Source: an uncultured Planctomycetales bacterium
GTDB taxonomy: Bacteria > Omnitrophota > Gorgyraeia > Gygaellales > Profunditerraquicolaceae
Direction of reading: 5' to 3'
Length of the DNA: 61,627 nt
Assembly: GCA_964354795.1 (NCBI GenBank)
Contig: CAYHBB010000005.1
Coordinates: 1-61,627 of the forward strand
Positions 1-61,627 of the stretch are shown piece after piece (positions within the stretch are counted from its first letter, which is position 1; the number at the start of each line of letters is the position of its first letter). The notes under the pieces were generated by a model. It ran no database searches and was not told the DNA's origin. It saw only the letters and a program-made list of their open reading frames with translations. The position numbers and the translations under genes were made by a program.

Positions 1-4
1 CGCT

Positions 5-26
5 ACAGCCCTTGTCGGGCTGTTTT
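5..26 (+). terminator. Hairpin plus T-run at the window edge, possibly the terminator of an upstream plus-strand gene
   Basis: ACAGCCC-ttgtc-GGGCTGT followed by TTTT. Confidence 0.35.
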
Positions 27-74
27 ACGCTCGCTTGAGTGCACTTTAAAATTCCCTTATCGGGAATTTTAAAG

Positions 75-147
75 TGGAGCTGAGGGGATTTGAACCCCTG
101 ACCCCTTGCATGCCATGCAAGTGCTCTCCCAGCTGAGCTACAGCCCC
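75..147 (-). tRNA. tRNA-Ala (anticodon GGC)
   Basis: The reverse complement reads GGGGCTGTAGCTCAGCTGGGAGAGC...CTTGC-ATGGCAT-GCAAG...GGTTCAAATCC...CAGCTCCA. It has a G3:U70 pair and a 7-nt anticodon loop with GGC. CCA is not encoded. Confidence 0.9.
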
Positions 148-301
148 AATATCATTTTACTTCTAGTTGGGGCGCCCTGCCTAATTTCACTAGTCGAAGG
201 GCAGCCCCGAAGCTAATTTTAATTGCCTGAGGGGCGTCCCAAGTCATTTTACTTCAGGGGACAGCCCACCGCAATAATTCATTTACACGCTACGATATCT
301 A

Positions 302-330
302 TTGACCTTTGCTATTTTAGACTATAAAAT
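302..330 (+). promoter_or_regulatory. Sigma70-like promoter for tRNA-Leu
   Basis: TTGACC (302-307), a 17-nt spacer, then TAAAAT (325-330), about 27 nt upstream of the tRNA 5' end. Confidence 0.5.
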
Positions 331-356
331 AACTTACGTCAATAAATTAAATTCTT

Positions 357-439
357 GCCGGAGTGGCGGAATGGCAGACGCAGCAGCCTCAAAAGCTGCC
401 GAGGGCAACCTCATGGGGGTTCAAGTCCCTTCTCCGGCA
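357..439 (+). tRNA. tRNA-Leu (anticodon CAA), class II with a long variable arm
   Basis: Acceptor GCCGGAG/CTCCGGC, anticodon stem GCAGC/GCTGC with loop CTCAAAA, long variable arm, T-loop TTCAAGT. CCA is not encoded. Confidence 0.9.
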
Positions 440-446
440 CTTAATA

Positions 447-1112
447 ATGCCTACCTTTAATTCTTATAAGTGGACTCCGGAACTTGCATACATAGTAGGA
501 CTGATCACCACTGACGGATCTCTCTCAAAAGATAAAAGACATATTGATTTTACATCCACAGACCTGCAGTTATTAAGAACTTTCAGAAAATGCCTATCTT
601 TAAAAAACAGGATCTGCAGAAAATCAAATTCTCACAATCCCGAAAAGAAATATTACCATGTGCAGTTTGGAAATGTCAGGTTTTATAACTGGTTGCTAAG
701 TAAAGGGCTTAGATCAAATAAAACATACAATATAGGAAGAATCGATGTCCCAAAATCATACTTCAGAGATTTTCTACGGGGCCACATAGATGGGGATGGC
801 TCAATATTCACTTATGTCGACAGATATCTTGTGTACAAGAAAAAGCGGTATTCTTATAAAAGGCTCTATACTACCCTTAACTCAGCCAGCCCTAAACATT
901 TAAAGTGGATTCAAACAAATATAAAATTGCAATTAGGTATTAAAGGTGCCCTTGGTTCACACTTAAGAAAAAACAGAAAGTTTCCTGCCTGGAAACTAAG
1001 GTTTGCAAAGAATGACTCATTAAAACTTCTTGCTTGGATTTATTATAAAAACGACATCCCCTCATTAAACCGTAAAAGAAAAATAGCTGAACAGTTCTTA
1101 AATAACGCCTGA
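447..1112 (+). CDS. LAGLIDADG-family homing endonuclease (two motifs in a single chain)
   Basis: Motifs LAYIVGLITTDGSL and FLRGHIDGDGSI lie about 100 aa apart. The tracked ORF start at 363 lies inside tRNA-Leu, so the ATG at 447 was chosen. Confidence 0.8.
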   Translation: MPTFNSYKWTPELAYIVGLITTDGSLSKDKRHIDFTSTDLQLLRTFRKCLSLKNRICRKSNSHNPEKKYYHVQFGNVRFYNWLLSKGLRSNKTYNIGRIDVPKSYFRDFLRGHIDGDGSIFTYVDRYLVYKKKRYSYKRLYTTLNSASPKHLKWIQTNIKLQLGIKGALGSHLRKNRKFPAWKLRFAKNDSLKLLAWIYYKNDIPSLNRKRKIAEQFLNNA

Positions 1113-1113
1113 C

Positions 1114-1851
1114 TTACTTCCTCGTAATCACCAGCTTGCTCCACAAAGCCGGCATTTCCAGCTTAAGCGGCACCCTTTTCTCTTTATCCAGCTCCAGCAC
1201 AATCCTCTTGGGGCTGACCTCACAGACATAAAATTCTCTTTCCCCCTGGCTGGTTTGCCCCTTACGCAGTTCCTTTACCTTGATCTTTACTTTTTCTAAA
1301 GGCAAATTAAAATCCAACTGAGCCCCGATCTTATTCTCTAAAGCTAAAGGATAAATAAAAAACAGGCTGTGGGAATTGTGAATCGGAGGAGCCTGAGGGA
1401 TGATCCGATTTTTAATCTTGCCGCCTTTTTCCTGGATGACGTTCACCCAACCGTCTTTCTGGTTATACTCTTCGATTATATGCTCAGGCTTGCCGAAAAA
1501 CACCACGTCTCTTTCCACCCTTTGAGGTAGGCAGGTAGCGGCGTCGATATACACCGAATCCTTGCTGTCGATCCGGAATATATTCAAGACGTTGACTTTG
1601 GTGGTCACTACTACAAGATCCAGATTATCTTTGCGGCTGAGGTATTCAAAATCGATAGTACCGGCTTTAAGGCCGTTAAAAGTCACTTCGTAAGAAAGCT
1701 TCTCTCCCGGGCTGATAGGAAGCTGCTGCGGGATGGTTTCCGTGACTGAGGGGTTATTCTCCTTAAAATTACGAAGACCGCAGAATAATGCTCCGCTTAT
1801 AAGCGCAGCGCATAAAAGGATAAAAGCCAAAAGGATAGATCTTTGCCGCAA
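1114..1851 (-). CDS. Signal-anchored hypothetical protein, DUF3108-like
   Basis: N-terminal hydrophobic signal or anchor. The beta-rich composition resembles DUF3108. The family assignment is from memory only. Confidence 0.35.
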   Translation of the reverse strand: MRQRSILLAFILLCAALISGALFCGLRNFKENNPSVTETIPQQLPISPGEKLSYEVTFNGLKAGTIDFEYLSRKDNLDLVVVTTKVNVLNIFRIDSKDSVYIDAATCLPQRVERDVVFFGKPEHIIEEYNQKDGWVNVIQEKGGKIKNRIIPQAPPIHNSHSLFFIYPLALENKIGAQLDFNLPLEKVKIKVKELRKGQTSQGEREFYVCEVSPKRIVLELDKEKRVPLKLEMPALWSKLVITRK

Positions 1852-1854
1852 ATC

Positions 1855-2460
1855 TTACTCCTTATTTTCTTTAAGATAGGGCTTTATGGCGTTATAAATC
1901 CTGCCGGCGATAACCGTATAACCGCTAGCGTTAGGATGCAGAAAGTCGCTTTTCATGGAAGGGTTGGTAAGGATTCCATTAAGTATCGCCGGGACGAATA
2001 TCACCCCTTCTTCCCGGGCCAACTTCCTAAAGGCGAGGCGGTAGTCCCTCAAAAAGAACCCCGCGCTGATATCCACCAGCGCCACTATCGCCCCCTTTTC
2101 CTGGCTCTTACGTATGATCTGGCGCAGGTTGCGGATTGTGGCCTCCATCGGAACCTTCTTTATAAAATCATTTCCGCAAAACTCAACAATTACTAAGTAG
2201 GGATCCTTATCTAATACGTCCTCCTGCAAGCGCCTGAAAGCAAGAATAGTAGTATCTCCGTCCACTCCGGAATTGATCACCGGCATACGCACATATTTCT
2301 TAAGAGCAGTGGGATAGTCTTCCGCCGGGGCTGCGCCATAACCAAAGGTCAGGCTGTCGCCGAAACAGATTATCTCTTTACCCTTAGCTGTGCCGGCATT
2401 CTTAATCTCTTGTTTAGCGCAGCCAAAAAATAATCCCGCCGCCAGGAGACAAACAACCAT
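1855..2460 (-). CDS. SGNH/GDSL esterase-lipase (TesA-like) lipoprotein
   Basis: FGDSLTFGYG (block I), SGVDGDT, CGNDF, and a lipobox LFFGC. The tracked ORF extends to 2604 only by translating the family A repeat, so the ATG at 2460 was chosen. Confidence 0.75.
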   Translation of the reverse strand: MVVCLLAAGLFFGCAKQEIKNAGTAKGKEIICFGDSLTFGYGAAPAEDYPTALKKYVRMPVINSGVDGDTTILAFRRLQEDVLDKDPYLVIVEFCGNDFIKKVPMEATIRNLRQIIRKSQEKGAIVALVDISAGFFLRDYRLAFRKLAREEGVIFVPAILNGILTNPSMKSDFLHPNASGYTVIAGRIYNAIKPYLKENKE

Positions 2461-2463
2461 CGC

Positions 2464-2590
2464 TTGACACCCTGACACCCACTTGAGTTTTCCGGTCCTT
2501 GACACCCCCTGCAATTTTACGAACCGCTGATACCCGCATAATTTTCCGGAGCTTTGACACCCACTTGAGTTTTCCGGTCCTTTGACACCC
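2464..2590. repeat. Family A tandem repeat array, locus 1 (27/28-nt units)
   Basis: TGACAC(C/T)C octamers start at 2465, 2473, 2500, 2528, 2555 and 2583. The unit is TGACACCCACTTGAGTTTTCCGGTCC(T)T. The array fills the whole gap between rlmN and the SGNH gene. Confidence 0.9.
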
Positions 2591-3616
2591 TTATCTTTTC
2601 TCATACTTAAGCCTCAGTTGCCCACACGCAGCGTCGATATCCTGGCCGCGGGACTTACGCAAAGTCACCTGGATCCCTTGCTTGATCAGGTAATCCTTGA
2701 AATACAAGACCTCCAACTTCCCCGGCGGCTGGACATTCATCTCTTTGATGGGATTAGAAGGAATAAGGTTTACCTTGGCTAAACGTAACGGCTTTAATAT
2801 TTTAGCCAAATCCTTGACACTTTGCAAATCCGAATTAAATCCTTTGATCAAAACATACTCAAAAGTGATCTGGCGGTCGGTCTTTTTGATATAATCCTGA
2901 CATGCGGCCATCAACGCTTTAAGCGGATACTTCTTGTTCACCGGCATAAACCGAGAGCGGATTAAATCACTCGCGGCATGCAAGGAAATGGATAGCTCTA
3001 TCTGCAATTTTTCCTGCGCCAGCTTTTTCATTGCGGGAATCACCCCGCATGTGGATATCGTGATCCGGCGCGCGCCTATCCCAATTCCGTCAGGAGAATT
3101 GATCACCCTGATCGCCTTCAGGACTTCATCATAATTATCCAGTGGCTCGCCTGTGCCCATAAAAACTATATGCGTAAGTTTTTTTACGAAGTTCAGAAGC
3201 AGTATCTCTTCCAGAATTTCCCCGCTGGCCAGATTACGCTTAAACCCCGATTGCCCGCTGGCGCAAAAAGTGCAAGCGTACTTACACCCCACCTGGCTGG
3301 ATATGCAACCGGTCACCCTGCCTTCAGCCGGAATAATCACTGCCTCAATTAGATTTGCATCAGGCAGCCGGATGAGGAATTTCTGAGTCCCGTCTATAGA
3401 ATCTTGCTGCTTGGCGATCTTTGACCCCAAAATAAAGAAATTATCTTCTAGGTGTTTGCGCAAGCCAACGGAAAGATCGCTCATCACAGAAAAATCCCGC
3501 GCGCCTAATTTAAAGATCCAGTTGAATATCTGCTTGGCGTTATATCCAGGCGCGCCCCAGCCCTTAAGAATGGCCTGCAATTCAATAATATTGAGATTTT
3601 TTAAGTCCTGCTGCAT
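2591..3616 (-). CDS. rlmN: 23S rRNA/tRNA adenine-C2 methyltransferase RlmN (radical SAM)
   Basis: CKYACTFCASG radical SAM motif and RlmN/Cfr-type N- and C-terminal architecture, including the conserved C-terminal Cys (DIDAACGQL). Confidence 0.85.
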   Translation of the reverse strand: MQQDLKNLNIIELQAILKGWGAPGYNAKQIFNWIFKLGARDFSVMSDLSVGLRKHLEDNFFILGSKIAKQQDSIDGTQKFLIRLPDANLIEAVIIPAEGRVTGCISSQVGCKYACTFCASGQSGFKRNLASGEILEEILLLNFVKKLTHIVFMGTGEPLDNYDEVLKAIRVINSPDGIGIGARRITISTCGVIPAMKKLAQEKLQIELSISLHAASDLIRSRFMPVNKKYPLKALMAACQDYIKKTDRQITFEYVLIKGFNSDLQSVKDLAKILKPLRLAKVNLIPSNPIKEMNVQPPGKLEVLYFKDYLIKQGIQVTLRKSRGQDIDAACGQLRLKYEKR

Positions 3617-3644
3617 GATTGTTCTAAAGGGTTATTGCGAAGGG

Positions 3645-5186
3645 TTAGGAAACCGCGACTTTCAGCTTCTCTTTATCGATTTTTCCGACCCGGTTCTTGG
3701 GAAGGACCTTGGTAAACTCAAAATGATGGGGTATTTTAAAATGGGCCAGGTGCTGACGCAGAAATTCACGCAGCTCCTCCTTTTCCAACACTTCTCCCTC
3801 TTTTAACACAACGAAAGCCTTAGGCACCTCACCGCGCATGGTATCCGCGATGCCGATGACCGCCACTTCGCTTATCTTAGGATGGCGGTGGATGACTTCT
3901 TCCACCTCAGAGGAAAAGACTATTTCACCGGCCACTTTGATCATGTCTTTGATCCTGCCTACGATAGAACACCGGCCGCGCGTGTCAAAACGAGCCACAT
4001 CTCCGGTCCTTAGCCATCCATCACTAGTAATAGCCTGCTTAGTGAGCTCCGGCTCCTTGTAGTATCCGACCATCACGCACTTGCCTTTGATCCACAGTTC
4101 TCCGTCTTCATCCGGACCAAGAGTGTTGCCGTTATCGCCCACGATCTTTGCCTGGCTTTGGGGAGCAAATTCTCCGGTGTGCGGGATCTCCCGGGTATTG
4201 GTGCCGGTAGCAAAAAAGGCGTTGGGTGCAGCGGTCTCAGTCATGCCCCATCCGTTTAAAAGATAGGCATTCGGGCACTGCCTGTGAAAACGCTCCAATA
4301 ACACCGGTGAAGAAGGCGCGCCGAAAACCACGGCATAGCGTAATGACAATAGATCGAACTTATCGTATTCTTTCAATGATAAAACCGCCACATACATCGA
4401 CGGGACAATGACAAAAATACTGATCTTGTGTTTCTCAATGGTCTTTAGAAACTCAAAAGGCTGGAAGCGCTCCATCAAAACCATGGTCATGCCTGAATTC
4501 AACATCAAGAGCACATGATCCAGGCCACCCAGATGAGAAAAAGGGATCGCCGCGCACAAAAGCACATCTTTGTCGCTTAAAGAAATAAAATACTCAAAAG
4601 TATCCAGCGGATTCTTAAGGTGGCCGTAATTAAGCAGTACACCCTTGGGATGGCCGGTAGAGCCGGAGGTGTAAAAAATCGAGGAGTGGTCCAGTTCACT
4701 GATGTTCTTTTCGCAAGCCCCGGGATTCGTAGCTTTAGCGCTGAATTCCTTATCCCAGAAAAGGAAATCCCGCTCATTAAGATTCTGGGCCTCCCCCACC
4801 TCGAATAAGATGACCTCTTTTAAAGATGGACATTTATTCTTTACGTTCATTAAATCAATACTCTTTTTCCCTTGGGCAATAAGGACTTTGCTTTCGCTGT
4901 GATTGATAAAATTGATCACTTCCTCCTCGGTAAGCATGAAATCCAGCGGCACCGCTATACCGCGCAAGAGAAAAATACCCAGGAAGCTGTAAATATATTC
5001 GGGAATATTGGGAAGAAAGATAGCGACTTTATCGGATCTTTTAACTCCGAGTGAAGATAGGCCGCTTGCGACAGAAAGAGCCTGTTCCTTAAGCGCCCTA
5101 AAGGTGATTGCGGAGTCGCGAAAGAGTATAGCCGGCTTATCGCAATACTTGCCAGCCTGTTTTTCTAAAAGCCCAAGGAAGTCCAT
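3645..5186 (-). CDS. AMP-dependent acyl-CoA synthetase/ligase
   Basis: YTSGSTGHPKGV AMP-binding motif, plus GWLRTGD and PKNRVGKIDK at the C-terminus. Confidence 0.85.
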   Translation of the reverse strand: MDFLGLLEKQAGKYCDKPAILFRDSAITFRALKEQALSVASGLSSLGVKRSDKVAIFLPNIPEYIYSFLGIFLLRGIAVPLDFMLTEEEVINFINHSESKVLIAQGKKSIDLMNVKNKCPSLKEVILFEVGEAQNLNERDFLFWDKEFSAKATNPGACEKNISELDHSSIFYTSGSTGHPKGVLLNYGHLKNPLDTFEYFISLSDKDVLLCAAIPFSHLGGLDHVLLMLNSGMTMVLMERFQPFEFLKTIEKHKISIFVIVPSMYVAVLSLKEYDKFDLLSLRYAVVFGAPSSPVLLERFHRQCPNAYLLNGWGMTETAAPNAFFATGTNTREIPHTGEFAPQSQAKIVGDNGNTLGPDEDGELWIKGKCVMVGYYKEPELTKQAITSDGWLRTGDVARFDTRGRCSIVGRIKDMIKVAGEIVFSSEVEEVIHRHPKISEVAVIGIADTMRGEVPKAFVVLKEGEVLEKEELREFLRQHLAHFKIPHHFEFTKVLPKNRVGKIDKEKLKVAVS

Positions 5187-5241
5187 AGGTCAAATTCTAC
5201 TAGTCTTTAAGGAGAGTGTCAAGGGGTTTGAAGCGGAAGAA

Positions 5242-5781
5242 TTACTGTGCTTTAACGAACCTGGTATAGCGCATGTCTTGATCCGTATAGATAATGGTTT
5301 CCAAGTCTGGGTAATACTTGAGGATAGCCTGACGGATATCGGACTCCGCAGTATGATACAATTTCTGATTGGAAATAAAGCTGATATTGCCGGCAGCATC
5401 CTTCCAGACACAAACGGCATGGGAAATGGAAATGCCTCTGAATTTTAAAATCACTACATCGCTCTTAATGCCGATCTCTTTTAATATCGCCTGAGCCAAG
5501 ACGGCAAAATCATCGCAATCTCCCTTCTTAAGCTTAATGATCTCTTCAGGCGCCTGCCAGCCGTCACCCATGGCGAACTCATAGCGAACATTGCTGCTCA
5601 ACCATCCAGCCAGCGCTTCCGGAGTCTTGACTCTCGAAGCTATGTCAACCAGCGACAGACTTTGCGCCGCCATGCTTAAACCTAAAAGCGCAAAAAATAT
5701 AACCAGGCAAATCACCGCTACCCGCACCAAATTGTTGATGAATTTTATCTTCATAAAGAAAGCGTTTTCTTTTTTTTCCAT
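5242..5781 (-). CDS. Transglutaminase-like (BTLCP/LapG-type) cysteine peptidase, secreted
   Basis: GDCDDFA Cys motif followed by SHAVCVW (His), with an N-terminal TM or signal segment. The start may be the internal ATG at 5754. Confidence 0.5.
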   Translation of the reverse strand: MEKKENAFFMKIKFINNLVRVAVICLVIFFALLGLSMAAQSLSLVDIASRVKTPEALAGWLSSNVRYEFAMGDGWQAPEEIIKLKKGDCDDFAVLAQAILKEIGIKSDVVILKFRGISISHAVCVWKDAAGNISFISNQKLYHTAESDIRQAILKYYPDLETIIYTDQDMRYTRFVKAQ

Positions 5782-5911
5782 AAAAAACCACGTTCAAAAG
5801 GGCATATTCTGACCCTTCATCCCGTGGCATGGATGAAACGTGCTACCTCCACAAATCAGAATAAGTATACATTATTTATTACCGGATTTCAAGGCGGGGA
5901 AGAAAGATTTT

Positions 5912-7402
5912 TTAGAATCCGTACCAGTAATTGACCAGGGGTTTTGCGTCCTTGGTTTTATCGACGATAACATCCTTAAGGCGGGTGTATTCGAGGAAGC
6001 CTTCCTTGCCTAACTCCTTGCCAAAACCGCTCTGCTTAAAGCCGCCGTAAGGCAGCTCATTGAAAAACATCCCGTAGGTGTTGACCCAGACAGTACCGGC
6101 ATTAAGCTGCCTGGAAATTTCCGCGGCTTTTACCTCATCCTTAGTCCAGACGCAGGCAGCCAAAGCAAAATCTGTCGCGTTTGCCAGGGATATTGCCTCA
6201 TCTAGCTTTACGAACTTACTAATGCAAACCACCGGACCGAAAACCTCTTCCTTAAATATGTTGGATTGAGGATTGACCTCCGTAATCACTGTCGGCTCAA
6301 AAAAGAATCCATTCTTAAGGGGCTCTGCTACAGGGACCTTGCCTCCGCAGATTATCCTGGCGTCATCTTTCTTGGCCTGCTCCAAATACGCCATAACCCG
6401 TTTACGCTGACTATCAGAAATCAACGGCCCCATCTGGGTTTCAAAATCCCCTCCTACCCCAAGTTTTATCCTCTGGGCCTTATTGGCGAAGTCATTAACG
6501 AACTGATCATATATATCCGCTTCAACCAAAATGCGCGACATAGCTGTACACATCTGGCCCTGGTTCAGAAATATCGAACAAAGCGAGCTATTCACCGCTG
6601 CCTCAATATCCGCGTCATTACAGATGATGCTTGCTGATTTTCCTCCCAGCTCCATGATCAGCTTCTTGACGTTTTCAGAAGTGTATTCCAGTATTTTCTT
6701 ACCCACCTCATTACTTCCGGTGAATGAGATCATATCCACCCGCTTATCCGCACAAAGGGCCTTGCCGATTTTCTCACCGCTACCCACGATCACATTGACC
6801 ACGCCATTGGGAAGCCCAGCGTCTTTGATGATCTGGGCTAACTCCAAAACGCTTAAAGGTGTCAGACTCGATGGCTTAAGCACAACAGTGTTTCCGGCAG
6901 CTAAAGCTTGAGCCAGTTTCCAACAGGCGATCAACAAAGGATAGTTCCAGGGCACGATCAAGACAACTACGCCCAAAGGTTCGCGTAAAAGTTGAGCCTG
7001 AACTTGGGCGATTTGCGTCGAAACATTCTTAGTCTCTGATTTAAGAAACTTTTCTAAATTCTCGGCAAAGTAGCGGAATGTTTCCGCCGCCGAGGGAATA
7101 TCCATAAAAGTAGATTCCTTGATCGGCTTTCCGGTGTTTAAGGTCTCAAGGTTTGCCAACTCTCCTGCTTTATCCAGGATGCCCTGCGAGATCTTTAAGA
7201 GAAAATCTTTACGCTCTCCCAGGCTTAAGCCGGTCCAATCCTTATTGTCAAAGGCAATACACGCAGCGCTCACTGCAGAAAGCACATCGTACTCCGAGGC
7301 CAGAGAGACTTCGGCAATCACCTCTCCTGTCGAGGGGTTGACTACCTTCTGCAACTCTTCGCTTTCCTTAAATTCCCCGTTTATAAATAATTTTGTATTC
7401 AT
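5912..7402 (-). CDS. NAD(P)-dependent aldehyde dehydrogenase
   Basis: ELGGKS, FLNQGQMCTA (catalytic Cys) and VPWNYP motifs. Confidence 0.9.
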   Translation of the reverse strand: MNTKLFINGEFKESEELQKVVNPSTGEVIAEVSLASEYDVLSAVSAACIAFDNKDWTGLSLGERKDFLLKISQGILDKAGELANLETLNTGKPIKESTFMDIPSAAETFRYFAENLEKFLKSETKNVSTQIAQVQAQLLREPLGVVVLIVPWNYPLLIACWKLAQALAAGNTVVLKPSSLTPLSVLELAQIIKDAGLPNGVVNVIVGSGEKIGKALCADKRVDMISFTGSNEVGKKILEYTSENVKKLIMELGGKSASIICNDADIEAAVNSSLCSIFLNQGQMCTAMSRILVEADIYDQFVNDFANKAQRIKLGVGGDFETQMGPLISDSQRKRVMAYLEQAKKDDARIICGGKVPVAEPLKNGFFFEPTVITEVNPQSNIFKEEVFGPVVCISKFVKLDEAISLANATDFALAACVWTKDEVKAAEISRQLNAGTVWVNTYGMFFNELPYGGFKQSGFGKELGKEGFLEYTRLKDVIVDKTKDAKPLVNYWYGF

Positions 7403-7451
7403 TTTTAGTTCTCCTTTTCCGCCTGAGAGGCGGAATCGGCATATTTAATGA

Positions 7452-8480
7452 TCAGGATTTATGCGGCTCGACGATCACTTTGATGCATTCCCTCCCCGAA
7501 GCCATAAGCGCAAAACCAAGGCCTGCCTCTTTAAGGCTTAAACGGTGAGTGATCAGCTTATGCACAGGTATTTTTCCAGCGCCAAGCAAATCTACCGCCG
7601 CGGCTAAATCCGAGGGACTGGCTCCGTAAGAATGCATGATCCTTATGCTCTGGCGCCAGAAATCGTTTACCGGGATAGGCAGGCTTATTCCGGGGTCTGT
7701 CGGAGCAAAAAACAACAACGTGCCTGCGCGGTCAACGCATTGTAATGCCTGCTGAAAAGCCGAGAAGCTGGAAGCACAAACAATCACCAGGTCCGCAAGC
7801 CTTCCTTCGTTTGCCTCTCGCAGCCTGGCAACCAGGTCATCTTTGGCGTTGAGGGCGTCATCAGCCCCTAATTCTTTGGCCGCCTTTAGCCGGTATTCAT
7901 TTATATCCGTGATGATCACGCGCTCGACCCCTTGCGCGACCGCTGTTAAAAGATGGAGTAACCCGGAAATTCCCGCTCCCAGGATAAGCACAGTCTGACC
8001 GGGTCCAAGGCGCGCCATTTTCTGGCCGCGCAATACGCAGGCTAAAGGCTCGATAAAAGTCCCGTCTTCAAAAGATACCCCCTCCGGCAGTAAAAATACT
8101 CCGCGCTCCACATTGATCTGCGGGACACGGATATATTCCGAGAAACCTCCGGGATAATAGTTTGTGGTATGCAGTGTTTGGCAAACGGTGTGGTTGCCGC
8201 TTAAGCAATAGCGGCAACTATTGCAAGGCACATGATGCGAAACAAATACCCTGTCCCCGGCCTTATAGCCCCTGACATCCTTTCCCGCTTCCACAATCTC
8301 TCCGGTGATCTCATGTCCCAGGACAAGAGGGGCTCTTTTTACCCGATACCATTCCATACAATCGCTGCCGCAGATGCCGCTGGCTTTTACCTTGACCAGC
8401 AATTCTCCGGGACCGATCTGAGGCTTAGGGATTTCTTCTAAGCGGACATCATTATTCCTGTAATACATTGCCACATACAT
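7452..8480 (-). CDS. Zinc-dependent alcohol dehydrogenase (MDR family)
   Basis: GICGSDCMEW, GHEITGEIVEAG, a structural-zinc Cys cluster CNSCRYC, and GAGISG Rossmann motif. The start may be the ATG at 8468. Confidence 0.85.
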   Translation of the reverse strand: MYVAMYYRNNDVRLEEIPKPQIGPGELLVKVKASGICGSDCMEWYRVKRAPLVLGHEITGEIVEAGKDVRGYKAGDRVFVSHHVPCNSCRYCLSGNHTVCQTLHTTNYYPGGFSEYIRVPQINVERGVFLLPEGVSFEDGTFIEPLACVLRGQKMARLGPGQTVLILGAGISGLLHLLTAVAQGVERVIITDINEYRLKAAKELGADDALNAKDDLVARLREANEGRLADLVIVCASSFSAFQQALQCVDRAGTLLFFAPTDPGISLPIPVNDFWRQSIRIMHSYGASPSDLAAAVDLLGAGKIPVHKLITHRLSLKEAGLGFALMASGRECIKVIVEPHKS

Positions 8481-9295
8481 TATTTTTCCCCTTTACCGCT
8501 CTTGATCTTATTAAACAATTCCTGGGCAGCCTTTACCGTAGCGTTTTCGTGCACTATGGCACGCAGGGCTGCAGCCATTGCTACCGGATGGGGGCTCTGC
8601 CAGACATTCCTTCCCAAATTTATCCCGATAGCGCCTTTTTCCATACCGTCATGGACAAACTCAAACACCTCAGTCTCAGACGCGCATTTTGGGCCGCCGG
8701 CAATGACCACAGGAACCGGGCAGCCACTCACTACTTTTTCAAAACCATCCTCGCACCAGTAGGTTTTTACGATCCGAGCTCCCAACTCTGCGCAGATCCT
8801 GCAGGCAAGCCCCAGATACCGCGCGTCGCGCTTTTCTAATTCTTTTCCCACCGCTGTAACTGCCATTACAGGGATACCGTAATTTTCGCATTCGTTTACC
8901 AGCTCAGAAAGGTTCTTTAGCGTCTGATGTTCGTAATCTCTGCCCACAAAAACAGAAATGCCCACCGCGCTCGCATTCAGCCGGATGATCTCTTCTATTG
9001 AAGTGGTCAGGCACTCATTAGCCAGATCTTTACCCGCCATGCTTGTGCCGCCGGATACCCGCAGGATGATCGGCAGGCTGTTCAGTGCGTCAACCGCTGA
9101 ACGCAAAACTCCTCTGGTGACAAAAAGACCGTCGCAATATTTAAGCAGCGGCTTGATCGTCTCTCCCGGCTTTTCCAAACAACTGGTCGGGCCCTGAAAA
9201 TATCCGTGGTCGATAGGCATAAAGAAACATTTCCCGTCAGGAATCAATCTGTTCAGTCTGTTTTTCATTCCCCAGTCCATGATGACCTCCCTCAC
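8480..9295 (-). CDS. Class I aldolase of the DhnA/LsrF family
   Basis: DWGMKNRLNRL..., PIDHGYFQGP, IVKTYW (Schiff-base Lys region) and CPVPVVIAGGPK. From memory this matches E. coli LsrF along its whole length. Confidence 0.7.
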   Translation of the reverse strand: MREVIMDWGMKNRLNRLIPDGKCFFMPIDHGYFQGPTSCLEKPGETIKPLLKYCDGLFVTRGVLRSAVDALNSLPIILRVSGGTSMAGKDLANECLTTSIEEIIRLNASAVGISVFVGRDYEHQTLKNLSELVNECENYGIPVMAVTAVGKELEKRDARYLGLACRICAELGARIVKTYWCEDGFEKVVSGCPVPVVIAGGPKCASETEVFEFVHDGMEKGAIGINLGRNVWQSPHPVAMAAALRAIVHENATVKAAQELFNKIKSGKGEK

Positions 9296-10293
9296 TTGAA
9301 CTTGACCTGTTTAAATAATGCAAATAGCCGCGTAAAAGGCACATACCACTTGGAGAGCTGCGCTAATTGGCCCTCTAGCTTCATTTTGCCCTGCGTAACC
9401 GCCACAAACGAATCAAGTCTTCCCAAAAATACCTGCTCCCAGATCTCCTTTGGCGCAGAAATCACAAAAGAAGCATTAGCATCAGGGTCTAACCTAATGA
9501 TCCTTCCTTTTTCGAAATTGAATTTGAAGGCCTTATCGGTCCCGTCGAGCTTTATCGCTAATTGCACAGTCAGATCCAGCTCCTTGCCTTTCTGCGCGAT
9601 AAGTTCATCTTTATTTACGAGGTCTACGATCGCCTGGACATGTTCTCTGCTAAACATTGGGTAAGCGATTTCTTCACTGGTCAAGCCTTCTTTTAACGCT
9701 GTATCCAGATCATCGAGGATCTCTTTGTCAAAAAGCCTGGCTACAGCCGCGACCTTTACTGCCTCCTCTAACTCCTCGACTAAATATAAGGCGTCCTTAA
9801 ATTTATCCGCGATAGCGACTACGCCGTGATTCTTCAGCACAACAATATTGCTCATCCTTAAAGCCTCGATTACCGGCTCAAGCCTGGTGATGCTGGGAGT
9901 ATCCTGTCCTAAAACAGGGATATTTCCCAGGAATAGCTTTGTCTCAAAAGTCAGTGTCTTAAGAACTGAAACGGTTGCGAAATAGGCATTAGCCAAAGTG
10001 GGATGACAGTGGATGATCACGTTGTTTATAAAATTTTTGTATATTGTGCTATGCAGGGGGAATTCCGTAGTCAGGCGGCTGTTTTTTATATCCTGTTCAC
10101 TGGCTAAATCAACCTTGATGATATCATCACCGCTTAAGCTTCCGAGGCTTGCGCCGGTAGCGGTAATAAGAATCGTATTTTTATCGACTCGGGCGCTTAA
10201 ATTTCCTGACCGCGCCACAACCAGCCGCAGGCCATATAATTTCTTACCGATATTAATGATCTCATCCTTCAATAAATTTTCATGATCGGACAT
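9292..10293 (-). CDS. Class II aldolase/adducin-domain protein (MtnB/Ald2/FucA-like) fused to a C-terminal SCP2 domain
   Basis: IIHCHPT and LKNHGVV metal-ligand motifs in the N-terminal domain. The C-terminal ~100 aa resemble SCP2 (VTQGKMKLEGQLAQLSKW). Confidence 0.7.
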   Translation of the reverse strand: MSDHENLLKDEIINIGKKLYGLRLVVARSGNLSARVDKNTILITATGASLGSLSGDDIIKVDLASEQDIKNSRLTTEFPLHSTIYKNFINNVIIHCHPTLANAYFATVSVLKTLTFETKLFLGNIPVLGQDTPSITRLEPVIEALRMSNIVVLKNHGVVAIADKFKDALYLVEELEEAVKVAAVARLFDKEILDDLDTALKEGLTSEEIAYPMFSREHVQAIVDLVNKDELIAQKGKELDLTVQLAIKLDGTDKAFKFNFEKGRIIRLDPDANASFVISAPKEIWEQVFLGRLDSFVAVTQGKMKLEGQLAQLSKWYVPFTRLFALFKQVKFK

Positions 10294-11229
10294 TTAAACC
10301 CTCAGATAAATGAGTTTGGTGATCAAATGGCTGGGAGTGACATCAAATGCCGGGTAATATGCCTTTGCCCCTTTGGGTGCCAGGCTTATGCCCTGATACT
10401 CCAGCAATTCATGGTCAGGGCGGATTTCGATCAAGATGTCTTTGCCGCTTCTGGCTTCAGATGCCGGTGGGCAAAGCACATAAAAAGGAATGTTGAAGTG
10501 TTTAGCCAGGATCGCGATCTGATAGGTGCCGACTTTATTAGCGATATCCCCGTTTTGCGCTAAGTTATCCGCTCCGACGATGACTTTATTGATCCTGCCT
10601 TCGAACATCACTTGGGCCACCATGTTATCGCAGATGATAGTCACATCAAACCCCTCGCGCTTTAATTCCCAGGCAGTCAGGCGCGACCCTTGCAGATACG
10701 GCCTGGTCTCGGTAGCGTAGAAACGCACGCGCTTATTTTCTTTTTTAGCAAACTGCGCGATCAAAGGCATCTGCCCTGAGATATTACAGTGGGTAAGCAC
10801 AGCGTCGCCGTCATTTAAAAATTTGCTCATCTCCTCCGCCTGCTGGATGCGCTTATGTCTTAAGTTCTCCAGGAAACCTTTGATGCAACGCTCAAGGTCA
10901 ATATTAGACTTGGCCCAGTTCAAGACCATAGTGGTAAGGAACTTAAAAGACAGGGTTGGCCGGGTAGCATTGATAGCTTTAGCCACTTTCTCAAGCACTA
11001 CCAATAGCTTCTTTTTGTCTTTGGTCTGCTGGATGACTTGCAGGAAGATGCAGAAAACCAGGATCACCTGTCCCACTGCCCGGGTCTTCATCTCTTTTAT
11101 CGCTAGGCACGCCTGCTTATAATTTCTTACTTTTACATAAACAAGCTTATGCGGCAACTTGGTCTCATCAAGGATGTAGATTGTGCTGCCCTTTAATTGA
11201 ATCGGCCAAAATAACGGCGAAAACTTCAT
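10294..11229 (-). CDS. mtnA: S-methyl-5-thioribose-1-phosphate isomerase (eIF-2B alpha/beta/delta family)
   Basis: ATETRPYLQGSRLTAWEL, VIVGADNLAQNGDIANKVGTY and PFYVLCP. Confidence 0.8.
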   Translation of the reverse strand: MKFSPLFWPIQLKGSTIYILDETKLPHKLVYVKVRNYKQACLAIKEMKTRAVGQVILVFCIFLQVIQQTKDKKKLLVVLEKVAKAINATRPTLSFKFLTTMVLNWAKSNIDLERCIKGFLENLRHKRIQQAEEMSKFLNDGDAVLTHCNISGQMPLIAQFAKKENKRVRFYATETRPYLQGSRLTAWELKREGFDVTIICDNMVAQVMFEGRINKVIVGADNLAQNGDIANKVGTYQIAILAKHFNIPFYVLCPPASEARSGKDILIEIRPDHELLEYQGISLAPKGAKAYYPAFDVTPSHLITKLIYLRV

Positions 11230-11328
11230 CTTTCTCCTTATTCAGGGACGGTTCTCAAACCGAAGCAAAACTGTCCCTCTTTAAGGGACAGTTTAAGATT
11301 AAGTTGAGAACCGTCCCTGATTTATTAA

Positions 11329-12078
11329 TTATTTTCCTTCCAGCTTTTTCACTGCCTCTAACGCAATCGTAATCAGATTTGACTCCGCCATGTAATATAG
11401 GGGATTCATAAATCCCATCTCTCCAGTGATGACATTGTCGCTGATTGCCAGGATCGAGCCTGCCTTTATTTTGTAAGTCTGGGCGATAGTAAGCAGGGTC
11501 GAAGAGACCATGTCCACTACTTTTGCGCCTTCTTTGCGCTTGACTTCCACTATTTCGCGTGTCTCACGAAGAAGCGCGTCAGTGGTCCAAGCCACGCCGC
11601 GGTGCACATTCAGGCCCATGCTTTTTGCGATATCATACATGGTGTCGGAGATCTTTTTATCGGCAACTGTCTTGAAATCTTTATCCACGTAATACGGGGT
11701 GACCCCGTCGCCGCGGATTACTTCATCTACAATAAATAAATCTCCGACTTTAATAAACTCATCCAAAGAGCCCGCGGTGCCGATACGAATAATATTCTGG
11801 ATCTCGGCATTGCACATCACTTCCGCGGTGATGGCGGTGTCAGTAGAGAACCTTCCGCCGTTCATGGCCGTGATCTTGATGCCGTTGAACATGCCGGTGT
11901 ACATATTATACTCCATGAAAGAGAAGTTCTTCACGGGATTTTCTATTTTTTTCAAAAGCACATCCAGCCTGTCTTTTGGCCCTGGGACAATGGCGTATTT
12001 ACCCACATCCTGCGGCCTGAGCTGCACCATCTGCGTCAGGTCCTTACCCGTCATATGCACATCTTTTTGCATCTGCAT
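11329..12078 (-). CDS. PNP/UDP-family nucleoside phosphorylase (candidate MTA/5'-dA phosphorylase)
   Basis: RIGTAGSL motif and VDMVSST. The ATG at 12078 was chosen because AGGAGAG lies 6 nt upstream. The longer tracked ORF only translates the family B leader. Confidence 0.65.
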   Translation of the reverse strand: MQMQKDVHMTGKDLTQMVQLRPQDVGKYAIVPGPKDRLDVLLKKIENPVKNFSFMEYNMYTGMFNGIKITAMNGGRFSTDTAITAEVMCNAEIQNIIRIGTAGSLDEFIKVGDLFIVDEVIRGDGVTPYYVDKDFKTVADKKISDTMYDIAKSMGLNVHRGVAWTTDALLRETREIVEVKRKEGAKVVDMVSSTLLTIAQTYKIKAGSILAISDNVITGEMGFMNPLYYMAESNLITIALEAVKKLEGK

Positions 12079-12090
12079 GTTTACTCTCCT

Positions 12091-12133
12091 TTCACAGTAA
12101 GTGAAACACTGGCCTATCCTATAAGGCCAGGTG
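12091..12133 (-). promoter_or_regulatory. Family B leader element (hairpin 1 plus hairpin 2, abutting the SD)
   Basis: Minus-strand RNA: CACCTGGCCT-TATAGGAT-AGGCCAGTG, then TTTCAC-TTACT-GTGAAA, then GGAGAG. Confidence 0.7.
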
Positions 12134-12162
12134 TTAAAAATTCCTGTTTCTCGCGGGCTATA

Positions 12163-12253
12163 GTTAGCGGGCACCTGCCGAAGACAGGGTGGCTTGGCTT
12201 GTCCTGCGCGCGGCTTATGGCCGTGCTCGGATCAAGCCAAGCCACCCGCTAAC
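12163..12253. repeat. Family C inverted-repeat element, copy 1
   Basis: GTTAGCGGG...GGTGGCTTGGCTTG pairs with CAAGCCAAGCCACCCGCTAAC. A 60-nt core is identical to 59433-59492. Confidence 0.85.
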
Positions 12254-12262
12254 ATGCATTCC

Positions 12263-13174
12263 TCACGAAGTAAATATTCTATCTAAATTCCCGCCTAAAA
12301 TACTTTCTTTATCTTCTTCCGACACCTCTAAACTCCGCACCGCGTTAATCGAGCTAAGGATGTCCTTCTTTGCCGGCCAGTCGCTGCCCCACAATAAATG
12401 CTTTGGACCTAAGAGTTCCAGCGCGGCAAGAAAATTAGCCTTGCGGATATCTCCGCTGGTATCCACATATATATTCTTCAGGAAATCCGTCGGATTGCCT
12501 TTTAAATCTTTGACAAAATCGACCCCGCGAAGCATTTGATATGTCGCATCAAATCGATGAGACAGATTTGGGATGACTCCGCCAAAATACCCAAAGATAA
12601 ATTTCACGCTATAATCACGCAGGATATCCGACATCAGGAGTTTACCAATACAAATCGTGGTGTCGAAAACATACTCGATCACCGGGGTCAGAAGTGGATC
12701 CTGCACCCGCTCAAAACCTATAGGATTGACTATCTGCGAATGCACGAAAATAGGGATAGCCTTCTCCTGCGCCAGCTTATACAAGATAAGGAATCTTGAA
12801 TCTTCAAGATATATCCCGTTATAGCTTGTGGCCAGCGAAATCGCCCTGAATCCAAGCTCTTCGGTAGCGCGCTTAAACTCCCACAACATCTCTTCCTCGT
12901 TATCAATAGGTAAAACAGCTGCCCCGATAAAACGCGAAGGATGATCTTTCAATATTCTGGCGACGTTATTATTAAAGGCCTTTGCTACCGCGCCGTGGCC
13001 ACCAAGCTTTACAAAAGCGTCAGAAGTTGGATACGAAAGTACCGCCTGATCGATTCCGGCCTCATCCATTGCCTTAAGCTGTGCCTCGATCATGCCCCAA
13101 CCCTTATGGTAAAAATGGGCGTTGAGAATCACCTCTTCCGGCAGCCAGTGGCTGTGCGCGTCGATTATCTTCAT
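12263..13174 (-). CDS. Amidohydrolase-2 (ACMSD/decarboxylase-type TIM-barrel metal hydrolase)
   Basis: IIDAHSHW N-terminal His-x-His, GSDWP near the C-terminus. Confidence 0.7.
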   Translation of the reverse strand: MKIIDAHSHWLPEEVILNAHFYHKGWGMIEAQLKAMDEAGIDQAVLSYPTSDAFVKLGGHGAVAKAFNNNVARILKDHPSRFIGAAVLPIDNEEEMLWEFKRATEELGFRAISLATSYNGIYLEDSRFLILYKLAQEKAIPIFVHSQIVNPIGFERVQDPLLTPVIEYVFDTTICIGKLLMSDILRDYSVKFIFGYFGGVIPNLSHRFDATYQMLRGVDFVKDLKGNPTDFLKNIYVDTSGDIRKANFLAALELLGPKHLLWGSDWPAKKDILSSINAVRSLEVSEEDKESILGGNLDRIFTS

Positions 13175-13239
13175 TGTAGTAACCTTTTTATGAAATCCGC
13201 AATCCTTCTACAGTTCAAAAGATACCGCATACTTCATGG

Positions 13240-13638
13240 CTAAAGCTTTTGCTCCCGCTCTTGGAGGATGCGCCGAATCATCTCCTGCTCATAAAAAACT
13301 TCGATCTCTTCCAGGCCCTTCTTGCCAAACTCTTTCTCAATCGACTTCTCAATAGCCTGAAGCTTCAGCTGCAGGAAATAATATTCCGGCTTCAGCTCCT
13401 TACCTTCGTATTTGCGGCCCAAAGCATCCTTTTCTTTATTCTGGATATATACCTTGAATTCCTCAATATAATTTTTGGCGGCTCTGCTTGTATCAAATTT
13501 ACGCATCTGCTCCAAAATATACTGATCGATTTCAAGTTGGGTGAACTTACGATCTATCTTATCCAGAGATTCCCTGACCTGCTTATAAAACCAGATCAGG
13601 TATCGTTTTTTAAGGCTTTTGCTGTCTTGCTTCTTCAT
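13240..13638 (-). CDS. Hypothetical coiled-coil protein
   Basis: Lys/Glu-rich helical composition with no recognisable motif. It abuts the upstream gene (2-nt gap). Confidence 0.5.
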   Translation of the reverse strand: MKKQDSKSLKKRYLIWFYKQVRESLDKIDRKFTQLEIDQYILEQMRKFDTSRAAKNYIEEFKVYIQNKEKDALGRKYEGKELKPEYYFLQLKLQAIEKSIEKEFGKKGLEEIEVFYEQEMIRRILQEREQKL

Positions 13639-13639
13639 A

Positions 13640-14248
13640 TTATTTCTTCACCAATTCCACTGTGTCAAAGTAAAGCGTACCCTTGGATTCAGGTAAAGGC
13701 TCAAACTGGAACACTTTGATGGGGTAATCAATGTTACCGTTATTGTCGGAGTTCTGAGGCTGCCAGTCGGTACGCAGGACAAATTTATCAAAGCTGCAGA
13801 CGATCTGTTTCCATCCAGTGAAGTCGTCTACAACGATGAAGCGCCACAGCTCATTACCGTTATCCTTGATATCAAAAGCCACCTGTGCCTTAGAGTCAGT
13901 GCCATACATAAAAAAGGAGATTGCGCTATACTCTTCCCATTTGATATCCTCGGGGCTTATCTGCCAGCTGGCATTCTTAGCGTCAAGGGCAGAACCCTTA
14001 GCAATATACATATACCCACCCTTAACCGCATCATATACTACTTTGATCGACTGATTTCCGCTATTCTTCGTATTTTTATCTGCGGTAACTACCACTGATG
14101 AGCCGTTACCAGAGCCAAAATCAAAAGTACCCGCAGGGCCTCCGGAAACATCCACCTCAAAATCATCTACCAACAAATTGTCCGCGGCAAAACAGACTAA
14201 AAATGTTACAAGGACAAAACTTAGAACTAAAAATAACGGCTTTCTCAT
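13640..14248 (-). CDS. Secreted beta-rich protein (CBM/CIA30-like fold suspected)
   Basis: Signal peptide MRKPLFLVLSFVLVTFLVCFA. The family guess is weak. Confidence 0.4.
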   Translation of the reverse strand: MRKPLFLVLSFVLVTFLVCFAADNLLVDDFEVDVSGGPAGTFDFGSGNGSSVVVTADKNTKNSGNQSIKVVYDAVKGGYMYIAKGSALDAKNASWQISPEDIKWEEYSAISFFMYGTDSKAQVAFDIKDNGNELWRFIVVDDFTGWKQIVCSFDKFVLRTDWQPQNSDNNGNIDYPIKVFQFEPLPESKGTLYFDTVELVKK

Positions 14249-14267
14249 TCTTCCTCCTTAGTTGTTA

Positions 14268-14378
14268 GGTTATCAGTATATCGGAATATCAGTTGGCGGA
14301 ATATCAGGATAGCAGGTTTAGTTTTCTCTGATTCCCTGATATTCTGAACGCTGATTCTCTAATTCCCTGATAATCTGG
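14268..14378. repeat. Family D inverted-repeat element (TATCAG/CTGATA arms), copy 1
   Basis: The left arm carries repeated (A/T)ATCAG and the right arm repeated CTGAT(A/T). It is collinear with 39824-39928 (GGTTATCA..ATATCGG..ATATCAG....CTGATATTC...CTGATAATCTG). Confidence 0.8.
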
Positions 14379-14393
14379 CTTACATATTCTAAG

Positions 14394-15167
14394 CTACTTA
14401 TCCGGATGCTGTTGTTTAAAGGGAATCACCGGAGCCGTCCACGGCGTCTGCTGATTGATCACCGAGATCTCCAAAGGACAGACATTCTGCGGAACCGTAA
14501 GCGCGAATTTTACCGCATTTTCAATTGCCTCAGTAGTCATCAGACGCGATGTGTTAGAGGTAATCTCGCTTAGCTTCCCGGTTAAATCGGTATCCGTAAC
14601 TCCTGGCAAGATGGAAGTCACCTTTATTCCATGGTCGCGCAACTCCCAAAATAACCCCTTAGAAAAAGCGCGTAACCCCACCTTTAAAGAGCTATAAACA
14701 ATAAAATTCCTCGGAAGCGGATCGCACAAGGTCGAACCGGAAACCATGTTGATGATCGCTCCGGATTTGTTTTTGATCATATCGTTGATCACCAGCCGTA
14801 TCAAGCGCACATACCCCAGATAATTGGTATGCGCCAGCCTCTCAAAATCCTCAATGGGCTGCTCCTGAAACGGATATTGGGAAGATACCCCCGCATTATT
14901 GATCAGGATGTCTATCCTGCCGTATTTCTCCTTGGTTTTGTTGACCAAGTTCTCCAAATCCTCTAATTTTGTGACATCACAGACAACCGGCAAGACTTCG
15001 ACCTTATACTTTTTAGCGATCTCTTCCGCCGTTTCTTTAAGCGGACCTTCCTGGCGCGCAGCAATCACCAAATTTATCCCGAGGCCCGCAGCTGTGCATG
15101 CCAGAGCCTTACCGATCCCGCGGCTGGCACCGGTTATAATCGCTGTCTTTCCTTTTAAGTTTTCCAT
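14394..15167 (-). CDS. Short-chain dehydrogenase/reductase (candidate ketoreductase)
   Basis: TGASRGIG, NNAG, and the YSSLK catalytic Tyr-x3-Lys. Confidence 0.85.
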   Translation of the reverse strand: MENLKGKTAIITGASRGIGKALACTAAGLGINLVIAARQEGPLKETAEEIAKKYKVEVLPVVCDVTKLEDLENLVNKTKEKYGRIDILINNAGVSSQYPFQEQPIEDFERLAHTNYLGYVRLIRLVINDMIKNKSGAIINMVSGSTLCDPLPRNFIVYSSLKVGLRAFSKGLFWELRDHGIKVTSILPGVTDTDLTGKLSEITSNTSRLMTTEAIENAVKFALTVPQNVCPLEISVINQQTPWTAPVIPFKQQHPDK

Positions 15168-15197
15168 CTTTACCCCCTTAATTTGCCATTATTTTTC

Positions 15198-15264
15198 AGC
15201 TCTGCAAATACCCCGAAGCCTACGCATGAAATTCTTGAGGCAACCCACAAGAATTTCAAAGTGA
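15198..15264. repeat. Family E intercistronic element, copy 1 (hairpin B module)
   Basis: CCCCGAAGCCTACGCATGAAATTCTTG...CAAGAATTTCAAAGTGATTAGGCAAGGGGCAA. It shares TTAGGCAAGGGGCAA with 23707-23722. Confidence 0.7.
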
Positions 15265-16383
15265 TTAGGCAAGGGGCAACCTTTTACTTAAGAATAATAA
15301 CCCGATAAGACAAAATCCAAAAACCGTAAAGCCCAAAGCAAAACTTTGTTGCATAACTAATCCACCCAAAGCTACACCTAAGCCCCCGGAAATAAAACGC
15401 ACGCTGCTGTTAAGGCTAGCTGCCTCATTCAAATATTCCTTAGGCAAATCAGTCAATAACGTAGAGAGCCCGGCATGATTAAAGGTCCAACCCACCCCCC
15501 AGACAATCATTAATAACGCCAACACCAGAAATGGCGATTGCAACATCAATAAAGACACGCTGATTACCATCAAGACTATTCCGATATTAAGAGTTCTAAC
15601 CCTGCCCAGAGAATCGGAAAACTTTCCCCCGATTACCTCACCAAATACTCCACTTAAGCTAGTCAGCGTTATCAGCATGCTGATATAAAATTGCGAAAGA
15701 ACGAAACTTTTTGAAAAATACACTGCCAGCCACTGCTGCACCCCGTGATAAAACAGGCTGACCATAAATATATAGGTAAATACTATTAAGACGTTTTTGT
15801 TCTTAAGCGCCCGACCGTAATTTACCCTGAATCCGGTGGCATCTTGCTTAAAGCTGGGTAGGAATAAATACATCGCCAGCATCAAAATGAATCCGGCTAT
15901 TCCAGGGAGCAGGAAAATGAGGCGCCAATGGATGAAGCTGCTTAGCAGGAGCCCAAGTAAGGACGCTACAAATGTAGCGCCGAAAAAAAATCCTACATAC
16001 TCACCGCGTTTCTTAGGCTCAATATGCTCGCCGATCAAGATCAAGCCAAGAGGTATAACTGATGCGCCGAACACCCCCATCAGCACCCGCGCGGTAAAGA
16101 GCGCGCCGATATTCTGCGCTAGAGCCGCCAGAATATTCGCGCAGGAGAAAAAAAACAAACAAGCCAGCTCTACTTTCTTGGCATCATATGCCCGCACCAG
16201 TGGGCCGTAGAAAAGCGCGGATACTCCGTATGGCAGCATATAAAACCATACGATTTTACCTACTAAAAACTGAGAAAGAGCAAATTCTTTTGCAACCGAG
16301 GGAACCAAAGCCGCGGCTGCCGCTACGTTGAATGATAATACCGCGCTTTCAAGGCAAAGAATTATAAAAGTTAAATTGCTCAA
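15265..16383 (-). CDS. MFS transporter
   Basis: About 12 predicted TM segments. An MFS motif-A-type loop lies at GPLVRAYDAKKV. Confidence 0.75.
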   Translation of the reverse strand: MSNLTFIILCLESAVLSFNVAAAAALVPSVAKEFALSQFLVGKIVWFYMLPYGVSALFYGPLVRAYDAKKVELACLFFFSCANILAALAQNIGALFTARVLMGVFGASVIPLGLILIGEHIEPKKRGEYVGFFFGATFVASLLGLLLSSFIHWRLIFLLPGIAGFILMLAMYLFLPSFKQDATGFRVNYGRALKNKNVLIVFTYIFMVSLFYHGVQQWLAVYFSKSFVLSQFYISMLITLTSLSGVFGEVIGGKFSDSLGRVRTLNIGIVLMVISVSLLMLQSPFLVLALLMIVWGVGWTFNHAGLSTLLTDLPKEYLNEAASLNSSVRFISGGLGVALGGLVMQQSFALGFTVFGFCLIGLLFLSKRLPLA

Positions 16384-16384
16384 C

Positions 16385-16867
16385 TTATTTCTTTGCTTCC
16401 CGCTCTATGATCTCTTTAAATATCTTCAAATTATGCTGCGAGCCTTCGTTAATGAACCCTTCGATCTGGGTATCATTAAATTTAAAAGTTTTTTCCATTT
16501 CAAAATCTTGAATCCAAGTCAGCTTAACAGGACAGAAGTCCGTAGTTTGGCCTCCATTAGCCAAAGCCATACCTTCCTGGACAAGCGTATAAAGCCAGAT
16601 AATTTTCATGTACTTAAAAGGAAATACTGGCTCATGACGCTGAGCATAGGTAAAATATTTATCCTTGAATAGCAACCTCCAGGAAACCCAGGACTTATCG
16701 TCTTCGTCAGTCAGGCGGAAAGTGATCTTATTATCTTTCTTTTCTAAAACCTCTGCCTTCTTATATTCAGTGCCGAATAATTCTGTCCAGCGAGTAATGT
16801 CGTTAGAAATATCGAAAACTAGATCATAAGGCGCGTTAATGATTATAGAATTACATGTATGGCCCAT
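16385..16867 (-). CDS. SRPBCC-superfamily protein (polyketide aromatase/cyclase-like)
   Basis: N-terminal IIINAPYDLVFDISNDITRWTELF is typical of Polyketide_cyc2/TcmN-like proteins, and the size (160 aa) fits. Confidence 0.6.
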   Translation of the reverse strand: MGHTCNSIIINAPYDLVFDISNDITRWTELFGTEYKKAEVLEKKDNKITFRLTDEDDKSWVSWRLLFKDKYFTYAQRHEPVFPFKYMKIIWLYTLVQEGMALANGGQTTDFCPVKLTWIQDFEMEKTFKFNDTQIEGFINEGSQHNLKIFKEIIEREAKK

Positions 16868-16877
16868 ATTTTCTCCT

Positions 16878-17675
16878 TTATAAAATCGCCACTACTCGCG
16901 CCCAGGCAGCACCGGTTTGCCTGATGCGCACCGGAAAACAAATGATCTTAAATCCGGAATCCGGCAACTTTTCTAAATTAGCCAGACGCTCGATATGAAT
17001 AAATTCTCGTTTGCGGCCATAAAAATGCGCCGGGTAAAACTTTTTCGGATTTTTTTCCTCTAAAAACTCTTTAAGCATAAAACGGTACGGCCGATCAATA
17101 CCCATAGTATCTACGCCAAAAACCTTAATCCCCTTGTCCATAAGATAATCAATTGCCGAGACATCTATTCCGGGATAATCGGTGAAATACTTCGGTCCGC
17201 CGTAAAACTTATCCGCGCCTGTACGCAATAAAACTATATCCAAAGCTTTAAGTGTATAGCTGATTTTCTTTAAGGCCTCTTCTATATCTTGGGAGGTGAT
17301 GGACTCAGCCGGTTTTTTATGCGACATATCCAGCTTCACGCCGTCCTGATAACAATACTCTAGAGGGATCTCATCCGCGGTTTTTGAAGGCCGGCCCTCA
17401 GATTTTGTGCCATAATGGAAAGAGTAATCCAGGTGGGTGCCTACATGCACCGGCGCATGTACCACTTCAAGGGAAAGAAACTCTTCATCCGGCAGATCTT
17501 CTTTTCTTAAGATGCGTTTACCCAGAAGATACTGAATCCTGCCTTTTAAGGTCTTCCCCATGATCACCCGGTTGAATTTCTCCACCCCGGCGGCATGCGT
17601 TACCCGCTCGATTTGGACACGGTGGACCTCAAAAGCCTTTTCGTCTATGGGCAGGCTTAAATCTACTATCTTCAT
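16878..17675 (-). CDS. Cyclase-family protein (PF04199, kynurenine formamidase-like fold)
   Basis: HVGTHLDYSFH matches the HxGTHxDxPxH-type metal motif. Confidence 0.7.
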   Translation of the reverse strand: MKIVDLSLPIDEKAFEVHRVQIERVTHAAGVEKFNRVIMGKTLKGRIQYLLGKRILRKEDLPDEEFLSLEVVHAPVHVGTHLDYSFHYGTKSEGRPSKTADEIPLEYCYQDGVKLDMSHKKPAESITSQDIEEALKKISYTLKALDIVLLRTGADKFYGGPKYFTDYPGIDVSAIDYLMDKGIKVFGVDTMGIDRPYRFMLKEFLEEKNPKKFYPAHFYGRKREFIHIERLANLEKLPDSGFKIICFPVRIRQTGAAWARVVAIL

Positions 17676-17905
17676 TATTTTACCAGTTTTGACTGAATAA
17701 CTGCATCTATCTCATTGATGGTCGAGAACTTAGTGATCTCTTTAGGGCTAAACTTAGTGCCAAAAGCCTTTTCCAAAGCAATCACGGACTCAACCATCTC
17801 GGTTGAGTCAACGCCAATACTATCTTGCAGGCTGACATCGTCTTTTAATTCTTCAACCTTAACTTTCAGAAGATTACTCAACACTCCTTTGATCTTTTCT
17901 TTCAT
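17675..17905 (-). CDS. Acyl carrier protein
   Basis: 76 aa, acidic, with a GVDSTEM phosphopantetheine-attachment Ser motif. It shares one base with the start of the downstream cyclase gene. Confidence 0.8.
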   Translation of the reverse strand: MKEKIKGVLSNLLKVKVEELKDDVSLQDSIGVDSTEMVESVIALEKAFGTKFSPKEITKFSTINEIDAVIQSKLVK

Positions 17906-17973
17906 AAACGCCTCCTATAAATTTCCGCCTCATAAATGCCGCAAAGCTTTCTGGCGCTTCGCATCTAAAAACT

Positions 17974-19434
17974 TTAAATCAACACTTCTCCATTGACCGC
18001 TGCCGCTTCCCACTTGTTAAGGTTATCCAACTGGTCCTTGAAACACAGCTTGGCAAGCGGGTCGAAATTACTCTCCATGATGCGGTTGATGCGTCCGGGC
18101 TTGGAGAAGAATTCACGCATGCACCAGGAACCCAGACGACCAAGGTCTTCCGTAGTCAGATGATCAGTGGGGATGACCGGATGCAAGAAATCCCAGGTAG
18201 AGAAATCCACTTTCTTCGGATCGATCCAGCCTTTCTTAAGCGCAATCCTCCACATCGGAGAGTTCGGGGCAGGAGTAACGTAACCTAACCACAGAATATC
18301 CGGATCCACCGCGTCGCTATACTCAAAACGCTTCTTGATAATAGCTTCGGTATCATGGTCAAAACCCATCATGATATCCGCGACAATAGCAATATCGTTT
18401 TTACGCAGGATATCAATGGTCTTTTGTATCTGATCAAGAGTGGTGCCTTTAGCTATTTTCTTAAGCTCTGATTGGGTGGTCACCTCGATGCCGAAAACGC
18501 CCATAAACAAACCATTTTCTTTCATCAGGGGCAGGATGGATTCGCAATTGACCCAGTCAATGGCCCGTCCCAAAGACACCCATTTGATGGGATTATTAGA
18601 TGCTTTTTTAAGTTCACAGAACTTCTGCACCCTGGCAGGGTCGACATTAAAATTATCGTCCTGAATGACCACAACCTTAACTCCATACTTTTTGTGCAGA
18701 AGATTCAGTTCCTCCATCACCCTTTCCGGAGACTTAGCGCGCCACTTTAAAAAGTCTGAGGGGGAACGCGGATCAAATTGATCCCACTCATAGCAAAATG
18801 TACAAGCTGAGGGGCATCCGCGGGAAGTGACCATATCCACAAACGGCTTCCAATAGGTGTGGCCCACGTATTTATCCATCGGGAACAGGTCATACGCCGG
18901 CAAAGGAAGCTTATCCAGATCCTCCATGAGCGGCTTATGCGGCCCCATGATTATCTCGCTGCCTACGCGTGAGGTTACACCACCCACATCCTTAAGCGGC
19001 TTATTCTTATCTATGGCTTCGATCAGGTCTCCGAAAGACTCCTCTTCCCCCATGACCACAAAATCAACTGCTGGATTCTCTTCCAGCGTCGGCACAGGCA
19101 TGGCTGAATACCACAACCCGCCAAGCACTATCTTTGTCTTAGGCAGCGCTTTTTTAATTCCTGCTGCCGCATCTTTAAAGTGGCGCAAAACTCCATAGCC
19201 ACCATAGCCGTGCAGCTGCTCACCCATTACTACCACATCCGGCGCTTTTTCTTTTACTTTTTCAATAAGCTGGTCCATGGGGATCTGCTCAGCCCTGCCG
19301 TCTATGACCGACACATCCTCATATCCTCTTTCCCGCACATATGCGGCCCAGTGCGCATAAAGCTGATTTGGCGAGCGGTGTATTCCGTGTGATGCCCAGG
19401 CGCCGACTTTCGGCATTACAAAAAGAATCTTCAT
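17974..19434 (-). CDS. B12-binding-domain radical SAM enzyme (class B)
   Basis: N-terminal Rossmann-like B12 domain (KILFVMP..., VVVMGE), then TSRGCPSACTFC (CxxxCxxC). Confidence 0.8.
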   Translation of the reverse strand: MKILFVMPKVGAWASHGIHRSPNQLYAHWAAYVRERGYEDVSVIDGRAEQIPMDQLIEKVKEKAPDVVVMGEQLHGYGGYGVLRHFKDAAAGIKKALPKTKIVLGGLWYSAMPVPTLEENPAVDFVVMGEEESFGDLIEAIDKNKPLKDVGGVTSRVGSEIIMGPHKPLMEDLDKLPLPAYDLFPMDKYVGHTYWKPFVDMVTSRGCPSACTFCYEWDQFDPRSPSDFLKWRAKSPERVMEELNLLHKKYGVKVVVIQDDNFNVDPARVQKFCELKKASNNPIKWVSLGRAIDWVNCESILPLMKENGLFMGVFGIEVTTQSELKKIAKGTTLDQIQKTIDILRKNDIAIVADIMMGFDHDTEAIIKKRFEYSDAVDPDILWLGYVTPAPNSPMWRIALKKGWIDPKKVDFSTWDFLHPVIPTDHLTTEDLGRLGSWCMREFFSKPGRINRIMESNFDPLAKLCFKDQLDNLNKWEAAAVNGEVLI

Positions 19435-19445
19435 ATCCTACCTCC

Positions 19446-19489
19446 TTGCGCAGAAAGCGCAACACTGGCTTATCCTTTAAAGCCAGGTG
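19446..19489 (-). promoter_or_regulatory. Family B leader element (intercistronic, between CLF and the rSAM gene)
   Basis: Minus-strand RNA: CACCTGGCTT-TAAAGGAT-AAGCCAGTG, then TTGCGC-TTTCT-GCGCAA, then GGAGG, then 6 nt, then ATG. Confidence 0.75.
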
Positions 19490-19498
19490 CATTCATTA

Positions 19499-20728
19499 TT
19501 ATGCTTTTTCTACTACCAATACTGAATTTATCCCGCCTCTGCCGCGCGAAATGATCAGCGCTTTATTGATCTTATGCTCTCTGGCTTCCTTACCTACATA
19601 TAGCAGACCTTCTACAGCCGGGCTCTCCAGATTAATAGTCGGCGGAACCAAGCTGTGCTCCATGGCATGGATCGCAATGACCATATCTACAACTCCGCTG
19701 GCACCCAAAAGATTTCCAAACATGGACTTGGGGCAGCTTACAGGAATATCTTTTATGCGCGCGCCAAAGACGCTTCTTATGGCGTCAATCTCTGAATTAT
19801 CCCAGATATCTACAGCCAAACCATCCAAAGAAATGTAATCAATTTTATCGGGTGAAATCTTTGCCTCATCCAAAGCCATCCTGATCGCCCGGGCTAATTC
19901 TTTTCCGTCGCCAGCAGGATTGATCCTGTCCACTCCGTCGCAGGTAGTACCAAAACCGGTAATATACGCCAGGGATTTAGCGCTACGCGACTTGACACGA
20001 TCTAGGCCCTCCAACACTACGATTGCCGCGCCCTCACCTATTACAAAACCATTACGCTTTTTATCAAAAGGCCGGTAAGCTTCCTGTGGATGCGCGTTAT
20101 CTACAGAAAGCGCGCCATAGGTATTGCAGCATAATAAGGCATATGGCGTAACCGGCGCTTCCATGCCTCCGGCTAAGATCATGTTCAGCTTATTCTTTGC
20201 CAGAACTTTGCGCGCATAACCAAGGGCCATCAAAGAACTTGCCCGGTCAGATACAACTGTCTTAGAAAACCCCTTGATCCCGTAATAAATAGACACCTGG
20301 CCTTGAGGAGCAGCGGGAAACCAGGCAGAAGCCATGTAAGGAGAAACCCCCTCCCTGCCTTCCATGTACATATCACGCAATTCTGTCTCGGCATACAACC
20401 ATCCTCCAATAGCATTACCTAAAAATATACCCACTAGATTAGGGTCTTCTTTTTTAATATCGACCCCCGCATCCTGCAGAGCCAGCTCCGAGGCGATCAG
20501 AGCCATGTGCGAGAAAGCGTCGATCTTCTTCAAAAGCCTCTCAGAAATTGTAGAATACTTATCCAGGTCGTCGATTTGCCCCGCGATATGCGAAGGATAA
20601 AGGGATGCGTCAAAACGGGTGATCTCTTTGACAAAAGAGCGTCCGCTTTTAATATTCGCCCAGAACTGGCGTTTGCCTATTCCAGAGGGGGTGACTACGC
20701 CGACACCAGTGATTGCAATCTTGCTCAC
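19499..20728 (-). CDS. Ketosynthase beta / chain-length-factor-like subunit
   Basis: WFPAAPQGQVSIYYG is CLF-like. The active-site position reads VVSDRASS (no Cys, and Arg where CLFs carry Gln). There is no NAHG His motif. The GTG start overlaps the KS-alpha stop (GTGA). Confidence 0.75.
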   Translation of the reverse strand: MSKIAITGVGVVTPSGIGKRQFWANIKSGRSFVKEITRFDASLYPSHIAGQIDDLDKYSTISERLLKKIDAFSHMALIASELALQDAGVDIKKEDPNLVGIFLGNAIGGWLYAETELRDMYMEGREGVSPYMASAWFPAAPQGQVSIYYGIKGFSKTVVSDRASSLMALGYARKVLAKNKLNMILAGGMEAPVTPYALLCCNTYGALSVDNAHPQEAYRPFDKKRNGFVIGEGAAIVVLEGLDRVKSRSAKSLAYITGFGTTCDGVDRINPAGDGKELARAIRMALDEAKISPDKIDYISLDGLAVDIWDNSEIDAIRSVFGARIKDIPVSCPKSMFGNLLGASGVVDMVIAIHAMEHSLVPPTINLESPAVEGLLYVGKEAREHKINKALIISRGRGGINSVLVVEKA

Positions 20729-21984
20729 TCATATCTCCTTAATACTAACGAGGAATGGATCCCGGAAAAACCGCTGCTTGTTTTAAGAATAGTGTTTACT
20801 TTCTTGGCTCGCGCGACATTGGGGATATAATCCAGATCACACAATGGATCCTTTTCTTCCTGATTGATCGTGGGAGGAAGAATATTCTTCTCAAAGATCA
20901 TTGCGCATACCGTAAACTCTACCGCGTTCGCCGCGGCCAGAGGGTGACCAATCATGGATTTTAAGGAGCTGATCGGTAATTTATAGGCGTAATCTCCAAA
21001 AATCATTTTATAGGCATTAGTTTCAAAGATATCATTCATACGCGTAGATGAACCGTGGGCATTGATATATTCGATTTCCCTTGGCTTCATCCCCGCATCT
21101 TTCAAGGCCAGACTTATGCAATTAGCCATGGCTTGGCCATCCGCGGGAAGATCGGTCATATGAAAGGCATTACAGCTTGTGCCAAAACCAAGGACTTCCG
21201 CATAAATATGCGCACCGCGCTTTAAGGCGTGATTCAATTCTTCCAAAATCAAAATTCCTGCGCCCTCCGATAAAACAAAACCGTCACGCTTTTTGTCAAA
21301 TGGCCGCGATGCTTTTTCCGGCTCATCATTTCTTGCTGACAAAACACTCACTACATCAAACGCGCCAAAGGTAATGGGGGTAATAGGAGCCTCTGCCGCG
21401 CCACATACCATCACATCATGCTCGCCGTCCTGAATAGTCTCCATGCCAAAACCCATGGAATCTGTCCCGGCGGTGCAGCCTGTGGAAAGCGTGTCACAAA
21501 TACCTTTAAATCCGTACCTGGCGCTGATTTCAATGGACGGCGTGTTAAACATCGCCGCGTCATACAGATCCGGCCGCACTTTGCTGGGATCTATCGGCTT
21601 TTTGCCGTTATCAGTGACCAAAGCAAACTCCTCTTCCATATATTTTGTACCGCAAATAGCATTGGCCAAACACACACCGATACGTTCCGGATCTTCTTTG
21701 GAGAAATTCAGTCCGCTATCTTTTATGGCCATATCGCCTGCCACCACGCCAAACTGCACATACCTATCCATGCGCATGACCTCTTTATGAGTAAGGCCCA
21801 ATTTAAAAGGATCAAAATCCCGCACCTCGGCGGCGATCTTGGTGTTAAATATGGAAACATCAAAACCATCCACCAACTTGACTCCGGAGACTCCGCCCGA
21901 CATGCCTTTCCAGATGTTATCCTTGCCAATGCCGTTGGGAGCCACTACTCCTATGCCGGTGATCACTACACGTCTTTTTGACAT
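20725..21984 (-). CDS. Type II PKS ketosynthase alpha subunit
   Basis: LSTGCTAGTDS (catalytic Cys), SCNAFHMT and INAHGSST (His-His), SMIGHPLAAA. The ATG at 21984 was chosen because AAGGAG lies 9 nt upstream. Confidence 0.8.
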   Translation of the reverse strand: MSKRRVVITGIGVVAPNGIGKDNIWKGMSGGVSGVKLVDGFDVSIFNTKIAAEVRDFDPFKLGLTHKEVMRMDRYVQFGVVAGDMAIKDSGLNFSKEDPERIGVCLANAICGTKYMEEEFALVTDNGKKPIDPSKVRPDLYDAAMFNTPSIEISARYGFKGICDTLSTGCTAGTDSMGFGMETIQDGEHDVMVCGAAEAPITPITFGAFDVVSVLSARNDEPEKASRPFDKKRDGFVLSEGAGILILEELNHALKRGAHIYAEVLGFGTSCNAFHMTDLPADGQAMANCISLALKDAGMKPREIEYINAHGSSTRMNDIFETNAYKMIFGDYAYKLPISSLKSMIGHPLAAANAVEFTVCAMIFEKNILPPTINQEEKDPLCDLDYIPNVARAKKVNTILKTSSGFSGIHSSLVLRRYE

Positions 21985-22001
21985 CAGATAATTCTCCTTG
22001 A

Positions 22002-22592
22002 TCATTCTTCCACTCTCTTGACTTTAAAAACAATATTTCCTCCGTCAGGGCAAGTGACGGTATCGATAGAGTCAGGGTCCGGCATAAAGAAAAACTTCGC
22101 TCCGAAATTAAGCGCGAACAGCGCCGGAAACGCGGTATGGAATGCCGCACCGCAGAAACCCGGAATACATTTTAACCCCTGCGTCTCCCACTTATCCCCC
22201 ACCTTATAACCAAAGGTACATTTGCCTTTTGCCTGCACTACTTCAATGACCATTTTTTTCGGATTCGGACCCTTGAAATTCGCATCCTTTGGGATCACCT
22301 GGACCAAGCCGCCCTTATCCAAAATCTCCGCTTTAAACTCTAATTTTCCTCCGTCAGGGCAAGTCACTAAAAGCGAGCGCTGATTATCGCGAAAAGGAAA
22401 ACAGGCCCCGAAACTTAAAGCATAGATCAACGGAAACAAAGCATGGGCCAAACCTAAACAAAAATGCTTAGGCGGATGAGTGAAATCCTCAAGAATTATC
22501 TCATCGCCGATCTCATAGCCGTGATAACAAAGGCCAAATACTCCGGTTACAGTGAGTTTTAATTTCGGAAAAGGGGTATTTACTTCGCCCAT
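22002..22592 (-). CDS. Tandem-duplicated TIGR04076-like protein (two CPDGG modules)
   Basis: Two ~95-aa halves, ending VTCPDGGKLEFKAE and VTCPDGGNIVFKVKR. Each has a GDE/GDK...FC...F(P)xxxAL core. The family name is recalled from memory. Confidence 0.5.
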   Translation of the reverse strand: MGEVNTPFPKLKLTVTGVFGLCYHGYEIGDEIILEDFTHPPKHFCLGLAHALFPLIYALSFGACFPFRDNQRSLLVTCPDGGKLEFKAEILDKGGLVQVIPKDANFKGPNPKKMVIEVVQAKGKCTFGYKVGDKWETQGLKCIPGFCGAAFHTAFPALFALNFGAKFFFMPDPDSIDTVTCPDGGNIVFKVKRVEE

Positions 22593-22593
22593 A

Positions 22594-23595
22594 TTAATAT
22601 AATCCTTTCGTATTATCCAGAAGCTCCTGCTTAGAGAAAAATTTACCGGCAGGCTCTACCTGATGCACCATTCTAACCAGTTTTTCATTTAAAGGAGCGC
22701 TGACGTTATTCTTCTTGGCCAAAGCCACAAATTCTCCGTTTATATAATCTATCTCGCTGGCCTTGCCTCTTTTGATGCTCTGCAGAATCGAGCCGTACAT
22801 CGGCTCGCGGCTAAGACTAGTCATGATTCCGGAGAATATTTTCGCTGCTTCTGGCAGGCTAAGCGCAGCGAGCTTAATCACCCTTTCCAGAGGAAAATCC
22901 GGAAGTGAAGATAAATTGACCCCTGCCTTCTCTACAACAGTTAAGCCCTCTTTCCAAATAGCCACACTTACGGCGCAGATATCAGTATCAGAAAAAGCTT
23001 CCTGCATACTTACGCCCAATATCGCCGGAATACAGTTGTTGGAATTTACAAAAACCTTCAAATATTTCATCCCCAGAATATCCTCGCTGACTATTGTGGG
23101 AAAAATAGTATTAAGAACGTGGCTTACCTTGACCACTGAATCGTCATTCCTGCCAAAGGCCTTGCCGATGATCCAGCTTTTGTCAAAGTTGTGCACAATC
23201 TCACCGGGCTTTAGATAAGTAGATCCAAACATCACGATGCTGGAGATGATCTTCTCTTTTGGGATAAACTCGGCAGCAATGCTATCTGCCTGCAAGCCGT
23301 TTTGAGTGGTAAGGACAAGCGCGTCGCGGATAAAATCTATATTGGCTTTAAGCGCGCTCTCTAAATCCTGGGTCTTGGTGGCTAAAATCACTAAATCTAC
23401 TTTCTCGCTTAAAGTCTCGCAAACCGGCAGGCTGATATCCAGCTCTCCGCGCACCCCGGAGATCTTTAATCCGTCGGCCTTAATAGCTTTAACCGCATCC
23501 TGCCTGCCGACCAAAACTACATCATTGCCTTTAAGTTTTAGATATCCAGCGACCAGTCCGCCAATGGCCCCTGCACCGATAACCGCAATTTTCAT
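22594..23595 (-). CDS. ApbA/PanE-family 2-dehydropantoate reductase-like oxidoreductase
   Basis: MKIAVIGAGAIGG Rossmann start, about 330 aa, with a C-terminal KPR-type helical domain. Confidence 0.7.
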   Translation of the reverse strand: MKIAVIGAGAIGGLVAGYLKLKGNDVVLVGRQDAVKAIKADGLKISGVRGELDISLPVCETLSEKVDLVILATKTQDLESALKANIDFIRDALVLTTQNGLQADSIAAEFIPKEKIISSIVMFGSTYLKPGEIVHNFDKSWIIGKAFGRNDDSVVKVSHVLNTIFPTIVSEDILGMKYLKVFVNSNNCIPAILGVSMQEAFSDTDICAVSVAIWKEGLTVVEKAGVNLSSLPDFPLERVIKLAALSLPEAAKIFSGIMTSLSREPMYGSILQSIKRGKASEIDYINGEFVALAKKNNVSAPLNEKLVRMVHQVEPAGKFFSKQELLDNTKGLY

Positions 23596-23606
23596 TTAAT
23601 GAGCGC

Positions 23607-23722
23607 ATAACTTACGGAGCACTCGTTTTGCTCGCTGCGACGTAAGTTATTTGCGCGAATTAACCCCGCAGCCTGCCACAAAAATATCGAAGAGATTTTT
23701 GGGGCGCTTAGGCAAGGGGCAA
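23607..23722. repeat. Family E intercistronic element, copy 2 (hairpin A, linker and hairpin B)
   Basis: ATAACTTACG...CGTAAGTTAT, GCGCGAATTAACCCCGC, CAAAAATaTC..GAtTTTTGG, CTTAGGCAAGGGGCAAG. It is collinear with 25681-25789. Confidence 0.8.
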
Positions 23723-23737
23723 GACTATACATAATTA

Positions 23738-24007
23738 TTATTTCTTTGCGTTTTTAGGATACCCATACTTCTTATAATCAAATCCAGTCTGCTCCAGGAG
23801 GCGGATCATCATGCTGTAAAACGGAGAAGGCACATCGGAGAAAAAAGCCGCTACCACATCCTGCTCCTGAACCTGATTTGAATTTCTGCCTTTGGCTAAC
23901 TCCTGAGCTACTTTAGTCACCGCCACCTCGGTAATGTGGCGGTGAAACACCGGTATCTTAGCGATAAAAACCCTGAACCTCTCTTTGACTTCCGGATTCC
24001 AATCCAT
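23738..24007 (-). CDS. Small PCP-reductase-domain-like protein
   Basis: WNPEVKERFRVFIAKIPVFHRHITEVAV resembles the W..EA...L..IP.F.R pattern of PF08369. The ATG at 24007 was chosen because GGAGAG lies upstream. Confidence 0.4.
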   Translation of the reverse strand: MDWNPEVKERFRVFIAKIPVFHRHITEVAVTKVAQELAKGRNSNQVQEQDVVAAFFSDVPSPFYSMMIRLLEQTGFDYKKYGYPKNAKK

Positions 24008-24021
24008 ATCTAGAGCTCTCC

Positions 24022-24065
24022 TTACGCAGAAAGCGTAACACTGGCCCATCCTTTAGGGCCAGGTG
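24022..24065 (-). promoter_or_regulatory. Family B leader element (first gene of the PKS-like operon)
   Basis: Minus-strand RNA: CACCTGGCCC-TAAAGGAT-GGGCCAGTG, then TTACGC-TTTCT-GCGTAA, then GGAGAG. Confidence 0.75.
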
Positions 24066-24085
24066 AAATCTTAGTTTAATTTAAT

Positions 24086-24101
24086 TAGTAAAATTTTACT
24101 A
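24086..24101. promoter_or_regulatory. Perfect 16-bp palindrome (candidate operator)
   Basis: TAGTAAAATTTTACTA lies immediately downstream of the -10 box of the minus-strand promoter. Confidence 0.5.
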
Positions 24102-24102
24102 T

Positions 24103-24130
24103 ATTATAGGCTTAAAACTCCCCCTGTCAA
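24103..24130 (-). promoter_or_regulatory. Near-consensus sigma70 promoter of the PKS-like operon
   Basis: On the minus strand: TTGACA (24130-24125), a 16-nt spacer, then TATAAT (24108-24103). Confidence 0.65.
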
Positions 24131-24201
24131 GAAAAACCTGAGGTTTTTACAAGAAGAAATCTTACGTATTCACAATGAGTTATGTATTCAAAGAAGGGTT
24201 T

Positions 24202-24723
24202 CTAGACGGACTTGATCAGGTCGATGAGGAAATCCGACTCTGCCTGCACCTGACGCCTGTTATGCTCCAGAATGCGGGCAAGGGAAGAAGGCTTTTTTTT
24301 GGACTGCTCTTTGATCATCTGCTCAAGGCCTTTAGAGACCCTGTTAAGGATAGAAAGCCTGGCGCGCATCCTGCGCTTGGCTACCGCAGGTTTCATGAAG
24401 TGCAGGAAATAAAGGCTTAAATCCAGGCTGAATTGTGGCCGCTTAAAATTAAGAAAACTTTTGTTAAGCAAATCGTCAAAGTAGGATTCGCCCTTGGGGG
24501 TGAGCTCATAAACAATGCGTTCGGGCCGGTTGCCGGGCTTGGTGGTACGTTTGATCACCAAACCGTCTCTTTCCAGGACCTGCAAAGGATAATATATGGA
24601 CTTTAAATCTACACCGGCAAATAAAGAAAGTATTTCTTTGATCTTGCGCTTGATATCGTAGCCGTGCTTGGGGCTTTCCTTAAGTAAACCTAATAACAGC
24701 AATTCTTTTTCGATCATGCGCAC
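24202..24723 (-). CDS. PadR-family transcriptional regulator
   Basis: [21 protein letters not shown]... and [13 protein letters not shown] form the winged-helix core, with a long C-terminal helical domain. Confidence 0.8.
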
Positions 24724-25682
24724 ACTCCCATGCTGCGGAATTTCTTATAACGGGCTTTAAGCAACTCTTCGGGCGGCTCTGCTTTTAATTCTTTCAGGTT
24801 CTTAAGCAACACTTCTTTTATATTCTGCGCCATGGCCTGCGGGTCGCGATGCGCTCCGCCCAGCGGCTCAGGAATAACTCCATCAATAATCCCCATCTTA
24901 ATCAGGTCCTGACCGGTAAGTTTTAAGACTGCCGCAGCATCCGGCGCCCGGGCGCCGTCTTTCCAGAGTATCGCCGCACACCCTTCCGGCGATATAACCG
25001 AATAATAAGAATTCTCAAACACAAATACACGGTCAGCGACTCCGATACCTAATGCGCCGCCTGAGCCGCCCTCGCCTATGACTGTAGCGATTATAGGAGT
25101 GGCTATTTGCATCATCTCTCTGAGATTATATGCGATGGCCTGAGACTGTCCGCGCTCTTCAGCTCCTATCCCCGGATATGCACCGGGCGTATCGATAAAA
25201 ATCACAATAGGTAGCCCGAATTTATCGGCCAGCTGCATCACCCTCAAAGCCTTGCGGTATCCCTCAGGATGGGCGCAGCCAAAATTACGCTTTAAATTCT
25301 CTTTAGTGTCCCGGCCCTTCTGATGCCCCATCACTACGACCTTTTGATTATCCAGCTTTGCCAGGCCGCAGATCATAGCCTTATCGTCGCTAAAGCCCCG
25401 ATCCCCATGCAGCTCTATAAAGTCCGTCATCAGCATGCTGATATAATCCAGGGTATAGGGACGTTTGGGGTGGCGGGCCAACTGGACTTTCTGCCAGGCA
25501 GTAAGATTACTATAGGTGGTTTTCTTCTTCTGCTCCAGCTTTTCTTCAAGGCGCTTAAGCTCGGCGGAAAGGTCGATCTTACGGCTGGCGGAAAAATGCT
25601 TCAGCTCGTTAATTTTTTTCTCAAGCTCGACAATATCTTTTTCGAAACTTAATCCAATGGTAGTCATTTTTAATGAGCCCAC
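24714..25682 (-). CDS. accA: Acetyl-CoA carboxylase carboxyltransferase alpha subunit
   Basis: [40 protein letters not shown]. The true start may be the ATG at 25667. Confidence 0.9.
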
Positions 25683-25789
25683 AATTTATGGAGCCCTTCT
25701 CTGGGCGACATAAATTGTATGGGCGAATTACCCCCGCCGAATGCGCTAAAAATTCCAAAGGAATTTTTAGCAGCGTTTATGAGGCGGGG
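25681..25789. repeat. Family E intercistronic element, copy 3
   Basis: ACAATTTATG...CATAAATTGT, GGGCGAATTACCCCCGCC, GCTAAAAATTCC-AAA-GGAATTTTTAGC, GTTTATGAGGCGGGG. Confidence 0.8.
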
Positions 25790-25808
25790 AATCTTATCAT
25801 CACCTCGC

Positions 25809-26630
25809 TTAATCAACAATGGTCACTTCCGTGCCAACGGGGATGATAGTGTAAAGCTCCTCGACATCGCTGTTTAACATGCGCACGCACCCAGAGGTAG
25901 ACTGCTTGCCGATACTCTGCGGCTCGGTAGTGCCGTGAATACCATAACTAGGAGCGACGTCAAAACCCATCCAACGCGATCCCAGGATATTCCTGGGGTC
26001 TCCCGCAGGGATGACTTCATTATCCTTAAACCAAGTGGGATTTACCAGTTTAGTGGCGATCTTAAAAGTACCTACGGGTGTACAGTTATCCCTGCCTGTC
26101 GCCACCACATAACTCTTAAAGATATCTTCATCAGTCTTTAAATAAAGGCTATTCTGGGATTTATCCACAAAAATAGTAAATGCAGCGGTCCAGATTTTGA
26201 TCTTCTTACCGGGAGAAATAGCGTCATTGGAAAGATTGTTGCTTTTCTTGATCAGCTCGACGGTGGTCTTATGTTCCTTGGCTATTTTTGTCAGAGTGTC
26301 CCCAGGCTTGATCTCATACAAAACGCTCTTAAGGGTGATAGCAGTTGAAAAAAGCAACTTCATATTCAGCTCTTCCAGGCGTTTTTGCCAGTTCATCACT
26401 TCGGGAGAATTAGAGAAATCGCTGACCAGCTTCTGGTAAACAGACCTTGCTTCCACAAGGTTACCCTTTGCCTCCAGCTCCTTTGCCTGATTGATCAAGG
26501 GTAGAGCCTGCGAAAGATTGCTCCCTGCTACAGACAGGCCTATCCGGCATTTCTTGATATTCAAAACCAACACGCCTACAATAACCAACACAATGAGAGT
26601 AGGTATTATAATCAACAGCTTCTTATTCAC
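25809..26630 (-). CDS. LysM-domain L,D-transpeptidase (YkuD family)
   Basis: LysM segment YEIKPGDTLTKIAKEH; YkuD catalytic segment YGIHGT...STSGCVRM. Confidence 0.85.
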   Translation of the reverse strand: MNKKLLIIIPTLIVLVIVGVLVLNIKKCRIGLSVAGSNLSQALPLINQAKELEAKGNLVEARSVYQKLVSDFSNSPEVMNWQKRLEELNMKLLFSTAITLKSVLYEIKPGDTLTKIAKEHKTTVELIKKSNNLSNDAISPGKKIKIWTAAFTIFVDKSQNSLYLKTDEDIFKSYVVATGRDNCTPVGTFKIATKLVNPTWFKDNEVIPAGDPRNILGSRWMGFDVAPSYGIHGTTEPQSIGKQSTSGCVRMLNSDVEELYTIIPVGTEVTIVD

Positions 26631-26640
26631 ACATCCTCCT

Positions 26641-27087
26641 CTAACCCGCTACAAAAGCAATGACTACGCCCAGAAGAAATCCCATGATCACTTCCATGGG
26701 CGTATGCCCGATAAGTTCGCGCAGTTGGCCGTCTTTGATGCGGCCCTTCCAATAGATATCATCGGTAATCTTATTCAAAATACGCGCCTGTCTGCCGGTG
26801 GCCCGACGCACGCCCTGCGCGTCGAACATCACCACTAGAGCAAATGCGGCGGCAAGCGCAAAATATACACTGTCAAAACCGTAATTTATGCCTATAGAGG
26901 TGCCCAGACACGAAGCCCCCGTGGCGTGACTCGAGGGCATTCCGCCTGTACCCACAAACCAGCGAAAATCAAAACGCTTCAAGCGAAAGATGCCAATGAT
27001 CACCTTGATGGTCTGGGCAATAAGCCAACCAGATATAGTTATGATCAGAATTTTATTCTTAAAAAACTGGGCAAAAATATCGTTCAT
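26641..27087 (-). CDS. Divergent PAP2 family membrane protein (DUF212)
   Basis: GGMPSSHA motif and 4 TM segments. Confidence 0.7.
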   Translation of the reverse strand: MNDIFAQFFKNKILIITISGWLIAQTIKVIIGIFRLKRFDFRWFVGTGGMPSSHATGASCLGTSIGINYGFDSVYFALAAAFALVVMFDAQGVRRATGRQARILNKITDDIYWKGRIKDGQLRELIGHTPMEVIMGFLLGVVIAFVAG

Positions 27088-27716
27088 TATTCTTTTCCCG
27101 GAGCCGGGGCAGGAGCAGGGGTTACTTCTATTTTGATTACCTTAGGGATAAGTGTAGGCTGGCCGTCTTTAATGACAAAACCGCGGTTGCCTTCCGCGAC
27201 CTGATTGGCGTTGACCTGATGCTTGATCTCCTTACCGACTTTGCCCATCTGCTTGCGGAACTCGCGGATAGCCTTTTTCATCTCGGAAACAGAGCTAAGC
27301 TTCGCCTTCATTGACTCATTCTCAGAAGACATCTTAGCGGTCTGGTCTTTTAAAACGGTGTTCTCCGCTTTAAGCAGTGAGAATTGCGCGCGCATATCTT
27401 CCAAAGACTTCTGAGTATTCTCCGCATCCGTAAAAAGCCTAGTCAGCCTGGTAATACTGGCCCTTAAGTTATCTTTTAAGCCGGCGTTCTGTTCGCTAAG
27501 CTTATCCGCAAGCTGTTTTTCCTTCTCCAGCTCAAGCGAAAGGTTCTGTTTGTCATTTTCCAAGACCTGGACCTGCTGTTTGATCTCGTTCAGGGCGTTC
27601 AGGAGCTCGTACTTCTCCTTTAAAGCAGAAACGTATTTATATACGCTAAAGATAGTTATAGTAAGGAGTAATACGAAAATAGCGATCTTTGCGTTCTTGG
27701 GAATATTCAGGTCCAT
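27087..27716 (-). CDS. Membrane-anchored coiled-coil protein
   Basis: N-terminal TM segment, then heptad-rich Glu/Lys/Leu sequence. No enzymatic motif. Confidence 0.5.
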   Translation of the reverse strand: MDLNIPKNAKIAIFVLLLTITIFSVYKYVSALKEKYELLNALNEIKQQVQVLENDKQNLSLELEKEKQLADKLSEQNAGLKDNLRASITRLTRLFTDAENTQKSLEDMRAQFSLLKAENTVLKDQTAKMSSENESMKAKLSSVSEMKKAIREFRKQMGKVGKEIKHQVNANQVAEGNRGFVIKDGQPTLIPKVIKIEVTPAPAPAPGKE

Positions 27717-27763
27717 AGGCTAATATTATATTGATATAGACCCAATATTGCAAGGTTTTTTTC

Positions 27764-27884
27764 GTTAGCCCCTGCGCTTAGCACCTTGGCATAAATGGCA
27801 CCTTTGCCTATAGGAGGGCAAAGTACGCCTCTTGCGAGGCGTTGCCTAGTGCGCCCCTTCTGGGGCGGAAAGGCGCGGGGCTAC
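27764..27884 (+). ncRNA. Family B nested multi-hairpin element (long form) upstream of comM
   Basis: GCACCTTGGCA...TTGCCTAGTGC encloses CTTTGCC-tatagga-GGGCAAAG and ACGCCTC-ttgc-GAGGCGT, followed by GCGCCCC-ttct-GGGGCG. The outer stem is GCCCCTGCGC/GCGCGGGGC. It is about 85 percent collinear with the reverse complement of 34714-34828. Confidence 0.7.
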
Positions 27885-27939
27885 ACTTTTTGTGTTAGAT
27901 TTTGCCACCCCTTACGTCTATTATAGTAGGAGGTGTTAA

Positions 27940-29466
27940 ATGTTAGCAAAAACGCATAGTTTCGGTCTTTTGGGAATTGAGGCATATCCGGTTGAAATAG
28001 AAGTGGATGTCTCACGTGGCCTGCCGGCAGTCACGCTGGTGGGGATGGCGGACACCGCCATTCGAGAGAGCAAGGAGAGGGTAAGGGGCGCGATCAAGAA
28101 CTGCGGCTTCAACTGGCCGCAGGAGCGGCTGACCATCAGCCTAGCTCCATCGGATATACGTAAAGAGGGATCCTGCTTTGACCTGGCCATTGCTTTAGGA
28201 GTGCTGGCTGCGACCGATCAGCTGGATAAAGAAAAACTTAAAAATCACTACATACTCGGAGAGCTTTCCCTGGACGGAACACTTAGGCCGGTGCGCGGAG
28301 CCCTGCCCATAAGCATTGCCGCAGCAAAGAACGAGCTCAAGAATATACTTCTACCTTTAGCCAATGCCCGGGAAGCAGGGATTGTTTCCGGGGTAGATAT
28401 TTGGCCGGTACGAAGCCTGAAAGAGGCGGTAGAATTATTATCCAACCCACAAGGGTATACGCCTTTTAAACTTGACCTAAAGAGCATTTTTCAAGAAAGT
28501 CTGGCTTATCCGCTGGACTTCTCCGAGGTCAAAGGCCAGTATCTGGCCAAGCGCGCGCTGGAGGTGGCGGTTTCCGGAGGGCACAATATCGCCATGATCG
28601 GGCCCCCGGGAAGCGGAAAAACTATGCTAGCTAAGAGAATCCCGACCATAATGCCGCAGGTGACCATTGAAGAAGCGCTAGAAGTAACCAAGGTGCATTC
28701 CACGGTAGGAACGCTTACAGATAAAACCGGCCTGATCGGCATCCGGCCTTTTCGTTCACCCCATCACAGCATCTCCTCTGTGGCGCTAGTAGGCGGAGGC
28801 TCTATGCCACAACCGGGCGAGATCAGCCTGGCCCATCGCGGAGTCCTATTTTTGGATGAGCTCCCAGAATTCCGGCGCGACTGTCTGGAGGCACTAAGAC
28901 AGCCGCTGGAAGATGAATTCATCCGGGTATCCAGGATATTTAGGTCTTTCACCTTTCCTGCAAGCTTCATGTTGGTCGCGGCCATGAACCCCTGCCCGTG
29001 CGGATACTACACTGACCCCAAAAAAACCTGCCGCTGTCACCCCAACCAGATTGCAAAATACATGGGCAAGATCTCAGGGCCACTACTAGACAGAATCGAT
29101 ATCCACATCGATATCCCAGCGGTAAAATACAAAGAGTTGACTGAGGCTAAAGACGCCGAGCCTTCAGCCGCGATCAAGGAGCGGGTGGAAAAAGTTCGCA
29201 GACTGCAGCTGGAAAGATTCAAAGAAGACAGGATTTATTTTAACGCCCAAATGAACACTAAGCTGATAAAAAGATACTGTTCCCTAAACGCTGAGGCAAG
29301 GGAATTGCTGAAGCTGGCTATGCATGAGCTGGGGTTGTCGGCAAGGGCCTATGATAAGATCCTACGTGTCAGCCGCACGGTAGCGGATCTAGCGGGAAGC
29401 AACACCATCGAAGCACCACATATTTCGGAGGCGATACAATACAGGAGCCTGGACAGACAGTGGTAA
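27940..29466 (+). CDS. comM: YifB/ComM-family Mg-chelatase-like AAA+ ATPase
   Basis: N-terminal Lon-protease-like domain, GPPGSGKTMLAKR Walker A, VLFLDELPEF Walker B, and a CPCG zinc motif. Confidence 0.85.
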   Translation: MLAKTHSFGLLGIEAYPVEIEVDVSRGLPAVTLVGMADTAIRESKERVRGAIKNCGFNWPQERLTISLAPSDIRKEGSCFDLAIALGVLAATDQLDKEKLKNHYILGELSLDGTLRPVRGALPISIAAAKNELKNILLPLANAREAGIVSGVDIWPVRSLKEAVELLSNPQGYTPFKLDLKSIFQESLAYPLDFSEVKGQYLAKRALEVAVSGGHNIAMIGPPGSGKTMLAKRIPTIMPQVTIEEALEVTKVHSTVGTLTDKTGLIGIRPFRSPHHSISSVALVGGGSMPQPGEISLAHRGVLFLDELPEFRRDCLEALRQPLEDEFIRVSRIFRSFTFPASFMLVAAMNPCPCGYYTDPKKTCRCHPNQIAKYMGKISGPLLDRIDIHIDIPAVKYKELTEAKDAEPSAAIKERVEKVRRLQLERFKEDRIYFNAQMNTKLIKRYCSLNAEARELLKLAMHELGLSARAYDKILRVSRTVADLAGSNTIEAPHISEAIQYRSLDRQW

Positions 29467-29472
29467 AAGAAT

Positions 29473-31137
29473 CTATTTGTTAAATACTTCTTTGAGTATG
29501 GTATTAGCAATGCTCTCTGCGAGAAGACGATTGCCTTTTCCTGTACAGTGACCGAAGTCGCCGCCGAACATATCATTAAAGTATTCTCGGTAATCGGTTT
29601 TCTTAAGAGCATCTTTAAATATCTTTTCGTTATCTACAAACATAATGCCTTCTGCATTACCTTGGAATATCCTCTTAAGCGTCTCTAAATTTCGCATGGG
29701 ATACTGCACACAAACATACGCTATACCTCTTTTGTCTAAGATCGCTTTAAGCTTATTATAATTGTCAGTTGTAATTGGATAATAGTAGCTTGATCTTAAT
29801 TCCTTGGCCTTTTTACCATATTCCCTAGCAAGCCTTAGGCTATCCATTTCTCCAAATAATAACTCTAGCGCTCCATATATCCTATCGTCTTTAGGGTCGA
29901 GTTCTAGAGCCTTTTTGAATAACTCCTCAGCCTCAAGAAATCTATTTTGGGCTTGATAAAACTTTCCCAGCCCAAAATATACCAACTCGTTTTTGGGGTT
30001 GAGCTCTATAGCCTTCTTAAATGACTCCTCAGTCTCAGGGAATCTACCCCAGCTTAGATAAAAATTTCCCAGCTCATAATATGCCCAATCGTCTTTAGGG
30101 TTAAGCTCTATAGCTTTCTTGAATAACACCTCAGCCTCAGAGAATCTGCCCTTGCGCTGATAAGAAATCCCTAGCCCAATATATGCCCACTCGTTATTAG
30201 GGTTGAGCTCTATGGCTCTCTTGAATAACTCCTCAGCCTCGGAGAATCTGCCCTTGCTTTTATAAAGCCTTCCCAGCCCAAGATATGCCCAATCGTTTGT
30301 GGGCTTAAGCTCTATAGCCTTCCTGAATAACTCCTCAGCCTCAAATAATCTACCCATGTTTTGATAAGAATCACCTAGCCCAAAATATACATAATCGTTT
30401 TTGGGATCGAGCTCTATGGCTTTCTTGAATAACTCCTCAGCCTCAGAGAATCTACCCTTGTTTTGATAAAGCTTTCCCAGCTCAATATATGCCCACTCGT
30501 TTTTGGGGTTGAGCTCTATAGCCTTACTGAACTTTAATAATGCTTCACTTGACGGAGCATCCTTGTCTTCTGCATAAACCTGTTGTAATTCGACTCTTTG
30601 AAGGAGAGGCTTAGGCTGTTTTGAATCTTTTAATTTGGTTACAATATGTAACCAAAGGAGCCTGCTTAATTTATAGGTTCTAAAAGACTTTAAAAAATTT
30701 ATAAACTTCGAATCAGAAATAGCCTCATAAGGCAGATGCGGACCCATGTCATTAATCCCCATCATAGTAATGACCATATCCGGATGGTATGTCTCGAGAT
30801 CAGATTCAAGCATGGATAATATAGCGGCTGTACTTGTTCCGATAATACCCTTGTCTATCACGCTGAATTTTATGCCGATATTGCGCTGATTGAGTATTTC
30901 TTCCAGAAAAAGCGGATACTGCCCTGCGGTGGTGGATTCACCCAGGCACATAATACGATAAGTCCCTTTTTTGCTGATAGAGGCCCTGTTGCTGTGCTCC
31001 TGGATTGACAACAATACAAACCCTCCCAGGCGTAATCCTATCTCAAGGATAACAACAGTCAAAAATAACCCGAATATTATCAGAGCTATTTTTTGCCAAA
31101 ACGAAGTTTTAGTTAGGGTTTGATTGTTTCGGCTCAT
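29473..31137 (-). CDS. Membrane-anchored SGNH hydrolase interrupted by a TPR array
   Basis: IMCLGESTTAG (block I), MMGINDM (block III), then about 8-9 TPRs (KAIELNPKN...AY..LG), then GGDFGHCT (block V, DxxH). Confidence 0.65.
   Translation of the reverse strand: MSRNNQTLTKTSFWQKIALIIFGLFLTVVILEIGLRLGGFVLLSIQEHSNRASISKKGTYRIMCLGESTTAGQYPLFLEEILNQRNIGIKFSVIDKGIIGTSTAAILSMLESDLETYHPDMVITMMGINDMGPHLPYEAISDSKFINFLKSFRTYKLSRLLWLHIVTKLKDSKQPKPLLQRVELQQVYAEDKDAPSSEALLKFSKAIELNPKNEWAYIELGKLYQNKGRFSEAEELFKKAIELDPKNDYVYFGLGDSYQNMGRLFEAEELFRKAIELKPTNDWAYLGLGRLYKSKGRFSEAEELFKRAIELNPNNEWAYIGLGISYQRKGRFSEAEVLFKKAIELNPKDDWAYYELGNFYLSWGRFPETEESFKKAIELNPKNELVYFGLGKFYQAQNRFLEAEELFKKALELDPKDDRIYGALELLFGEMDSLRLAREYGKKAKELRSSYYYPITTDNYNKLKAILDKRGIAYVCVQYPMRNLETLKRIFQGNAEGIMFVDNEKIFKDALKKTDYREYFNDMFGGDFGHCTGKGNRLLAESIANTILKEVFNK
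29899..30545. repeat. 102-nt periodic DNA repeats encoding the TPR units
   Basis: (G/A)AGCTCTATAGC-like anchors occur at 29899, 30001, 30103, 30205, 30307, 30409 and 30511, an exact 102-nt spacing. Confidence 0.9.
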
Positions 31138-31161
31138 GGAGATGGCCCATCAGGGATGAAT

Positions 31162-32148
31162 CTAAGGTATAACTTTATCTGATTTCAGAATACCGTAAAT
31201 ATATTCTGCAGAGATTCTAAGGGTAGCCGCGTTTTTATGGCTCTCGTCGTGATAATAATCAATAGAGACCTTTACCGGGTCAAGACCCAAGCGGTTAAAC
31301 TCATCCATCAGATCGATAAAAATAATATTATCCGAAGAAATGCTTTTTATCAGCTTATGCACTCCGGTAAAAGGATACTTTTCCTTGAAATCCTCTACCC
31401 CTTTTCCGGAAGAAGGAAATATCACCACCACAAATTTGTTCCCCCGGTCCTTTGCGATATCCGCGATCTCTAGCATAGCCCGCTGCACAGGAAGAAAATA
31501 TTTCGGCTGATGAAGGTAGAGAATGAAATCCGACTCGTTTTTTATATTGGATTTTTTGCGCTCTTTTTTTATGGAGGCTTTTTTAATACGCGTAGAAAAA
31601 TAGCGCGCCAAAGCGCTGTGGCGCATCCAAAAAGAATCAGAAAAATAATATTCCGCAGGGTCAGGATCGTTCAGGCAATAATTCAGAATGATCAGATCAG
31701 GATCATACTTAAGTCCCTTCACCTTAAGCTGCTCTAGCTCCGAGAAAGTATTGTACCCTTCGACTCCGAAATTAAGCACCTCATAGCGCAAGCCGGTGGA
31801 TTTAGCATTTAGAATATTTTCCAGCTGCGCGACAAGAGTATCCTGTTCAGAAGTCAGGAGAGACAGAGTCTCAGAATCCCCTAGCATTAAAACGCGAAAA
31901 GTATTGGCGGGTTTTCTTACTGGACGAACCGGACCACGGTATCCATCGGAATTTACCTCGACACAGGCATGACGAGAGCCGGGCTTAAGCTCCCAGCGCA
32001 GATACGGATCGGAACTTCTCTGGTACAAAGGCCGGTCAGGGAGCTTGCCCATCTTCCAGGCAAAGCGCATGATGATTTCCGCGGCACCCAGGACCAAAGA
32101 AACTGTAACCAGCGCCAAACCGATATTGATGAAGATATTTTTCTTCAC
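31162..32148 (-). CDS. SGNH/GDSL-family hydrolase, membrane anchored
   Basis: VLMLGDSETL (block I), YCLNDPD (block III), and HDESHKN near the C-terminus. Confidence 0.65.
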   Translation of the reverse strand: MKKNIFINIGLALVTVSLVLGAAEIIMRFAWKMGKLPDRPLYQRSSDPYLRWELKPGSRHACVEVNSDGYRGPVRPVRKPANTFRVLMLGDSETLSLLTSEQDTLVAQLENILNAKSTGLRYEVLNFGVEGYNTFSELEQLKVKGLKYDPDLIILNYCLNDPDPAEYYFSDSFWMRHSALARYFSTRIKKASIKKERKKSNIKNESDFILYLHQPKYFLPVQRAMLEIADIAKDRGNKFVVVIFPSSGKGVEDFKEKYPFTGVHKLIKSISSDNIIFIDLMDEFNRLGLDPVKVSIDYYHDESHKNAATLRISAEYIYGILKSDKVIP

Positions 32149-32165
32149 CCGAAGGATATTGACGC

Positions 32166-32636
32166 TTATTTCTTGGTGGCCTTGGTACTTTCGGCCTTAA
32201 GCTTATCCAAAGAGGAAAGCTGGATATCCTGCCACTTCTTCATCTGGGCGGGAGTAAGCACGCCTTCGATCTTACGGGCGGTCTCAATATCAGAGTAAGA
32301 TATATCCACCTGAAGGTCGGCTATTTTTTTAAGCTGAGGACGGATAGTACTGAGTGGATCCTTATTCTTGATCATCTGTGAAAGGCCTTGACGCAGCTCG
32401 CTGATCTCCTTGCCTTTTTCATTAAGGGTAGTCTGCAATTTTGAAACAAGAGTTTTCATATCCTCGGACTGCTTGTCAGTAAGCCCCAGCTCGCTTTTAT
32501 AATTAAATATGGTCTTGACTTCCTGCTTCTGCGCTTCCTGAGCCGGCTTCGTTGCTTTAGTCTCAGCAAAAGAACTAAGCGCTGACAACTGCAGGCCGAC
32601 GGCCGCGATAAATGCGATTTTTAACAGCTTTCTCAT
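32166..32636 (-). CDS. Periplasmic LTXXQ-motif (Spy/CpxP-like) protein
   Basis: Signal peptide MRKLLKIAFIAAVGLQLSALSSFA; LTDKQ and LTPAQ motifs. The ATG at 32636 was chosen because AAGGAGGAA lies upstream. Confidence 0.65.
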   Translation of the reverse strand: MRKLLKIAFIAAVGLQLSALSSFAETKATKPAQEAQKQEVKTIFNYKSELGLTDKQSEDMKTLVSKLQTTLNEKGKEISELRQGLSQMIKNKDPLSTIRPQLKKIADLQVDISYSDIETARKIEGVLTPAQMKKWQDIQLSSLDKLKAESTKATKK

Positions 32637-32652
32637 CGTGTTCCTCCTTTTA

Positions 32653-32723
32653 CACTGGCTTATCCGTGCCCACAAGGCACGCACTTGGCAATCCATTATG
32701 CCAAGGTGCTATAAAGCCAGGTG
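32653..32723 (-). promoter_or_regulatory. Family B leader element, once-nested form
   Basis: Minus-strand RNA: CACCTGGCTTTATAG[CACCTTGGCA-TAATGGAT-TGCCAAGTG][CGTGCC-TTGT-GGGCACG]GATAAGCCAGTG, then AAAAGGAGG. Confidence 0.7.
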
Positions 32724-32747
32724 TTATTGATTCTACAAGGTTATCCC

Positions 32748-33482
32748 CTAGTTTTCAATGCCCTGTTCGTTAGCTTTGTCCTTGACAAAGGCGTCGATAT
32801 CTTTGGTCGCCTGCCAGATCTCACGGATCTTGTTCTTGCATTTTAAAAAAACTTTTACCACATCCGGATCAAAATGCTTTCCCGACTCTACCTTTACCAT
32901 CTCTACTGCCTCATCAAATCCGTACGCTTCTTTATAAGGACGTTGTGAAGTCAAGGCGTCAAATACATCCGCCAAGGCGACTATTCTGCCGAAAAGCGGG
33001 ATATCCTTGCCCTTAAGGCCGCTAGGATAACCCGTCCCGTCGTAACGCTCATGATGGGTCAGAGCGATAAGCTTGGCTACTTTTAAAAGCGGAGAGCGGC
33101 TGCCTTTAAATATATTCGCTCCTAGGGCCGCGTGCTTCTTGATCACCTCCCGCTCTTCGGGAGTCAAACCACTTGGCTTCTTCAATATCGCATCCGGCAC
33201 CACCAGCTTTCCAATATCATGCATGACGCTGGCGTATTTAAGGTAATTCACGTCTTTGGCCGATAGATTCATGGCCCGGGCGATCTCGGTGGAATAATCG
33301 GCAATGCGCACCAGATGTGTTCCGGTAGAATCGTCCTTATATTCAGCCACCAGGGCCAAACGAAAGACCATCTCGGCGTAAGAGTCCTGGACTTCCGCGT
33401 AAGCCTTCTTTAACTCGAGGTAGCTCTTGCGGATGCGCTCTTCGTATTCAAAAAAACGGCTCTTGCGCTCTTTAGTAGCCAT
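32748..33482 (-). CDS. HD-GYP domain phosphodiesterase (c-di-GMP)
   Basis: HDIGK and HHERYDGTGYP motifs. The ATG at 33482 was chosen; it overlaps the STAS gene by 11 nt. Confidence 0.8.
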   Translation of the reverse strand: MATKERKSRFFEYEERIRKSYLELKKAYAEVQDSYAEMVFRLALVAEYKDDSTGTHLVRIADYSTEIARAMNLSAKDVNYLKYASVMHDIGKLVVPDAILKKPSGLTPEEREVIKKHAALGANIFKGSRSPLLKVAKLIALTHHERYDGTGYPSGLKGKDIPLFGRIVALADVFDALTSQRPYKEAYGFDEAVEMVKVESGKHFDPDVVKVFLKCKNKIREIWQATKDIDAFVKDKANEQGIEN

Positions 33483-33813
33483 AAAAATTCTTGAGCGCTT
33501 CCTCTTCGGTATCAAAGATCCGGAATACCTTATCCAGTTTGGTGATGCTGAAGATCGAGCTGACCTTAGGCGAAAGTTCGGATATAAAAACCATACCCTG
33601 TGTCACCTTAAGGTTACGCGAAAGGTCGATCAACGAGGCAAGGCCTGAGGAATCGATATAATCAACCCCGCGAAAATCTAAAAGCACCTTGCGGGTCTTA
33701 TTATCGATGATCTTCTTAAAGGTTTTCTTCAGCTCAGGAGCAGTATCTATGGTGATCTCGCCACTAATACAACAGATCGCCACCCCATCAGAATCCTTAA
33801 GTTTTATCTGCAT
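33472..33813 (-). CDS. STAS-domain anti-sigma-factor antagonist
   Basis: 113 aa, with DYIDSSGLASL (a phosphorylatable Ser context). Confidence 0.8.
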   Translation of the reverse strand: MQIKLKDSDGVAICCISGEITIDTAPELKKTFKKIIDNKTRKVLLDFRGVDYIDSSGLASLIDLSRNLKVTQGMVFISELSPKVSSIFSITKLDKVFRIFDTEEEALKNFYGY

Positions 33814-33815
33814 GA

Positions 33816-34286
33816 TTATTTATTTTTATGCCGGATCTCCTGCGCGCGGGCCTGAAGCTTTGCCGCTTCATCGTCTTTACCGATCTTACGGTAGAAATCC
33901 GATAGATAATTTAGGAATATCGCGGTGTATTCACTTTCCTTACCGAAACTCTTCTCTATGATCACCAAGGCTTTACGATAGAGTTCTTCTGCTTCAATAT
34001 ATTCACCTTCGGCAGTCAGGTAGGTAGCCAGATTATCCATGGACTCGGCGACATTGGGATTTTCCGGACCGAATTTTTCAGTAGCATAATCCAGAGCCTT
34101 GCGCGCCAAAGCAATTGCTTCTTTATGCTTACGCTGCTGATACAGAACAATGGCGTCATCAGTCATCTTTACCCAGGTATCCAGCGCGATGTCTCCGGAT
34201 TTTGTTTCAGGAAACTGCTGCTGGGCGCAGGCAGGTATGGTTAAAACAAATATTAAATAGATAATGACAAAAAATATTTTTCTCAT
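33816..34286 (-). CDS. TPR-repeat lipoprotein
   Basis: Lipobox LTIPAC; TPR_12-like repeats (NVAESMDNLATYL..., AEELYRKAL). Confidence 0.65.
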   Translation of the reverse strand: MRKIFFVIIYLIFVLTIPACAQQQFPETKSGDIALDTWVKMTDDAIVLYQQRKHKEAIALARKALDYATEKFGPENPNVAESMDNLATYLTAEGEYIEAEELYRKALVIIEKSFGKESEYTAIFLNYLSDFYRKIGKDDEAAKLQARAQEIRHKNK

Positions 34287-34293
34287 TTTAAAT

Positions 34294-34327
34294 AAAAACT
34301 GCCAGCAGGGACAACCCCTGCCGGCAG
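34294..34327 (-). terminator. Rho-independent terminator after the DUF4870 gene
   Basis: Minus-strand RNA: CTGCCGGCAGGGG-TTGT-CCCTGCTGGCAG followed by TTTTTATTT. Confidence 0.6.
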
Positions 34328-34357
34328 AAGTTTAACTTATTTTGCTTCGCATCCGGA

Positions 34358-34696
34358 TTAAGAATTCTTCTCGGCGATGTCGCCGGCAATCGGAAGCTTG
34401 AAATACTCGCCCTGATAGGCCTTGACCATCAAAAATATCCACAGGATCAGGCTTACCACGCCCACAATAGGCATGATCGCCCAGCCGATCACCGGAATGA
34501 TCGCCAGGACCGCGTTCAACACCCAAAGAAATCCAAAGGCTATGATAGATTGCATGGCATGAAAACGCACAAACTTATTTTCTTTCTCGACTAAGTAGAA
34601 AATTATCCCAGTAATAGGGCCGACCAGGTAGCTTAAAAGCGCAGCTAAATTGGGCTGCATTCCGGTTGAAGTATTGCCCAAACTACTATTTTCCAT
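34358..34696 (-). CDS. DUF4870-family small membrane protein
   Basis: LLSYLVGPITGIIFYLVEKENKFVRFHAMQS signature and 3 TM segments. The ATG at 34696 was chosen because GGGAGGG lies upstream. Confidence 0.65.
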   Translation of the reverse strand: MENSSLGNTSTGMQPNLAALLSYLVGPITGIIFYLVEKENKFVRFHAMQSIIAFGFLWVLNAVLAIIPVIGWAIMPIVGVVSLILWIFLMVKAYQGEYFKLPIAGDIAEKNS

Positions 34697-34713
34697 ATTA
34701 CCCTCCCTTTGTG

Positions 34714-34828
34714 CTGCTGGCCTATCCTGCCCAGAAGGGGCGCACTTGGCAATTGCCTCACAAGAGGCATACTTTGCCATCAAATAGGCAAAGGTACCTT
34801 TTATGCCAAGGTGCTTTAAGGCCAGGTG
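34714..34828 (-). ncRNA. Family B nested multi-hairpin element (long form)
   Basis: Minus-strand RNA: CACCTGGCC TTAAAG [CACCTTGGCATAAAAGG[TACCTTTGCC..GGCAAAGTA][TGCCTC-TTGT-GAGGCA]ATTGCCAAGTG][CGCCCC-TTCT-GGGCAG] GATAGGCCAG, then the SD. Confidence 0.7.
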
Positions 34829-34880
34829 TATCTTTTAATAATTATAAACCAAATCGCCCTTTATTCAAGCAAATTTATCT

Positions 34881-35438
34881 TTACCCTTTTATAAGCGCCA
34901 GGGTCTCGGAACGGGTCTTCTGGTCTTCCTTAAAGATTCCGCGCACTGCCGAAGTCACGGTCAGAGTGCCGGGCTTTCTCACTCCCCGCATGGACATGCA
35001 TAAATGCTCTGCCTCGATCACCACCATTACACCCAGCGGCTTAAGTTTGCCCATAATGATCTCGGCGATCTGTGTGGTCAAGCGCTCCTGTACCTGAGGC
35101 CTGCGCGACAGGATATCCACTACCCTGGCCAACTTGCTTAAGCCGGTGACCCGGCCTGCCTTAGGAATATATGCGATATGCGCCTTGCCGATAAAGGGGA
35201 GCAGATGATGCTCGCAGGTAGAGTACAAAGGAATGCCCTTCAAAAGCACGATCTCGTGATGCTTCTGGTCGAGAATGACCTCAAGCTCCTTCTCCGGGTC
35301 CTGGCCAATGCCGGCAAAGATCTCCTCGAACATCTCGGCTACCCGCGCGGGAGTCTCCTGCAGGTCTTTTTTATTAGGGTTCTCTCCGATCGCTTCCAGA
35401 ATATCCCTGACCGCTTTTTCGATTTTCTTCTTATCCAT
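34881..35438 (-). CDS. folE: GTP cyclohydrolase I
   Basis: CEHHLLPF and [15 protein letters not shown] motifs. The start is ambiguous (35438 or 35462). Confidence 0.9.
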
Positions 35439-35446
35439 ATAAGGTC

Positions 35447-36829
35447 TCACTTTCCTATACAAAATTTAGAAAATATCCTATCTAATAAACCCTCTGAAAA
35501 CTTCTTTCCCAATAATTCGTCTAAATATCCCAGGCTGTCTTTAACATCCTGGGCAATAAGCTCTATAGACGCTTTATTATCCACTGAACCGGCAGATTGC
35601 GCAATAAGTTTTTGGGCTTCCCGCAGGCAGGAGACATGCCTGAGGTTTCCCACCACCACCGATTCCGGGCCGATGACCTTACCTTTATATACCAACTCTA
35701 CGATTTTATCTTCCAAAAGATTTATATTCCTGGCTTTCTTTGCCGAAAGAGAGATCGTATGAATAAACTGCTTAGTGATCTTTTCCCTTTCAATCTTTTG
35801 TTTTAAATCCATCTTATTGATAATGGCGATGGCCTGTTTGCCCTTTAACGATCTAATAATATCCCTGTCCTGCGCTGATAATTTTCTGCTTCCGTCAAAA
35901 AGGATTACAACGATATCCGCCTGGGCAATATGCTTCTTTGAGCGCTGGACAGCTTTCTTCTCGACTAAACCCCGCGGATTAAGCATCCCTGCGGTATCCA
36001 CGATGCGGACCGGAATACCTTTTATGTCGATAATCTCCTCGATAGCATCGCGAGTGGTGCCGGCAACATGCGTGACAATAGAACGCTCATGCTTAAGCAG
36101 GGCATTCAATAACGAGGACTTGCCCACATTAGGCTTACCGCAGATAACCACGTATATCCCTTCACGAAAGATCCTGCCGCGCCTTGAGCTTGCCAGCATG
36201 GCTTTCAGTTTACCGTCGCACTCTCTTAAGCCTGCACCAACGCTATTAAAATCTACAGTGTCGTTTGCATCTTCGGGAAAATCAATGCTCGCTTCAAGTT
36301 GAGTAAGGATATCCAAAAGAACATCCCTGATTTTATTAAGTTCTGCCGACAGCGCCCCTTTTAGCTGCCCAAGGCCGATCCTTAAGGCAGAATCAGTCTT
36401 GGCGCGGATAATATCCAGAACCGCCTCGGCCTGGGCTAAATCAATCCTGCCATTTAAAAACGCCCGCTTGGTGAATTCACCCGGCTCAGCTAAACGCGCT
36501 CCGTTTACCAAAGCTAGGTCCAAAACATCCCGCAAAGCCACTATCCCGCCGTGGCAATTGATTTCCACTACGTCTTCTTTAGTATAGGAGCGGGGAGCGC
36601 GCATCACCGTAAGGATCACCTCATCGATTATTTCCCCGCCGTTCTTTATTAAACCGTAATGGATAGTGTAGCTCTTAAAATCCGATGGCTTTATCTTTCC
36701 TTTAGAAAAAAATATTTTATCTGTAATTGCCAACGCACCCTTGCCGCTTAAGCGCACGATCCCGATCCCGCCAACGCCCACAGGCGTAGAAATCGCAGCG
36801 ATGGTATCATCGATATTATACTTATGCAT
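35447..36829 (-). CDS. mnmE: tRNA modification GTPase MnmE
   Basis: [13 protein letters not shown]1 motif, DTAG, and the C-terminal CIGK. Confidence 0.9.
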
Positions 36830-38213
36830 TTCTCAGCTCTCCCACCACAAATAGAGACCCTGTCCCAAGGATAAGGTCGTCTTTTGCAGCAAGCTGTATT
36901 GCTTCCTGCTTCGCCTCTTTTACGCTGCTAGTTAAAAGATAATTCCTGCCTTTAAAATATCGGCTTAAAACCTTGGGGTTTTCTGCTCGCGGATTATCGG
37001 CGCAGGTCAAGATAACCTGATCAGCTAAACTATAAAGCTCATTACAAATCCCTTTAATATCTTTGTCCTTGGATATTCCTAGCACTAGGATCAATTTCTT
37101 ATATTTAAAATTGTTCCTGATGGTTTCTTTTAATGCTTTTACGGAAGCGATATTCTGAGCTCCGTCGAGCACAACCAAAGGATTCCTGGACACAACCTCA
37201 AACCTGCCCGGCCATTGAGTATTCAAGAGCCCTCTTCGTATTATCTTTTGGCTTATCCCTGACTTAAGCGCCTTGACTGCGCTAACCGCAACCGCAGCGT
37301 TTATCCGCTGATGCTTTCCAAACAAAGGAAGCTTTATCCCCATTAAAGGCTTATTTATTTCCTGTAACACTACCCCGACTTCTTTACATCTATTACGGAT
37401 TACAATTGCCGCTTCTTTTTCCTGCGGCGCACTTATCACAATCGCCTGACACCCACTTGAGCTTTCCGGTCCTTTGACACCCACTTGAGCTTTCCGGTCC
37501 TTTGACACCCATTCGAGCTTTCCGGTCCACTGATACCCTTTAATAATCCCCGCCTTCTCCCTTGCGATCTCTCGCAAGGTTTTCCCCAGCTTCTGGGTAT
37601 GCTCGTAGCTGATGGGCGTGATCACGCTTACCAGGGCATTGGCGGTATTAGTCGCATCCAGCCTTCCGCCTAAACCAGTCTCCAGCACCGCGAAATCCGT
37701 CTTCTGCTCCTTAAAATACACAAAGGCTAAAGTAGTATACACTTCAAAAAATGACAGCGGCCCGTATTTTGAGCCTTGATTATACCTATCTATCTCCGGC
37801 TTTAATTTGCTAACTATCCTAGCCAATTCAAGCTTGGCAACCATCCCCTCAAACGGATCTGACACTTTGACACCAACTTCAGCTTTCCGGACTTTTGACA
37901 CCAACTTCAGCTTTCCGGCTTTTTGACACTCTAATATACGAATTCTCTCCCGAAAGTCGGATAAATGCGGAGAGGTATAAAGCCCGACCCTGAACCCCGC
38001 TTCCCGCAATATATAGGTAATGAAGGCACAAGTCGAACCCTTGCCCTTAGTGCCGGCTACATGGATACAACGCAAATGGCTTTGAGGATTGCCGATGAGA
38101 GAAAGAAAATCTTTAATGCGCTCCAGCTTCAGGGATTGTTTATAAGGATAGTCGATGAATTTTTCGTAATTAACAAAACTCTCGAGGTATTTTATTGTCT
38201 GAGGGTAGGTCAT
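36822..38213 (-). CDS. folC: Folylpolyglutamate synthase / dihydrofolate synthase carrying two repeat-encoded insertions
   Basis: VAGTKGKGST P-loop, ETGLGGRLDATN, IAREKAGIIK. At 463 aa it is about 45 aa longer than I recall for typical FolC. The excess coincides with the family A arrays. Confidence 0.85.
   Translation of the reverse strand: MTYPQTIKYLESFVNYEKFIDYPYKQSLKLERIKDFLSLIGNPQSHLRCIHVAGTKGKGSTCAFITYILREAGFRVGLYTSPHLSDFRERIRILECQKAGKLKLVSKVRKAEVGVKVSDPFEGMVAKLELARIVSKLKPEIDRYNQGSKYGPLSFFEVYTTLAFVYFKEQKTDFAVLETGLGGRLDATNTANALVSVITPISYEHTQKLGKTLREIAREKAGIIKGYQWTGKLEWVSKDRKAQVGVKGPESSSGCQAIVISAPQEKEAAIVIRNRCKEVGVVLQEINKPLMGIKLPLFGKHQRINAAVAVSAVKALKSGISQKIIRRGLLNTQWPGRFEVVSRNPLVVLDGAQNIASVKALKETIRNNFKYKKLILVLGISKDKDIKGICNELYSLADQVILTCADNPRAENPKVLSRYFKGRNYLLTSSVKEAKQEAIQLAAKDDLILGTGSLFVVGELRNA
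37447..37538. repeat. Family A tandem repeat array, locus 2 (inside folC)
   Basis: Three 28-nt units start at 37447, 37475 and 37503, plus a terminal octamer TGATACCC at 37531. The three units total 84 nt, or 28 codons. Confidence 0.9.
37860..37931. repeat. Family A variant array, locus 3 (inside folC)
   Basis: TGACAC octamers at 37860, 37868, 37896 and 37924. Two 28-nt units read TGACACCAACTTCAGCTTTCCGG(A/C)(C/T)TTT. Confidence 0.9.
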
Positions 38214-38235
38214 AAACCGAGAGGGGATAAAACGA

Positions 38236-39792
38236 TCAATGTTTGAAGTGCCGCATGCCGGTCAGAACCATGGCGATTTTATGTTTATCCGCCATCTTGA
38301 TGATCAATTCATCGGCAATGGAGCCGCCCGGCTGGATAATGGCTTTGATCTTATATTTTGCGGCTAATTGGATCGCATCTTCCTTGGGGAAAAACGCGTC
38401 TGAGGCCATCACGGACCCAGCAGCGAGTTTCCCGGCTTTTCTCGTCGAGATAAACACGGAGTCAACCCTGGACATTTGTCCCGCGCCGATACCCACGGTC
38501 TTGGTGCCACGGCAAAGGATGATGGCGTTGGACTTGACGTGTTTTGCCACTTTCCAGGCAAAAATCAGGCAAGCCATTTCGCTTTTGGTCGGCTTCTTCT
38601 TGGTCACGACTTTGAGCTCATTCATATTCAGGGTATCCAGATCCTTGTCCTGCAAAAGCAACCCACCGCTGACCCGCTTAAAATCCGTTTCTTTTATCGA
38701 CTCAAGATCATACGACTCTAATAGACGAAGGTTCTTCTTCTCTTTAAATAATGCCTTGGCCCCTTTATCAAAACCGGGCGCGATAACGCACTCCAGGAAT
38801 CCACTTTTTAAAACAACACTCGCGGTTTTTAGATCCATCATCCTGTTTAAAGCCACGATCCCGCCGAAAGCGGAAAGTTTGTCGCACTTCCAGGCTTCAA
38901 GATAAGCTTTATCCAGGGTTTTATCCTCGGCAGCGCCGCAGGGGTTGTTGTGCTTGACGATCACTGCCGCCGGATTCTTAAATTCTTTCACCAGCTCAAA
39001 AGCCGAATTAAGGTCAAGGATGTTATTGAAGGATAATTCTTTTCCCTGCAGCTGCTTGGCGTTGATGATACCGCTGGCCTTGCCTTTTTCCCGGTAAAAC
39101 GCGGCTTTCTGGTGCGGATTTTCCCCGTAACGCAGCTCCTGGATCTTCTCAAAGCTCACCGTTAAATCATGGGGAAAACCGGCGGACTCTTTCTGGACCT
39201 TAAAATGATTGCTCAAGTAACTATTGATCGCCGCATCATACCGGCTGGTATACGCGAACACCTCGATGCCCAACTCGCGCATCAGCGCCTCAGACAACGC
39301 CCCGTTATTAACTTTAAGCTCTTCAATCACCTGTGGGTAGCGGCCGGGATGACAGATCGCTGCCACTGACTGATGGTTCTTGGCCGCAGAACGCAGCATG
39401 GATGGGCCGCCGATATCGATATTCTCGATCACCTCGAGAATTGAAACCCCGGGCTTCTGGGTAGTCTTCTCAAAAGGATACAGATTCACCACCACCATAT
39501 CAATCAAACCGATGTCATGCTTTTTCAAGGTCTCCATGTGCTCGTTGTTTTCCCGTAAAGCCAAAAGCCCGGCATGTATTTTAGGATGCAAAGTCTTTAC
39601 TCTGCCGTCGAGCATCTCGGGAAATCCGGTGTAATCTGAGACCTCTTGAACCGGGATATTATTCTCTCTAAGCAATTTCGCCGTGCCACCGGTAGAAAGA
39701 ATTTCAACGCCTAGCTTCTTTAACTCCCTGGCAAAATCCAGTATTCCTGCCTTGTCCGAGACGCTTATCAGCGCGCGCCGAATCTTGACCAT
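38236..39792 (-). CDS. purH: Bifunctional AICAR transformylase / IMP cyclohydrolase
   Basis: ALISVSDK, GGTAKLL, GRVKTLHP, and IQPGGS near the C-terminus. Confidence 0.95.
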   Translation of the reverse strand: MVKIRRALISVSDKAGILDFARELKKLGVEILSTGGTAKLLRENNIPVQEVSDYTGFPEMLDGRVKTLHPKIHAGLLALRENNEHMETLKKHDIGLIDMVVVNLYPFEKTTQKPGVSILEVIENIDIGGPSMLRSAAKNHQSVAAICHPGRYPQVIEELKVNNGALSEALMRELGIEVFAYTSRYDAAINSYLSNHFKVQKESAGFPHDLTVSFEKIQELRYGENPHQKAAFYREKGKASGIINAKQLQGKELSFNNILDLNSAFELVKEFKNPAAVIVKHNNPCGAAEDKTLDKAYLEAWKCDKLSAFGGIVALNRMMDLKTASVVLKSGFLECVIAPGFDKGAKALFKEKKNLRLLESYDLESIKETDFKRVSGGLLLQDKDLDTLNMNELKVVTKKKPTKSEMACLIFAWKVAKHVKSNAIILCRGTKTVGIGAGQMSRVDSVFISTRKAGKLAAGSVMASDAFFPKEDAIQLAAKYKIKAIIQPGGSIADELIIKMADKHKIAMVLTGMRHFKH

Positions 39793-39823
39793 CGATCTTT
39801 CTCCCGTAAAAACAATTAACTGC

Positions 39824-39928
39824 GGTTATCATCATATCGGGATATCAGTAGGCAGAATATTAGGTATCAGCGGATCAGGTTAAATCTGATACCCTGATTT
39901 TCTGATATTCTGCCTACTGATAATCTGA
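39824..39928. repeat. Family D inverted-repeat element, copy 2
   Basis: A 17-bp perfect arm, ATCAGTAGGCAGAATAT, pairs with ATATTCTGCCTACTGAT. Flanking TATCAG/CTGATA repeats are collinear with 14268-14378. Confidence 0.85.
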
Positions 39929-39945
39929 TTTTCTGATACCCACAT

Positions 39946-40647
39946 TTACTTATTAAACCTGAAGTTAACCAAGTCCGCATCCTGCATCACGTATTCTTTT
40001 TGCTCCAAGCGCTGTTTGCCTGCCTGCTTGGCCTGGTTCTCTCCTCCGCATTTTATAAAATCATCAAAGCTGATGATCTCCGCCCGGATAAAACCCTGCT
40101 GGATATCCGAGTGTATGGCACCTGCGGCTTCCCAGGCAGTAGTGCCCTTGCGGATCAGCCAGGCCCGGGTCTCTTTTTCTCCGGTAGTAAAAAAGCTGAT
40201 GTACCCGCCCTCGCGCACTGCGCGGCTAAGCAAAGCGTTCGGCTCTTCAGCCTCCGACTTCTCGGAGGTGATCACCGGCCGGCTAGTGAGCATCCCGTAC
40301 TTGATCAGCGCTTTCTTTTCCTCTTCGCTTAAGGCCACATTACAAACTAGCTGTTCCTTCTCAAGTGAGACCTTTACTTTATTCAACAGCGTTTTTTCCG
40401 CCTCATCCGCCGAGCGGGAAAACCGGGTCTCCGCAAATTCCAAATCTTTTAGAATCAAATCTGCGGCAGAATCTCTTGCCACTAGTATTGCGTCGGAATC
40501 AAGCGCCGCATCTTCGGCAACCGCCTCGATCTGTATATAAGTCTTTTTCTTGGCTTTGGTAATGGAGTCCACCTGGTCAAGGCGGGCGTCCTTAATATTA
40601 TGCTTGCCCGGGTTTATCTCGGGAATAGAAATAATACTGATCTTCAT
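39946..40647 (-). CDS. YchF/OLA1-like protein lacking the P-loop G domain
   Basis: The C-terminal half matches YchF (ETRAWLIRKGTTAWEAAGAIHSDIQQGFIRAEII...VNFRFN). The N-terminus (MKISIISIPEINPGKHN) has no GxxGxGKS and the protein is only 233 aa. Confidence 0.6.
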   Translation of the reverse strand: MKISIISIPEINPGKHNIKDARLDQVDSITKAKKKTYIQIEAVAEDAALDSDAILVARDSAADLILKDLEFAETRFSRSADEAEKTLLNKVKVSLEKEQLVCNVALSEEEKKALIKYGMLTSRPVITSEKSEAEEPNALLSRAVREGGYISFFTTGEKETRAWLIRKGTTAWEAAGAIHSDIQQGFIRAEIISFDDFIKCGGENQAKQAGKQRLEQKEYVMQDADLVNFRFNK

Positions 40648-40655
40648 TTTAAGAT

Positions 40656-42611
40656 TTACTCCTCTTCGTGTTTGCGGCTAGACTGGTACTGGGTGATGAT
40701 AGACTGCGCTACTTTATGCGGGACTTCCTCGTAATGGGAAAAGCGCATAATATAAGAACCCCTTCCGCCGGTGATGGAGCGCAGATCATTGGCGTATTTG
40801 AACATTTCAGAAAGAGGTATCTGGGCTTTGACGATCTGATTCCTTCCCTTGACATCCATACCCATCACCCGGCCGCGCCGGGAATTGACATCTCCGGAAA
40901 TGGCACCCAGAAAATCTTCGGAGATAGTGATATCTACATCCATGATCGGCTCTAAAAGTACCGGCCCGGCTTCACTCACTGCCTTACGTAAAGCCATAGA
41001 TCCGGCTTTCTGAAAAGCCATATCCGAGGAATCGACATCATGATAAGAGCCGTCAACCAAAGTGACACGCAGATCCTCAATCGGATAACCGGCAACCGCC
41101 CCTTCACTGACTGCCTGGCGCACCCCTTTTTCCACCGAAGGGATAAAGTTCCGGGGTATAGCGCCGCCGAATATTTTATCCACAAACTCAAGGCCCTTGC
41201 CTCTTTCCAGGGGCTGCACCTCGATCCAACAGTCACCATACTGGCCGCGGCCTCCAGACTGACGCTTGAATTTACCCTGGACCTTTAAAACCTTAGTAAT
41301 GGTTTCTTTGTAGGAAACTTTAGGCGTGCCCAGATCCACATTGACATTGAAACGCTTTTTCAGTCGCGTGACCATGACCGTCAAATGCAGGTCGCCCATG
41401 CCGGAAATAATCAGCTCCTTGGTCTGCGGATCATGGCGCACGGTAAACGTGGGGTCTTCCGCCGCAAGCTTATGCAGGGCATCAGATATTTTCTCTTCGT
41501 CCTCGCGAGAATGCGGCTTCACCGAAGCAGAAATGGCTGCTTCCGGGAAAGCCAGCGGATCATACAAAAACTGTTCTTTATCATTAGACAGGGAATCCCC
41601 GACCTCTGTCTCCTTAAGCTTGGCAATGGCCACGATATCTCCGCAGGAAGCGGCGTCAGTGGCCCTTTGTTCTTTCCCCTGCAGATTAAAGATAGTGCCT
41701 ATTCTCTCCTTGGTCTTTTTGTTGACGTTATAGAATCCAGTGTTCGAAGCGAGGATGCCGGAAAACACCCTTAATAAAGTAAGCTGCCCGACATAAGGAT
41801 CGGAAATATTCTTAAAGACAAAAGCGGAAAACGGGGCTTCCGCGGTCAAAACAACCTCTTTTATGGTGTCCAGCTTTGCTGGGTCAGCTGCCTTCACCTT
41901 TAACCGCGACTGCGGATCAGGAAAGTATTTTATAACTGCCTCCAACAACTCCGGCAAACCCTTATCCGCCAGAGCCGAGCCGGCCACAACCGGAAAGATC
42001 TTACGCTTGATCACCGCCTGCGTAAGCGCGGACTTTACTTCTTCCGCAGACAAACTCCCGCTCTCAAGGAATTTCTCAAGCAACTTATCGTCGCTTTCCG
42101 CCACTGCCTCGATCAACTCCGGGTTATCGGCATTATCAATGAAAAAAGCCTTTTTGGAAAGAGTATTTCTTATATTCTCTAAAACCTTGGGGACATCCGA
42201 GGCTTCTTTATCGGTCTTGCTGACAAAAATCATGCAAGGCAGGTCATTCTCTTCCAGAATTTGCCAGGCGCATTCCGTGCCTACTTCCACCCCGCTTGAC
42301 ACATCCACTACCAAAACCGCGCCGTCAACAGCGCGTATACCCTGGATGACCTCGCCGTAAAAATCAGCGTATCCGGGAGTGTCCACTATCTGAATGCGGT
42401 TACCTTTATAATCGCAAAATAACAGGCTTAAGTTTATAGAGCTCTTGCGCTCGATCTCGTCAAAGCTATAATCGCTGACTGTGGTGCCGTCGGATACGCT
42501 ACCTTTGCGGGAGATGGCCTTGCAAAAATACAGCAGCGATTCGGCAAGAGAAGTTTTTCCTGACTGGGCGTGGCCTAAAAGAATAAAGTTTCTTTTATTT
42601 AACACTGCCAT
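40656..42611 (-). CDS. Elongation factor G paralog (EF-G2-like)
   Basis: GHAQSGKTSLAESLL G1 motif, DTPGYADF G3 motif, and domains II-V recognisable. At 651 aa it is shorter than canonical FusA. Confidence 0.8.
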   Translation of the reverse strand: MAVLNKRNFILLGHAQSGKTSLAESLLYFCKAISRKGSVSDGTTVSDYSFDEIERKSSINLSLLFCDYKGNRIQIVDTPGYADFYGEVIQGIRAVDGAVLVVDVSSGVEVGTECAWQILEENDLPCMIFVSKTDKEASDVPKVLENIRNTLSKKAFFIDNADNPELIEAVAESDDKLLEKFLESGSLSAEEVKSALTQAVIKRKIFPVVAGSALADKGLPELLEAVIKYFPDPQSRLKVKAADPAKLDTIKEVVLTAEAPFSAFVFKNISDPYVGQLTLLRVFSGILASNTGFYNVNKKTKERIGTIFNLQGKEQRATDAASCGDIVAIAKLKETEVGDSLSNDKEQFLYDPLAFPEAAISASVKPHSREDEEKISDALHKLAAEDPTFTVRHDPQTKELIISGMGDLHLTVMVTRLKKRFNVNVDLGTPKVSYKETITKVLKVQGKFKRQSGGRGQYGDCWIEVQPLERGKGLEFVDKIFGGAIPRNFIPSVEKGVRQAVSEGAVAGYPIEDLRVTLVDGSYHDVDSSDMAFQKAGSMALRKAVSEAGPVLLEPIMDVDITISEDFLGAISGDVNSRRGRVMGMDVKGRNQIVKAQIPLSEMFKYANDLRSITGGRGSYIMRFSHYEEVPHKVAQSIITQYQSSRKHEEE

Positions 42612-42890
42612 GGCAAGACTCCTTTCGCAGAAAGCGAAACACCAACCTTTCCTATAAGGTTGGGTGTTACAGTAAGCTACGCCCTATAAAGCCAGGTGTA
42701 AGCAGTAAGCAAAACACCAACTTTTCCTATAAAGTTGGGTGTTGCAGTAAACTACACCCCAGCTATAAGGTATGCTGGGTGTGTCCTTTTTAGGACTACA
42801 CCCCAGCTATAAGGTATGCTGGGTGTGTCCTTTTTAGGACAAAACACCGGCCTTTCCTATAAAGCCAGGTGTTTGCTTTAAAGGTAAGAG
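42612..42890 (-). ncRNA. Long structured leader of the EF-G2-like gene (array of family B hairpins)
   Basis: Hairpins lie at 42623-42639, 42639-42667, 42714-42742, 42844-42872 and in the two units at 42752-42839. Three have AGGA in the loop in the mRNA sense. Confidence 0.6.
42752..42839. repeat. Exact 44-nt direct tandem duplication (two hairpins per unit)
   Basis: CTACACCCCAGCTATAAGGTATGCTGGGTGTGTCCTTTTTAGGA occurs at 42752-42795 and again at 42796-42839. Confidence 0.95.
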
Positions 42891-42898
42891 GAAGCCTT

Positions 42899-42927
42899 AT
42901 TATATAATACCTGTATGGGAGGGTCAA
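42899..42927 (-). promoter_or_regulatory. Consensus-like sigma70 promoter for the EF-G2-like gene
   Basis: On the minus strand: TTGACC (42927-42922), a 17-nt spacer, then TATAAT (42904-42899). Confidence 0.65.
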
Positions 42928-43028
42928 GGCTAAATTGGCGTACACCCGGCCTTATGGGAAAGGCCGGTGTGTGGTCCAGAAAGGACACACCCGCTGAACC
43001 TTTAAAGCGGGGTGTAGCTTTCTGCCAC

Positions 43029-43072
43029 AAAAAAGCGCGAAACCCTCAAGGCTTTCCTTTAGAGTTTCGCGC
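43029..43072 (-). terminator. Rho-independent terminator of the kamA / ATP-grasp operon
   Basis: Minus-strand RNA: GCGCGAAAC, a 20-nt loop, GTTTCGCGC, then TTTTTTGTGG. It lies 15 nt after the stop codon. Confidence 0.75.
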
Positions 43073-43086
43073 CTGAATAAATACGG

Positions 43087-44286
43087 TTATTCGAGGTAAG
43101 TATAGATCTTTCCCTTGTAATTGCGCAAGACGAACTTCCCCTTGGCCTGGGAAAGTATATAATTTGGGCCGACTGGGATCTTGCCGCCACCGCCTGGCCC
43201 GTCGATGACATAAGTCGGGACAGCGTAGCCTGAAGTATGTCCGCGCAGCTTTTCCATGATGTTTATGCCGACGGAAACCGGGGTGCGAAAATGCTGAGTG
43301 CCGCGAACGGGATCGCACTGGTAAATATAATATGGCCGCACCCGTATCTGAAGCAACTCATGCAACAGCTTTTTCATGATATAGGGACGATCGTTAATAC
43401 CTTTTAAAAGCACAGTCTGACTACCCAGCGGAACTCCGGACTCGGAAAGCATATCGCAGGCTATTTTGCAGCGCTTAGTGATCTCTTTGGGGTGGTTAAA
43501 ATGGATGCTCATCCAGATAGGCGAATAAATCTTTAGCATATTCACCAAACTCTCGGTGACTCTTTGCGGCAAGGTGACAGGAATACGCGTGCCTATCCTT
43601 AAAAATTCCACATGGGAAATAGAGCGGATCTTCTGCAGTAGATTTTCCAGTTCTTCGTCTTCAAGCAGAAGCGGATCTCCGCCGGAAATCAGAACATCGC
43701 GGATCTTACGGTTCTGACGGATATACTCAATCGCCGCGTCAAAACGAGTTGCTCCGGACTCTCCCTTGGGCTCATGGTCACCTACCAGGCGACGGCGAGT
43801 GCAGTGACGGCAATACATAGCACAGGCTTCGGTGGCCAATAATAGTACTCTATCCGGATAACGATGAACCAAGTGCGGCGCCGGAGAATCCCGATCCTCG
43901 GCACACGGGTCAGTCATCTCGTGCGGTGAAACAGCAGATTCCTCTGCCACCGGCACTGCCTGACGACGAATAGGACAAGTGGCATCCTCTTGATCCATCA
44001 AGGCTGCCCAGTAAGGAGTGATAGCCATAGAAAGCCTGCCCTTAGCCTTATCAATCCCCTTTTCTTCCTCAGGTGTAAGTTTAATGATCTGAGAAAGCAG
44101 CTCCTTGTTGCAAACTCTGTTTTTCAGCTGCCAACGCCAATCTTCCCAATCCAGAGGATTCACATCCTTATATAGTGAGATCTGCTGGTAATCGCGCGGC
44201 CTTCTGATAATGCGCGGCGTGCTTTGCGTTTCCTGCTGCTGGCTTAGAGTTTTATGGTTTTCGATTAGCGACTGAGGATGACTCAA
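43087..44286 (-). CDS. KamA-family radical SAM aminomutase (lysine 2,3-aminomutase-like)
   Basis: CAMYCRHCTRR cluster motif, N-terminal WEDWRWQLKNR, and ISGGDPL. Confidence 0.85.
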   Translation of the reverse strand: MSHPQSLIENHKTLSQQQETQSTPRIIRRPRDYQQISLYKDVNPLDWEDWRWQLKNRVCNKELLSQIIKLTPEEEKGIDKAKGRLSMAITPYWAALMDQEDATCPIRRQAVPVAEESAVSPHEMTDPCAEDRDSPAPHLVHRYPDRVLLLATEACAMYCRHCTRRRLVGDHEPKGESGATRFDAAIEYIRQNRKIRDVLISGGDPLLLEDEELENLLQKIRSISHVEFLRIGTRIPVTLPQRVTESLVNMLKIYSPIWMSIHFNHPKEITKRCKIACDMLSESGVPLGSQTVLLKGINDRPYIMKKLLHELLQIRVRPYYIYQCDPVRGTQHFRTPVSVGINIMEKLRGHTSGYAVPTYVIDGPGGGGKIPVGPNYILSQAKGKFVLRNYKGKIYTYLE

Positions 44287-45284
44287 TTTAACTTTTTCCT
44301 TTCTGAGGCACTTTTAAGTATAGCCTCAATAAGTTCTTCGTATTTCATCCCCGCGGCATAAGCCATGATCGGGAAATTCGACTCCCGGGGGTTTAACCCC
44401 GGCAATGGGTTGATCTCCAAGACATAGGGGACACCATTACTATCCAAGCGTATATCGGTGCGCGAAATATCCAGGCAGCCGACGGCGCGGTGCGTGCGCA
44501 CCACTACATCCTTAACGCGCTCCTCTGTCTCCTTATCCAGGCGCGCCGGGCAATGGAATGTGGGCACCAGCCCCATCTCCCGATTACCCTGATACTCTTT
44601 CATTCTCCAGGAATAAAAATATTCTCCGCTTTGCCTGCAGCTTTCGAAATCGATTTCCAAAATAGGCAGAACGCTGGTCTTTCCGTTTTCCAAAATTCCA
44701 ACGGTAAGCTCCTTACCTTCGATGAATTCCTCGACCAGAGCCTCCTGCTTATATACCTCGATTATCTCTTTGGCCTTGGCCTCAAGCTCTTCGATATTGC
44801 GCACCACATTGGATTTATTGATGCCCTTTGCAGAACCCTCACAGTTGGGCTTGACGATCATGGGAAATCTTAATGAGGGATCCAGAGTTTCTTTGCCGGT
44901 TGAGAAAACCTGAAAATTGGGAGTAGGGATACCTTCGGCTTTCAATATTTTTTTGGTAAGGGCCTTGTTCAAAGCCAGGGCAAGCGAAAAAGTGTCGGAG
45001 CCCGTATAAGGAATATTCAAGTAATCCAGCACTGCCGGAACTTCCGATTCACGGAACTTGCCGCATTTACCTTCAGCGATATTAAAAACCATATCTACCC
45101 GATTTTTACGAAAATACGAAAAAAGACCGGGATACTCCACGTCGATAGTATCCACGCTATGGCCTTTATTTTTAAGGGCTGAGGTAATGGCGTTGATAGT
45201 TTCCTCGGAGTCCCACTCCGAGAAATAATCCGCCGGAAGGTTTGAATCTTTCTTTTTTAGATTACAAGTCAGGGCAATTTTCAT
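44283..45284 (-). CDS. D-Ala-D-Ala ligase-family ATP-grasp enzyme, copy 1
   Basis: ATP-grasp fold (IVKPNCEGSAKGI, EEFIEGKELTVG, EINPLPGL). It overlaps the kamA-like start by 4 nt. Confidence 0.75.
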   Translation of the reverse strand: MKIALTCNLKKKDSNLPADYFSEWDSEETINAITSALKNKGHSVDTIDVEYPGLFSYFRKNRVDMVFNIAEGKCGKFRESEVPAVLDYLNIPYTGSDTFSLALALNKALTKKILKAEGIPTPNFQVFSTGKETLDPSLRFPMIVKPNCEGSAKGINKSNVVRNIEELEAKAKEIIEVYKQEALVEEFIEGKELTVGILENGKTSVLPILEIDFESCRQSGEYFYSWRMKEYQGNREMGLVPTFHCPARLDKETEERVKDVVVRTHRAVGCLDISRTDIRLDSNGVPYVLEINPLPGLNPRESNFPIMAYAAGMKYEELIEAILKSASERKKLN

Positions 45285-45287
45285 TTA

Positions 45288-46310
45288 TTAATTCAGGTTG
45301 TGGCGCTTAAGAGCGCTCTGCAGGATCTTTCCGATCATCTGCTCGTAAGTGATGCCGATACTTTCGGCAATAAGCTTAAATACGTCTTCGGTAGAAAGTG
45401 ACGGCAGCGGATTTATCTCAAGGACATAAGGCTTGCCCTCATTATCTACCCTAAAATCCACCCGGCCAAAATCTTTGCACTCTACCGATTTATAAACCTT
45501 TAGCGCCAAAGCACTCAAGCTATTCCGCAGTTCCGCGGAGATCTTTGCCGGACAGATATATTCCAACCTATTGGAGGTGATACGGGCAAAGGTATAAAAC
45601 TTGTCGTTAAGCTTAAGTTTCCCGTCGATCTTGATCTGCACCACCGGCATCACCTCGGGGCGATCATTGCCGACAATAGCCACGGTAAACTCCTGGCCGG
45701 ATATAAACTCTTCCACCAGCGCCGGTTGTTTGTAAGTATTGACCACAAAATCGATCTGCTTCATCAGCTCTTCCCGGTTTTCTACGCGGGAACTCTCACT
45801 CAATCCCTTGGAAGAGCCCTCAAAGCGCGGCTTGACTATAAGTGGATAGCGGTGATGGTTCATGTTGCGAATTTCTTGACTAGAGTTTGCTTCGAAAAAT
45901 TTCGGGGTAGGGATTCCGTCGGCGATAAAGATCTTCTTGGCCATCACTTTATCTAAAGTCAAGCCAAGGGTCAAGGCGTCTGCGCCAACAAAAGGGATGC
46001 GGGCCATCTCAAGCAACATAGGCACTTGAGATTCACGGTTACGTCCGGTAAGGCCTTCAGAAATATTGAAGACGATATCAGCTTTAAGCGAACCGATTTT
46101 ATCCATAAGATTGACCACGTTGCCAATGCGCTCTACCTTGAAACCGTTGGCTTCGATCGCTTTGGCGATAACGCCTATCGTCGATGGATGGTCAAACTCA
46201 GCATTGGCATCCGGAGGATCTCCGGGCTTAAATTTGTATTCTGACCTTAAATCGTATGTTAAGCCTACTGTTTTCATAAATGAGCACTGGTAGTCCCCAC
46301 CTCGCACCAT
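45288..46310 (-). CDS. D-Ala-D-Ala ligase-family ATP-grasp enzyme, copy 2
   Basis: A paralog of the preceding gene (IVKPRFEGSSKGL, EEFISGQEFTVA, EINPLPSL). An alternative start is the ATG at 46277 (MKTVGLTYDL, parallel to MKIALTCNL). Confidence 0.75.
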   Translation of the reverse strand: MVRGGDYQCSFMKTVGLTYDLRSEYKFKPGDPPDANAEFDHPSTIGVIAKAIEANGFKVERIGNVVNLMDKIGSLKADIVFNISEGLTGRNRESQVPMLLEMARIPFVGADALTLGLTLDKVMAKKIFIADGIPTPKFFEANSSQEIRNMNHHRYPLIVKPRFEGSSKGLSESSRVENREELMKQIDFVVNTYKQPALVEEFISGQEFTVAIVGNDRPEVMPVVQIKIDGKLKLNDKFYTFARITSNRLEYICPAKISAELRNSLSALALKVYKSVECKDFGRVDFRVDNEGKPYVLEINPLPSLSTEDVFKLIAESIGITYEQMIGKILQSALKRHNLN

Positions 46311-46620
46311 GTGTCAAAATTCTCTTCGATAATTTTGACACGCTCGGTGGGGTTAATTCGGGTATATAACTTACCCCACAGGGGTAGGCCTTCCTATACC
46401 TTTTAAGGAAGGGCCTTATGTCGCCTATAATTAAATAATTTCTCCATAAGTTATGCCCTCATTAAAAATAAAGGGCCCAATTCCTTTCTGAGCCCTTAAA
46501 AGATTTCGCCTTATTTTTCAAAGTTGGTTTAAATCCTCCTCACGCGTTACTCTATATATTGTATCTACACTTATTTTTATCACAACCTGTAGTCAATGTC
46601 AAGAAGATTCTGCTTAATAA

Positions 46621-46647
46621 CCGCCGCGCGCGGCGCGGCGCCGCGCA
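46621..46647 (-). terminator. GC-only palindrome cluster after the UPF0280-like gene (weak terminator candidate)
   Basis: CCGCCGCGCGCGGCGCGGCGCCGCGC contains the perfect palindrome GCGCGGCGCCGCGC. In the RNA sense it is followed by TTATTAAG, which is not a clean T-run. Confidence 0.3.
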
Positions 46648-46668
46648 ATTTCACCGACGGAGATATGC

Positions 46669-47406
46669 TTATTTATCAAATTCCACTTTCCCCCAGCTGA
46701 TCATATTGTTTTTTAAGATGATCACCACGCCCACAATACCTTTTATGACGCGGGCGAAATCCACCGCCTTCTGCAAATCTTTCTTGGAATGAACTAGATT
46801 GCCTACGGCAGTAGCCACAGCATCGGCAAGCGCGGTATTCTTGGAAAGAATGATCACGCTATCGGCAGAACCGAAACTCAAAGAATGGCCGACAGTTCCG
46901 CTTGAAGTGCAGACTCCGATAGGCGTATCTTTGGGGAATATTTTTAGCCTCAGGGTATTCCATAATTTAGATTTCCCAGCGTAAATACCGATAGTGCGCA
47001 TCTTACGGGTTTTTAAGAAGATATCTCCGCCATTTTCTATGATCACGTCCTTGTGCCCGGCTTTCAGCAGGTCCCTGCCTATATACTCAGAGATTGCTCC
47101 GGCAATCGTAGCCATCGGCCCGACATTGGCGATTTTTGCCGCCTCAGCCATAGCCTGAATTATCGGCGGAGCGGTCAGCTCCACGGCGATAGGCTTAAGG
47201 GCAACCAGGAACCTTCTATCTTTAGAAATGTAACTCTCGATATCCCAGCGGTAATGCCGGATCCGCTCCTCGATAAAATCCTTAGGAATGATCTTATTGG
47301 TAAGGATCTGCAGGTCGGTTTCCCGGGCGATAATATGCATTAAATGCAGATCTTTAGCGTTCACCCAGTCACGATAGAACCGCCTTTGATATTTTTGTGA
47401 TTTCAT
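46669..47406 (-). CDS. UPF0280 (ApbE-like superfamily) protein
   Basis: VGPMATIAGAISEY, IENGGDIF, and CTSSGTVGHSLSFGSADSV, as recalled for UPF0280 members. Confidence 0.55.
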   Translation of the reverse strand: MKSQKYQRRFYRDWVNAKDLHLMHIIARETDLQILTNKIIPKDFIEERIRHYRWDIESYISKDRRFLVALKPIAVELTAPPIIQAMAEAAKIANVGPMATIAGAISEYIGRDLLKAGHKDVIIENGGDIFLKTRKMRTIGIYAGKSKLWNTLRLKIFPKDTPIGVCTSSGTVGHSLSFGSADSVIILSKNTALADAVATAVGNLVHSKKDLQKAVDFARVIKGIVGVVIILKNNMISWGKVEFDK

Positions 47407-47407
47407 T

Positions 47408-48415
47408 TCAACAAATCCTCGGCAGCGGCTCGCTGGTCAACATATCTACGATGCGCTGAGTCCCCAGAATCGTGTTCATTACTACCCTACCCTTTTGCTC
47501 TTTGCTTACCTCGCCGATTATCTTTGCGTTGCGGCCTAAGGAGTGTTTCTTGAGTAAGCTTAAGATTTTCTTCTCGCTACCATTCTTTACGATCAATATC
47601 GCCCGGCCCTCATTAGCCACATACAAAGAATCGATCCCCAGCAGCTCACAAGCAGTGCGCACTTTATCCGAGATCGGAATATTCTTCTCATCGATTAAAA
47701 TCCCTAAACCCGTCTGCTCTGCCACTTCATTCAACGCCGTAGCTAGGCCGCCGCGCGTAGGGTCGCGCATGAACTTTACCACATCGGTTTTTTTAAGAAC
47801 TGGAATAAGCAAAACGTTTAAAGCCGCGCAGTCGCTTTGGATATTAAACCCCAGATCCAGCTCTTTACGTTTGGCTAAAACACTTAAGCCGTGCTGGCCT
47901 ATCTCGCCGGTAATAATGATTTTATCCCCCGGCAAAATATTCTTTACCGAGAGCGCTGTGTTCTTAAGCACCCTTCCGATACCGGAGGTATTTATGAATA
48001 TTTTATCACAAGCAGACTTCTCTACAACCTTTAAATCCCCGGTTACAATGCGTACACCGGCCTTACGCGCCTCAAGACTTATGGAGCGAACTATCTTCTC
48101 AAACAGTTTCTGCTCCAGGCCCTCTTCAATAATAAAAGCAAGAGAGAGGTATTCTGGAACGGCCCCGCACATCACCAGGTCATTGACCGTGCCGCAGACC
48201 GCAAGCTTGCCGATATCCCCTCCGGGAAACTCCAGAGGACTGACCACGAAAGAATCGGTGGTAAAAGCTAACTTTTCTTTGTAATTTATGGATGCCCCGT
48301 CGGCAAGCTCTCGAAGTATGGGGTTGTCAAACTCTTTTAAAAGCAGGCCCTTGATCAGATTATGAGCGAGCCTGCCTCCGCTTCCGTGAGCAAGAAGTAT
48401 ATTTTCACCGGACAT
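47408..48415 (-). CDS. hypE: Hydrogenase maturation carbamoyl dehydratase HypE
   Basis: AIR-synthase-like fold and the diagnostic C-terminal PRIC. Confidence 0.9.
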   Translation of the reverse strand: MSGENILLAHGSGGRLAHNLIKGLLLKEFDNPILRELADGASINYKEKLAFTTDSFVVSPLEFPGGDIGKLAVCGTVNDLVMCGAVPEYLSLAFIIEEGLEQKLFEKIVRSISLEARKAGVRIVTGDLKVVEKSACDKIFINTSGIGRVLKNTALSVKNILPGDKIIITGEIGQHGLSVLAKRKELDLGFNIQSDCAALNVLLIPVLKKTDVVKFMRDPTRGGLATALNEVAEQTGLGILIDEKNIPISDKVRTACELLGIDSLYVANEGRAILIVKNGSEKKILSLLKKHSLGRNAKIIGEVSKEQKGRVVMNTILGTQRIVDMLTSEPLPRIC

Positions 48416-48416
48416 G

Positions 48417-49031
48417 TTAATTTACCATGACTCCCACGCTGGCTAAATCCTGCTTCAATTGCTCAGGACTGGTAAAAAGAAAACTGTTGATGCCAAGACC
48501 TTTAGCGCTATCCACCAACTCCTGCCGGTCATCGGTGTAAAAAACATTTTCCGGCTGAGCCTTTAACTCCTCAAGTACTTTTCTATAGATATCCTGATCG
48601 GGCTTGATCATACCCATTTCATAAGAAGCAAAAACCCGGTGAAAAACATTAAAAACCGGAAAATACTGCTTCAAGTACTCATGGTGCAAGACGTTGATGT
48701 TGGACAATAACGCCACCTGATAATGGGCATGCAGGTTATTCGCCAGGCTGTATACCGCGCGGTTGGTGGCGGTAAGAAAGAATATATCGTTCCATATCGG
48801 GACAAAGGATTGATACTCCAGCCTCAGATCAAGAGTCTCTTTTACCCGGCGAAAAAACTCCTCTGGGGTGATCTTACCCTCCTCAAAAAGAATAGTGGCC
48901 TCGGAAAGGAAAAAAAGGTCGAATATTTCCCTGGGAGTCTTGTTGCAAAAATTAGAGATGCGCTCGGCAGCCCGCAGGTGATCGAAGTCGATCAAAACCT
49001 TGCCCAAATCTAAGATTATAGCGTGGATCAA
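48417..49031 (-). CDS. HAD-superfamily phosphatase (YihX-like DLG variant)
   Basis: Motif I reads ILDLGKVLIDFD, as in YihX FDLGNVIVDID. Motif IV reads FYTDD. Confidence 0.6.
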   Translation of the reverse strand: MIHAIILDLGKVLIDFDHLRAAERISNFCNKTPREIFDLFFLSEATILFEEGKITPEEFFRRVKETLDLRLEYQSFVPIWNDIFFLTATNRAVYSLANNLHAHYQVALLSNINVLHHEYLKQYFPVFNVFHRVFASYEMGMIKPDQDIYRKVLEELKAQPENVFYTDDRQELVDSAKGLGINSFLFTSPEQLKQDLASVGVMVN

Positions 49032-50041
49032 TTTCCTTTATCCTTGGCGTTGCGGAAAAGGTCGAGAAATCGGTCCTCGTAATCCTTATACACGTTCCAT
49101 TTATCCAGCTCAGCCTTAAGCTCGTGGGCTTTTTTAAGGTCAGATGTAGCCTCGGCAAATAATTTCTCTATCTTGTCTTTTACCGACGCGGGAAGCTTGG
49201 TCAGCTGGGATAAAGCCCTCTTGATCTTCTCGATCTCTTCCTCGTTTATGGGCGTGGGTTGTCCCGGAGTGCCGGTCTTAAGATAGTCCATGAGTTTATT
49301 GATCTCCACTTCTATGGCATGGACCTGCTCTTGGAGGCCGGCAAAATCGATCTTGATATCGTAGATCTTGGAGAAAACCGTAAGCACCGCCTGCGCTGCC
49401 TTAGGATTCTCGATCTGGATGGTATAAAGCGGCATCTCCCCTAACAAACAGAAGCCCTTAAACCCTTCCTGTTTGGCAATCCCTAAAAATAATCCATTCA
49501 TTCCGCTTACCTGGCCCTCATTAAGCATGTTCAGGTTGTATTTCTTCAAACTCTCCCGGATCTGCGGATGGGTCGCGGCAAACCAGACCGCCGGATTCTG
49601 GGTGTGGTCAATAGGAAGAGGCATGGAGGCAAATCCCACCAAGGTATCGGCCTTGAAAAGTTTGGCCACATAAAGGATGCGCTTAGAGTATTCTTCGGCT
49701 TTAGCCAGGTCAGGCTGGGCATTACTGATAAAAACGATCAGGTCGTGCTCGCCGGCCTTTCCGCCAAAATACTTGGCGGACCCGCCACGCCTTGTGGCGG
49801 GATTTTTCCAGAAATAAAACTTCCCCAAGGGTAGATCCGGAACGCTTAATATGCCTTCCTTAATCATGCTTCCTGTAAGATAAAAGAACTCTTCGGCCGG
49901 TATAGCGGCGAACTCCTCGGCTTTTAATTTCTCGACCAGGTAACTTGCCGCTTTAAAGGCCACCTCCCCCATCCCCGGCCAGGCGACGATCATGTATGGT
50001 TTCTTTAGTTTAGGTCTTTTGGTGATTTTTACGCCATCCAT
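49028..50041 (-). CDS. PAC2 (proteasome assembly chaperone 2-like) family protein
   Basis: PYMIVAWPGMGEVAFKAASYL start and GMNGLFLG are typical of PF09754. There is a C-terminal coiled-coil tail. Confidence 0.5.
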   Translation of the reverse strand: MDGVKITKRPKLKKPYMIVAWPGMGEVAFKAASYLVEKLKAEEFAAIPAEEFFYLTGSMIKEGILSVPDLPLGKFYFWKNPATRRGGSAKYFGGKAGEHDLIVFISNAQPDLAKAEEYSKRILYVAKLFKADTLVGFASMPLPIDHTQNPAVWFAATHPQIRESLKKYNLNMLNEGQVSGMNGLFLGIAKQEGFKGFCLLGEMPLYTIQIENPKAAQAVLTVFSKIYDIKIDFAGLQEQVHAIEVEINKLMDYLKTGTPGQPTPINEEEIEKIKRALSQLTKLPASVKDKIEKLFAEATSDLKKAHELKAELDKWNVYKDYEDRFLDLFRNAKDKGN

Positions 50042-50053
50042 AGCAATTACTCC

Positions 50054-51193
50054 TTAATTAAAATTATAATTCTTTAAAAACTCCTCTAACAACAACGTTC
50101 CCTTATACAAACTATCGATTTTAACAAATTCATCGGCGGCATGCGCGCATCCGCCAGAACCAAATCCCGTGGCTACCGCCGGGATATTTTTTTGCTGAAA
50201 AAAGGTGATCACTGTTGCGCCCTCCGAGCCTTTGGCCCTGGCGATTACTTTGGCTTTCCTGGCCGCCTTTTTTAAACAGCTCACCAGCTCATGGGCCTCC
50301 TCGATATTATACGGCTGCTGGATACCCTGGACCTCGACCTTATACTTTTTGGTGTATGAGCTTAAAATCTTCTTTACCTTGCTGATGATCTCAGGCGCGT
50401 GGCTGCCGGGAAGAAAACGGAAATCCAACTCAAACTCGCACCAGTCCGCCACGATGTTCACCTTGTCCCCGCCCCTGATAGTGCCCACATTAATCGTAGG
50501 AGGTCGCAGATATTTATGCCGGGTGCGGGAAAACTTGATCTTTTTGATTTCCTTAATAGCATTGATTGCGATATCGATAGCGTTTATCCCGCGCCAGGGA
50601 TATGCCCCGTGCGCCCGCTTGCCGGTTATCTTGACGGTCATATGCATGAGGCCCTTTTGGGAAACGATGATATCGAAATCATCGGCATCCAGGACCACCG
50701 CGGCATCCGGTCTTAAAATATTTCTATTCAATAGCGGGATCAGGCCTAAGTCCGAACCGGTTTCTTCATCAGCGGTGGCGGCGAAAATCAGAGTATATGG
50801 CAAAACCACGCCTTCTTCAATTAAACTGTTGATGGCTTCTAAAGCAGTTGAGATATTGCACTTGCAATCCGTTGCCCCCAAGCCGTAAATCTTATTTCCC
50901 TTGATCCTTGCCGATAGCGGACCCATTGTCCAGCTTCTTCCCGCAGGAACAGTATCCAGGTGCGGAGTGATCAGAAGAGACTTAGAACCACTGCCCTTGA
51001 TCATCGCGATGACATTAGGCCGATTCTTCTTAAACTCATAAACCCTGGAGTTTATCCCTAAGCGTTTTAAGTAATCCGCCACAAAACCCGCGATCTTTTT
51101 TTCGTCTCCGGGAGGATTCTGGGAATCTATCTGGACAAGCTTACGGGTAAGCTGTATTAAACGCTTCTTATTGACCATGACCCACCAAATCAA
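50054..51193 (-). CDS. M20-family metallopeptidase (ArgE/DapE-like deacylase)
   Basis: LITPHLDTVP, ATDCK, and ADEETGS metal-ligand motifs. The start may be the ATG at 51178. Confidence 0.75.
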   Translation of the reverse strand: MIWWVMVNKKRLIQLTRKLVQIDSQNPPGDEKKIAGFVADYLKRLGINSRVYEFKKNRPNVIAMIKGSGSKSLLITPHLDTVPAGRSWTMGPLSARIKGNKIYGLGATDCKCNISTALEAINSLIEEGVVLPYTLIFAATADEETGSDLGLIPLLNRNILRPDAAVVLDADDFDIIVSQKGLMHMTVKITGKRAHGAYPWRGINAIDIAINAIKEIKKIKFSRTRHKYLRPPTINVGTIRGGDKVNIVADWCEFELDFRFLPGSHAPEIISKVKKILSSYTKKYKVEVQGIQQPYNIEEAHELVSCLKKAARKAKVIARAKGSEGATVITFFQQKNIPAVATGFGSGGCAHAADEFVKIDSLYKGTLLLEEFLKNYNFN

Positions 51194-51830
51194 TCCTTAA
51201 CGGGCACACTGCGCACTTAGGCTTTGACTTAAGGCAATACTCCTTGGCCAGCCTCACGATAAGCGCGTGATACTCATTAAATAATTGTACACTGGATTCG
51301 AGGTTTTGGGTAAAAAATCTTTGCACTGCCTGATAATCGCTATCCTCAGGGGTAAGCCCGTGCCGAGAGCTAAATCTTTTGGTATAGGCATCCACCACGA
51401 ACACCGGTTTATTCAACGCATAAAGCAGTATGGAATCCGCGGTCTCCTCCCCTATGCCGTTGACCGAGAGCAACTGACCGCGCAAAACATCTGTGTTAGC
51501 CGCACGCATCTTGCGCATATTAGCACTATAACTATCCAGATAAAACTTAAGGAAATTCTTCAATCGCTTAGCCTTGATATTAAAATACCCGGCAGGACGC
51601 AATAGCTTAGCCAATTTCTTTTGCGGCATGCGGTAAAGCTTACGCGCATCCAGCGCTTTGGCTTTTTTGATATTGACGATAGCCCGCTCTACATTCTGCC
51701 AATTAGTGTTCTGGGTGAGGATCGCGCCCACTATCACCTCTAACGGCGTTTTACCCGGCCACCAATGCTGCGGACCGAAACTCTTATAGAGTTTTTGATA
51801 GATCAAATTAAGCTTGCGGGATTTTGTCAT
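51168..51830 (-). CDS. Endonuclease III-like HhH-GPD protein with an Fe-S cluster loop
   Basis: LTQNTNW, the HhH segment LLSVNGIGEETADSILLY, and C-x6-C-x2-C (CLKSKPKCAVCPL). Confidence 0.7.
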   Translation of the reverse strand: MTKSRKLNLIYQKLYKSFGPQHWWPGKTPLEVIVGAILTQNTNWQNVERAIVNIKKAKALDARKLYRMPQKKLAKLLRPAGYFNIKAKRLKNFLKFYLDSYSANMRKMRAANTDVLRGQLLSVNGIGEETADSILLYALNKPVFVVDAYTKRFSSRHGLTPEDSDYQAVQRFFTQNLESSVQLFNEYHALIVRLAKEYCLKSKPKCAVCPLRIDLVGHGQ

Positions 51831-51836
51831 CCTGGA

Positions 51837-53717
51837 TCAATCTTCTAAAACCAGCGGATTGTAATTATGGAAAGCAAAAATCGCATAGGCTGTACCGGCA
51901 ACTGAACCAGTGGATGTGCCTTTAGGAGTGTTCCAGCCATGTCCTGTATCCACGGAATCCTGAGTGGCATATGGAAGGCACCCTGCGCCCTCACCCGAAG
52001 CGGAAGGGCTGGAGATGATCATCTTTTCCAGCTCATCGATATAATCATTGGCTTTGACGCTGTAGCTAAGCGCCTTAAGGCTATCGCCTTTGGCCTTATA
52101 ATAAGCGCTCATAATCTTAAAAGAAACGATCATCTGCGCTGTCCACTCCGAAGATACCACTCCGCCACGGCCCAGGTGCTTTTCCGGCGCGAAATCAAAT
52201 CCTTTAATGCGCACGCTGCGTCCGTCAGGACGGATATAAGTCACTTCTGCTACACAATTTGCCTCGGCAAATTCCATGATTTTATCCGGATTCATGCCTA
52301 TTTCCCGCAGCTTAGCCGGCCCGATGGCCGCTATTGACCAGGCATAGGTGTCGGTAGCGATAGTGGAATCTCCCTTGCCGCGCTGGATAGGAATATCGCT
52401 TTGGTCATAAGTATGCTGTTTGAGCCAATCCAGGACATTCTCTGCCACAAGGCGGTAAACGCGTTTATTGGTCATAGAGTAAAGCATATTAAAAAACGCG
52501 TAGGCATCCTGGTTATGCTCGGTAGCATACCAGGTAGTATCCGGCCCGCCGCGGATCCCGCCTTCTTTATCCTGAAAGGTCATAATGCTCTGGGCGATCT
52601 CCTCAGCCAAATACAAGTAACCTGAATCCCGGGATTCTTTAATGTAGTGCAGAATAGCGATACCCAACCAGATATTCGGGCCGCAATGAACAGTATATTC
52701 TGCGGGTGAGCCGTCGTTTGCGTAATAAGCATTGTAAAATAAACCACCTGAGCGTTCGGCGCTGCGGCTAAAAAATTCCAGGACTTTGCGCGCCCGGCCG
52801 TAATCAGAGGCATTATTATAAACCTGGGCAACCAGAGACTGGTCATAAGTAAAAGCCCAGTTCTTAATATCGCCGTCTCCCTCAAAGCTCATCACCAGCC
52901 CGGTGCGGGGATTCTGATGGACGCTCAGCCACCGGTACATCTTGTCGAAATTTATCTTCTCAAGCTCCCCGCGCTCTTTTCCTAGGCGCTGCAGCTCATC
53001 GGCAATAGCACTTTCCTTACGCTGCAAAGCTGACAGCTGCTCCTGCAACCCGGACTTATCCTGGGTAAGCTTATCGATAAGCGGGCGGTCTTCCTGCGCG
53101 CCCTGAATACGCGACTGAAGTGACTGGAGGCTCTCCTCGAGGTCCTGGCGCTCCCTGGCCACCTGCCCAGAGCGCTCTTTTGCGGCACTTGCCTCCTGAG
53201 AGATTTCTATCAGCTGCTCAACCAGCGCTTTATTACTTTTAATGAGCCTGGCGGTAATAAAACTGTTGATCATAAAACCGCTCCCTAACAAAAGGAATAG
53301 AGCAATCACCGCGGGAACAAATAATTTCCTGGTCCAGGCGTAACGCATGATCGTGGAATTTTGCCCCTGATCGATATCTTCATAGGTCAAGCCGATCAGG
53401 TAACGGGTGGGATTGCCGGGAGAATCCTTGACCCAGGCAATATTAGCCCTGGCGACTGCCGGGCCCCTTAATAAAGGCATCTCAATTTCCAGGGCGACTT
53501 TAGCGCTCTTATTCCTGACCAGCTGCACGCATTTTTCATCCAGAGCATTTGCCGACAGGCATATTCCTCCGTGGCTTACGTCAGAGGTGAATCCCAGAAG
53601 CCACCCCGACAGAAAACTCCTGCCGTCGAGAGACACCAGCCGAAACTGCACCGGGAAGACCGTATCTAGACGGATATATTTACGCCGCTCCTCAATTTTC
53701 TGCTCTTCGTGCGACAT
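51837..53717 (-). CDS. PilZ-domain protein with TM helix, coiled coil and a large C-terminal (alpha/alpha)-toroid-like domain
   Basis: PilZ motifs RRKYIR and DVSHGG; a TM segment at about residues 131-150; a coiled coil; the C-terminal ~370 aa are unassigned. Confidence 0.6.
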   Translation of the reverse strand: MSHEEQKIEERRKYIRLDTVFPVQFRLVSLDGRSFLSGWLLGFTSDVSHGGICLSANALDEKCVQLVRNKSAKVALEIEMPLLRGPAVARANIAWVKDSPGNPTRYLIGLTYEDIDQGQNSTIMRYAWTRKLFVPAVIALFLLLGSGFMINSFITARLIKSNKALVEQLIEISQEASAAKERSGQVARERQDLEESLQSLQSRIQGAQEDRPLIDKLTQDKSGLQEQLSALQRKESAIADELQRLGKERGELEKINFDKMYRWLSVHQNPRTGLVMSFEGDGDIKNWAFTYDQSLVAQVYNNASDYGRARKVLEFFSRSAERSGGLFYNAYYANDGSPAEYTVHCGPNIWLGIAILHYIKESRDSGYLYLAEEIAQSIMTFQDKEGGIRGGPDTTWYATEHNQDAYAFFNMLYSMTNKRVYRLVAENVLDWLKQHTYDQSDIPIQRGKGDSTIATDTYAWSIAAIGPAKLREIGMNPDKIMEFAEANCVAEVTYIRPDGRSVRIKGFDFAPEKHLGRGGVVSSEWTAQMIVSFKIMSAYYKAKGDSLKALSYSVKANDYIDELEKMIISSPSASGEGAGCLPYATQDSVDTGHGWNTPKGTSTGSVAGTAYAIFAFHNYNPLVLED

Positions 53718-53718
53718 A

Positions 53719-56064
53719 TTATTTTACCTTCTCAAAAACCACCCTTTGCTTGATTTTTTTCGCCAGGCCCTCGTAAAACTTTTTAAATTCCGCGTACTCG
53801 CTTTCGAGGATAGCCTGTTTCTTAAACACCGTATCCTGCCTGAAAAACAAAAGATTATTCTTAAAACTGTACTCTACGCTCACACCCATCCAAGGGCTAT
53901 CCTCGGATATATTGCCGGGAATAAATTTAGCTGTATAAGTTTTTGGCACAGCGATCTCAAAAATCGTTTCCTTCTTATCTAAGACGCTGAAATCCAATGC
54001 ATAAAACCGTTTATCTTTAGCGACCAACGCTGTGTCAAGGCCAGCCAGCTGCGGCATAAGGCGCAAGCTACCGGCAACGGTAAAATATTCCGGGCCGGAA
54101 AAAGAGTATTTCAGCTCCACCGGCTTATTCAGGTCATTAAGATTAGCGATAGCGTAGTCTTTAAGCGTGGCTCCGATAGAAAATTCCTGGATCCTTTCTT
54201 TTAATTGCGCCTCGATCAGCTCCGGCTGGGTATAAAGCAGCCAATAGCGTTGACCCTGATCATAAATCCCGTAGGTAAAAATATCTTTCTTTGCCAGAAT
54301 AGTCTCATCATCATTGATGCTGATGCGTGTGGATTGTCTGACCAGATTGTGCTCTGGCTCATAAAGCGGCGTAGTCTCTATACGGAATTTATCCTCTTGG
54401 CAGATGAATACCGTGCGCGCCTGATCGCCAGCCGGGAGATCTGCGAAAGAACAGGTCTGGGCCGTGGGATCAAGAAAAATGATCCTGTCATTTAGCAATA
54501 CGCTTGCAATACAGTGGTCGAAAAGCATCGCCGGAAAATCCGGGTTCAGGTTGTAGTAATCTTTAGTGGGGATAAGCACCGGCCAGGCCTTAAAGCCGGC
54601 ATCTTTTAACATAGTTACCAATAATATCGCCTGGTCTTTACAATCGCCGTATTTATTACGAAATATATCCGCTGCCTGATGCGGCTCAAATCCCGCCTGT
54701 CCGTATTCCACCGCCACATAGCGGATATCTTTGGCGCAAAAATTGTAAATGGAACGGACTTTTTCCTCATCAGTCTTAAGGCCGCGGATCAATTGTTGCA
54801 CCTTGTCTTTTATAGCGGCATCCGCCTGGATTTTATCCTTAGCTAGCTTCCACCACCAATCGTATAACTCCTGCCACTCTTTAAAAGAAGACAAAATCAC
54901 GGTGGGAGTGATCTCTACCACAGGAGGCATATCCGCTTCGCTGATTATTTGAGGAATGTCTTTGAACTTCCAACGCAAAGTGACGATGCCATCTTTTTCC
55001 TCTTTCTCAGGAGTAAGCTTAGCTCCAAAAGTATTATACCGCTCATTAATGATCTTAAGGTTAGCGGGATTTTCTTTAGGAAAGCTCACGATAAAATCCG
55101 CGGAAATTATCGGATCAGCTGACTGCAGCGAATAAGGGACCCCATAATCCTTCTTATTTACCAGCTGGTTGCGGTAAACTTTAAGCTTATACTCCACGCT
55201 TACGCCATCGGCAATCTCAGGGAATGAAATAATAAAAACGCGGGCGTTGCTGTAGAGGGGAAAATTAAGATACTTGGATACGTCGCGAATATGACGCGCG
55301 CCCACATCTACCACCGTACCGTCGCGCTTGATGGTACGGGCGTATTCCAGCTCGACTTTCTCGTAAGTGGAATCATACTCGATCTTGGCCTCGGAAAAAT
55401 CTTCTTTACCGCGCTCATTAAGGATCTTTACCAGATAATGCAAGCGTGAAACTTCGGTATTTTCCCGGGTGACCTCGATACTTTCATTACACAGAAGGAT
55501 CAATGCCCCTGCCTGCGGATAAAGCTCCTCGCTTGGCGCATTGGCGATTGCCTGATACGACTCCGGGCTCAGCTCCCTGATATTGCGACCGACAGCCAAC
55601 CGCTCTATAGCCTCAATACGCTCTGCGGCAAGGAAAGCAAATTCTTTTTCTTTTATCTTCTTGTAAGCAGCAAGAGCAGGATCAAAAAGATTTAACTTTT
55701 CGCAAGTCAATCCCTTATAATACAGACATTCGTCGTCAGAACTGTCGATCTTGTCAAGGACCTCCAGCGCGTCGGTAAACTCTTGGCTGCGATAAAATGA
55801 TATCCCCAAAAACTTTTTCGCCTGAGGCAGGCCGCTCTTGGCAAAACACTCTGTGGCTTCTTTAAACGCGCCATGGCCAAGATACAGTTTACCGAGGTCA
55901 AAATAAAGCTGATCAACATTCTGCCCCTTTATTATCTCCTGCTTGTAACCGGCAAGCGCCTCCTGGTAATATTGTTCTGATTTTCTAGCCAGCTGCTGCG
56001 CTTCAGTGCCAGCATTCGCCCCGCATCCGGCTATAAACAACGCCACTAAAATGACCCCTGACAC
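53719..56064 (-). CDS. TPR + DUF3857-like + transglutaminase-like domain lipoprotein
   Basis: Lipobox LFIAGC, and YGDCKDQAILLVTML transglutaminase core Cys. The GTG start lies inside a family A repeat, so the start is uncertain. Confidence 0.65.
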   Translation of the reverse strand: MSGVILVALFIAGCGANAGTEAQQLARKSEQYYQEALAGYKQEIIKGQNVDQLYFDLGKLYLGHGAFKEATECFAKSGLPQAKKFLGISFYRSQEFTDALEVLDKIDSSDDECLYYKGLTCEKLNLFDPALAAYKKIKEKEFAFLAAERIEAIERLAVGRNIRELSPESYQAIANAPSEELYPQAGALILLCNESIEVTRENTEVSRLHYLVKILNERGKEDFSEAKIEYDSTYEKVELEYARTIKRDGTVVDVGARHIRDVSKYLNFPLYSNARVFIISFPEIADGVSVEYKLKVYRNQLVNKKDYGVPYSLQSADPIISADFIVSFPKENPANLKIINERYNTFGAKLTPEKEEKDGIVTLRWKFKDIPQIISEADMPPVVEITPTVILSSFKEWQELYDWWWKLAKDKIQADAAIKDKVQQLIRGLKTDEEKVRSIYNFCAKDIRYVAVEYGQAGFEPHQAADIFRNKYGDCKDQAILLVTMLKDAGFKAWPVLIPTKDYYNLNPDFPAMLFDHCIASVLLNDRIIFLDPTAQTCSFADLPAGDQARTVFICQEDKFRIETTPLYEPEHNLVRQSTRISINDDETILAKKDIFTYGIYDQGQRYWLLYTQPELIEAQLKERIQEFSIGATLKDYAIANLNDLNKPVELKYSFSGPEYFTVAGSLRLMPQLAGLDTALVAKDKRFYALDFSVLDKKETIFEIAVPKTYTAKFIPGNISEDSPWMGVSVEYSFKNNLLFFRQDTVFKKQAILESEYAEFKKFYEGLAKKIKQRVVFEKVK

Positions 56065-56122
56065 CCACTTGAGCTTTCCGGTCCATTGACACCCACTTGA
56101 GCTTTCCGGTCCGCTGACACCC
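56059..56122. repeat. Family A tandem repeat array, locus 4
   Basis: 28-nt units start at 56059 and 56087, with a terminal octamer at 56115. The array fills the gap between the hypD stop and the next start. Confidence 0.9.
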
Positions 56123-57213
56123 TATCTATGATATTTATAGTAAGCATTACACGCTCCTTCATGCGAAACCATGCACGGGCCCACCGGATTATCCGGAGTG
56201 CAGGCCCTGGCAAACAGCGGGCAAAGATCAGGCCGGATCAGGCCTTTTAAAACTTCCCCGCAAAGGCATTTCTTTATCTTTGCGTCATACTTTGTGACCC
56301 GCTTAAAAACAAATTTCTTCGAGGCGTCGAACCCGGAAAATTCTTGTCTTAACGTCAGGCCGCTTTTAGGGATCTTTCCCAGTCCACGCCAGGAAGCACC
56401 TGCAGGCTGAAAAACCCGATTGATAATCTTTACGCCTTTAGGATTCCCTTGTTTCTTTACTACCCGGATGTATTGATTATCCACCCGCGGCTTGTTTTGT
56501 GCCAATTGACGCATCAATAGATAAATACCTTCCAAAATATCCAGCGGCTCAAATCCAGCGACACAGCTGCCGATACGGTATTTCTTCACCAGGAATTCGT
56601 AAGGCCGGGTGCCGATGATGCTGGAGACATGTCCGGGGCAAAGAAAACCGTCGAGCTTAAGCCTTTTATCCCGGCATAAATATTCCATAGCCGGAGTGAT
56701 CAATTTTAAAGCGCACGAAAATGTAAGGTTGGGGATCTTTTCTTTCTTGGCGGCAAGGATAGTCAGAGCGATGGTGGGAATAGTAGTCTCAAACCCCACC
56801 GCCAGAAATACTACCGACTTATCAGGGTTAGCCCGGGCCACACTGATGCTCTCAAGCGGCGAATATACCACCCGGATACTTCCTGAACGAGCCCTCTCCT
56901 TTTCCAGCGTAGAAAACGTACCCGGAATACGCAGCATATCCCCGAAGGTAAGGATGAGCGCGTCTTTTCTTTTGGCCAAAGCAATGGCCGCGTCGATATA
57001 CTCCTGGCTGCTTACGCACACCGGGCATCCCGGCCCGGCGATAAGCCGTAGGTTTGCGGGAAGCATCTTATCCAGCCCGAAGCGGAAGAAATTCTGAGTA
57101 TGTGTGCCGCAGACCTCCATGATATTCACCTGCCTAGGAGGCGTAACTGCGCGGATACCTTCCGCAACTTTCCTGACTAACTTTATATCGCGGTATTCGT
57201 CAACGAATCTCAT
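56122..57213 (-). CDS. hypD: Hydrogenase maturation protein HypD
   Basis: MEVCGTHT, GPGCPVCV, FETT, and the C-terminal Cys cluster PVGPCMVSHEGAC. Confidence 0.9.
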   Translation of the reverse strand: MRFVDEYRDIKLVRKVAEGIRAVTPPRQVNIMEVCGTHTQNFFRFGLDKMLPANLRLIAGPGCPVCVSSQEYIDAAIALAKRKDALILTFGDMLRIPGTFSTLEKERARSGSIRVVYSPLESISVARANPDKSVVFLAVGFETTIPTIALTILAAKKEKIPNLTFSCALKLITPAMEYLCRDKRLKLDGFLCPGHVSSIIGTRPYEFLVKKYRIGSCVAGFEPLDILEGIYLLMRQLAQNKPRVDNQYIRVVKKQGNPKGVKIINRVFQPAGASWRGLGKIPKSGLTLRQEFSGFDASKKFVFKRVTKYDAKIKKCLCGEVLKGLIRPDLCPLFARACTPDNPVGPCMVSHEGACNAYYKYHR

Positions 57214-57409
57214 CTACCATCCTCAGCGTTTCCTTAGCGCTTTCAGGGTCAATTCTCTGAATAGCAAAACCGGCATGCACCAAAACATACTCTCCCAACT
57301 TGAGATGGGGCAGCATTTGGATATTGATGGTACGGATCAACCTGCCAGATTCCACCTCGGCAAATTCACCCTTAAGCTTCTTTATTTTCATAGGAATTGC
57401 TAAACACAT
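57200..57409 (-). CDS. hypC: Hydrogenase maturation chaperone HypC
   Basis: MCLAIPMKI N-terminus and a size of 69 aa. It overlaps the hypD start. Confidence 0.9.
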   Translation of the reverse strand: MCLAIPMKIKKLKGEFAEVESGRLIRTINIQMLPHLKLGEYVLVHAGFAIQRIDPESAKETLRMVDEIR

Positions 57410-57410
57410 T

Positions 57411-57500
57411 GAGCGCCTCTTTTTACGAGTGTCCGCGAAACCCCGCCGAGTGCCTGCAAAGTTTATGAAAGAAACTTTGCGGCGTTTATGAGGCGGGGCA
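57411..57500. repeat. Family E intercistronic element, copy 4
   Basis: CGCGAAACCCCGCC, CTGCAAAGTTT-atgaaag-AAACTTTGCGG, GTTTATGAGGCGGGG. Confidence 0.75.
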
Positions 57501-57504
57501 CTCC

Positions 57505-58587
57505 TTACCTCATGCCTGCGACCACTGCCTGGCCAAGAGACAGGCCGGAATCATTACAGGACAATTTTTTGTTTATAAAGACCTTAAACCCTTCCTTATA
57601 TAATAAATCCAAACTCAGGCGTAGCAAAAGGTTATTTTGGAACACTCCGCCCGACAAAACCACATTGCTGATCTTAAATTTTCTTTTTAAGCGGATGCAA
57701 ACCTCAGTGATCATCTGGGCCACAGCCAGATGAAAGCGATAGGCGATCTCAGGTTTTACCTCTTTGGCTTTCAGGTCTTTTATTATCTGCCGGAATACTG
57801 GCGTCGGGTCAATGATATAGCTTCCTTTGTCTTTTATGACTTTGAATTTATAGCTTATGGATGACGCCTCAAAGTTAAAAGCTTTTTTTCCAAGCTCAAT
57901 AGCCAATTCCGCCTCAAAATTCGCCTGGCATTTCCCCAATATCAATACCGCCGCCGCATCAAATAATCTTCCCATGCTGCTGCTTAAGGGAGAGTTAAAT
58001 GCTTTTGCCTGCACCCTTTTCACCAAGCCCCACTCTTTTCTTTTAACTAAAGCGGGCCTATCCAAACCTAAAGCTGCCAACAGCCTCCATGGCTCAAGTA
58101 TGGCTTTTTCTCCTCCGATAAGCGCAACCTCTTTTAAATGCGCGGCTCGGATAAAGTTTTTATAATCGCAAACCAAAAACTCCGCTCCCCAAAGGCTGCC
58201 GTCGCGGCCTAAGCCGGTTCCGTCAAAAGCTACGCCTATCACTAACTTGTTCTTCAGCCCGTTCTCAGCCATGCAGCCGGCGATATGCGCATGGTGATGC
58301 TGCACTTCTGATACGCTGATCCCCTGATTCTCTGATACGCATTCACGCGCATATTTACTTGAGAAATACTCCGGATGTAAATCGCAGGCGACCATTCTTG
58401 GCTTTTTCTTCAAAAAGCATTTCGCATCTTTTTCGAATGCCGAAAGGTCCCTTGGGTCGCTTAAGTCTTTGTGCACTGCGCTGATATAGGCGGTTTTATT
58501 CTGGGCAAAGCAAACGGTATTCTTGACCTGACTTCCCAGGGCCAAAATCGAACGCTTGAGAGAAACCGGAAGGGCGATTTTTATCAC
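57505..58587 (-). CDS. hypF: HypF C-terminal (Kae1/YrdC-associated) half only, lacking the acylphosphatase and zinc-finger domains
   Basis: LALGSQVKNTVCF, VQHHHAHIAGCMAENGL, GVAFDGTGLGRDGSLWGAEF. The GTG start at 58587 has GGAGAT 5 nt upstream and overlaps the preceding stop (GTGA). Confidence 0.7.
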   Translation of the reverse strand: MIKIALPVSLKRSILALGSQVKNTVCFAQNKTAYISAVHKDLSDPRDLSAFEKDAKCFLKKKPRMVACDLHPEYFSSKYARECVSENQGISVSEVQHHHAHIAGCMAENGLKNKLVIGVAFDGTGLGRDGSLWGAEFLVCDYKNFIRAAHLKEVALIGGEKAILEPWRLLAALGLDRPALVKRKEWGLVKRVQAKAFNSPLSSSMGRLFDAAAVLILGKCQANFEAELAIELGKKAFNFEASSISYKFKVIKDKGSYIIDPTPVFRQIIKDLKAKEVKPEIAYRFHLAVAQMITEVCIRLKRKFKISNVVLSGGVFQNNLLLRLSLDLLYKEGFKVFINKKLSCNDSGLSLGQAVVAGMR

Positions 58588-59405
58588 AATATCTCCAAAT
58601 GCAATATTCCGTCCAAACGAAAAATACGCTCTTCGCAGCGCATACAGCAATACCCCACCAGATAATCGCGCTTATTATCCTGCTTGAGCTCCTTAGGGAT
58701 GATCTCCCGCTCTGAAAGGTCTCCTCCTGTCGAGGGAAGATAACGTATGCGTATCCTCACTCCCAAATCTATGGCTTCCTGTATTTGCGCCAGCTTCTGG
58801 GTATTGATGTCTTCCAAAAGTTTCGGGTTAATAGTGAACAAGTGCGAGAAGCTGGTAAAATCCGAGATCCCCTTACTAAGAAGCAGGGCCTTAAGCCGGA
58901 AAAATACTTCCAAAGTCATCTCCACGTCTGAGAATGCCCGGTGCGCCTGCTGGGTCTTGATCCCCAAGCTATCCGAGACAAACCATAGCGCGTAACGCTC
59001 TAATCCCGGAAGCAGGCGGCGGGACATCTTCAGCGCATCCACAACCACAACATTTTCCAAATGCGACCGGCCCAAAAGCGTCAGCTCATTATTTAAAAAC
59101 TCCATATCGAATCCCGCATTGTAAGAACACAAACAGCTATCCTTGATAAACTTCAAGAATTTCGGCATCACTGTCTTCATATCCGCAGCATCCTGCAACA
59201 TTTCTGCTGATATGCGGTTGACCTTGTACGCTGCCTCCGAAATCTCGCGATGAGGGTTGACTAATTTCTGAAAAGTCGCCAAGCGCTGACTACCTTTAAA
59301 GCGCACAGCCGCGATCTCCACGATCCTGTCCCCCGACGCCGGATCCAACCCGGTAGTCTCGGTATCAAAAATCGTAAATTCTACATCATTAATGTGCTGT
59401 GTCAT
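58584..59405 (-). CDS. DEDDh (DnaQ-like) 3'-5' exonuclease fused to a C-terminal WYL domain
   Basis: Exo I FDTETTG, Exo II YNAGFDMEFL, Exo III HRAFSDV. The C-terminus, RIRIRYLPSTGG...REIIPKEL...DYLVGYC...RIFRLDGI, is a WYL pattern. Confidence 0.7.
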   Translation of the reverse strand: MTQHINDVEFTIFDTETTGLDPASGDRIVEIAAVRFKGSQRLATFQKLVNPHREISEAAYKVNRISAEMLQDAADMKTVMPKFLKFIKDSCLCSYNAGFDMEFLNNELTLLGRSHLENVVVVDALKMSRRLLPGLERYALWFVSDSLGIKTQQAHRAFSDVEMTLEVFFRLKALLLSKGISDFTSFSHLFTINPKLLEDINTQKLAQIQEAIDLGVRIRIRYLPSTGGDLSEREIIPKELKQDNKRDYLVGYCCMRCEERIFRLDGILHLEIL

Positions 59406-59417
59406 ATTTGTCTATTG

Positions 59418-59493
59418 TTTAGCGGGTCCTGCCTTGGCTTGTCCTGCGCGCGGCTTATGGCCGTGCTCGGATCAAGCCAAGCCACCCGCTAAA
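59418..59493. repeat. Family C inverted-repeat element, copy 2
   Basis: TTTAGCGGGT..CTTGGCTTG pairs with CAAGCCAAG..ACCCGCTAAA. The core is identical to the copy at 12193-12252. Confidence 0.85.
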
Positions 59494-59518
59494 CCTACCA
59501 TTTATCAGCAAGCTTGTT

Positions 59519-59688
59519 GTTAGCGGCTGACTTGGACTGATTTCGAGCGGGGCGTCCGAGGACCGAGCGGGCATGGATCACCCGCTATCACTTGCAGGTG
59601 AGAGCGAGGTCCGCAGGCCGAGCGAAGTTTTGCCTCGCAGGGGCAAAACGAGCGCCCCCGCGAGAAACAGGCCAAGGCAGACGCTAAC
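59519..59688. ncRNA. Family C-related 170-nt multi-hairpin element closed by GTTAGCG/CGCTAAC
   Basis: Closing stem GTTAGCGGCTGACTTGG / CCAAGGCAGACGCTAAC. Inner hairpins are GAGCGGG-catggatc-ACCCGCT and GTTTTGCC-tcgcag-GGGCAAAAC. A TTTCGAGCGGGGCG / CGCCCCCGCGAGAAA pairing is also present. Confidence 0.5.
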
Positions 59689-59694
59689 TAAGGT

Positions 59695-60594
59695 TTAGAA
59701 AGCAGCTCGTTTTGCGATATATGCCGGGACGAGCTTGACCGGATGATACGACATCTTTACTTTCTTAAGACTCTCCAGCCCCGAATCATCCATGATATTT
59801 ATGTACGTATAGTCTTTTAACTCCGAGCAGAATTCTCGGAAAATAAACTGCGCCAGGCCCTTGACCATCAGGTCGGTTATCTCATACAGAATGCAGAAAG
59901 TATTATTATTTACCCGATATCCGAAAGTAAACGCCCGCAGCTGATCGCCAATCAGCACCACCCTGCCCGTGTAATCAAGCTTTGAAAAATTATCCAGCAG
60001 GACCTGAAAACTCTTCAAACTATCCTGCATCATACCCTGATAGAAACATTCGTTATTTTTACTTAAACGCTGCTCCATCCAGTACTCATACAACCACAGA
60101 CAGCCATCTTTGTGCTTTGGAGAATACGGCAGATACTCAAAGTTATTGTGCTTTATGAAATGATTGTGGCTAGCGCGTTTTGATTTAAACTTATCTCCCT
60201 TAAGATGTGCCAGATCCGTCCTACGGCACAGATAATCCAGAGACTTTTCTTTACAAGTGTAACCTAAATCGCTGTAAAAATCGAGCTCAGGCTCCTGCAC
60301 ATTCTCAACCCGGGAGATCTCCTTGTTTTTATTACAGCTGTCCATGATCTCAAACGCCACCTTTACTGCCTCGGGACTTTTAACTTTCCCGATGGGAGAA
60401 AAATAAAGAAAACATCCCATGGAATCGCAAAAGAACAGGCAGAGATTTCCGTCGATCACCTGCCAGCGGATATCAAAAAGGCTAATCCATATAAAGATAT
60501 TCTCAAAAGAATACACCGACAGTTCATGTCCGGATAAAGCAAGATAGCGTCGAAAAAGTGCTCGGTCTTTAAGGGTAAGCTTATTAAGTTTCAC
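59695..60594 (-). CDS. DUF2156-like protein (LPG-synthase C-terminal / acyltransferase-like fold)
   Basis: The N-terminal L.L.D...F..YL......S.YSFENIFIW pattern and the ~300-aa size match my recollection of DUF2156. Confidence 0.45.
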   Translation of the reverse strand: MKLNKLTLKDRALFRRYLALSGHELSVYSFENIFIWISLFDIRWQVIDGNLCLFFCDSMGCFLYFSPIGKVKSPEAVKVAFEIMDSCNKNKEISRVENVQEPELDFYSDLGYTCKEKSLDYLCRRTDLAHLKGDKFKSKRASHNHFIKHNNFEYLPYSPKHKDGCLWLYEYWMEQRLSKNNECFYQGMMQDSLKSFQVLLDNFSKLDYTGRVVLIGDQLRAFTFGYRVNNNTFCILYEITDLMVKGLAQFIFREFCSELKDYTYINIMDDSGLESLKKVKMSYHPVKLVPAYIAKRAAF

Positions 60595-60595
60595 T

Positions 60596-61108
60596 TTAGT
60601 AATGCGAGGTGTCCGGGAAGTTCAGCTCCACAATATCCTTGACCTCTTCGTAGGCCTGCAGAATATGCGGGTTGTCCTTTAAAATTTCCATCTGGACTGG
60701 CGAATTAAGGAACACAGTCAGATAATCAACGTACTCCTTGAATTCCGGAGCGTTCATCTTCTCTTTCACGTAAGGACAGTTAAGATCAATGGTCAGGATG
60801 ACCTTATTGTGCCTGAGGTTCAGTAAAAACGGATACAGCTGACATTCAAATGGCCGCTGCAGATATGCTTTGCAAATATTGTCCGCGGGATTCAGAAAAG
60901 GACAAAGGTACCCCTCTTCGCCAGGGGTAAGCACCAGATCCAGATGCTTAGTCAAAGAAACGGAAACCGCTGGAATATCCTTGTTGTCGGCAAAATCCAC
61001 GATTTCTTCATCTAAAAGACAGGGAGACCACACCGAGTTCTGGTCGCGAAACCTGCAGCAACCCCGGCATTTCAGGCAATATTCTGAAGGGACTAGCTGC
61101 CGGATCAT
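60596..61108 (-). CDS. YkgJ-family CxxCxxCC zinc/iron-chelating protein
   Basis: CLKCRGCCRF motif near the N-terminus, and a second Cys group (CPF...C). Confidence 0.6.
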   Translation of the reverse strand: MIRQLVPSEYCLKCRGCCRFRDQNSVWSPCLLDEEIVDFADNKDIPAVSVSLTKHLDLVLTPGEEGYLCPFLNPADNICKAYLQRPFECQLYPFLLNLRHNKVILTIDLNCPYVKEKMNAPEFKEYVDYLTVFLNSPVQMEILKDNPHILQAYEEVKDIVELNFPDTSHY

Positions 61109-61425
61109 TTAACCGTGCTCCCAAGCTTTAATTTTCTCTCAGGGCTTACGACAAACACCCCGCTTTCATCACTGCCAGCCAGGATCATCCCCTGGCTTTC
61201 CACACCGCGCAACGCGATATGGTCCAGATTATCCACGACCACCACCTGCTTACCGATCAACTCTTCCTTCTGGTATGAGCCCTTTATCCCGGCTACCACC
61301 TGTTTAGTCCTATCGCCTAAATCCACAATAATTACATACAGCCGGTCAGCATCAGGGTGGTCGTTGACTTCTTTGATTTCACCGACTTTCAGCTCTATTT
61401 TCCTGAAATCATCTATGGTTGCCAT
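61105..61425 (-). CDS. tRNA-binding domain protein (CsaA/Trbp111-like)
   Basis: FRKIELKVGEIKEVNDHPDADRLYVIIVDLG...VVAGI is the OB-fold EMAP/MetRS C-terminal-like signature. Confidence 0.8.
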   Translation of the reverse strand: MATIDDFRKIELKVGEIKEVNDHPDADRLYVIIVDLGDRTKQVVAGIKGSYQKEELIGKQVVVVDNLDHIALRGVESQGMILAGSDESGVFVVSPERKLKLGSTVK

Positions 61426-61439
61426 GTCTTATGACCTCC

Positions 61440-61627
61440 TCAGAATACCTTTGTAATTACGCGAAACAATAGATAGGCCGACGCTGAGATCAGCGCAGCG
61501 CAGGGGATCGTTAATACCCAGGCCCATACAATTCTGCCGGCAACGCCCCATTTAACCGCGCTCAGGCGCTTAAGCGAACCGATACCCATAATGGAGCCGG
61601 TGATAGTATGGGTGGTAGAGACCGGAA
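61440..61627 (-). CDS. Inorganic phosphate transporter (PiT/PHO4 family), C-terminal fragment running off the window
   Basis: This ORF is not in the supplied track. The minus-strand translation reads ...PVSTTHTITGSIMGIGSLKRLSAVKWGVAGRIVWAWVLTIPCAALISASAYLLFRVITKVF, with the stop at 61442-61440. Confidence 0.75.
   Translation of the reverse strand, partial: PVSTTHTITGSIMGIGSLKRLSAVKWGVAGRIVWAWVLTIPCAALISASAYLLFRVITKVF

Follow-up and report, generated by a model that had tools for sequence, protein, structure and literature searches.

The window analyzed here is a 61,627-nucleotide stretch of DNA from an uncultured Planctomycetales bacterium (GCA_964354795.1 CAYHBB010000005.1:1-61627). It carries two tRNA genes at its left end (75-147 on the minus strand and 357-439 on the plus strand) and, at 11329-24723, a type II PKS-like gene cluster, which comprises genes for PadR, a small protein, an ApbA/PanE-like reductase, KS-alpha, KS-beta, a B12-radical-SAM enzyme, a cyclase, an MFS transporter, an SDR, an amidohydrolase, and PNP_UDP_1 and is ~75–87% conserved in other Omnitrophota (L025, L049, L054, and L087). 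An exact look-up of the B12-radical-SAM protein returned no record. Because the window is 85–91% identical to contigs of Candidatus Omnitrophota bacterium LacPavin_0920_SED3_MAG_45_14 (JAPLLR01), it comes from a close relative of that bacterium.

Between the stop codon of the KS-beta (CLF) gene and the B12-radical-SAM gene lies a unit of ~43–45 nt, which consists of hairpin 1 (H1) followed by hairpin 2 (H2) and recurs elsewhere in the window. Its consensus in mRNA sense is (A)CACC-[6-7 bp]-TAWAGGAW-[6-7 bp]-GGTG-T-[5-6 bp]-TTTCT/TTACT-[5-6 bp]-AGGAG-N7-10-ATG. H1 has a foot of 3–4 bp, (A)CAC/GTG(T), an invariant bulged C (the second C), and a loop of 8 or 6 nt, and H2 has a stem of 5–6 bp and a TTTCT or TTACT loop, after which AAGGAG(G) follows. 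Two covariance models were used, R1 for H1 alone and R2 for H1 plus H2. The copies and the sites associated with them, including promoter-like sites that are sigma70-like matches, are as follows.

19446-19490, minus strand: full unit (H1, 19462-19490; H2, 19447-19461; 68.9 bits with R2) separating the stop codon of KS-beta (CLF) from the B12-radical-SAM gene of the type II PKS-like cluster
19432-19447, minus strand: AAGGAGG Shine-Dalgarno (SD) sequence directly adjoining the 3' end of H2, with a 6-nt spacer and the radical-SAM ATG
12090-12134, minus strand: full unit preceding the PNP_UDP_1 phosphorylase gene (SD to ATG, 12076-12091)
24022-24066, minus strand: full unit preceding an 89-aa gene (SD to ATG, 24005-24023)
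42623-42667, minus strand: full unit abutting the SD of a 651-aa EF-G-like GTPase gene (SD to ATG, 42609-42624)
42667-43015, mixed strands: array of five to seven additional units, including one on the plus strand
42667-42698, minus strand: truncated array unit
42698-42742, minus strand: array unit
42751-42838, in the array: two identical 44-nt tandem units and an inverted H1-like hairpin
42832-42872, minus strand: array unit
42942-42980, plus strand: array unit
42972-43015, minus strand: array unit
32652-32724, minus strand: nested copy, in which the outer H1 loop is split between TATAG and GAT by a complete inner unit (H1b and H2b)
34714-34829, minus strand: three-level nested copy, with an outer H1, a middle unit of the CACCTTGGCA type, and an inner unit of the TTTGCC type
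27769-27898, plus strand: three-level nested copy with an H2-like hairpin, in sense orientation upstream of a Mg-chelatase/ComM-like gene (ATG 27940)
7417-7435, minus strand: solo H2-like hairpin TTCCGCC-TCTCA-GGCGGAA, flush with AAGGAG (gene start 7402)
24130-24103, 42927-42899, 34868-34841, and 32758-32730: promoter-like sites upstream of units

Members of the family occur at ~8 of the ~56 gene starts of the window. The H1-only IUPAC pattern has six matches there against 0.00 expected, and the covariance-model E-values of the window copies range from 1e-9 to 1e-17. A sequence-only reading of this DNA had listed four minus-strand copies; all four are present at their places and align without gaps from CACC through GGAG. 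Beyond that listing, the window also holds the array at 42667-43015 and the nested copies at 32652-32724, 34714-34829, and 27769-27898. The simpler arrangement of a hairpin followed by an SD that it had mentioned does exist, at 7417-7435 instead of 7424-7442, and judged by its sequence this hairpin looks like a solo H2.

The unit at 42623-42667 is the last member of an array that spans 42623-43015 and is divided by the promoter-like site at 42927-42899, and the part downstream of this site would form a leader of ~260 nt for the EF-G-like gene. This region (40656-43072) holds the 651-aa EF-G/Tet-like GTPase gene with its repeat-built leader, and the intrinsic terminator of the upstream lysine-2,3-aminomutase-like gene is located at 43028-43072. 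Within the array, the composite at 42751-42838, which includes a perfect 44-nt tandem duplication, resembles a REPIN-like doublet, and its arrangement of H1, GTCCTAAAAAGGAC, and an inverted H1-like hairpin recurs in L019, L030, L067, L090, and L093. As for the nested copies, the one at 32652-32724 begins ~6 nt past a -10 box and ends 5 nt short of AGGAGG (gene start 32636), the one at 34714-34829 is flanked by the promoter-like site at 34868-34841 and the SD of a DUF4870 gene (ATG 34696), and the one at 27769-27898 precedes the only large plus-strand gene in that region.

A second repeat family is present in the window: a GC-rich segment of ~270 nt at 59404-59688 forms the leader of an RNase_T+WYL gene, and a 63-nt piece of it is found at 12190-12252, just 5' of the unit at 12091-12134. 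Copies that are 86–96% identical to this segment, several of which adjoin H1 units, occur in L013 (two), L033, L067, and L069, and no Rfam family matched it. Two near-identical segments of ~150 nt around a unit in the JAFGET01 MAG (L002, 2409-2463, and L096, 4472-4526) may reflect either duplication of a small RNA or a composite repeat of larger size.

Compensatory changes preserve the two-hairpin structure

The two-hairpin structure proposed from the sequence was borne out, and RNAfold reproduced both hairpins, with z-scores of -1.9 to -3.5. In an alignment of 149 copies (144 distinct rows), 96.3% of the stem cells pair, in comparison with 74% after column shuffles and at most 39% with slid partners; 14 of the 15 pairs have changes on both sides, and double changes are found in 441 cells against 101 expected, figures that lean towards structure in that the alignment was fitted to the covariance model. 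A hand-picked ungapped subset gave the same pairing picture. The stem variants noted earlier were correct and compensatory, and changes of this kind preserve the pairing of H1 as well as of H2. Almost no variation is seen in the foot CAC/GTG, the bulged C, or the loop core GGA. The constancy of GGA, also noted earlier, extends to copies that were found without requiring it, in which the loop reads, for example, TATCGGAT, TATTGGAT, or TAGTGGAT. In the model-fitted alignment, G-U outnumbers A-C in the stems (34 vs. 14); this excess fits a hairpin of the sense strand, is compatible with either RNA or single-stranded DNA, and is only suggestive.

Several assignments were considered and rejected. 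The 3' foot of the unit, GGTGTTSCGC or GGTGTGCGC, differs from the R' box GTTRRRY of an integron attC site, the neighbors are housekeeping genes, and no integrase is present in the window. The unit lacks the sequence features of a terminator or an RNase III site. Loop–loop kissing between H1 and H2 was also rejected, because the loops do not covary and TATAGGA loops occur together with TTTCT loops. At the gathering threshold, Rfam 15 detected only the two tRNAs in the window and no family that matches the unit; on the array, the best hit had an E-value of 0.35, far under gathering.

Distribution of the unit across Omnitrophota

A scan with the H1-only pattern, in which each bacterial and archaeal species was represented by a single genome, yielded at least 100 matching stretches. 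Among the matches listed, 94 of 100 stretches fall in 46 Omnitrophota-type assemblies, and the unit is therefore present in at least 46 species genomes; these assemblies are either labelled Omnitrophota/Omnitrophica or are unclassified or 'Planctomycetales' bins that have genes in common with them. The remaining six stretches (Sphingomonadales) represent an in-frame acyl-CoA-synthetase motif and were discarded as a chance match. A pattern scan of viral contigs gave 0 matches.

All related sequence, designated by L-numbered loci, consists of 8-kb stretches of MAGs that were chosen for their H1 content, and in 0.71 Mb of these stretches R2 finds 149 units. As the collection scan used H1 alone, the sequence 3' of H1 is unbiased. 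The stem types are genome-specific, as exemplified by TTCATTATCTATGAA in all five MHHD01 copies, which indicates copy-paste or concerted evolution.

The unit docks on SD sequences in one orientation

At least 51 of the 102 non-coding H1 matches are followed by an SD at +13 to +18, an ATG at +23 to +32, and then an ORF. With R2, 63–67 of the 149 units (~45%) abut an SD within 0–2 nt, the SD starting at -2 to 0 from the end of the unit, and the ATG lies 9–13 nt further on; the start codon is ATG in 62 of 63 SD-abutting units. The fixed placement against the SD that had been proposed earlier is in agreement with these data. A unit faces a gene start in reverse orientation in only one of 149 cases. 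The 3' side of the unit is anchored and its 5' side is free, as an upstream ORF ends within 45 nt in only 19 of 51 copies. Of the SD-abutting copies, 26 of 66 begin flush with the upstream stop codon. Every one of the 149 R2 copies is located outside ORFs, and occurrence both inside operons, as at the CLF-rSAM junction, and at operon starts was confirmed. Fourteen units are directly followed by another unit, and the arrays are mostly head-to-tail with occasional inverted members.

Units are also found in and beside other RNA elements. FMN riboswitch aptamers in at least eight Omnitrophota carry the unit, in all cases antisense and in the P3 terminal loop (e.g., L079, 1687-1895, and L026, 7475-7722), and the L026 aptamer holds a second antisense unit. 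The L079 aptamer has an extra 45-nt insert in another loop. The 580-nt RNase P RNA of L034 (6056-6650) contains H1-like inserts in both orientations, and ~8 further copies are antisense to the flanking genes, beside bidirectional terminators. The proteins encoded downstream of the units are heterogeneous (SMC, lumazine synthase, ClpP, PurE, S11, epimerases, PilZ): 53 of them match 97 Pfam families, and no family is represented in more than three proteins.

The sequence-only reading preferred a selected regulatory RNA of the CsrA type. On this hypothesis, a CsrA dimer would bridge two GGA motifs, one in the H1 loop and the other in the SD, and repress a large regulon, the array being a possible sponge. 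A spacing of ~30 nt between loop and SD falls in the range for dual-site CsrA binding, and a TAWNGGAW loop with an SD ~30 nt downstream is present in 63–67 copies. This geometry, the strict orientation relative to the SD, and the conservation of GGA above the rest of the loop, even where it is not forced, all speak for CsrA. However, conservation does not extend to the A at -2 of the ANGGA motif, and the downstream genes are functionally unrelated. Most copies are in sense orientation, yet ~20 run against the local direction of transcription, either within FMN riboswitches or next to terminators. Copies whose loop presentation is destroyed by nesting persist nevertheless, orthologous junctions are both filled and empty even between ~90% identical genomes (see below), and the predicted accessibility of the SD is unaltered by the unit. 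A tblastn search with an approximate csrA query found none in the 0.77 Mb of window and loci, well under 1% of the genomes concerned and thus too small a sample to be informative. We regard a CsrA/RsmA target as very improbable, and the evidence failed to support this reading of the locus. More generally, a cis-regulatory leader or riboswitch is characterized by retention at orthologs together with a coherent gene function, whereas we found patchy presence and mixed Pfam families; the unit is not a gene-specific riboregulator or leader.

Filled and empty sites, nesting, and the target rule

At least six orthologous junctions differ in the presence or absence of the unit. The site at the gene starting at 16867 is empty in the window, where GATTTTATAA is directly followed by AGGAGAAAATATG (in a shorter form, TTTTATAA by AGGAGAAAATATG), and is filled in the L025 ortholog, which reads AATTTTATAA, the unit from CACC to TGCGCTTTCTGCGCA, and AGGAGGGGAAAATG (in short, TTTTATAA, the unit from CACC to GCGCA, and AGGAGG); the same site is filled in L087 and empty in L049. 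The window is filled at 32652-32729, and the orthologous site in L004, the genome of which is ~90% identical, is empty and reads TTGTATAAT-ATAACCATAAAAAGGAGG. At the CLF-rSAM junction, where the window has the 19446 copy, a unit is present in L049 as well; L025 (GAGAAAGGAGAAAATTAATG) and L054 lack it. The unit is absent from the leader of the 89-aa gene (24007 gene) in L025, L049, and L054, as well as from the leader of the PNP_UDP_1 gene ortholog in L087, and at one riboflavin-operon junction it is present in two of 11 genomes. The copies may also differ in complexity: the EF-G-like gene ortholog in L052 has a single unit where the window has the array, L004 has two tandem simple units at the site of the nested copy 34714-34829, and the L054 ortholog has a simple unit at the site of 27769-27898. 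Within one conserved gene cluster, the unit is found at different junctions in different genomes.

The empty sites already hold the SD and the spacer, and the unit is inserted exactly 5' of AGGAG. The idea that the unit carries the SD with it was rejected, because empty sites have the same SD and spacer. No target-site duplication was found at the compared filled and empty pairs (TTTTATAA joined to AGGAG at the empty site; TTTTATAA, the unit, and AGGAG at the filled site), and there are no terminal inverted repeats, as the end CACC... has no inverted counterpart in the other end, ...GCGCA.

A complete unit is located inside the H1 loop of another unit at three sites in the window, at two sites in L051, and in L063 and L090, and a shorter hairpin is inserted in an H1 loop in L020. 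TAWA(G) and G(G)AT flank the inner unit, which in all cases has the orientation of the outer one. There are up to three levels of nesting, and RNAfold predicts multibranch 'Russian-doll' folds for these copies. The insertion point in the loop, TAWA^GGAT, and that at the SD, TAA^AGGAG, share an A/T-rich 5' side and GGA on the 3' side, and therefore one target rule covers SD docking, nesting, and tandem arrays. Exceptions to this rule are the copies in FMN loops, which have ACCGCC on the 3' side, and those adjacent to terminators, which have an A-run. The unit is a strand-specific insertion flush 5' of a pre-existing GGA purine tract, in most cases the SD of a gene and occasionally the loop GGA of a copy already in place, and docking 5' of GGA tracts leads to tandem arrays and nested copies.

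At some orthologous sites (L025/L087 and L051/L090), the unit is kept with compensatory differences, which indicates that the integrity of the hairpins was constrained after insertion.

Transcription and accessibility of the SD

Of the five best sigma70-like matches within 19 kb, four are located 5–36 nt upstream of units, among them the perfect promoter-like site at 24130-24103, 36 nt downstream of which lies the unit at 24022-24066. Given this proximity, the sequence suggests that the units would be 5'-terminal or nearly so in primary transcripts. At 24086-24130, a perfect 16-nt palindrome, TAGTAAAATTTTACTA, comes after the perfect sigma70-like promoter (TTGACA-16-TATAAT); the palindrome is kept ahead of the same small gene in L025, L049, and L054 and is probably the operator of the adjacent PadR regulator.

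A 5'-proximal position in the transcript, deduced from the 0–36 nt that separate units from predicted promoters, would suit a dedicated host RNA signal, in which H1 is the site of an Omnitrophota-specific RNA-binding protein or endoribonuclease that punctuates operons. Such a factor would give each cistron a protected 5' end, and the repeat would have spread because it is useful, its mobility being secondary. Invariance of the foot, bulge, and loop together with a fixed distance is typical of hairpins recognized by proteins, and a host RNA-binding factor would explain their conservation throughout the phylum equally well; the 26 of 66 SD-abutting copies that are flush with an upstream stop codon and the orthologous sites kept across species with compensatory changes also point in this direction. 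However, the same facts suit recognition by a mobilizing enzyme that acts at the DNA level, antisense copies, nested copies, and patchy orthologous presence speak against a required signal, and no candidate protein was identified. We consider a host signal of this kind, taken as the whole explanation, unlikely; it is possible that a dedicated RNA-binding protein or nuclease acts on a unit of mobile origin, with which it is compatible.

The exact abutment of H2 on the SD raises the question of a translational device, i.e., a ribosome standby site, an SD insulator, or a two-state switch in which the H2 loop CUUUCU pairs with AGGAG and hides the SD. From the sequence, CUUUCU would be able to pair with AGGAG via G-U wobbles, and in two window copies the predicted ensemble partly sequesters the SD (unpaired probability of 0.26 and 0.37). 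On the other hand, in-silico deletion of the unit takes the mean predicted unpaired probability of the SD from 0.59 to 0.60, and we rejected the view that the unit frees or hides the SD because it has no net effect on predicted accessibility. The H2 loops are alike in SD-abutting and non-SD copies, and variants that are unable to pair with AGGAG, such as TTGT(G), are common; a role of the H2 loop as an anti-SD or a target guide was rejected on these grounds. H1-H2 loop–loop covariation is absent as well. We regard a translational device as very improbable, and the ribosome standby site that had been listed among the alternatives in the sequence-only reading was not supported by SD accessibility or by the comparison of H2 loops.

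Origin and spread of the unit

Another of those alternatives, a REP/BIME-like selfish palindrome, turned out to be the best fit, given the filled and empty junctions, the nesting, and the antisense copies. In our assessment, the unit is a copy of a REP/MITE-like interspersed insertional palindromic repeat that pervades Omnitrophota and docks on GGA purine tracts, with a probability of roughly 0.65. Such a repeat might be spread by a hairpin-recognizing single-strand DNA enzyme of the HUH/Y1 type or, alternatively, by template switching driven by microhomology, in which case the common junction would be the near-universal AAGGAGG. After insertion, the unit would be transcribed as a 5'-terminal or intercistronic part of the mRNA and would be near-neutral for translation, given that the predicted accessibility of the SD is preserved. 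As a side benefit, the 5' or intercistronic stem-loop might block exonucleases and insulate the ribosome-binding site.

To identify a mobilizing gene, tblastn was run with approximate queries for IS200 TnpA, IS608 TnpA, and E. coli RAYT, and no significant match was found in the 0.77 Mb of window and loci, a sample too small for a missing transposase or csrA to count as absence. Clustering of the ORFs across the loci detected no recurrent partner other than the riboflavin-operon genes that accompany the FMN riboswitch copies.

A bolder extension, which we put forward only tentatively and regard as rather doubtful, is that the unit represents an undescribed class of mobile DNA that reads the SD purine tract on one strand and installs itself phylum-wide as a portable 5' leader, partly domesticated by the host as a stabilizing or insulating leader with a dedicated factor. 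If SD docking is an active choice of target, it would constitute a new integration specificity, and the unit would be a natural transposable 5'-UTR module of relevance to mRNA stability, operon punctuation, and synthetic RBS insulators.

The unit has consequences for how such elements are read. Covariation and a fixed position adjacent to the SD do not by themselves prove a regulatory RNA, since a mobile palindrome yields both. The repeat is a phylum-wide marker for Omnitrophota, a large uncultured lineage, and it will affect assembly, gene calling, and ncRNA annotation, the latter through FMN riboswitches and RNase P RNA that carry inserts.

Comparison with known repeats

A literature search on repeats and leaders of Omnitrophota found no description of the unit among the papers covered, and we could not find described its one-orientation, SD-flush docking, its recursive insertion into its own loop, or a comparable phylum-wide distribution. 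REP families are defined by a GTAG or CGTC tetranucleotide tag at one end of the palindrome (PMC3733652). This tag is absent from the consensus of the unit, which ends in (A)CACC and GGTG(T).

The REP/BIME/REPIN elements of Proteobacteria, which are mobilized by the Y1 enzyme RAYT, share many traits with the unit: they are short, high-copy, imperfect, bulged palindromes in intergenic or intercistronic positions, form clusters with inverted copies (only occasional in the arrays of the unit), are co-transcribed with genes, as predicted for the unit, and exhibit genome-specific types and presence/absence polymorphism. Unlike REPs, the unit consists of two different hairpins, has a CACC/GGTG foot instead of GTAG/CGTC, and nests in its own loop; it is located mostly 5' of genes, flush with the SD and in one orientation, whereas REPs are mostly 3' of genes. 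Its host belongs to a PVC-group phylum, and no RAYT was identified. MITEs such as the Correia elements of Neisseria are likewise small non-autonomous insertions in leaders and between genes with filled and empty sites, and they can alter transcripts; the unit differs from them in having neither terminal inverted repeats nor a target-site duplication and in being only ~44 nt long. Rickettsia palindromic elements (RPEs) resemble the unit in being tolerated in functional genes including RNA genes, here the FMN riboswitch and RNase P RNA, but are 100–150 bp in size, are often in frame in protein-coding genes, and do not dock on the SD. MIRUs are, like the unit, orientation-specific, located in intercistronic gaps of operons, and adjoin stop and start signals; however, they are tandem minisatellites of 40–100 bp with small ORFs rather than hairpin pairs, and nesting is not described for them.

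Similarity is also seen to the ends of the IS200/IS605 family and to palindrome-associated transposable elements, which have subterminal imperfect hairpins and insert strand-specifically without duplication. The two hairpins of the unit, by contrast, are unrelated in sequence, its target is on the sense 3' side, and TnpA was not found. CsrA/RsmA sites and 5' stabilizer stem-loops such as the ompA leader have in common with the unit a GGA in the loop plus a GGA in the SD and a hairpin at or near the 5' end of the mRNA, but these are single-copy and gene-specific, in contrast to an insertional repeat with antisense and nested members. Lacking their defining marks (the tag, terminal inverted repeats, and target-site duplication), the unit nonetheless behaves like REP/BIME elements, MITEs, and RPEs.

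What the first reader, a model, noticed from the sequence alone, without database searches (positions are those of the whole stretch)
27764..27884. Nested (recursive) versions of the family B hairpin form ~115-nt multi-stem RNAs upstream of comM, the DUF4870 gene and the LTXXQ gene
- At 32653-32723 the loop of hairpin 1 is split by a second hairpin of the same design (CACCTTGGCA-UAAUGGAU-UGCCAAGUG) plus a small GC hairpin.
- At 34714-34828 and 27764-27884 the loop of that inner hairpin carries two further hairpins (CTTTGCC...GGCAAAG and GCCTC-N4-GAGGC).
- The two long forms are on opposite DNA strands. Each has the same orientation relative to its downstream gene.
- They are collinear over about 100 nt, and the differences are concentrated in loops.
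- Repeated insertion into the UAWAGGAU loop suggests either a loop-targeting mobile palindrome or modular growth of a protein-binding RNA.
Basis: seen in the sequence. Interest (0 to 1): 0.65.

Follow-up and report, generated by a model that had tools for sequence, protein, structure and literature searches.

The report
Self-nesting hairpin repeats in mRNA leaders
A group of uncultured bacteria (Candidatus Omnitrophota) carries hundreds of copies of a 43-base double-hairpin unit just upstream of ribosome-binding sites, and new copies land precisely inside the loops of old ones, building Russian-doll RNA structures; no such recursive leader repeat turned up in the RNA-family library or papers searched.

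Summary
All three loci fold into the nested stems described (z = -3.3 to -4.4), and the basic hairpin occurs 9 times in the window against 0.02 expected.

The building block is a 42-44-nt unit. It is hairpin B (NAC, bulged C, 6 bp, UAWAGGAU loop, GUN) plus a small pyrimidine-loop hairpin h. It usually abuts AAGGAGG and a start codon, in sense orientation. It has no Rfam match. A genome scan found complementary copies almost only in Omnitrophota.

The nested forms look like stepwise insertions:
- The comM leader exists with no element, with the outer hairpin only, with outer plus level 1, and with outer plus levels 1 and 2 (the window).
- Two other leaders are simple here but filled in relatives.
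- Level 1 sits exactly between UAWA and GGAU of the parent loop, with no duplication or loss.
- Arms are more alike within a genome than between genomes, as in an amplifying repeat family.

Stem mismatches are G·U and never A·C, and orientation follows the gene, so the fold is selected on the transcribed strand.

Best reading: a REP/MITE-like, leader-resident, self-nesting double-hairpin repeat. The mobilising enzyme and the RNA-level role are unknown. It is a new variant of a known kind.

The parts
27764..27768 (+). GTTAG, left copy of a 5-nt direct repeat flanking the whole comM element
   Evidence: L102 (ComM 75% aa) reads ...TTTTTTTCGTTAG|ATTTC... with nothing in between.
27769..27898 (+). 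130-nt composite element in the comM 5' leader, absent from L102; it ends in the second GTTAG (27894-27898)
   Evidence: Alignment A3. Fold.
27767..27882 (+). Level-0 (outer) hairpin: arms 27767-27777 and 27873-27882; junction strands UUA and GGAAAG
   Evidence: Metagenome alleles carry the same arms around a plain UUAUUAGGAAG, UUAUAGGGA or UUAUAUGAAG loop.
27781..27866 (+). Level-1 module: B hairpin GCAC-C-UUGGCA / UGCCUA-GUGC (27781-27852) plus h1 GCCCC UUCU GGGGC (27853-27866)
   Evidence: The same module lies inside outer hairpins in 9 loci from 8 Omnitrophota MAGs.
27800..27842 (+). Level-2 module, 43 nt: (C)AC-C-UUUGCC UAUAGGAG GGCAAA GUA plus h2 GCCUC UUGC GAGGC. Absent from the 93%-identical ortholog L001, with no target duplication
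27883..27895 (+). Small hairpin ACAC UUUUU GUGU that closes the outer module
   Evidence: Read from sequence. Conserved in L001 and L126.
32652..32724 (-). Level-0 hairpin ACAC-C-UGGCUU UAUA[...]GGAU AAGCCA GUGU, directly 5' of AAAAGGAGG and ATG 32636. It holds a 44-nt level-1 plus h1 insert at 32666-32709
   Evidence: A promoter-like site TTGAAA-17-TAGAAT ends at 32730.
34713..34829 (-). Level-0 hairpin (ACAC-C-UGGCC ... GGCCA) holding level 1 plus h1 (34729-34814), which holds level 2 plus h2 (34753-34795). It lies 5' of GGGAGGG and ATG 34696
   Evidence: A promoter-like site TTGAAT-16-TATAAT ends at 34841.
12092..12133 (-). Simple B-h module directly 5' of AAGGAG and ATG 12078 (PNP_UDP_1 gene)
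19448..19489 (-). Simple B-h module 5' of AAGGAGG and ATG 19434 (B12-binding radical SAM gene). Level-1-filled in L009; absent in a metagenome contig
24024..24065 (-). Simple B-h module 5' of AAGGAG and ATG 24007, about 30 nt downstream of a TTGACA/TATAAT promoter. Absent in L009; heavily nested and doubled in L013
42612..43086 (-). Cluster of about 9 B-type units in both orientations around a TTGACC-17-TATAAT promoter, upstream of an EF-G-like gene. Two units lie between the upstream terminator and that promoter

Best explanation
The ~115-nt multi-stem structures were built by successive, precise insertions of a small repeat unit into the loop of a resident copy of the same kind of unit.

The unit:
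- It is 42-44 nt long and made of two hairpins.
- Hairpin B is a 3-bp base (NAC/GUN), an extrahelical C, a 6-bp variable stem and an 8-nt loop UAWAGGAU.
- Hairpin h is a 4-5-bp hairpin with a U/C-rich loop.
- It is a lineage-specific, high-copy family of Candidatus Omnitrophota. It behaves like REP/MITE-type repeats: it amplifies within genomes, forms tandem arrays, and comes and goes at orthologous sites.

Where it sits:
- Its preferred position is immediately 5' of a GGA motif on the sense strand of a transcribed leader.
- That motif is either the Shine-Dalgarno AAGGAGG of a gene or the GGAU half of the loop of an existing B hairpin.
- The second case gives level 0 containing level 1 containing level 2.

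At the RNA level (inferred):
- The units fold as independent, very stable nested stems at or near the mRNA 5' end and leave the SD unpaired.
- I infer that they are tolerated or favoured as leader stabilisers or insulators.
- They may also serve as displays of SD-like GGA loops for the 30S subunit or a GGA-binding protein.

Shown here: the structure, the covariation, the empty/filled series, the exact junctions, the placement and orientation bias, and the taxonomic restriction.

Inferred: that gain rather than precise loss is the usual direction; the mobilising machinery (most plausibly a single-strand hairpin-recognising enzyme of the HUH/Y1 type, not found here); and any RNA function.
For: Structure:
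- Folds have z -3.3 to -4.4.
- Among 15 nested copies, 8 of 10 outer-helix pairs change on both sides. 90% of cells pair, against 32-42% when partners are slid.
- Among 36 simple units, 7 of 9 B-helix pairs covary. The covariation score is 0.57 against 0.23 for shuffles.

Not chance, and lineage-specific:
- 9 hits in the window against 0.02 expected.
- In a scan of 185,579 species genomes, 38 of the 40 loci whose N6 arms are complementary come from Omnitrophota MAGs. This count includes one MAG labelled Planctomycetales that is syntenic with the window. All 45 loci with non-complementary arms come from other phyla.

Stepwise gain or loss at orthologous sites:
- comM leader: none in L102. Outer only in X1, X2 and X3 contigs. 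Outer plus level 1 in L001. Outer plus levels 1 and 2 in the window.
- g24 leader: none in L009, one simple unit in the window, two units with the first heavily nested in L013.
- g19 leader: none in an X1 contig, simple in the window, level-1-filled in L009.

A discrete unit:
- Tandem periods are 42-44 nt. Level 1 plus h1 is 43-44 nt and level 2 plus h2 is 43 nt.
- In 15 of 16 nested copies the insert lies exactly between UAUA/UAUC/UUAAA and GGAU/GGAA. These halves equal the simple loops UAUAGGAU, UAUCGGAU and UUAAAGGAUA, with no duplication or loss.
- Level-2-type units also occur free in a tandem array (L122) and in a context without level 1 (L131).

Amplification signature:
- Arm identity is 0.71 within a MAG and 0.47 between MAGs. 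For example, 6 of 6 copies in one MAG carry CGGCCA.
- Units occur in both orientations and outside the transcription unit in the 42612-43086 cluster.

RNA-level selection:
- An SD plus start codon lies within 45 nt downstream of 36 of 91 hairpins in sense. The same count is 4 in antisense.
- Stem mismatches are 9 G·U and 0 A·C.
- The SD is unpaired in the MFE of 4 of 5 leaders.
- Promoter-like -10 boxes end 5-10 nt upstream of two nested elements.
Against: - No transposase, RAYT or other candidate mobilising gene lies in the window. None was looked for genome-wide.
- No transcript data could be obtained.
- The nesting order is strongly hierarchical: 8 of 10 level-2 copies sit in level 1, and all ~18 level-1 copies sit in a level-0 loop. 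A promiscuous loop-targeting element would not obviously produce this. It could instead reflect one conserved RNA with optional domains, or spread of inserts by gene conversion between copies.
- The level-1 sequence is conserved across genomes whose coding DNA is only ~70% identical, while outer arms diverge. This looks like functional constraint.
- The polarity of events (insertion versus precise excision) rests on parsimony, with one outgroup.
- Level 2 sits 1-3 nt further 3' in the loop than level 1, so the 'one target rule' is approximate.
- The comM outer element is flanked by GTTAG repeats, unlike the other junctions.
- Most loci were retrieved with patterns taken from the element itself, so loop and base conservation in them is partly by construction.
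Confidence: 0.6

Rival explanations
1. One conserved structured cis-regulatory RNA (a three-way junction with an optional two-hairpin extension), not a repeat that inserts. The variable outer helix, the invariant inner helix and the GC hairpin form a binding site for a protein or small molecule. Simple hairpins are a minimal version of the same site.
For: - The level-1 helix and h1 are nearly invariant across 8 MAGs, while the outer helix covaries.
- The order level 0 > level 1 > level 2 is strict in most copies.
- Position next to the SD and orientation are fixed.
- Mismatches are G·U and never A·C.
Against: - Downstream genes are unrelated: ComM, DUF4870, a secreted LTxxQ-motif protein, a radical SAM enzyme, rplS and an EF-G paralog.
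- The element is present or absent between genomes ~90% identical in DNA, and among metagenome contigs from the same sediment samples whose relatedness to the window could not be established.
- Units form tandem arrays and occur in antisense orientation and outside transcription units.
- Arms are homogenised within genomes.
- There is no Rfam match even at E<=5.
Confidence: 0.17
2. A CsrA/Rsm-type regulon. The hairpin loops (A-W-A-GGA) and the SD (AAGGAGG) are paired GGA sites for a CsrA-like dimer. Nested and clustered forms are multivalent, high-affinity or sponge-like versions.
For: - GGA is invariant in the loop. A second GGA lies in the SD 13-16 nt after the hairpin. This is the classic two-site CsrA target layout (general knowledge).
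- Nested elements add GGA-bearing loops and junctions.
- The 475-nt cluster at 42612-43086 carries about 9 such hairpins.
Against: - The register of GGA in the loop, and the conserved NAC-C/GUN base 9 bp away, are not features of known CsrA sites.
- Level-2 loops often lack GGA (UAUUUGAU, UUUUUGAU).
- Several cluster units are antisense.
- No csrA gene lies in the window. Its presence in these genomes was not tested.
- This rival explains function, not the insertion polymorphism.
Confidence: 0.12
3. A DNA-level signal with no RNA role. The folded single-strand hairpin with an extrahelical base serves as a recombination or replication site (attC-like or REP/RAYT-like), and sense placement is incidental.
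For: - The extrahelical C and conserved base triplets recall attC and REP recognition features (general knowledge).
- Units occur in both orientations and between a terminator and a promoter.
- Junctions are precise and lack duplication.
Against: - The sense versus antisense bias relative to start codons is 36 to 4.
- Spacing to the SD is constant at 13-16 nt.
- The one element on the + strand follows its + strand gene.
- No integrase or HUH gene is nearby.
Confidence: 0.08
4. Chance palindromes or an assembly artefact.
For: None beyond the fact that the window and its relatives are metagenome assemblies.
Against: - 9 hits against 0.02 expected.
- The same architecture appears in independent assemblies from many sites.
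- An identical leader is present in an independent Logan assembly.
Confidence: 0.01

Closest known systems
REP / BIME / REPIN elements of Proteobacteria, mobilised by RAYT tyrosine transposases (Di Nocera et al. 2013, PMC3733652; Bertels & Rainey 2011, PMC3116915)
   Same: Both are short (20-40 nt) imperfect palindromes with a bulge. Both reach hundreds of copies and are extragenic, with genome-specific sequence families. Both form clusters in alternating orientation, are transcribed and are thought to act as RNA hairpins. Both lack an obvious target duplication.
   Different: - REPs carry an unpaired GTAG or CGTC tag. Here the conserved ends are NAC-C...GUN, and GTAG is seen only in one sub-family and on the opposite side.
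- REPs lie mostly downstream of genes. These lie immediately upstream of the SD, in sense.
- The conserved 8-nt GGA loop, the obligatory second small hairpin and recursive insertion into the loop are not described for REPs.
- No RAYT was identified.
Double-hairpin elements of Allomyces mitochondria (Paquin, Laforest & Lang 2000), mobile GC clusters such as GC42 of yeast mitochondria (Wu & Hao 2015, PMC4478555), and repetitive hairpin-forming elements of sponge mtDNA
   Same: These are also tiny (about 30-80 nt) mobile units made of one or two hairpins. They have defined short target sites, tandem arrays and merged or shuffled copies. Their structure is conserved while sequence varies.
   Different: They live in organelle genomes, have different sequences and targets (AG for GC42), bear no relation to ribosome-binding sites, and show no reported strict loop-in-loop recursion.
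Correia (Neisseria), ERIC/IRU (enterobacteria) and BOX/RUP (pneumococcus) repeats (general knowledge)
   Same: These are small non-autonomous repeats, often co-transcribed with neighbouring genes, that fold in the mRNA and alter its stability or processing. BOX is modular (A-Bn-C).
   Different: They are 100-200 nt long, with terminal inverted repeats and target duplications (TA for Correia). They are not SD-adjacent by rule and are not nested in their own loops.
CsrA/RsmE target leaders and CsrB/RsmZ sponges (general knowledge)
   Same: GGA lies in a hairpin loop, with a second GGA in the SD, and there are multi-hairpin arrays.
   Different: Here the stem base is conserved, there is a bulged C and the loop register differs. 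The units are mobile or polymorphic, some are antisense, and no CsrA link has been shown.
5'-terminal stabiliser stem-loops of bacterial mRNAs, such as the ompA leader and the aprE and ermC leaders (general knowledge)
   Same: A stable hairpin sits at or within a few nt of the predicted 5' end, followed by an accessible strong SD.
   Different: Those are single-gene features, not a dispersed, self-nesting repeat family. The 5' ends here are predicted only.

Membership tests
REP/REPIN (RAYT-associated) | 20-40-nt imperfect palindrome present in high copy in extragenic DNA | tested here: met
   27-nt hairpins. About 16 B-type copies in the 61.6-kb window, and 91 in 384 kb of related DNA.
REP/REPIN (RAYT-associated) | Unpaired GTAG (or CGTC) tetranucleotide tag at one end | tested here: not met
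   The conserved ends are (U/A)A-CAC-C ... GUG-UU. CTAC precedes only some copies of one sub-family, on the side opposite to the REP tag.
REP/REPIN (RAYT-associated) | Located mainly downstream of coding regions, between unidirectional or convergent genes | tested here: not met
   55 of 91 copies lie within 150 nt upstream of an SD plus start codon in sense.
REP/REPIN (RAYT-associated) | A cognate RAYT (Y1 HUH transposase) gene flanked by the repeats | not tested
   None among the 62 window ORFs (Pfam). No whole-genome search was possible with the scans left.
MITE (TIR plus TSD) | Terminal inverted repeats and a target-site duplication | tested here: not met
   The level-1 and level-2 junctions show no duplication. 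Only the comM outer element is flanked by GTTAG copies.
IS200/IS605-derived PATE | Similar subterminal hairpins at both ends, with guide and cleavage tetranucleotides some 10-20 nt outside them, and insertion 3' of a fixed target | tested here: inconclusive
   There is no TSD and the site is fixed, which fits. However, the two hairpins are unlike each other, and only 0-2 nt lie outside them.
Any Rfam family (riboswitch, ribozyme, leader) | Covariance-model match | tested here: not met
   There is no match at gathering score in the window. None at E<=5 in 19300-35000.
CsrA/RsmE binding site | GGA in the loop of a short hairpin (ANGGAN closed by base pairs), usually with a second GGA at the SD | tested here: inconclusive
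   GGA is invariant in the loop and in the SD. The register is A-W-A-GGA and extra conserved features are present. The presence of CsrA was not tested.
Integron attC | 57-141-nt folded site with R''/R' core sites (RYYYAAC/GTTRRRY), extrahelical bases and an adjacent cassette ORF | tested here: not met
   The unit is 27 nt with no core sites and no cassette structure; only the extrahelical base is shared.
Intrinsic terminator or attenuator | GC-rich stem directly followed by a U-tract | tested here: not met
   The scan lists no terminator-like site on the sense strand of any of the three elements. Its only hit inside one is on the antisense (+) strand at 34772-34793. In sense the stems are followed by UU plus hairpin h, or by AAAAGGAGG.

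The most novel reading that the evidence does not exclude
The units are moved by a hairpin-loop-targeting mechanism that has not yet been described. A single-strand DNA (or RNA-templated) activity would recognise the bulged-C hairpin and open its loop exactly 5' of GGA. The same rule would drop units in front of Shine-Dalgarno sequences. The host would then use the resulting 'fractal' leaders as a phylum-specific layer of translation or mRNA-stability control, read by an unknown GGA-loop-binding factor.
Probability: 0.25. Interest if true: 0.85.

Novelty: new variant of a known kind. Interest (0 to 1): 0.68.

Why it matters
- It would add a new type of small bacterial repeat with three unusual properties: a position immediately upstream of ribosome-binding sites, a conserved SD-like loop, and precise recursive insertion into its own loop.
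- It gives a natural series (0, 1, 2 or 3 nested levels at one orthologous leader) on which the effect of added structure on mRNA stability and translation can be measured directly.
- It points to an unidentified enzyme that opens a hairpin loop at one phosphodiester bond without duplication.
- It shows how complex multi-stem RNAs can be assembled from one simple module.
- It marks Omnitrophota intergenic regions as mosaics of repeat families. This matters for assembly, binning and annotation of these uncultured genomes.

Tried and rejected
- **Rfam:** no family matches at gathering score or at E<=5.
- **Transcript evidence:** only DNA metagenomes hold the locus. The single metatranscriptome, X25, has no usable coverage of the leaders.
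- **Exact-protein look-ups for other alleles of the DUF4870 and LTxxQ leaders:** one is not on record, and the other returned a leader identical in the 151 nt inspected.
- **Metagenome scan for ComM relatives:** only one useful full-length ortholog, L102.
- **Terminator or attenuator reading:** rejected, because no terminator-like site was called on the sense strand of the elements.
- **Sense versus antisense folding energy:** sense is more stable in 11 of 15 nested and 26 of 36 simple copies, by only 0.5-1 kcal/mol. This is too weak to use.
- **Strict hierarchy (level 2 only in level 1):** rejected as absolute after the level-2 scan found a free copy (L122) and one in a context without level 1 (L131).
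- **Deletion by slippage between direct repeats as the source of the empty level-2 site:** the flanks (..TGGC | ..GGCGT) do not give the observed junction (by eye).
- **Kissing between the B loop and the h loop, and an h-loop/SD alternative pairing:** considered by eye, and the latter seen in one MFE (24039 leader). Neither was pursued.
- **Window-wide Pfam annotation:** no transposase, integrase, RAYT or CsrA.
- **Literature searches:** nothing on Omnitrophota leader hairpins.
Full report
**1. What is there**

All coordinates below are re-indexed.

The basic 'family B' hairpin has these parts:
- a 3-bp base, (A)CAC paired with GUG(U);
- an extrahelical C after the 5' CAC;
- a 6-bp stem of variable sequence;
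- an 8-nt loop, UAWAGGAU.

In simple copies it is followed by UU and then a small hairpin h. Hairpin h has a 3-5-bp stem and a U/C-rich loop such as UUUCU. The Shine-Dalgarno sequence AAGGAGG and the start codon come next.

Simple B-h units on the minus strand sit at:
- 12092-12133;
- 19448-19489;
- 24024-24065;
- 42625-42666.

The nested copies are:
- **32652-32724 (-).** The outer loop UAUA|GGAU is split by a 44-nt insert (32666-32709). The insert is itself a B hairpin, GCAC-C-UUGGCA UAAUGGAU UGCCAA-GUGC, plus a GC hairpin.
- **34713-34829 (-) and 27767-27882 (+).** The inner hairpin in turn carries a 43-nt insert (34753-34795 and 27800-27842). This insert is again a B-type hairpin, (U/C)AC-C-UUUGCC N8 GGCAAA-GUA, plus GCCUC UUGY GAGGC.

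So the same two-hairpin design recurs at three levels.

Predicted folds reproduce the stems. MFE values are -64.4, -50.3 and -34.1 kcal/mol, with z-scores of -4.35, -3.27 and -3.91. The two long forms match over 61 nt (89%) and 33 nt (88%). Their outermost stems are unrelated in sequence.

**2. More than chance, and whose it is**

The B pattern occurs 9 times in the window against 0.02 expected. No Rfam family matches, either at gathering score or at E<=5.

The window belongs to Candidatus Omnitrophota. ComM is 93% identical to that of a Lac Pavin sediment MAG, and the DNA is syntenic with that MAG at ~90% identity.

A scan of one genome per species (185,579 species) for CACC-N6-TAWAGGAT-N6-GTGTT returned 85 loci:
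- In 40 loci the two N6 arms are complementary. Of these, 38 come from Omnitrophota MAGs. This count includes a MAG labelled Planctomycetales that is syntenic with the window.
- The 45 loci with non-complementary arms all come from other phyla, so they are chance hits.

Complementarity was not part of the search pattern. It is therefore independent evidence for the hairpin.

**3. A unit, not just a hairpin**

In the Omnitrophota loci the hairpin is followed at a fixed distance (13-16 nt) by AAGGAGG and a start codon.

Across 384 kb, 36 of 91 B hairpins have an SD plus a start codon (ORF of at least 60 aa) within 45 nt downstream in sense. In the antisense control the count is 4.

Both helices covary:
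- Seven of nine B pairs change on both sides.
- The covariation score is 0.57, against 0.23 in shuffles and at most 0.15 when partners are slid.
- By eye, hairpin h shows at least ten different complementary stems.

Tandem arrays have a period of 42-44 nt. That equals the size of the level-1 insert (43-44 nt) and the level-2 insert (43 nt). The entity that is duplicated, arrayed and nested is thus one ~43-nt double-hairpin module.

**4. Nested forms are stepwise products**

The comM leader exists in four states:
- **No element.** L102 (ComM 75% identical) reads ...UUUUUUUCGUUAG|AUUUC... and lacks the whole 130-nt block 27769-27898. In the window that block ends in a second GUUAG.
- **Outer hairpin only.** Contigs from sediment metagenomes X1, X2 and X3 carry the same arms. 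They surround plain loops UUAUUAGGAAG, UUAUAGGGA or UUAUAUGAAG.
- **Outer plus level 1.** The 93%-identical ortholog L001 has an intact level-1 loop, UAAAUGGC.
- **Outer plus levels 1 and 2.** This is the window.

A paralogous leader in the Lac Pavin MAG (L126) has level 2 but lacks h1.

Two leaders that are simple in the window also vary in relatives:
- **g24.** No unit in L009, although the TTGACA/TATAAT promoter is conserved. One unit in the window. Two units in L013, the first stuffed with another self-nested module family plus levels 1 and 2.
- **g19.** No unit in an X1 contig, a simple unit in the window, and a level-1-filled unit in L009.

In 15 of 16 nested copies the level-1 insert lies exactly between UAUA/UAUC/UUAAA and GGAU/GGAA. 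These are the two halves of the simple loops UAUAGGAU, UAUCGGAU and UUAAAGGAUA. No nucleotide is lost or duplicated.

This is the same relation a simple unit has to the SD: B-h immediately 5' of (A)AGGAGG. Level 2 sits 1-3 nt further 3', at the G-rich edge of the level-1 loop. Again there is no duplication.

**5. Signs of a repeat family that amplifies**

- Stem arms are more alike within a MAG (identity 0.71) than between MAGs (0.47). One MAG has CGGCCA in 6 of 6 copies, and others have CAAUCC or UGGCYU.
- The 475-nt spacer 42612-43086 holds about nine units in both orientations. Two lie between the upstream terminator and the predicted promoter, outside the leader.
- An inverted module recurs inside leader arrays in several genomes: CAC-C-CCAGC UAWAAGGUAU GCUGG-GUG plus GUCC UUUUUA GGAC.
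- Downstream genes are unrelated: ComM, DUF4870, a secreted LTxxQ-motif protein, a radical SAM enzyme, a PNP/UDP phosphorylase, an EF-G paralog, and rplS in another MAG.
- A dedicated scan for the level-2 module found it inside level-1 loops in 8 of its 10 Omnitrophota copies (window copies included). It also found one free copy in a tandem array (L122) and one in a context without level 1 (L131). The module can therefore exist on its own.

**6. Signs that the fold matters on the transcribed strand**

- Besides the orientation and spacing bias, imperfect stems show 9 G·U pairs and no A·C pairs among 450 stem positions. Transitions should give both kinds equally if only double-stranded symmetry mattered.
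- The single plus-strand gene (comM) has its element on the plus strand.
- Promoter-like sites end 5-10 nt upstream of the nested elements at 34829 and 32724. These hairpins would then sit at the very 5' end of the mRNA.
- In 4 of 5 leaders the MFE leaves the SD and AUG unpaired downstream of the stacked hairpins.
- The level-1 module is almost invariant across genomes whose coding DNA is only ~70% identical, while the outer arms covary. This argues for sequence-level constraint, either recognition by a factor or recent spread.

**7. Most likely explanation**

I read the elements as a REP/MITE-like, lineage-specific family of double-hairpin modules. They live in mRNA leaders and insert (or are copied) immediately 5' of a GGA motif. 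That motif is either the SD or the GGAU half of a resident loop, which produces the recursion.

The steps rank as follows:
- **Shown:** the insertion series, the exact junctions and the unit size.
- **Inferred by parsimony:** the direction of change (gain rather than precise loss).
- **Not identified:** the machinery. An enzyme that recognises folded single strands through an extrahelical base would fit the lack of duplication and the fixed site. The HUH/Y1 transposases of IS200/IS605 and RAYT, or integron integrases, act in this way. None lies in the window.
- **Inferred:** the RNA-level role. Candidates are 5' stabiliser or insulator hairpins, and SD-like GGA loops acting as docking sites for 30S subunits or a CsrA-like protein.

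The strongest rival is a single conserved regulatory RNA with optional domains. It explains the conserved level 1 and the hierarchy. It does not explain the polymorphism, the arrays, the antisense copies or the within-genome homogenisation.

**8. Comparison with what is known**

The closest bacterial analogues are REP/BIME/REPIN elements. The elements here fail two tested defining features, the GTAG/CGTC tag and the location downstream of genes (PMC3733652). I therefore do not file them as REPs.

The closest analogues in design are the double-hairpin elements and mobile GC clusters of fungal mitochondria (PMC4478555 and references therein).

Literature searches found nothing on Omnitrophota leader hairpins.

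I rate it a new variant of a known kind (small hairpin-forming repeats). Its unusual features are SD adjacency, a conserved GGA loop and recursive loop insertion.

**9. Limits**

- All genomes are metagenome assemblies.
- Most loci were fetched with patterns taken from the element, so loop and base conservation is partly by construction.
- The metagenome alleles come from short contigs.
- No RNA data exist.
- No complete genome could be scanned for copy number or for a mobilising gene.

Noticed in passing
window 27893-27939: The comM ribosome-binding site is sequestered in its own hairpin: CACCCCUUAC pairs with GUAGGAGGUG in 9 of 10 positions by eye, and the pairing is present in the MFE. In L001 the 5' arm is UACCUCCUUAUAC, an anti-SD mimic. 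This 43-nt stretch has word depth 100-230 in the sediment metagenomes, against ~10 for its flanks, and appears in many contigs with different flanks. It is therefore itself a multi-copy RBS/leader repeat in the community. There is only one copy in the window and none in the fetched loci.
   Followed up: partly
L126 960-1215 (JAPLLR010000041.1): A second gene of the Lac Pavin MAG has a leader paralogous to the whole comM leader. It keeps UUUUCGUUAG, the outer hairpin, levels 1 and 2, ACACUUUUUGUGUUAG and UUACGUCUAUU..UAGGAG, but lacks h1. The composite leader as a whole is thus duplicated in the genome.
   Followed up: partly
window 23596-23737, 25683-25808, 46311-46470: Another repeat family of ~140 nt. 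The copy at 25670-25808 is absent from L001 and from an X3 contig. The copy at 23596-23754 is absent from X1 and X2 contigs.
   Followed up: partly
window 46373-46416 (-) and L013 5125-5210: A third double-hairpin module family: CCCUUCC UUAAAAGGUAUA GGAAGGG plus CCCC UNUG GGGG. In L013 one copy sits inside the loop of another copy of itself, and both sit inside a B hairpin loop.
   Followed up: partly
window 2471-2590, 37417-37538, 37838-37931, 56029-56150: Short tandem arrays of a 28-nt unit, TTTGACACCCACTTGAGCTTTCCGGTCC, at four places. Some lie at gene ends or inside called ORFs (family D2).
   Followed up: no
window 12187-12247 and 59430-59492: Two 98%-identical copies of a ~60-nt long hairpin (GGGUGGCUUGGCUUG...CAAGCCAAGCCACCC) in intergenic DNA, 47 kb apart (D8, I3 and I15).
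   Followed up: no
window 14249-14393 and 39793-39945: Intergenic regions built from CTGATA(T/A)TCTG-type short repeats in direct and inverted order. They resemble arrays of protein-binding sites upstream of two genes (D10 and I4).
   Followed up: no
window 357-439 and 363-1112 (+): A tRNA gene (Rfam, 54 bits) overlaps the start of an ORF with a LAGLIDADG_3 homing-endonuclease-like domain. This may be an endonuclease gene next to or within a tRNA locus.
   Followed up: no
window 29763-30572: Six tandem 102-nt repeats inside the 554-aa TPR protein gene, i.e. 34-residue TPR units still recognisable at the DNA level.
   Followed up: no
L009, L010, L038, L045, L066 (CAYGZJ01): A MAG deposited as 'uncultured Planctomycetales' is syntenic with this Omnitrophota window at 70-88% DNA identity and carries the same repeat families. 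Its taxonomic label is probably wrong.
   Followed up: partly
window 24024-24036 with 24012-24023 (-): In the g24 leader the MFE replaces hairpin h with pairing of its GCUUUCU segment to the SD region GGAGAGC. The pyrimidine loop of h is thus a potential anti-SD, hinting at two alternative leader conformations.
   Followed up: no

Follow-up and report, generated by a model that had tools for sequence, protein, structure and literature searches.

A repeat with a unit length not divisible by three should not survive in an essential gene, but units of 7, 8 and 28 nt persist in frame in the genes described here. The question is what kind of repeat this is and how its host genes have remained open. 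The window, which is the whole stretch of 61,627 nucleotides that was analysed, comes from an uncultured bacterium of the Omnitrophota. An earlier note on this DNA proposed that two arrays of one repeat family (family A) lie in frame inside an intact folC gene encoding 463 amino acid residues. The peptides that it quoted are present exactly, and the coordinates of the gene, its arrays and the related repeats in the window are collected in Table 1.

Table 1. Positions of folC, its two repeat arrays and related repeats in the window.
Feature	Coordinates	Strand	Description
folC, dihydrofolate synthase / folylpolyglutamate synthase	36822..38213	-	Intact host gene, ORF of 463 aa
Site-1 array in folC	37860..37929	-	Octamer, two variant 28-nt units and a partial unit; about residues 96-118 (CQKAGKLKLVSKVRKAEVGVKVS), between RERIRILE and DPFEGM
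Site-2 array in folC	37447..37538	-	Three 28-nt units and a flanking octamer; about residues 227-256 (YQWTGKLEWVSKDRKAQVGVKGPESSSGCQ), between EKAGIIK and AIVISAPQ
28-mer family array outside folC	2465..2590	-	About four units of 27-28 nt with octamers; Tandem Repeats Finder 2473-2590
28-mer family array outside folC	56059..56122	-	Two units and an octamer; Tandem Repeats Finder 56058-56122
Related octamer element, family B	39825..39950	.	(NNTATCAG)n arrays in inverted orientation forming a long hairpin, in the ychF-purH spacer
In-frame octamer array in the gene for the C-terminal half of HypF (57505..58650)	58308..58338	-	About 4 units, CGTATCAG-type in sense; found by Tandem Repeats Finder

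The product of folC belongs to the FolC family by both sequence and fold. It matches TIGR01499 over its full length with 330.8 bits and E = 1.6e-98 (curated cut-off 162.65), and PDB sequence matches to the solved FolC/FPGS structures 1o5z, 2vor, 1fgs and 1w78 have E-values from 2e-56 to 1e-40. The fold is predicted confidently by AlphaFold2, with a mean pLDDT of 85.1 and a pTM of 0.87. Foldseek places this model in the Mur-ligase fold with 2vor, 1o5z and 1w78, at target-normalised TM-scores of 0.80-0.85 and E-values of 1e-30 to 1e-33. All conserved FolC columns are retained in the array-bearing protein. No further folC-like match occurs within the window; the earlier note had named a second intact copy, together with other signs of decay in this one, as an observation that would speak against its reading. 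The folC gene is apparently functional, with both arrays in frame.

Each array directly follows a conserved FolC segment, RERIRIL at site 1 and EKAGIIK at site 2, as had been pointed out. The location of the inserts in loops, which had been expected, agrees with the model. The pLDDT falls below 50 solely in residues 100-118 and 235-247, which are the two inserts, and secondary structure is absent from the model across residues 224-257. The peptides they encode contain many Lys, Gly, Ser and Gln residues; they are hydrophilic and predicted to be disordered, while the remaining fold is unchanged. The suggested comparison of the structure with and without inserts is provided by nature in the closest short allele, P0004 (427 residues). 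Its predicted structure contains the secondary-structure elements in an order identical to that of the window FolC, which is 36 residues longer, 12 of them at site 1 and 24 at site 2. Because the reading frame is conserved, the arrays are probably translated as floppy surface loops of FolC. Nothing that corresponds to the inserts is present in the solved FolC structures of other phyla, which is in favor of regarding them as insertions. However, they are not fresh insertions into pristine sequence, because the "empty" orthologs P0003 and P0004 retain one degenerate unit at site 1 and the "empty" site 2 holds an array of 7-mers.

The array at site 2 consists of three units located at 37447-37474, 37475-37502 and 37503-37530, with the sense sequence AAGGACCGGAAAGCTCAAGTGGGTGTCA, and a flanking octamer at 37531-37538, GGTATCAG in sense. 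The span 37447-37530 confirms the length of 3 x 28 = 84 nt given earlier. Site 1 contains an octamer (37860-37867), two units (37868-37895 and 37896-37923) of the variant sense sequence AAAGTCCGGAAAGCTGAAGTTGGTGTCA, and a partial unit (37924-37929). Tandem Repeats Finder reports a period of 28 at both sites, with 2.9 copies and 96% matches at 37447-37528 and 2.3 copies and 94% matches at 37866-37929. The units stand head to tail and in register, as in long-unit simple sequence repeats (SSRs) or minisatellites of the VNTR type. Each 28-mer is composed of an octamer, of the TGTCAAAG type in sense, and a 20-nt core. As such, it is a higher-order unit built on an octamer repeat.

Neither palindromy nor terminal inverted repeats were found in the window 28-mer. 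The RNA of the two folC arrays with their flanks folds no differently from shuffled sequences (z = -0.16 and -0.28), and a scan for promoter- or terminator-like sites inside the arrays found none. Several familiar elements can be set aside. The units are adjacent, with a start-to-start spacing of 28 and no spacers, so this is not a CRISPR array, in which repeats of about 28-37 nt alternate with unique spacers of similar length. An intein or intron is excluded by the size and the absence of structure, and a riboswitch, attenuator or hairpin by RNA folds that are the same as those of shuffles. The antisense octamer CTTTGACA contains a -35-like TTGACA, but the scan gave no promoter-like site that could represent an internal promoter.

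The canonical unit at site 2 has no stop codon in any sense frame, while its antisense strand has stops in all three frames. The arrays can therefore persist in genes in the sense orientation only. Successive units are read in differing frames, as had been claimed. It had also been claimed that triplication of the unit restores the frame. This is correct for site 2 but not for site 1, which remains in frame by 28 + 8 = 36 nt. The variant unit at site 1 (GCTGAAG) has TGA in one sense frame, and stops occur in two sense frames at this site. To judge from the sequence, a third unit at site 1 would be read as ..AGC TGA.. and the resulting stop would break the ORF.

The folC orthologs with 78-81% identity possess the arrays, lack them, or have another copy number, and their lengths differ only by 36, 57 or 72 nt. 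In every close allele compared, the net difference is a multiple of 3 nt and the gene is in frame. At site 1, the alignment gives one degenerate unit in L002 and L004, an additional 36 nt (28 + 8) in the window and an additional 57 nt (3 units) in L006. At site 2, the three-unit array is orthologous in L002, L003 and L023 and absent from L004 and L006; it is stable over about 20% protein divergence. The arrays of L002 and the window are considered orthologous because both have TCGA in unit 1 and TCAA in units 2 and 3. All three units of L002 have AAATTC while all three window units have AAGCTC, a concerted change. Every net length seen in folC is a multiple of three: site 2 has 84 nt, site 1 has 36 nt, and orthologs differ by 57 and 72 nt. 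By contrast, the intergenic 28-mer array at 56059..56122 varies freely by 28 nt, with 2 units in the window and 3 in L007, where the flanks are about 99% identical. The copy number changes between close relatives by whole units, as in a VNTR: 2 against 3 in this spacer, and 1, 2 or 3 at folC site 1.

The repeat is not confined to folC. At up to 3 mismatches the 28-mer has six matches in the window and none in each of 100 shuffles, and its arrays form a dispersed family at four loci, all oriented alike. The two loci outside folC occupy spacers. The array at 2465..2590, in which the outer two units are identical and the inner two diverged, fills the entire spacer between the stop codon of rlmN (2591-2593) and the lipoprotein-type start (MVVCLLAAGLFFGC) of a GDSL/TesA-like gene. 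The array at 56059..56122 lies between the stop codon of hypD (56122-56124) and a lipoprotein-like ORF of 781 residues, whose sole in-frame start codon, a GTG at 56064, falls within the last unit of the array. The RlmN, TesA-like and HypD identities are from the same profile search as that of FolC.

Octamer arrays related to this family are also present. The RNA of the ychF-purH spacer, with family B, folds with -48.6 kcal/mol (z = -7.6). The number of octamers in this spacer is one in L004 and two in L002 and rises to about seven, with an inverted arm, in the window; the sequences indicate that the array grows in place from one seed unit. The octamer array in the HypF gene, which matches positions 382-740 of the HypF profile, encodes ..ARE[CVSENQGISVSE]VQHHHAH..

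A comparison with 82 other folC genes of Omnitrophota extends these observations to the phylum. The same two loops often hold lineage-specific tandem repeats of 7 or 8 nt, some of which enclose a palindrome. Of the 70 genes scored, 22 have a clear tandem periodicity of 7 or 8 nt (or double) at site 1, and 21 have one at site 2. Arrays with a period of 6-9 occur at 0.49 per kb in folC and 0.042 per kb in its flanks, a 12-fold difference. Of the 82 genes, 81 are uninterrupted, and the sole exception has a point TAG distant from the arrays. The unit sequence at a given folC site differs widely among genomes. The genes mnmE and purH have one similar hot spot each, with the arrays in frame, and the 28-mer itself is in frame in lpxK, on another contig. 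Arrays of (TGTCAARG)n are found in many phyla, some of them in frame, in TrpE, IspD, HisS, LeuC and QueC.

Pattern scans with the core and the unit junction of the 28-mer gave single chance matches only, in unrelated taxa, in a genome collection that does not include this lineage. A single metagenome scan for the 28-mer gave two loci only, L007 and L008. The three-frame translation of the array, a short query, matched nothing past the E-value threshold among 5.8 billion protein sequences, and literature searches for Omnitrophota repeats gave nothing specific.

It is important to compare these arrays with known systems. The prokaryotic long-unit SSRs have units of 5-11 nt, with heptamers as the commonest class, and form dispersed genome-specific families for which slippage is the proposed source (PMC4679880, PMC4692102). 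Examples are TAACTGA in Beggiatoaceae, GGGAATC in Xanthomonas, GGGGA(T/C)T in Nostoc and the STRR heptamers in cyanobacteria (PMC4679880, PMC4692102). The features in common are head-to-tail units of 7-8 nt, typically in about 4 copies, a genome-specific unit at many loci, a frequent position immediately before start codons and between genes that run in the same direction, and occasional inverted pairs that form hairpins. However, those families are said to lie mostly between genes and to be under-represented within coding sequence, and no forward frame of TAACTGA is free of stops. The present repeat has a stop-free sense strand, and its arrays are located mid-gene, in frame in conserved housekeeping enzymes, at orthologous hot spots throughout the phylum. 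In addition, the unit has grown to 28 nt in this lineage.

The MIRU/VNTR minisatellites of mycobacteria are co-oriented tandem units in operon spacers that abut or overlap stop and start codons and vary in copy number between strains. The loci 2465-2590 and 56059-56122 behave alike. However, MIRU units are 46-101 bp long and intergenic, while the unit here is 28 nt long and also intragenic.

We propose, with a probability of about 0.6, that the folC arrays are slippage-prone, dispersed long-unit SSRs, tolerated in permissive loops of FolC and kept in frame by purifying selection. Units would be gained and lost by replication slippage or by unequal exchange between the flanking octamers. The 20-nt core may have spread to unlinked loci by copying, through template switching or ectopic conversion with the octamers as microhomology, and a dedicated transposase would not be required. 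The arrays would not be adaptations of FolC but passengers, neutral or slightly harmful, that selection retains only where the frame stays open and the enzyme works.

Slippage alone cannot account for the identical 20-nt core at four unlinked loci of the window and in lpxK. Loop permissiveness alone is also not obviously enough to explain the phylum-wide hot spots in folC, since the neighboring ychF and EF-G-like genes have constant lengths and no arrays were found in them. Both folC sites share one unit in 6 of 15 within-genome cases, as compared with 2.2% between genomes, and in L070 and L080 folC and mnmE have a common unit. Such sharing points to a process of homogenisation or targeting. 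Unit sharing between genomes follows FolC identity only weakly (median 0.63 for sharing and 0.62 for non-sharing pairs), in a set with no species pair at 75% identity or above, and is compatible with turnover by vertical descent as well as with recurrent re-seeding. The tetranucleotide GTCA is present on the gene-sense strand of 20 of the 74 units, about 9 times the naive expectation. This excess, together with the recurrence of (TGTCAARG)n, suggests that the motif itself could matter.

It is conceivable, though with a low probability, that an active sequence-directed process installs and homogenises genome-specific arrays of 7-8 nt and their derivatives at hot spots in Omnitrophota and apparently several other phyla, with GTCA/TGTCAARG as the recognition sequence. 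These arrays would form a self-propagating class of "coding-compatible" short-unit repeats. The 28-mer and the palindrome-bearing versions would be its derivatives, and the loops of FolC, MnmE, PurH, LpxK, TrpE, IspD and HisS would be among its hot spots. Templated repeat addition, microhomology-driven copy-paste or an unrecognised enzyme are candidates for the process. If this is true, a new kind of mobile or repair-associated system, and not passive slippage, has left its footprint in folC.

Another, unlikely explanation is that the arrays are copies of a small mobile element, non-autonomous and similar in type to a MITE, a REP or a Rickettsia palindromic element (RPE), that transposes into genes, with the octamers as target site or its duplication and a trans-acting enzyme encoded elsewhere. 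It would accommodate the near-identical 28-mers at four unlinked loci and on the lpxK contig, and the sharing of units between sites of one genome. It would also fit the relatives whose folC sites hold GC-rich palindromes between direct octamers. In L022 both sites read TGTCAA-[26-nt hairpin]-TCAAAG, those of L041, L077 and L031 are similar, and L092, L094, L100 and L103 have long MITE-like palindromes. However, the 28-mer is non-palindromic and without terminal inverted repeats, its copy number varies in whole tandem units, the arrays enlarge in place from a seed, and the "empty" sites are not clean but retain one unit or a 7-mer array. The single orientation of the arrays in the window is predicted by strand-specific single-strand transposition, but it is equally accounted for by stop codons and the position of nearly all genes on the leading strand.

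Two classes of such elements can be compared directly. The REP/BIME elements, which RAYT transposases mobilise, have a short, imperfect palindrome, a conserved tetranucleotide at its 5' side and a cognate RAYT gene; the 28-mer, being non-palindromic, does not fit. An RPE is one palindromic element with a length of about 100-150 bp. The RPEs were reportedly described by Ogata et al. in 2000 as dispersed short repeats that are in frame in housekeeping genes, translated, and tolerated at the protein surface. The likeness to RPEs seen in the earlier note is valid for the outcome, that is, an in-frame insertion in a protein-coding gene with the ORF left open. It does not extend further, since RPEs are not tandem, while the arrays here are tandem and non-palindromic, change by whole units and have no significant fold or stable stem-loop. 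A homology with RPEs is not indicated by the Omnitrophota host, outside Rickettsiales, or by the unit matches in other taxa, which are single sites due to chance. The palindrome-containing inserts of L022, L041 and L077 and the elements of Nitrospirota are closer to RPEs than the window arrays.

It appears rather improbable that the arrays are functional, either as contingency (phase-variation) switches or as a regulatory network in which the octamer is the motif of a DNA- or RNA-binding factor. An intra-ORF unit that is not a multiple of three (28 and 8 here, 7 or 8 in relatives) is the classic design of contingency loci in Haemophilus, Neisseria and Campylobacter. Those loci, however, are surface or accessory genes with units of 1-5 nt and with both ON and OFF alleles. 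Among the assembled alleles, the close ones are all in frame, as are the other folC genes apart from the one with the TAG off the arrays. The hosts are housekeeping enzymes, in which an OFF state should be costly, and the three-unit array at site 2 has not varied over the divergence given above. A regulatory role was proposed for upstream heptamer repeats, with a network for TAACTGA in Beggiatoaceae (PMC4679880). The position of the intergenic arrays directly before start codons, one of which provides the GTG start, would be consistent with such a role, as would the conserved hot spots in folC, mnmE and purH, the enrichment of GTCA in the units and the recurrence of (TGTCAARG)n across phyla. 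However, units at the same site vary widely between genomes, which is against one conserved binding motif, and RNA structure was not found in the arrays.

Removal of the segments from the mature product, at the RNA level or by ribosome bypass as in phage T4 gene 60 and the mitochondrial "byp" elements, is highly improbable. It has no direct support and is prompted only by the presence of repeat DNA within an enzyme gene. Removal or bypass needs no conservation of frame, yet every allele differs by a net multiple of three, and the solution at site 1 (28 + 8) avoids the TGA frame. The arrays are also without RNA structure, and in size and features they resemble neither introns nor inteins. An assembly artefact or a decaying folC pseudogene can practically be dismissed: short-read assemblers may miscount tandem repeats, but a typical read is longer than each array, independent assemblies from other samples carry such arrays with folC intact (L002 and L023 from JGI, L003 from Logan and L006 from ENA; three units in L002, L003 and L023), and the conserved columns and confident fold are against a pseudogene.

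The reading as frame-selected, slippage-prone repeats has several implications. One question that it raises is by what route identical units moved from locus to locus; another is why units of the GTCA type recur across phyla. Arrays of this kind inflate the apparent divergence of proteins and, in metagenome-assembled genomes, disturb gene calling and the alignment of orthologs. They could also serve as markers for strain typing. In FolC, MnmE, PurH and LpxK they provide a natural map of the loops that tolerate insertions. Finally, the genes and a spacer together represent a clean natural experiment on reading-frame selection, with lengths of 84, 36, 57 and 72 nt in the former and 28 nt in the latter.

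The protein of 463 residues encoded by folC in the window (see table) scores over the curated cut-off of TIGR01499 in a profile search (E = 1.6e-98), and solved structures of FolC/FPGS are matched both by its sequence and by its predicted fold. The peptides that an earlier note quoted for the two arrays inside the gene agree exactly with this reading frame. In gene orientation, site 1 (after RERIRIL) consists of TGTCA + 2 x (28 nt) + AAGTGTCA + GAT, and site 2 (after EKAGIIK) of GGGTATCAG + 3 x (28 nt) + GGCG. The 28-mer is composed of an octamer, TGTCAAAG in the sense strand (TGTCAGNN at array ends), and the 20-nt core GACCGGAAAGCTCAAGTGGG. With up to three mismatches it has 6 matches in the window, compared with 0 in 100 shuffles. 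No RNA structure was found in the folC arrays by fold analysis, and no promoter or terminator match by scanning. The genes of the window are nearly all on the minus strand, which is probably the leading strand because it is G-rich throughout (plus-strand GC skew -0.04 to -0.16).

Coordinates of folC and of repeats in the window, with the loci of in-frame mnmE and purH arrays in other Omnitrophota
Feature	Position or locus	Strand	Remarks
folC	36822..38213	minus	463 aa; sole folC in the window
Period-28 array, folC site 1	37866-37929		Tandem Repeats Finder
Period-28 array, folC site 2	37447-37528		Tandem Repeats Finder
Arrays of the folC 28-nt unit elsewhere in the window	2473-2590 and 56058-56122		Tandem Repeats Finder
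28-mer-family array, entire spacer from rlmN stop to GDSL lipoprotein gene	2465-2590
Inverted octamer arrays (NNTATCAG, related to the 28-mer octamer)	39825-39950		ychF-purH spacer; long hairpin, z = -7.6
Inverted octamer arrays (same type)	14255-14395		intergenic; long hairpin, z = -4.2
Four-unit octamer array (sense CGTATCAG-type), in frame	58308-58338	minus	ORF 57505..58650
Dispersed palindrome family, ~40-55 nt, type AACACTGGCC.ATCCTATAAGGCCAGGTGTT	12086-12151, 19442-19499, 24018-24074, 42619-42880, 42986-43023
Perfect 44-nt tandem duplication in the palindrome family	42751-42838
63-nt pair, internal palindrome (TGGCTTGGCTTG...CAAGCCAAGCCA)	12190-12252 and 59430-59492		98% identical, 47 kb apart
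102-nt tandem repeat, 6.3 copies	29884-30525	minus	ORF 29473..31137
In-frame 7/8-nt mnmE arrays, fixed site	L029, L039, L043, L054, L057, L070, L080, L081, L084, L087, L094, L099
In-frame 7/8-nt purH arrays, one site	L042, L047, L094, L096

Alignment to FolC orthologs, as the earlier note had proposed, confirms that the arrays are extra, variable sequence. In HMMER alignments with FolC from T. maritima, L. casei and E. coli, window residues ~96-124 are unmatched and gaps are required after GIIK. The closest database orthologs have 78-81% identity (BLASTP), and the presence of arrays among them is a mosaic: the site-1 expansion occurs in the window and ortholog P0002 but not in P0003 and P0004, while the site-2 array is shared by the window, P0003 and P0005 and is missing from P0002 and P0004. 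DNA alignment of the syntenic contigs indicates that an "empty" site 1 retains one degenerate unit, TATCA GCGTAGCGGGAAATCTAAGCGGGTATC, and that an "empty" site 2 is a 7-mer array, (ATCAAGG)x3. The excess over the empty site 1 is 36 nt (28 + 8) in the window and 57 nt in P0002. Site 2 has three 28-mers in both the window and P0003, or 72 nt more than in P0004, the natural short allele. This protein has 427 residues, and window FolC is longer by 36, with sites 1 and 2 contributing 12 and 24, respectively. All three site-2 units contain AAATTC in P0003 and AAGCTC in the window, and yet the first unit has a private TCGA variant common to both, from which we infer that these two arrays are orthologous and evolve in concert.

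The AlphaFold2 model of window FolC, calculated from a 62-sequence alignment, has a mean pLDDT of 85.1 and a pTM of 0.87. The pLDDT falls below 50 only at residues 100-118 and 235-247; these lie within two longer stretches, 95-123 and 224-257, in which no secondary structure is predicted. The SPHLSDFRERI loop leads into a strand and then into one insert; the other insert connects the helix that terminates in EKAGIIK to the following strand. In the model of P0004 the order of helices and strands is identical and the pLDDT is below 50 at residues 99-102 only. This comparison with and without the inserts, also proposed in the earlier note, therefore predicts that both are disordered loops.

The sense strand of the canonical 28-nt unit is free of stops in every frame, while every antisense frame contains stops. 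The variant unit of site 1 carries GCTGAAG, which is read as CTG AAG and GCT GAA in its two copies; with a third copy in succession the frame would run into the stop of AGC TGA, and triplication is therefore closed to this site in the window genome. The idea that triplication restores the frame thus holds for site 2 (3 x 28 nt), but site 1 stays in frame by way of 28 + 8 nt. The intergenic array by the hypD stop has three units in metagenome contig L007 and two in the window, a difference of 28 nt in surroundings that are ~99% identical, whereas the folC alleles compared differ in length by multiples of three throughout. The clearest evidence for change by whole units, and for selection against frame-breaking states in genes, comes from this contrast.

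The best 120 FolC homologs range from 419 to 494 residues, except for the contig-truncated P0005 (387), and the 22 that are taxon-named are all labelled Omnitrophota or Omnitrophica. Many of the 120 have internally periodic peptides at these two positions, such as CQSVKVSKCQ, TPNSQLPTPN, SHKVTKSQSHR and NPKSEIRNPK. In a set of 80 species-representative folC loci with flanks, plus contigs L021 and L022, these segments are tandem 7-mers or 8-mers at the DNA level, typically in ~4 copies. Contig L021 has (TGTCAAAG)x4 at both sites, and L029 has (CGACAAC)x4 together with (GGTCACCA)x4. In some segments a GC-rich palindrome lies between direct repeats; L022 has an identical 26-nt hairpin at both sites, and L041, L077 and L031 are arranged similarly. 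The shortest loops in this set are RILPGKEKTE-like. The gene is uninterrupted in 81 of 82 cases; in L046 alone it is broken, by a point TAG outside the arrays. This single in-frame codon (folC at 10001-11350; FK*KK, FKEKK in relatives) may stem from a sequencing error, mark a pseudogene or be recoded. The neighbour genes of folC are constant in length in the window, its close relatives L002 and L004, and L021 and L022 (the last two within 1-3 aa).

Two further observations concern FolC length. Site 1 of L092, L094, L100 and L103 holds a long palindromic MITE-like insert with CATTGCGAGGAGCGAAGCGACGAAGCAATC-type sequence, in frame and adding 20-50 residues. The clade of window FolC lacks a segment of ~25-35 residues (…TNDGFNVKGIFGEYPGLK…) present in most other Omnitrophota (window residues ~285-300, alignment A1 columns 301-335), and within this segment L021 has a further heptamer array in frame, its third, (TTACCGC)x5.

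A census of 70 loci (1.0 Mb; period 6-9 or doubled, at least 2.8 copies) counted 48 arrays in folC (0.49 per kb) against 38 elsewhere (0.042 per kb). Many of the latter are in frame at one mnmE site, HYGWIV[array]IDEVLLTVMR, or at one purH site; mnmE of the window has no array there. The same unit is present at both folC sites in 6 of 15 genomes, compared with 2.2% of between-genome pairs, and folC and mnmE share an identical unit in L070 and L080. On the gene-sense strand, GTCA occurs in 20 of 74 Omnitrophota 7/8-mer units and TGAC in none of the 74.

Elsewhere in the window, a second spacer is filled by the 28-mer family, from the hypD stop to an ORF of 781 residues resembling a lipoprotein, whose sole in-frame start is a GTG at 56064 inside the last unit. 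Both filled spacers lie between co-directional genes. The ychF-purH spacer has one octamer in L004 and two in L002; the window has about seven there, together with an inverted arm, a series that shows how the array has grown in place from a seed. For the ORF with four in-frame octamers, the HypF match is restricted to the C-terminal half (profile positions 382-740); a DnaQ-like exonuclease ORF is directly upstream, so HypF looks truncated or split. The palindromes of ~40-55 nt look like intergenic hairpins or terminators. The 102-nt repeat is nothing unusual, as it encodes the 34-residue period of a protein with TPR repeats (PilW/MamA-like matches).

The 28-mer family is also found in frame in lpxK of metagenome contig L008 (941-2071), as about three units plus octamers (…SRGYKRVSKDRKMEVGVSEPESSSGCQQSGKLKGCQGVSEMGDEAY…); compared with Aquifex LpxK there are net 14 extra residues in the SRGYKR...GDEPY region. 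An exact scan of species-representative genomes for 2.6 units of TGTCAARG gave at least 119 loci (L104-L222). By our own estimate ~1 would be expected for a random 21-mer, but for tandem repeats this null is not a fair one. The matches listed are from Nitrospirota, Bacteroidales, Planctomycetota, Lentisphaeria, Omnitrophota, Nitrospinota and others, and a single genome often has several. Among them, 31 of 130 arrays are inside long sense-strand ORFs, spacers are occupied too, and 21 have an inverted array nearby. Eight of these long array-bearing ORFs were identified: TrpE, MnmE (at the Omnitrophota mnmE hot spot), IspD, homoserine dehydrogenase, QueC, LeuC, HisS and DeoC. In some listed Nitrospirota an entire direct-plus-inverted octamer element is translated (...SVKVSKCQSVKDSDTLTLGNSDTS...).

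The best-supported reading of the folC arrays is that they are dispersed long-unit simple sequence repeats. Such repeats are known in prokaryotes, where heptamers are the most frequent unit and genome-specific families are found upstream of genes (PMC4679880, PMC4692102). The window arrays have the defining features of VNTR-type families, and those in spacers resemble mycobacterial MIRUs in their behaviour. The architecture is shared with contingency loci, but OFF alleles were not found among the folC alleles compared. The resemblance to Rickettsia palindromic elements drawn in the earlier note applies to the outcome, repeat DNA translated within housekeeping proteins; the arrays do not belong to that class, since they consist of tandem units, are not palindromic and have no sequence relationship to those elements. 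In a limited literature search, no account was found of non-triplet repeats that occupy in-frame hot spots of housekeeping enzymes throughout a phylum.

Simple sequence repeats leave unexplained the identical core at unlinked loci, the occupation of the same FolC, MnmE and PurH loops across the phylum, and the recurrence of GTCA-type units. For this reason a transposition-like or otherwise active process keeps a sizeable probability, and a function in phase switching or as a binding motif a smaller one. Removal of the array segments before or during translation is unlikely, as is an artefact.

As dispersed simple sequence repeats, the 28-mers would have originated when octamers trapped a 20-nt core and the combined stretch was then amplified as a higher-order unit. 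On this reading, gain and loss involve whole units, and selection retains only net lengths divisible by three. Because no sense frame of the units has a stop and all of them encode hydrophilic peptides, the arrays can survive in genes wherever the protein tolerates a floppy loop.
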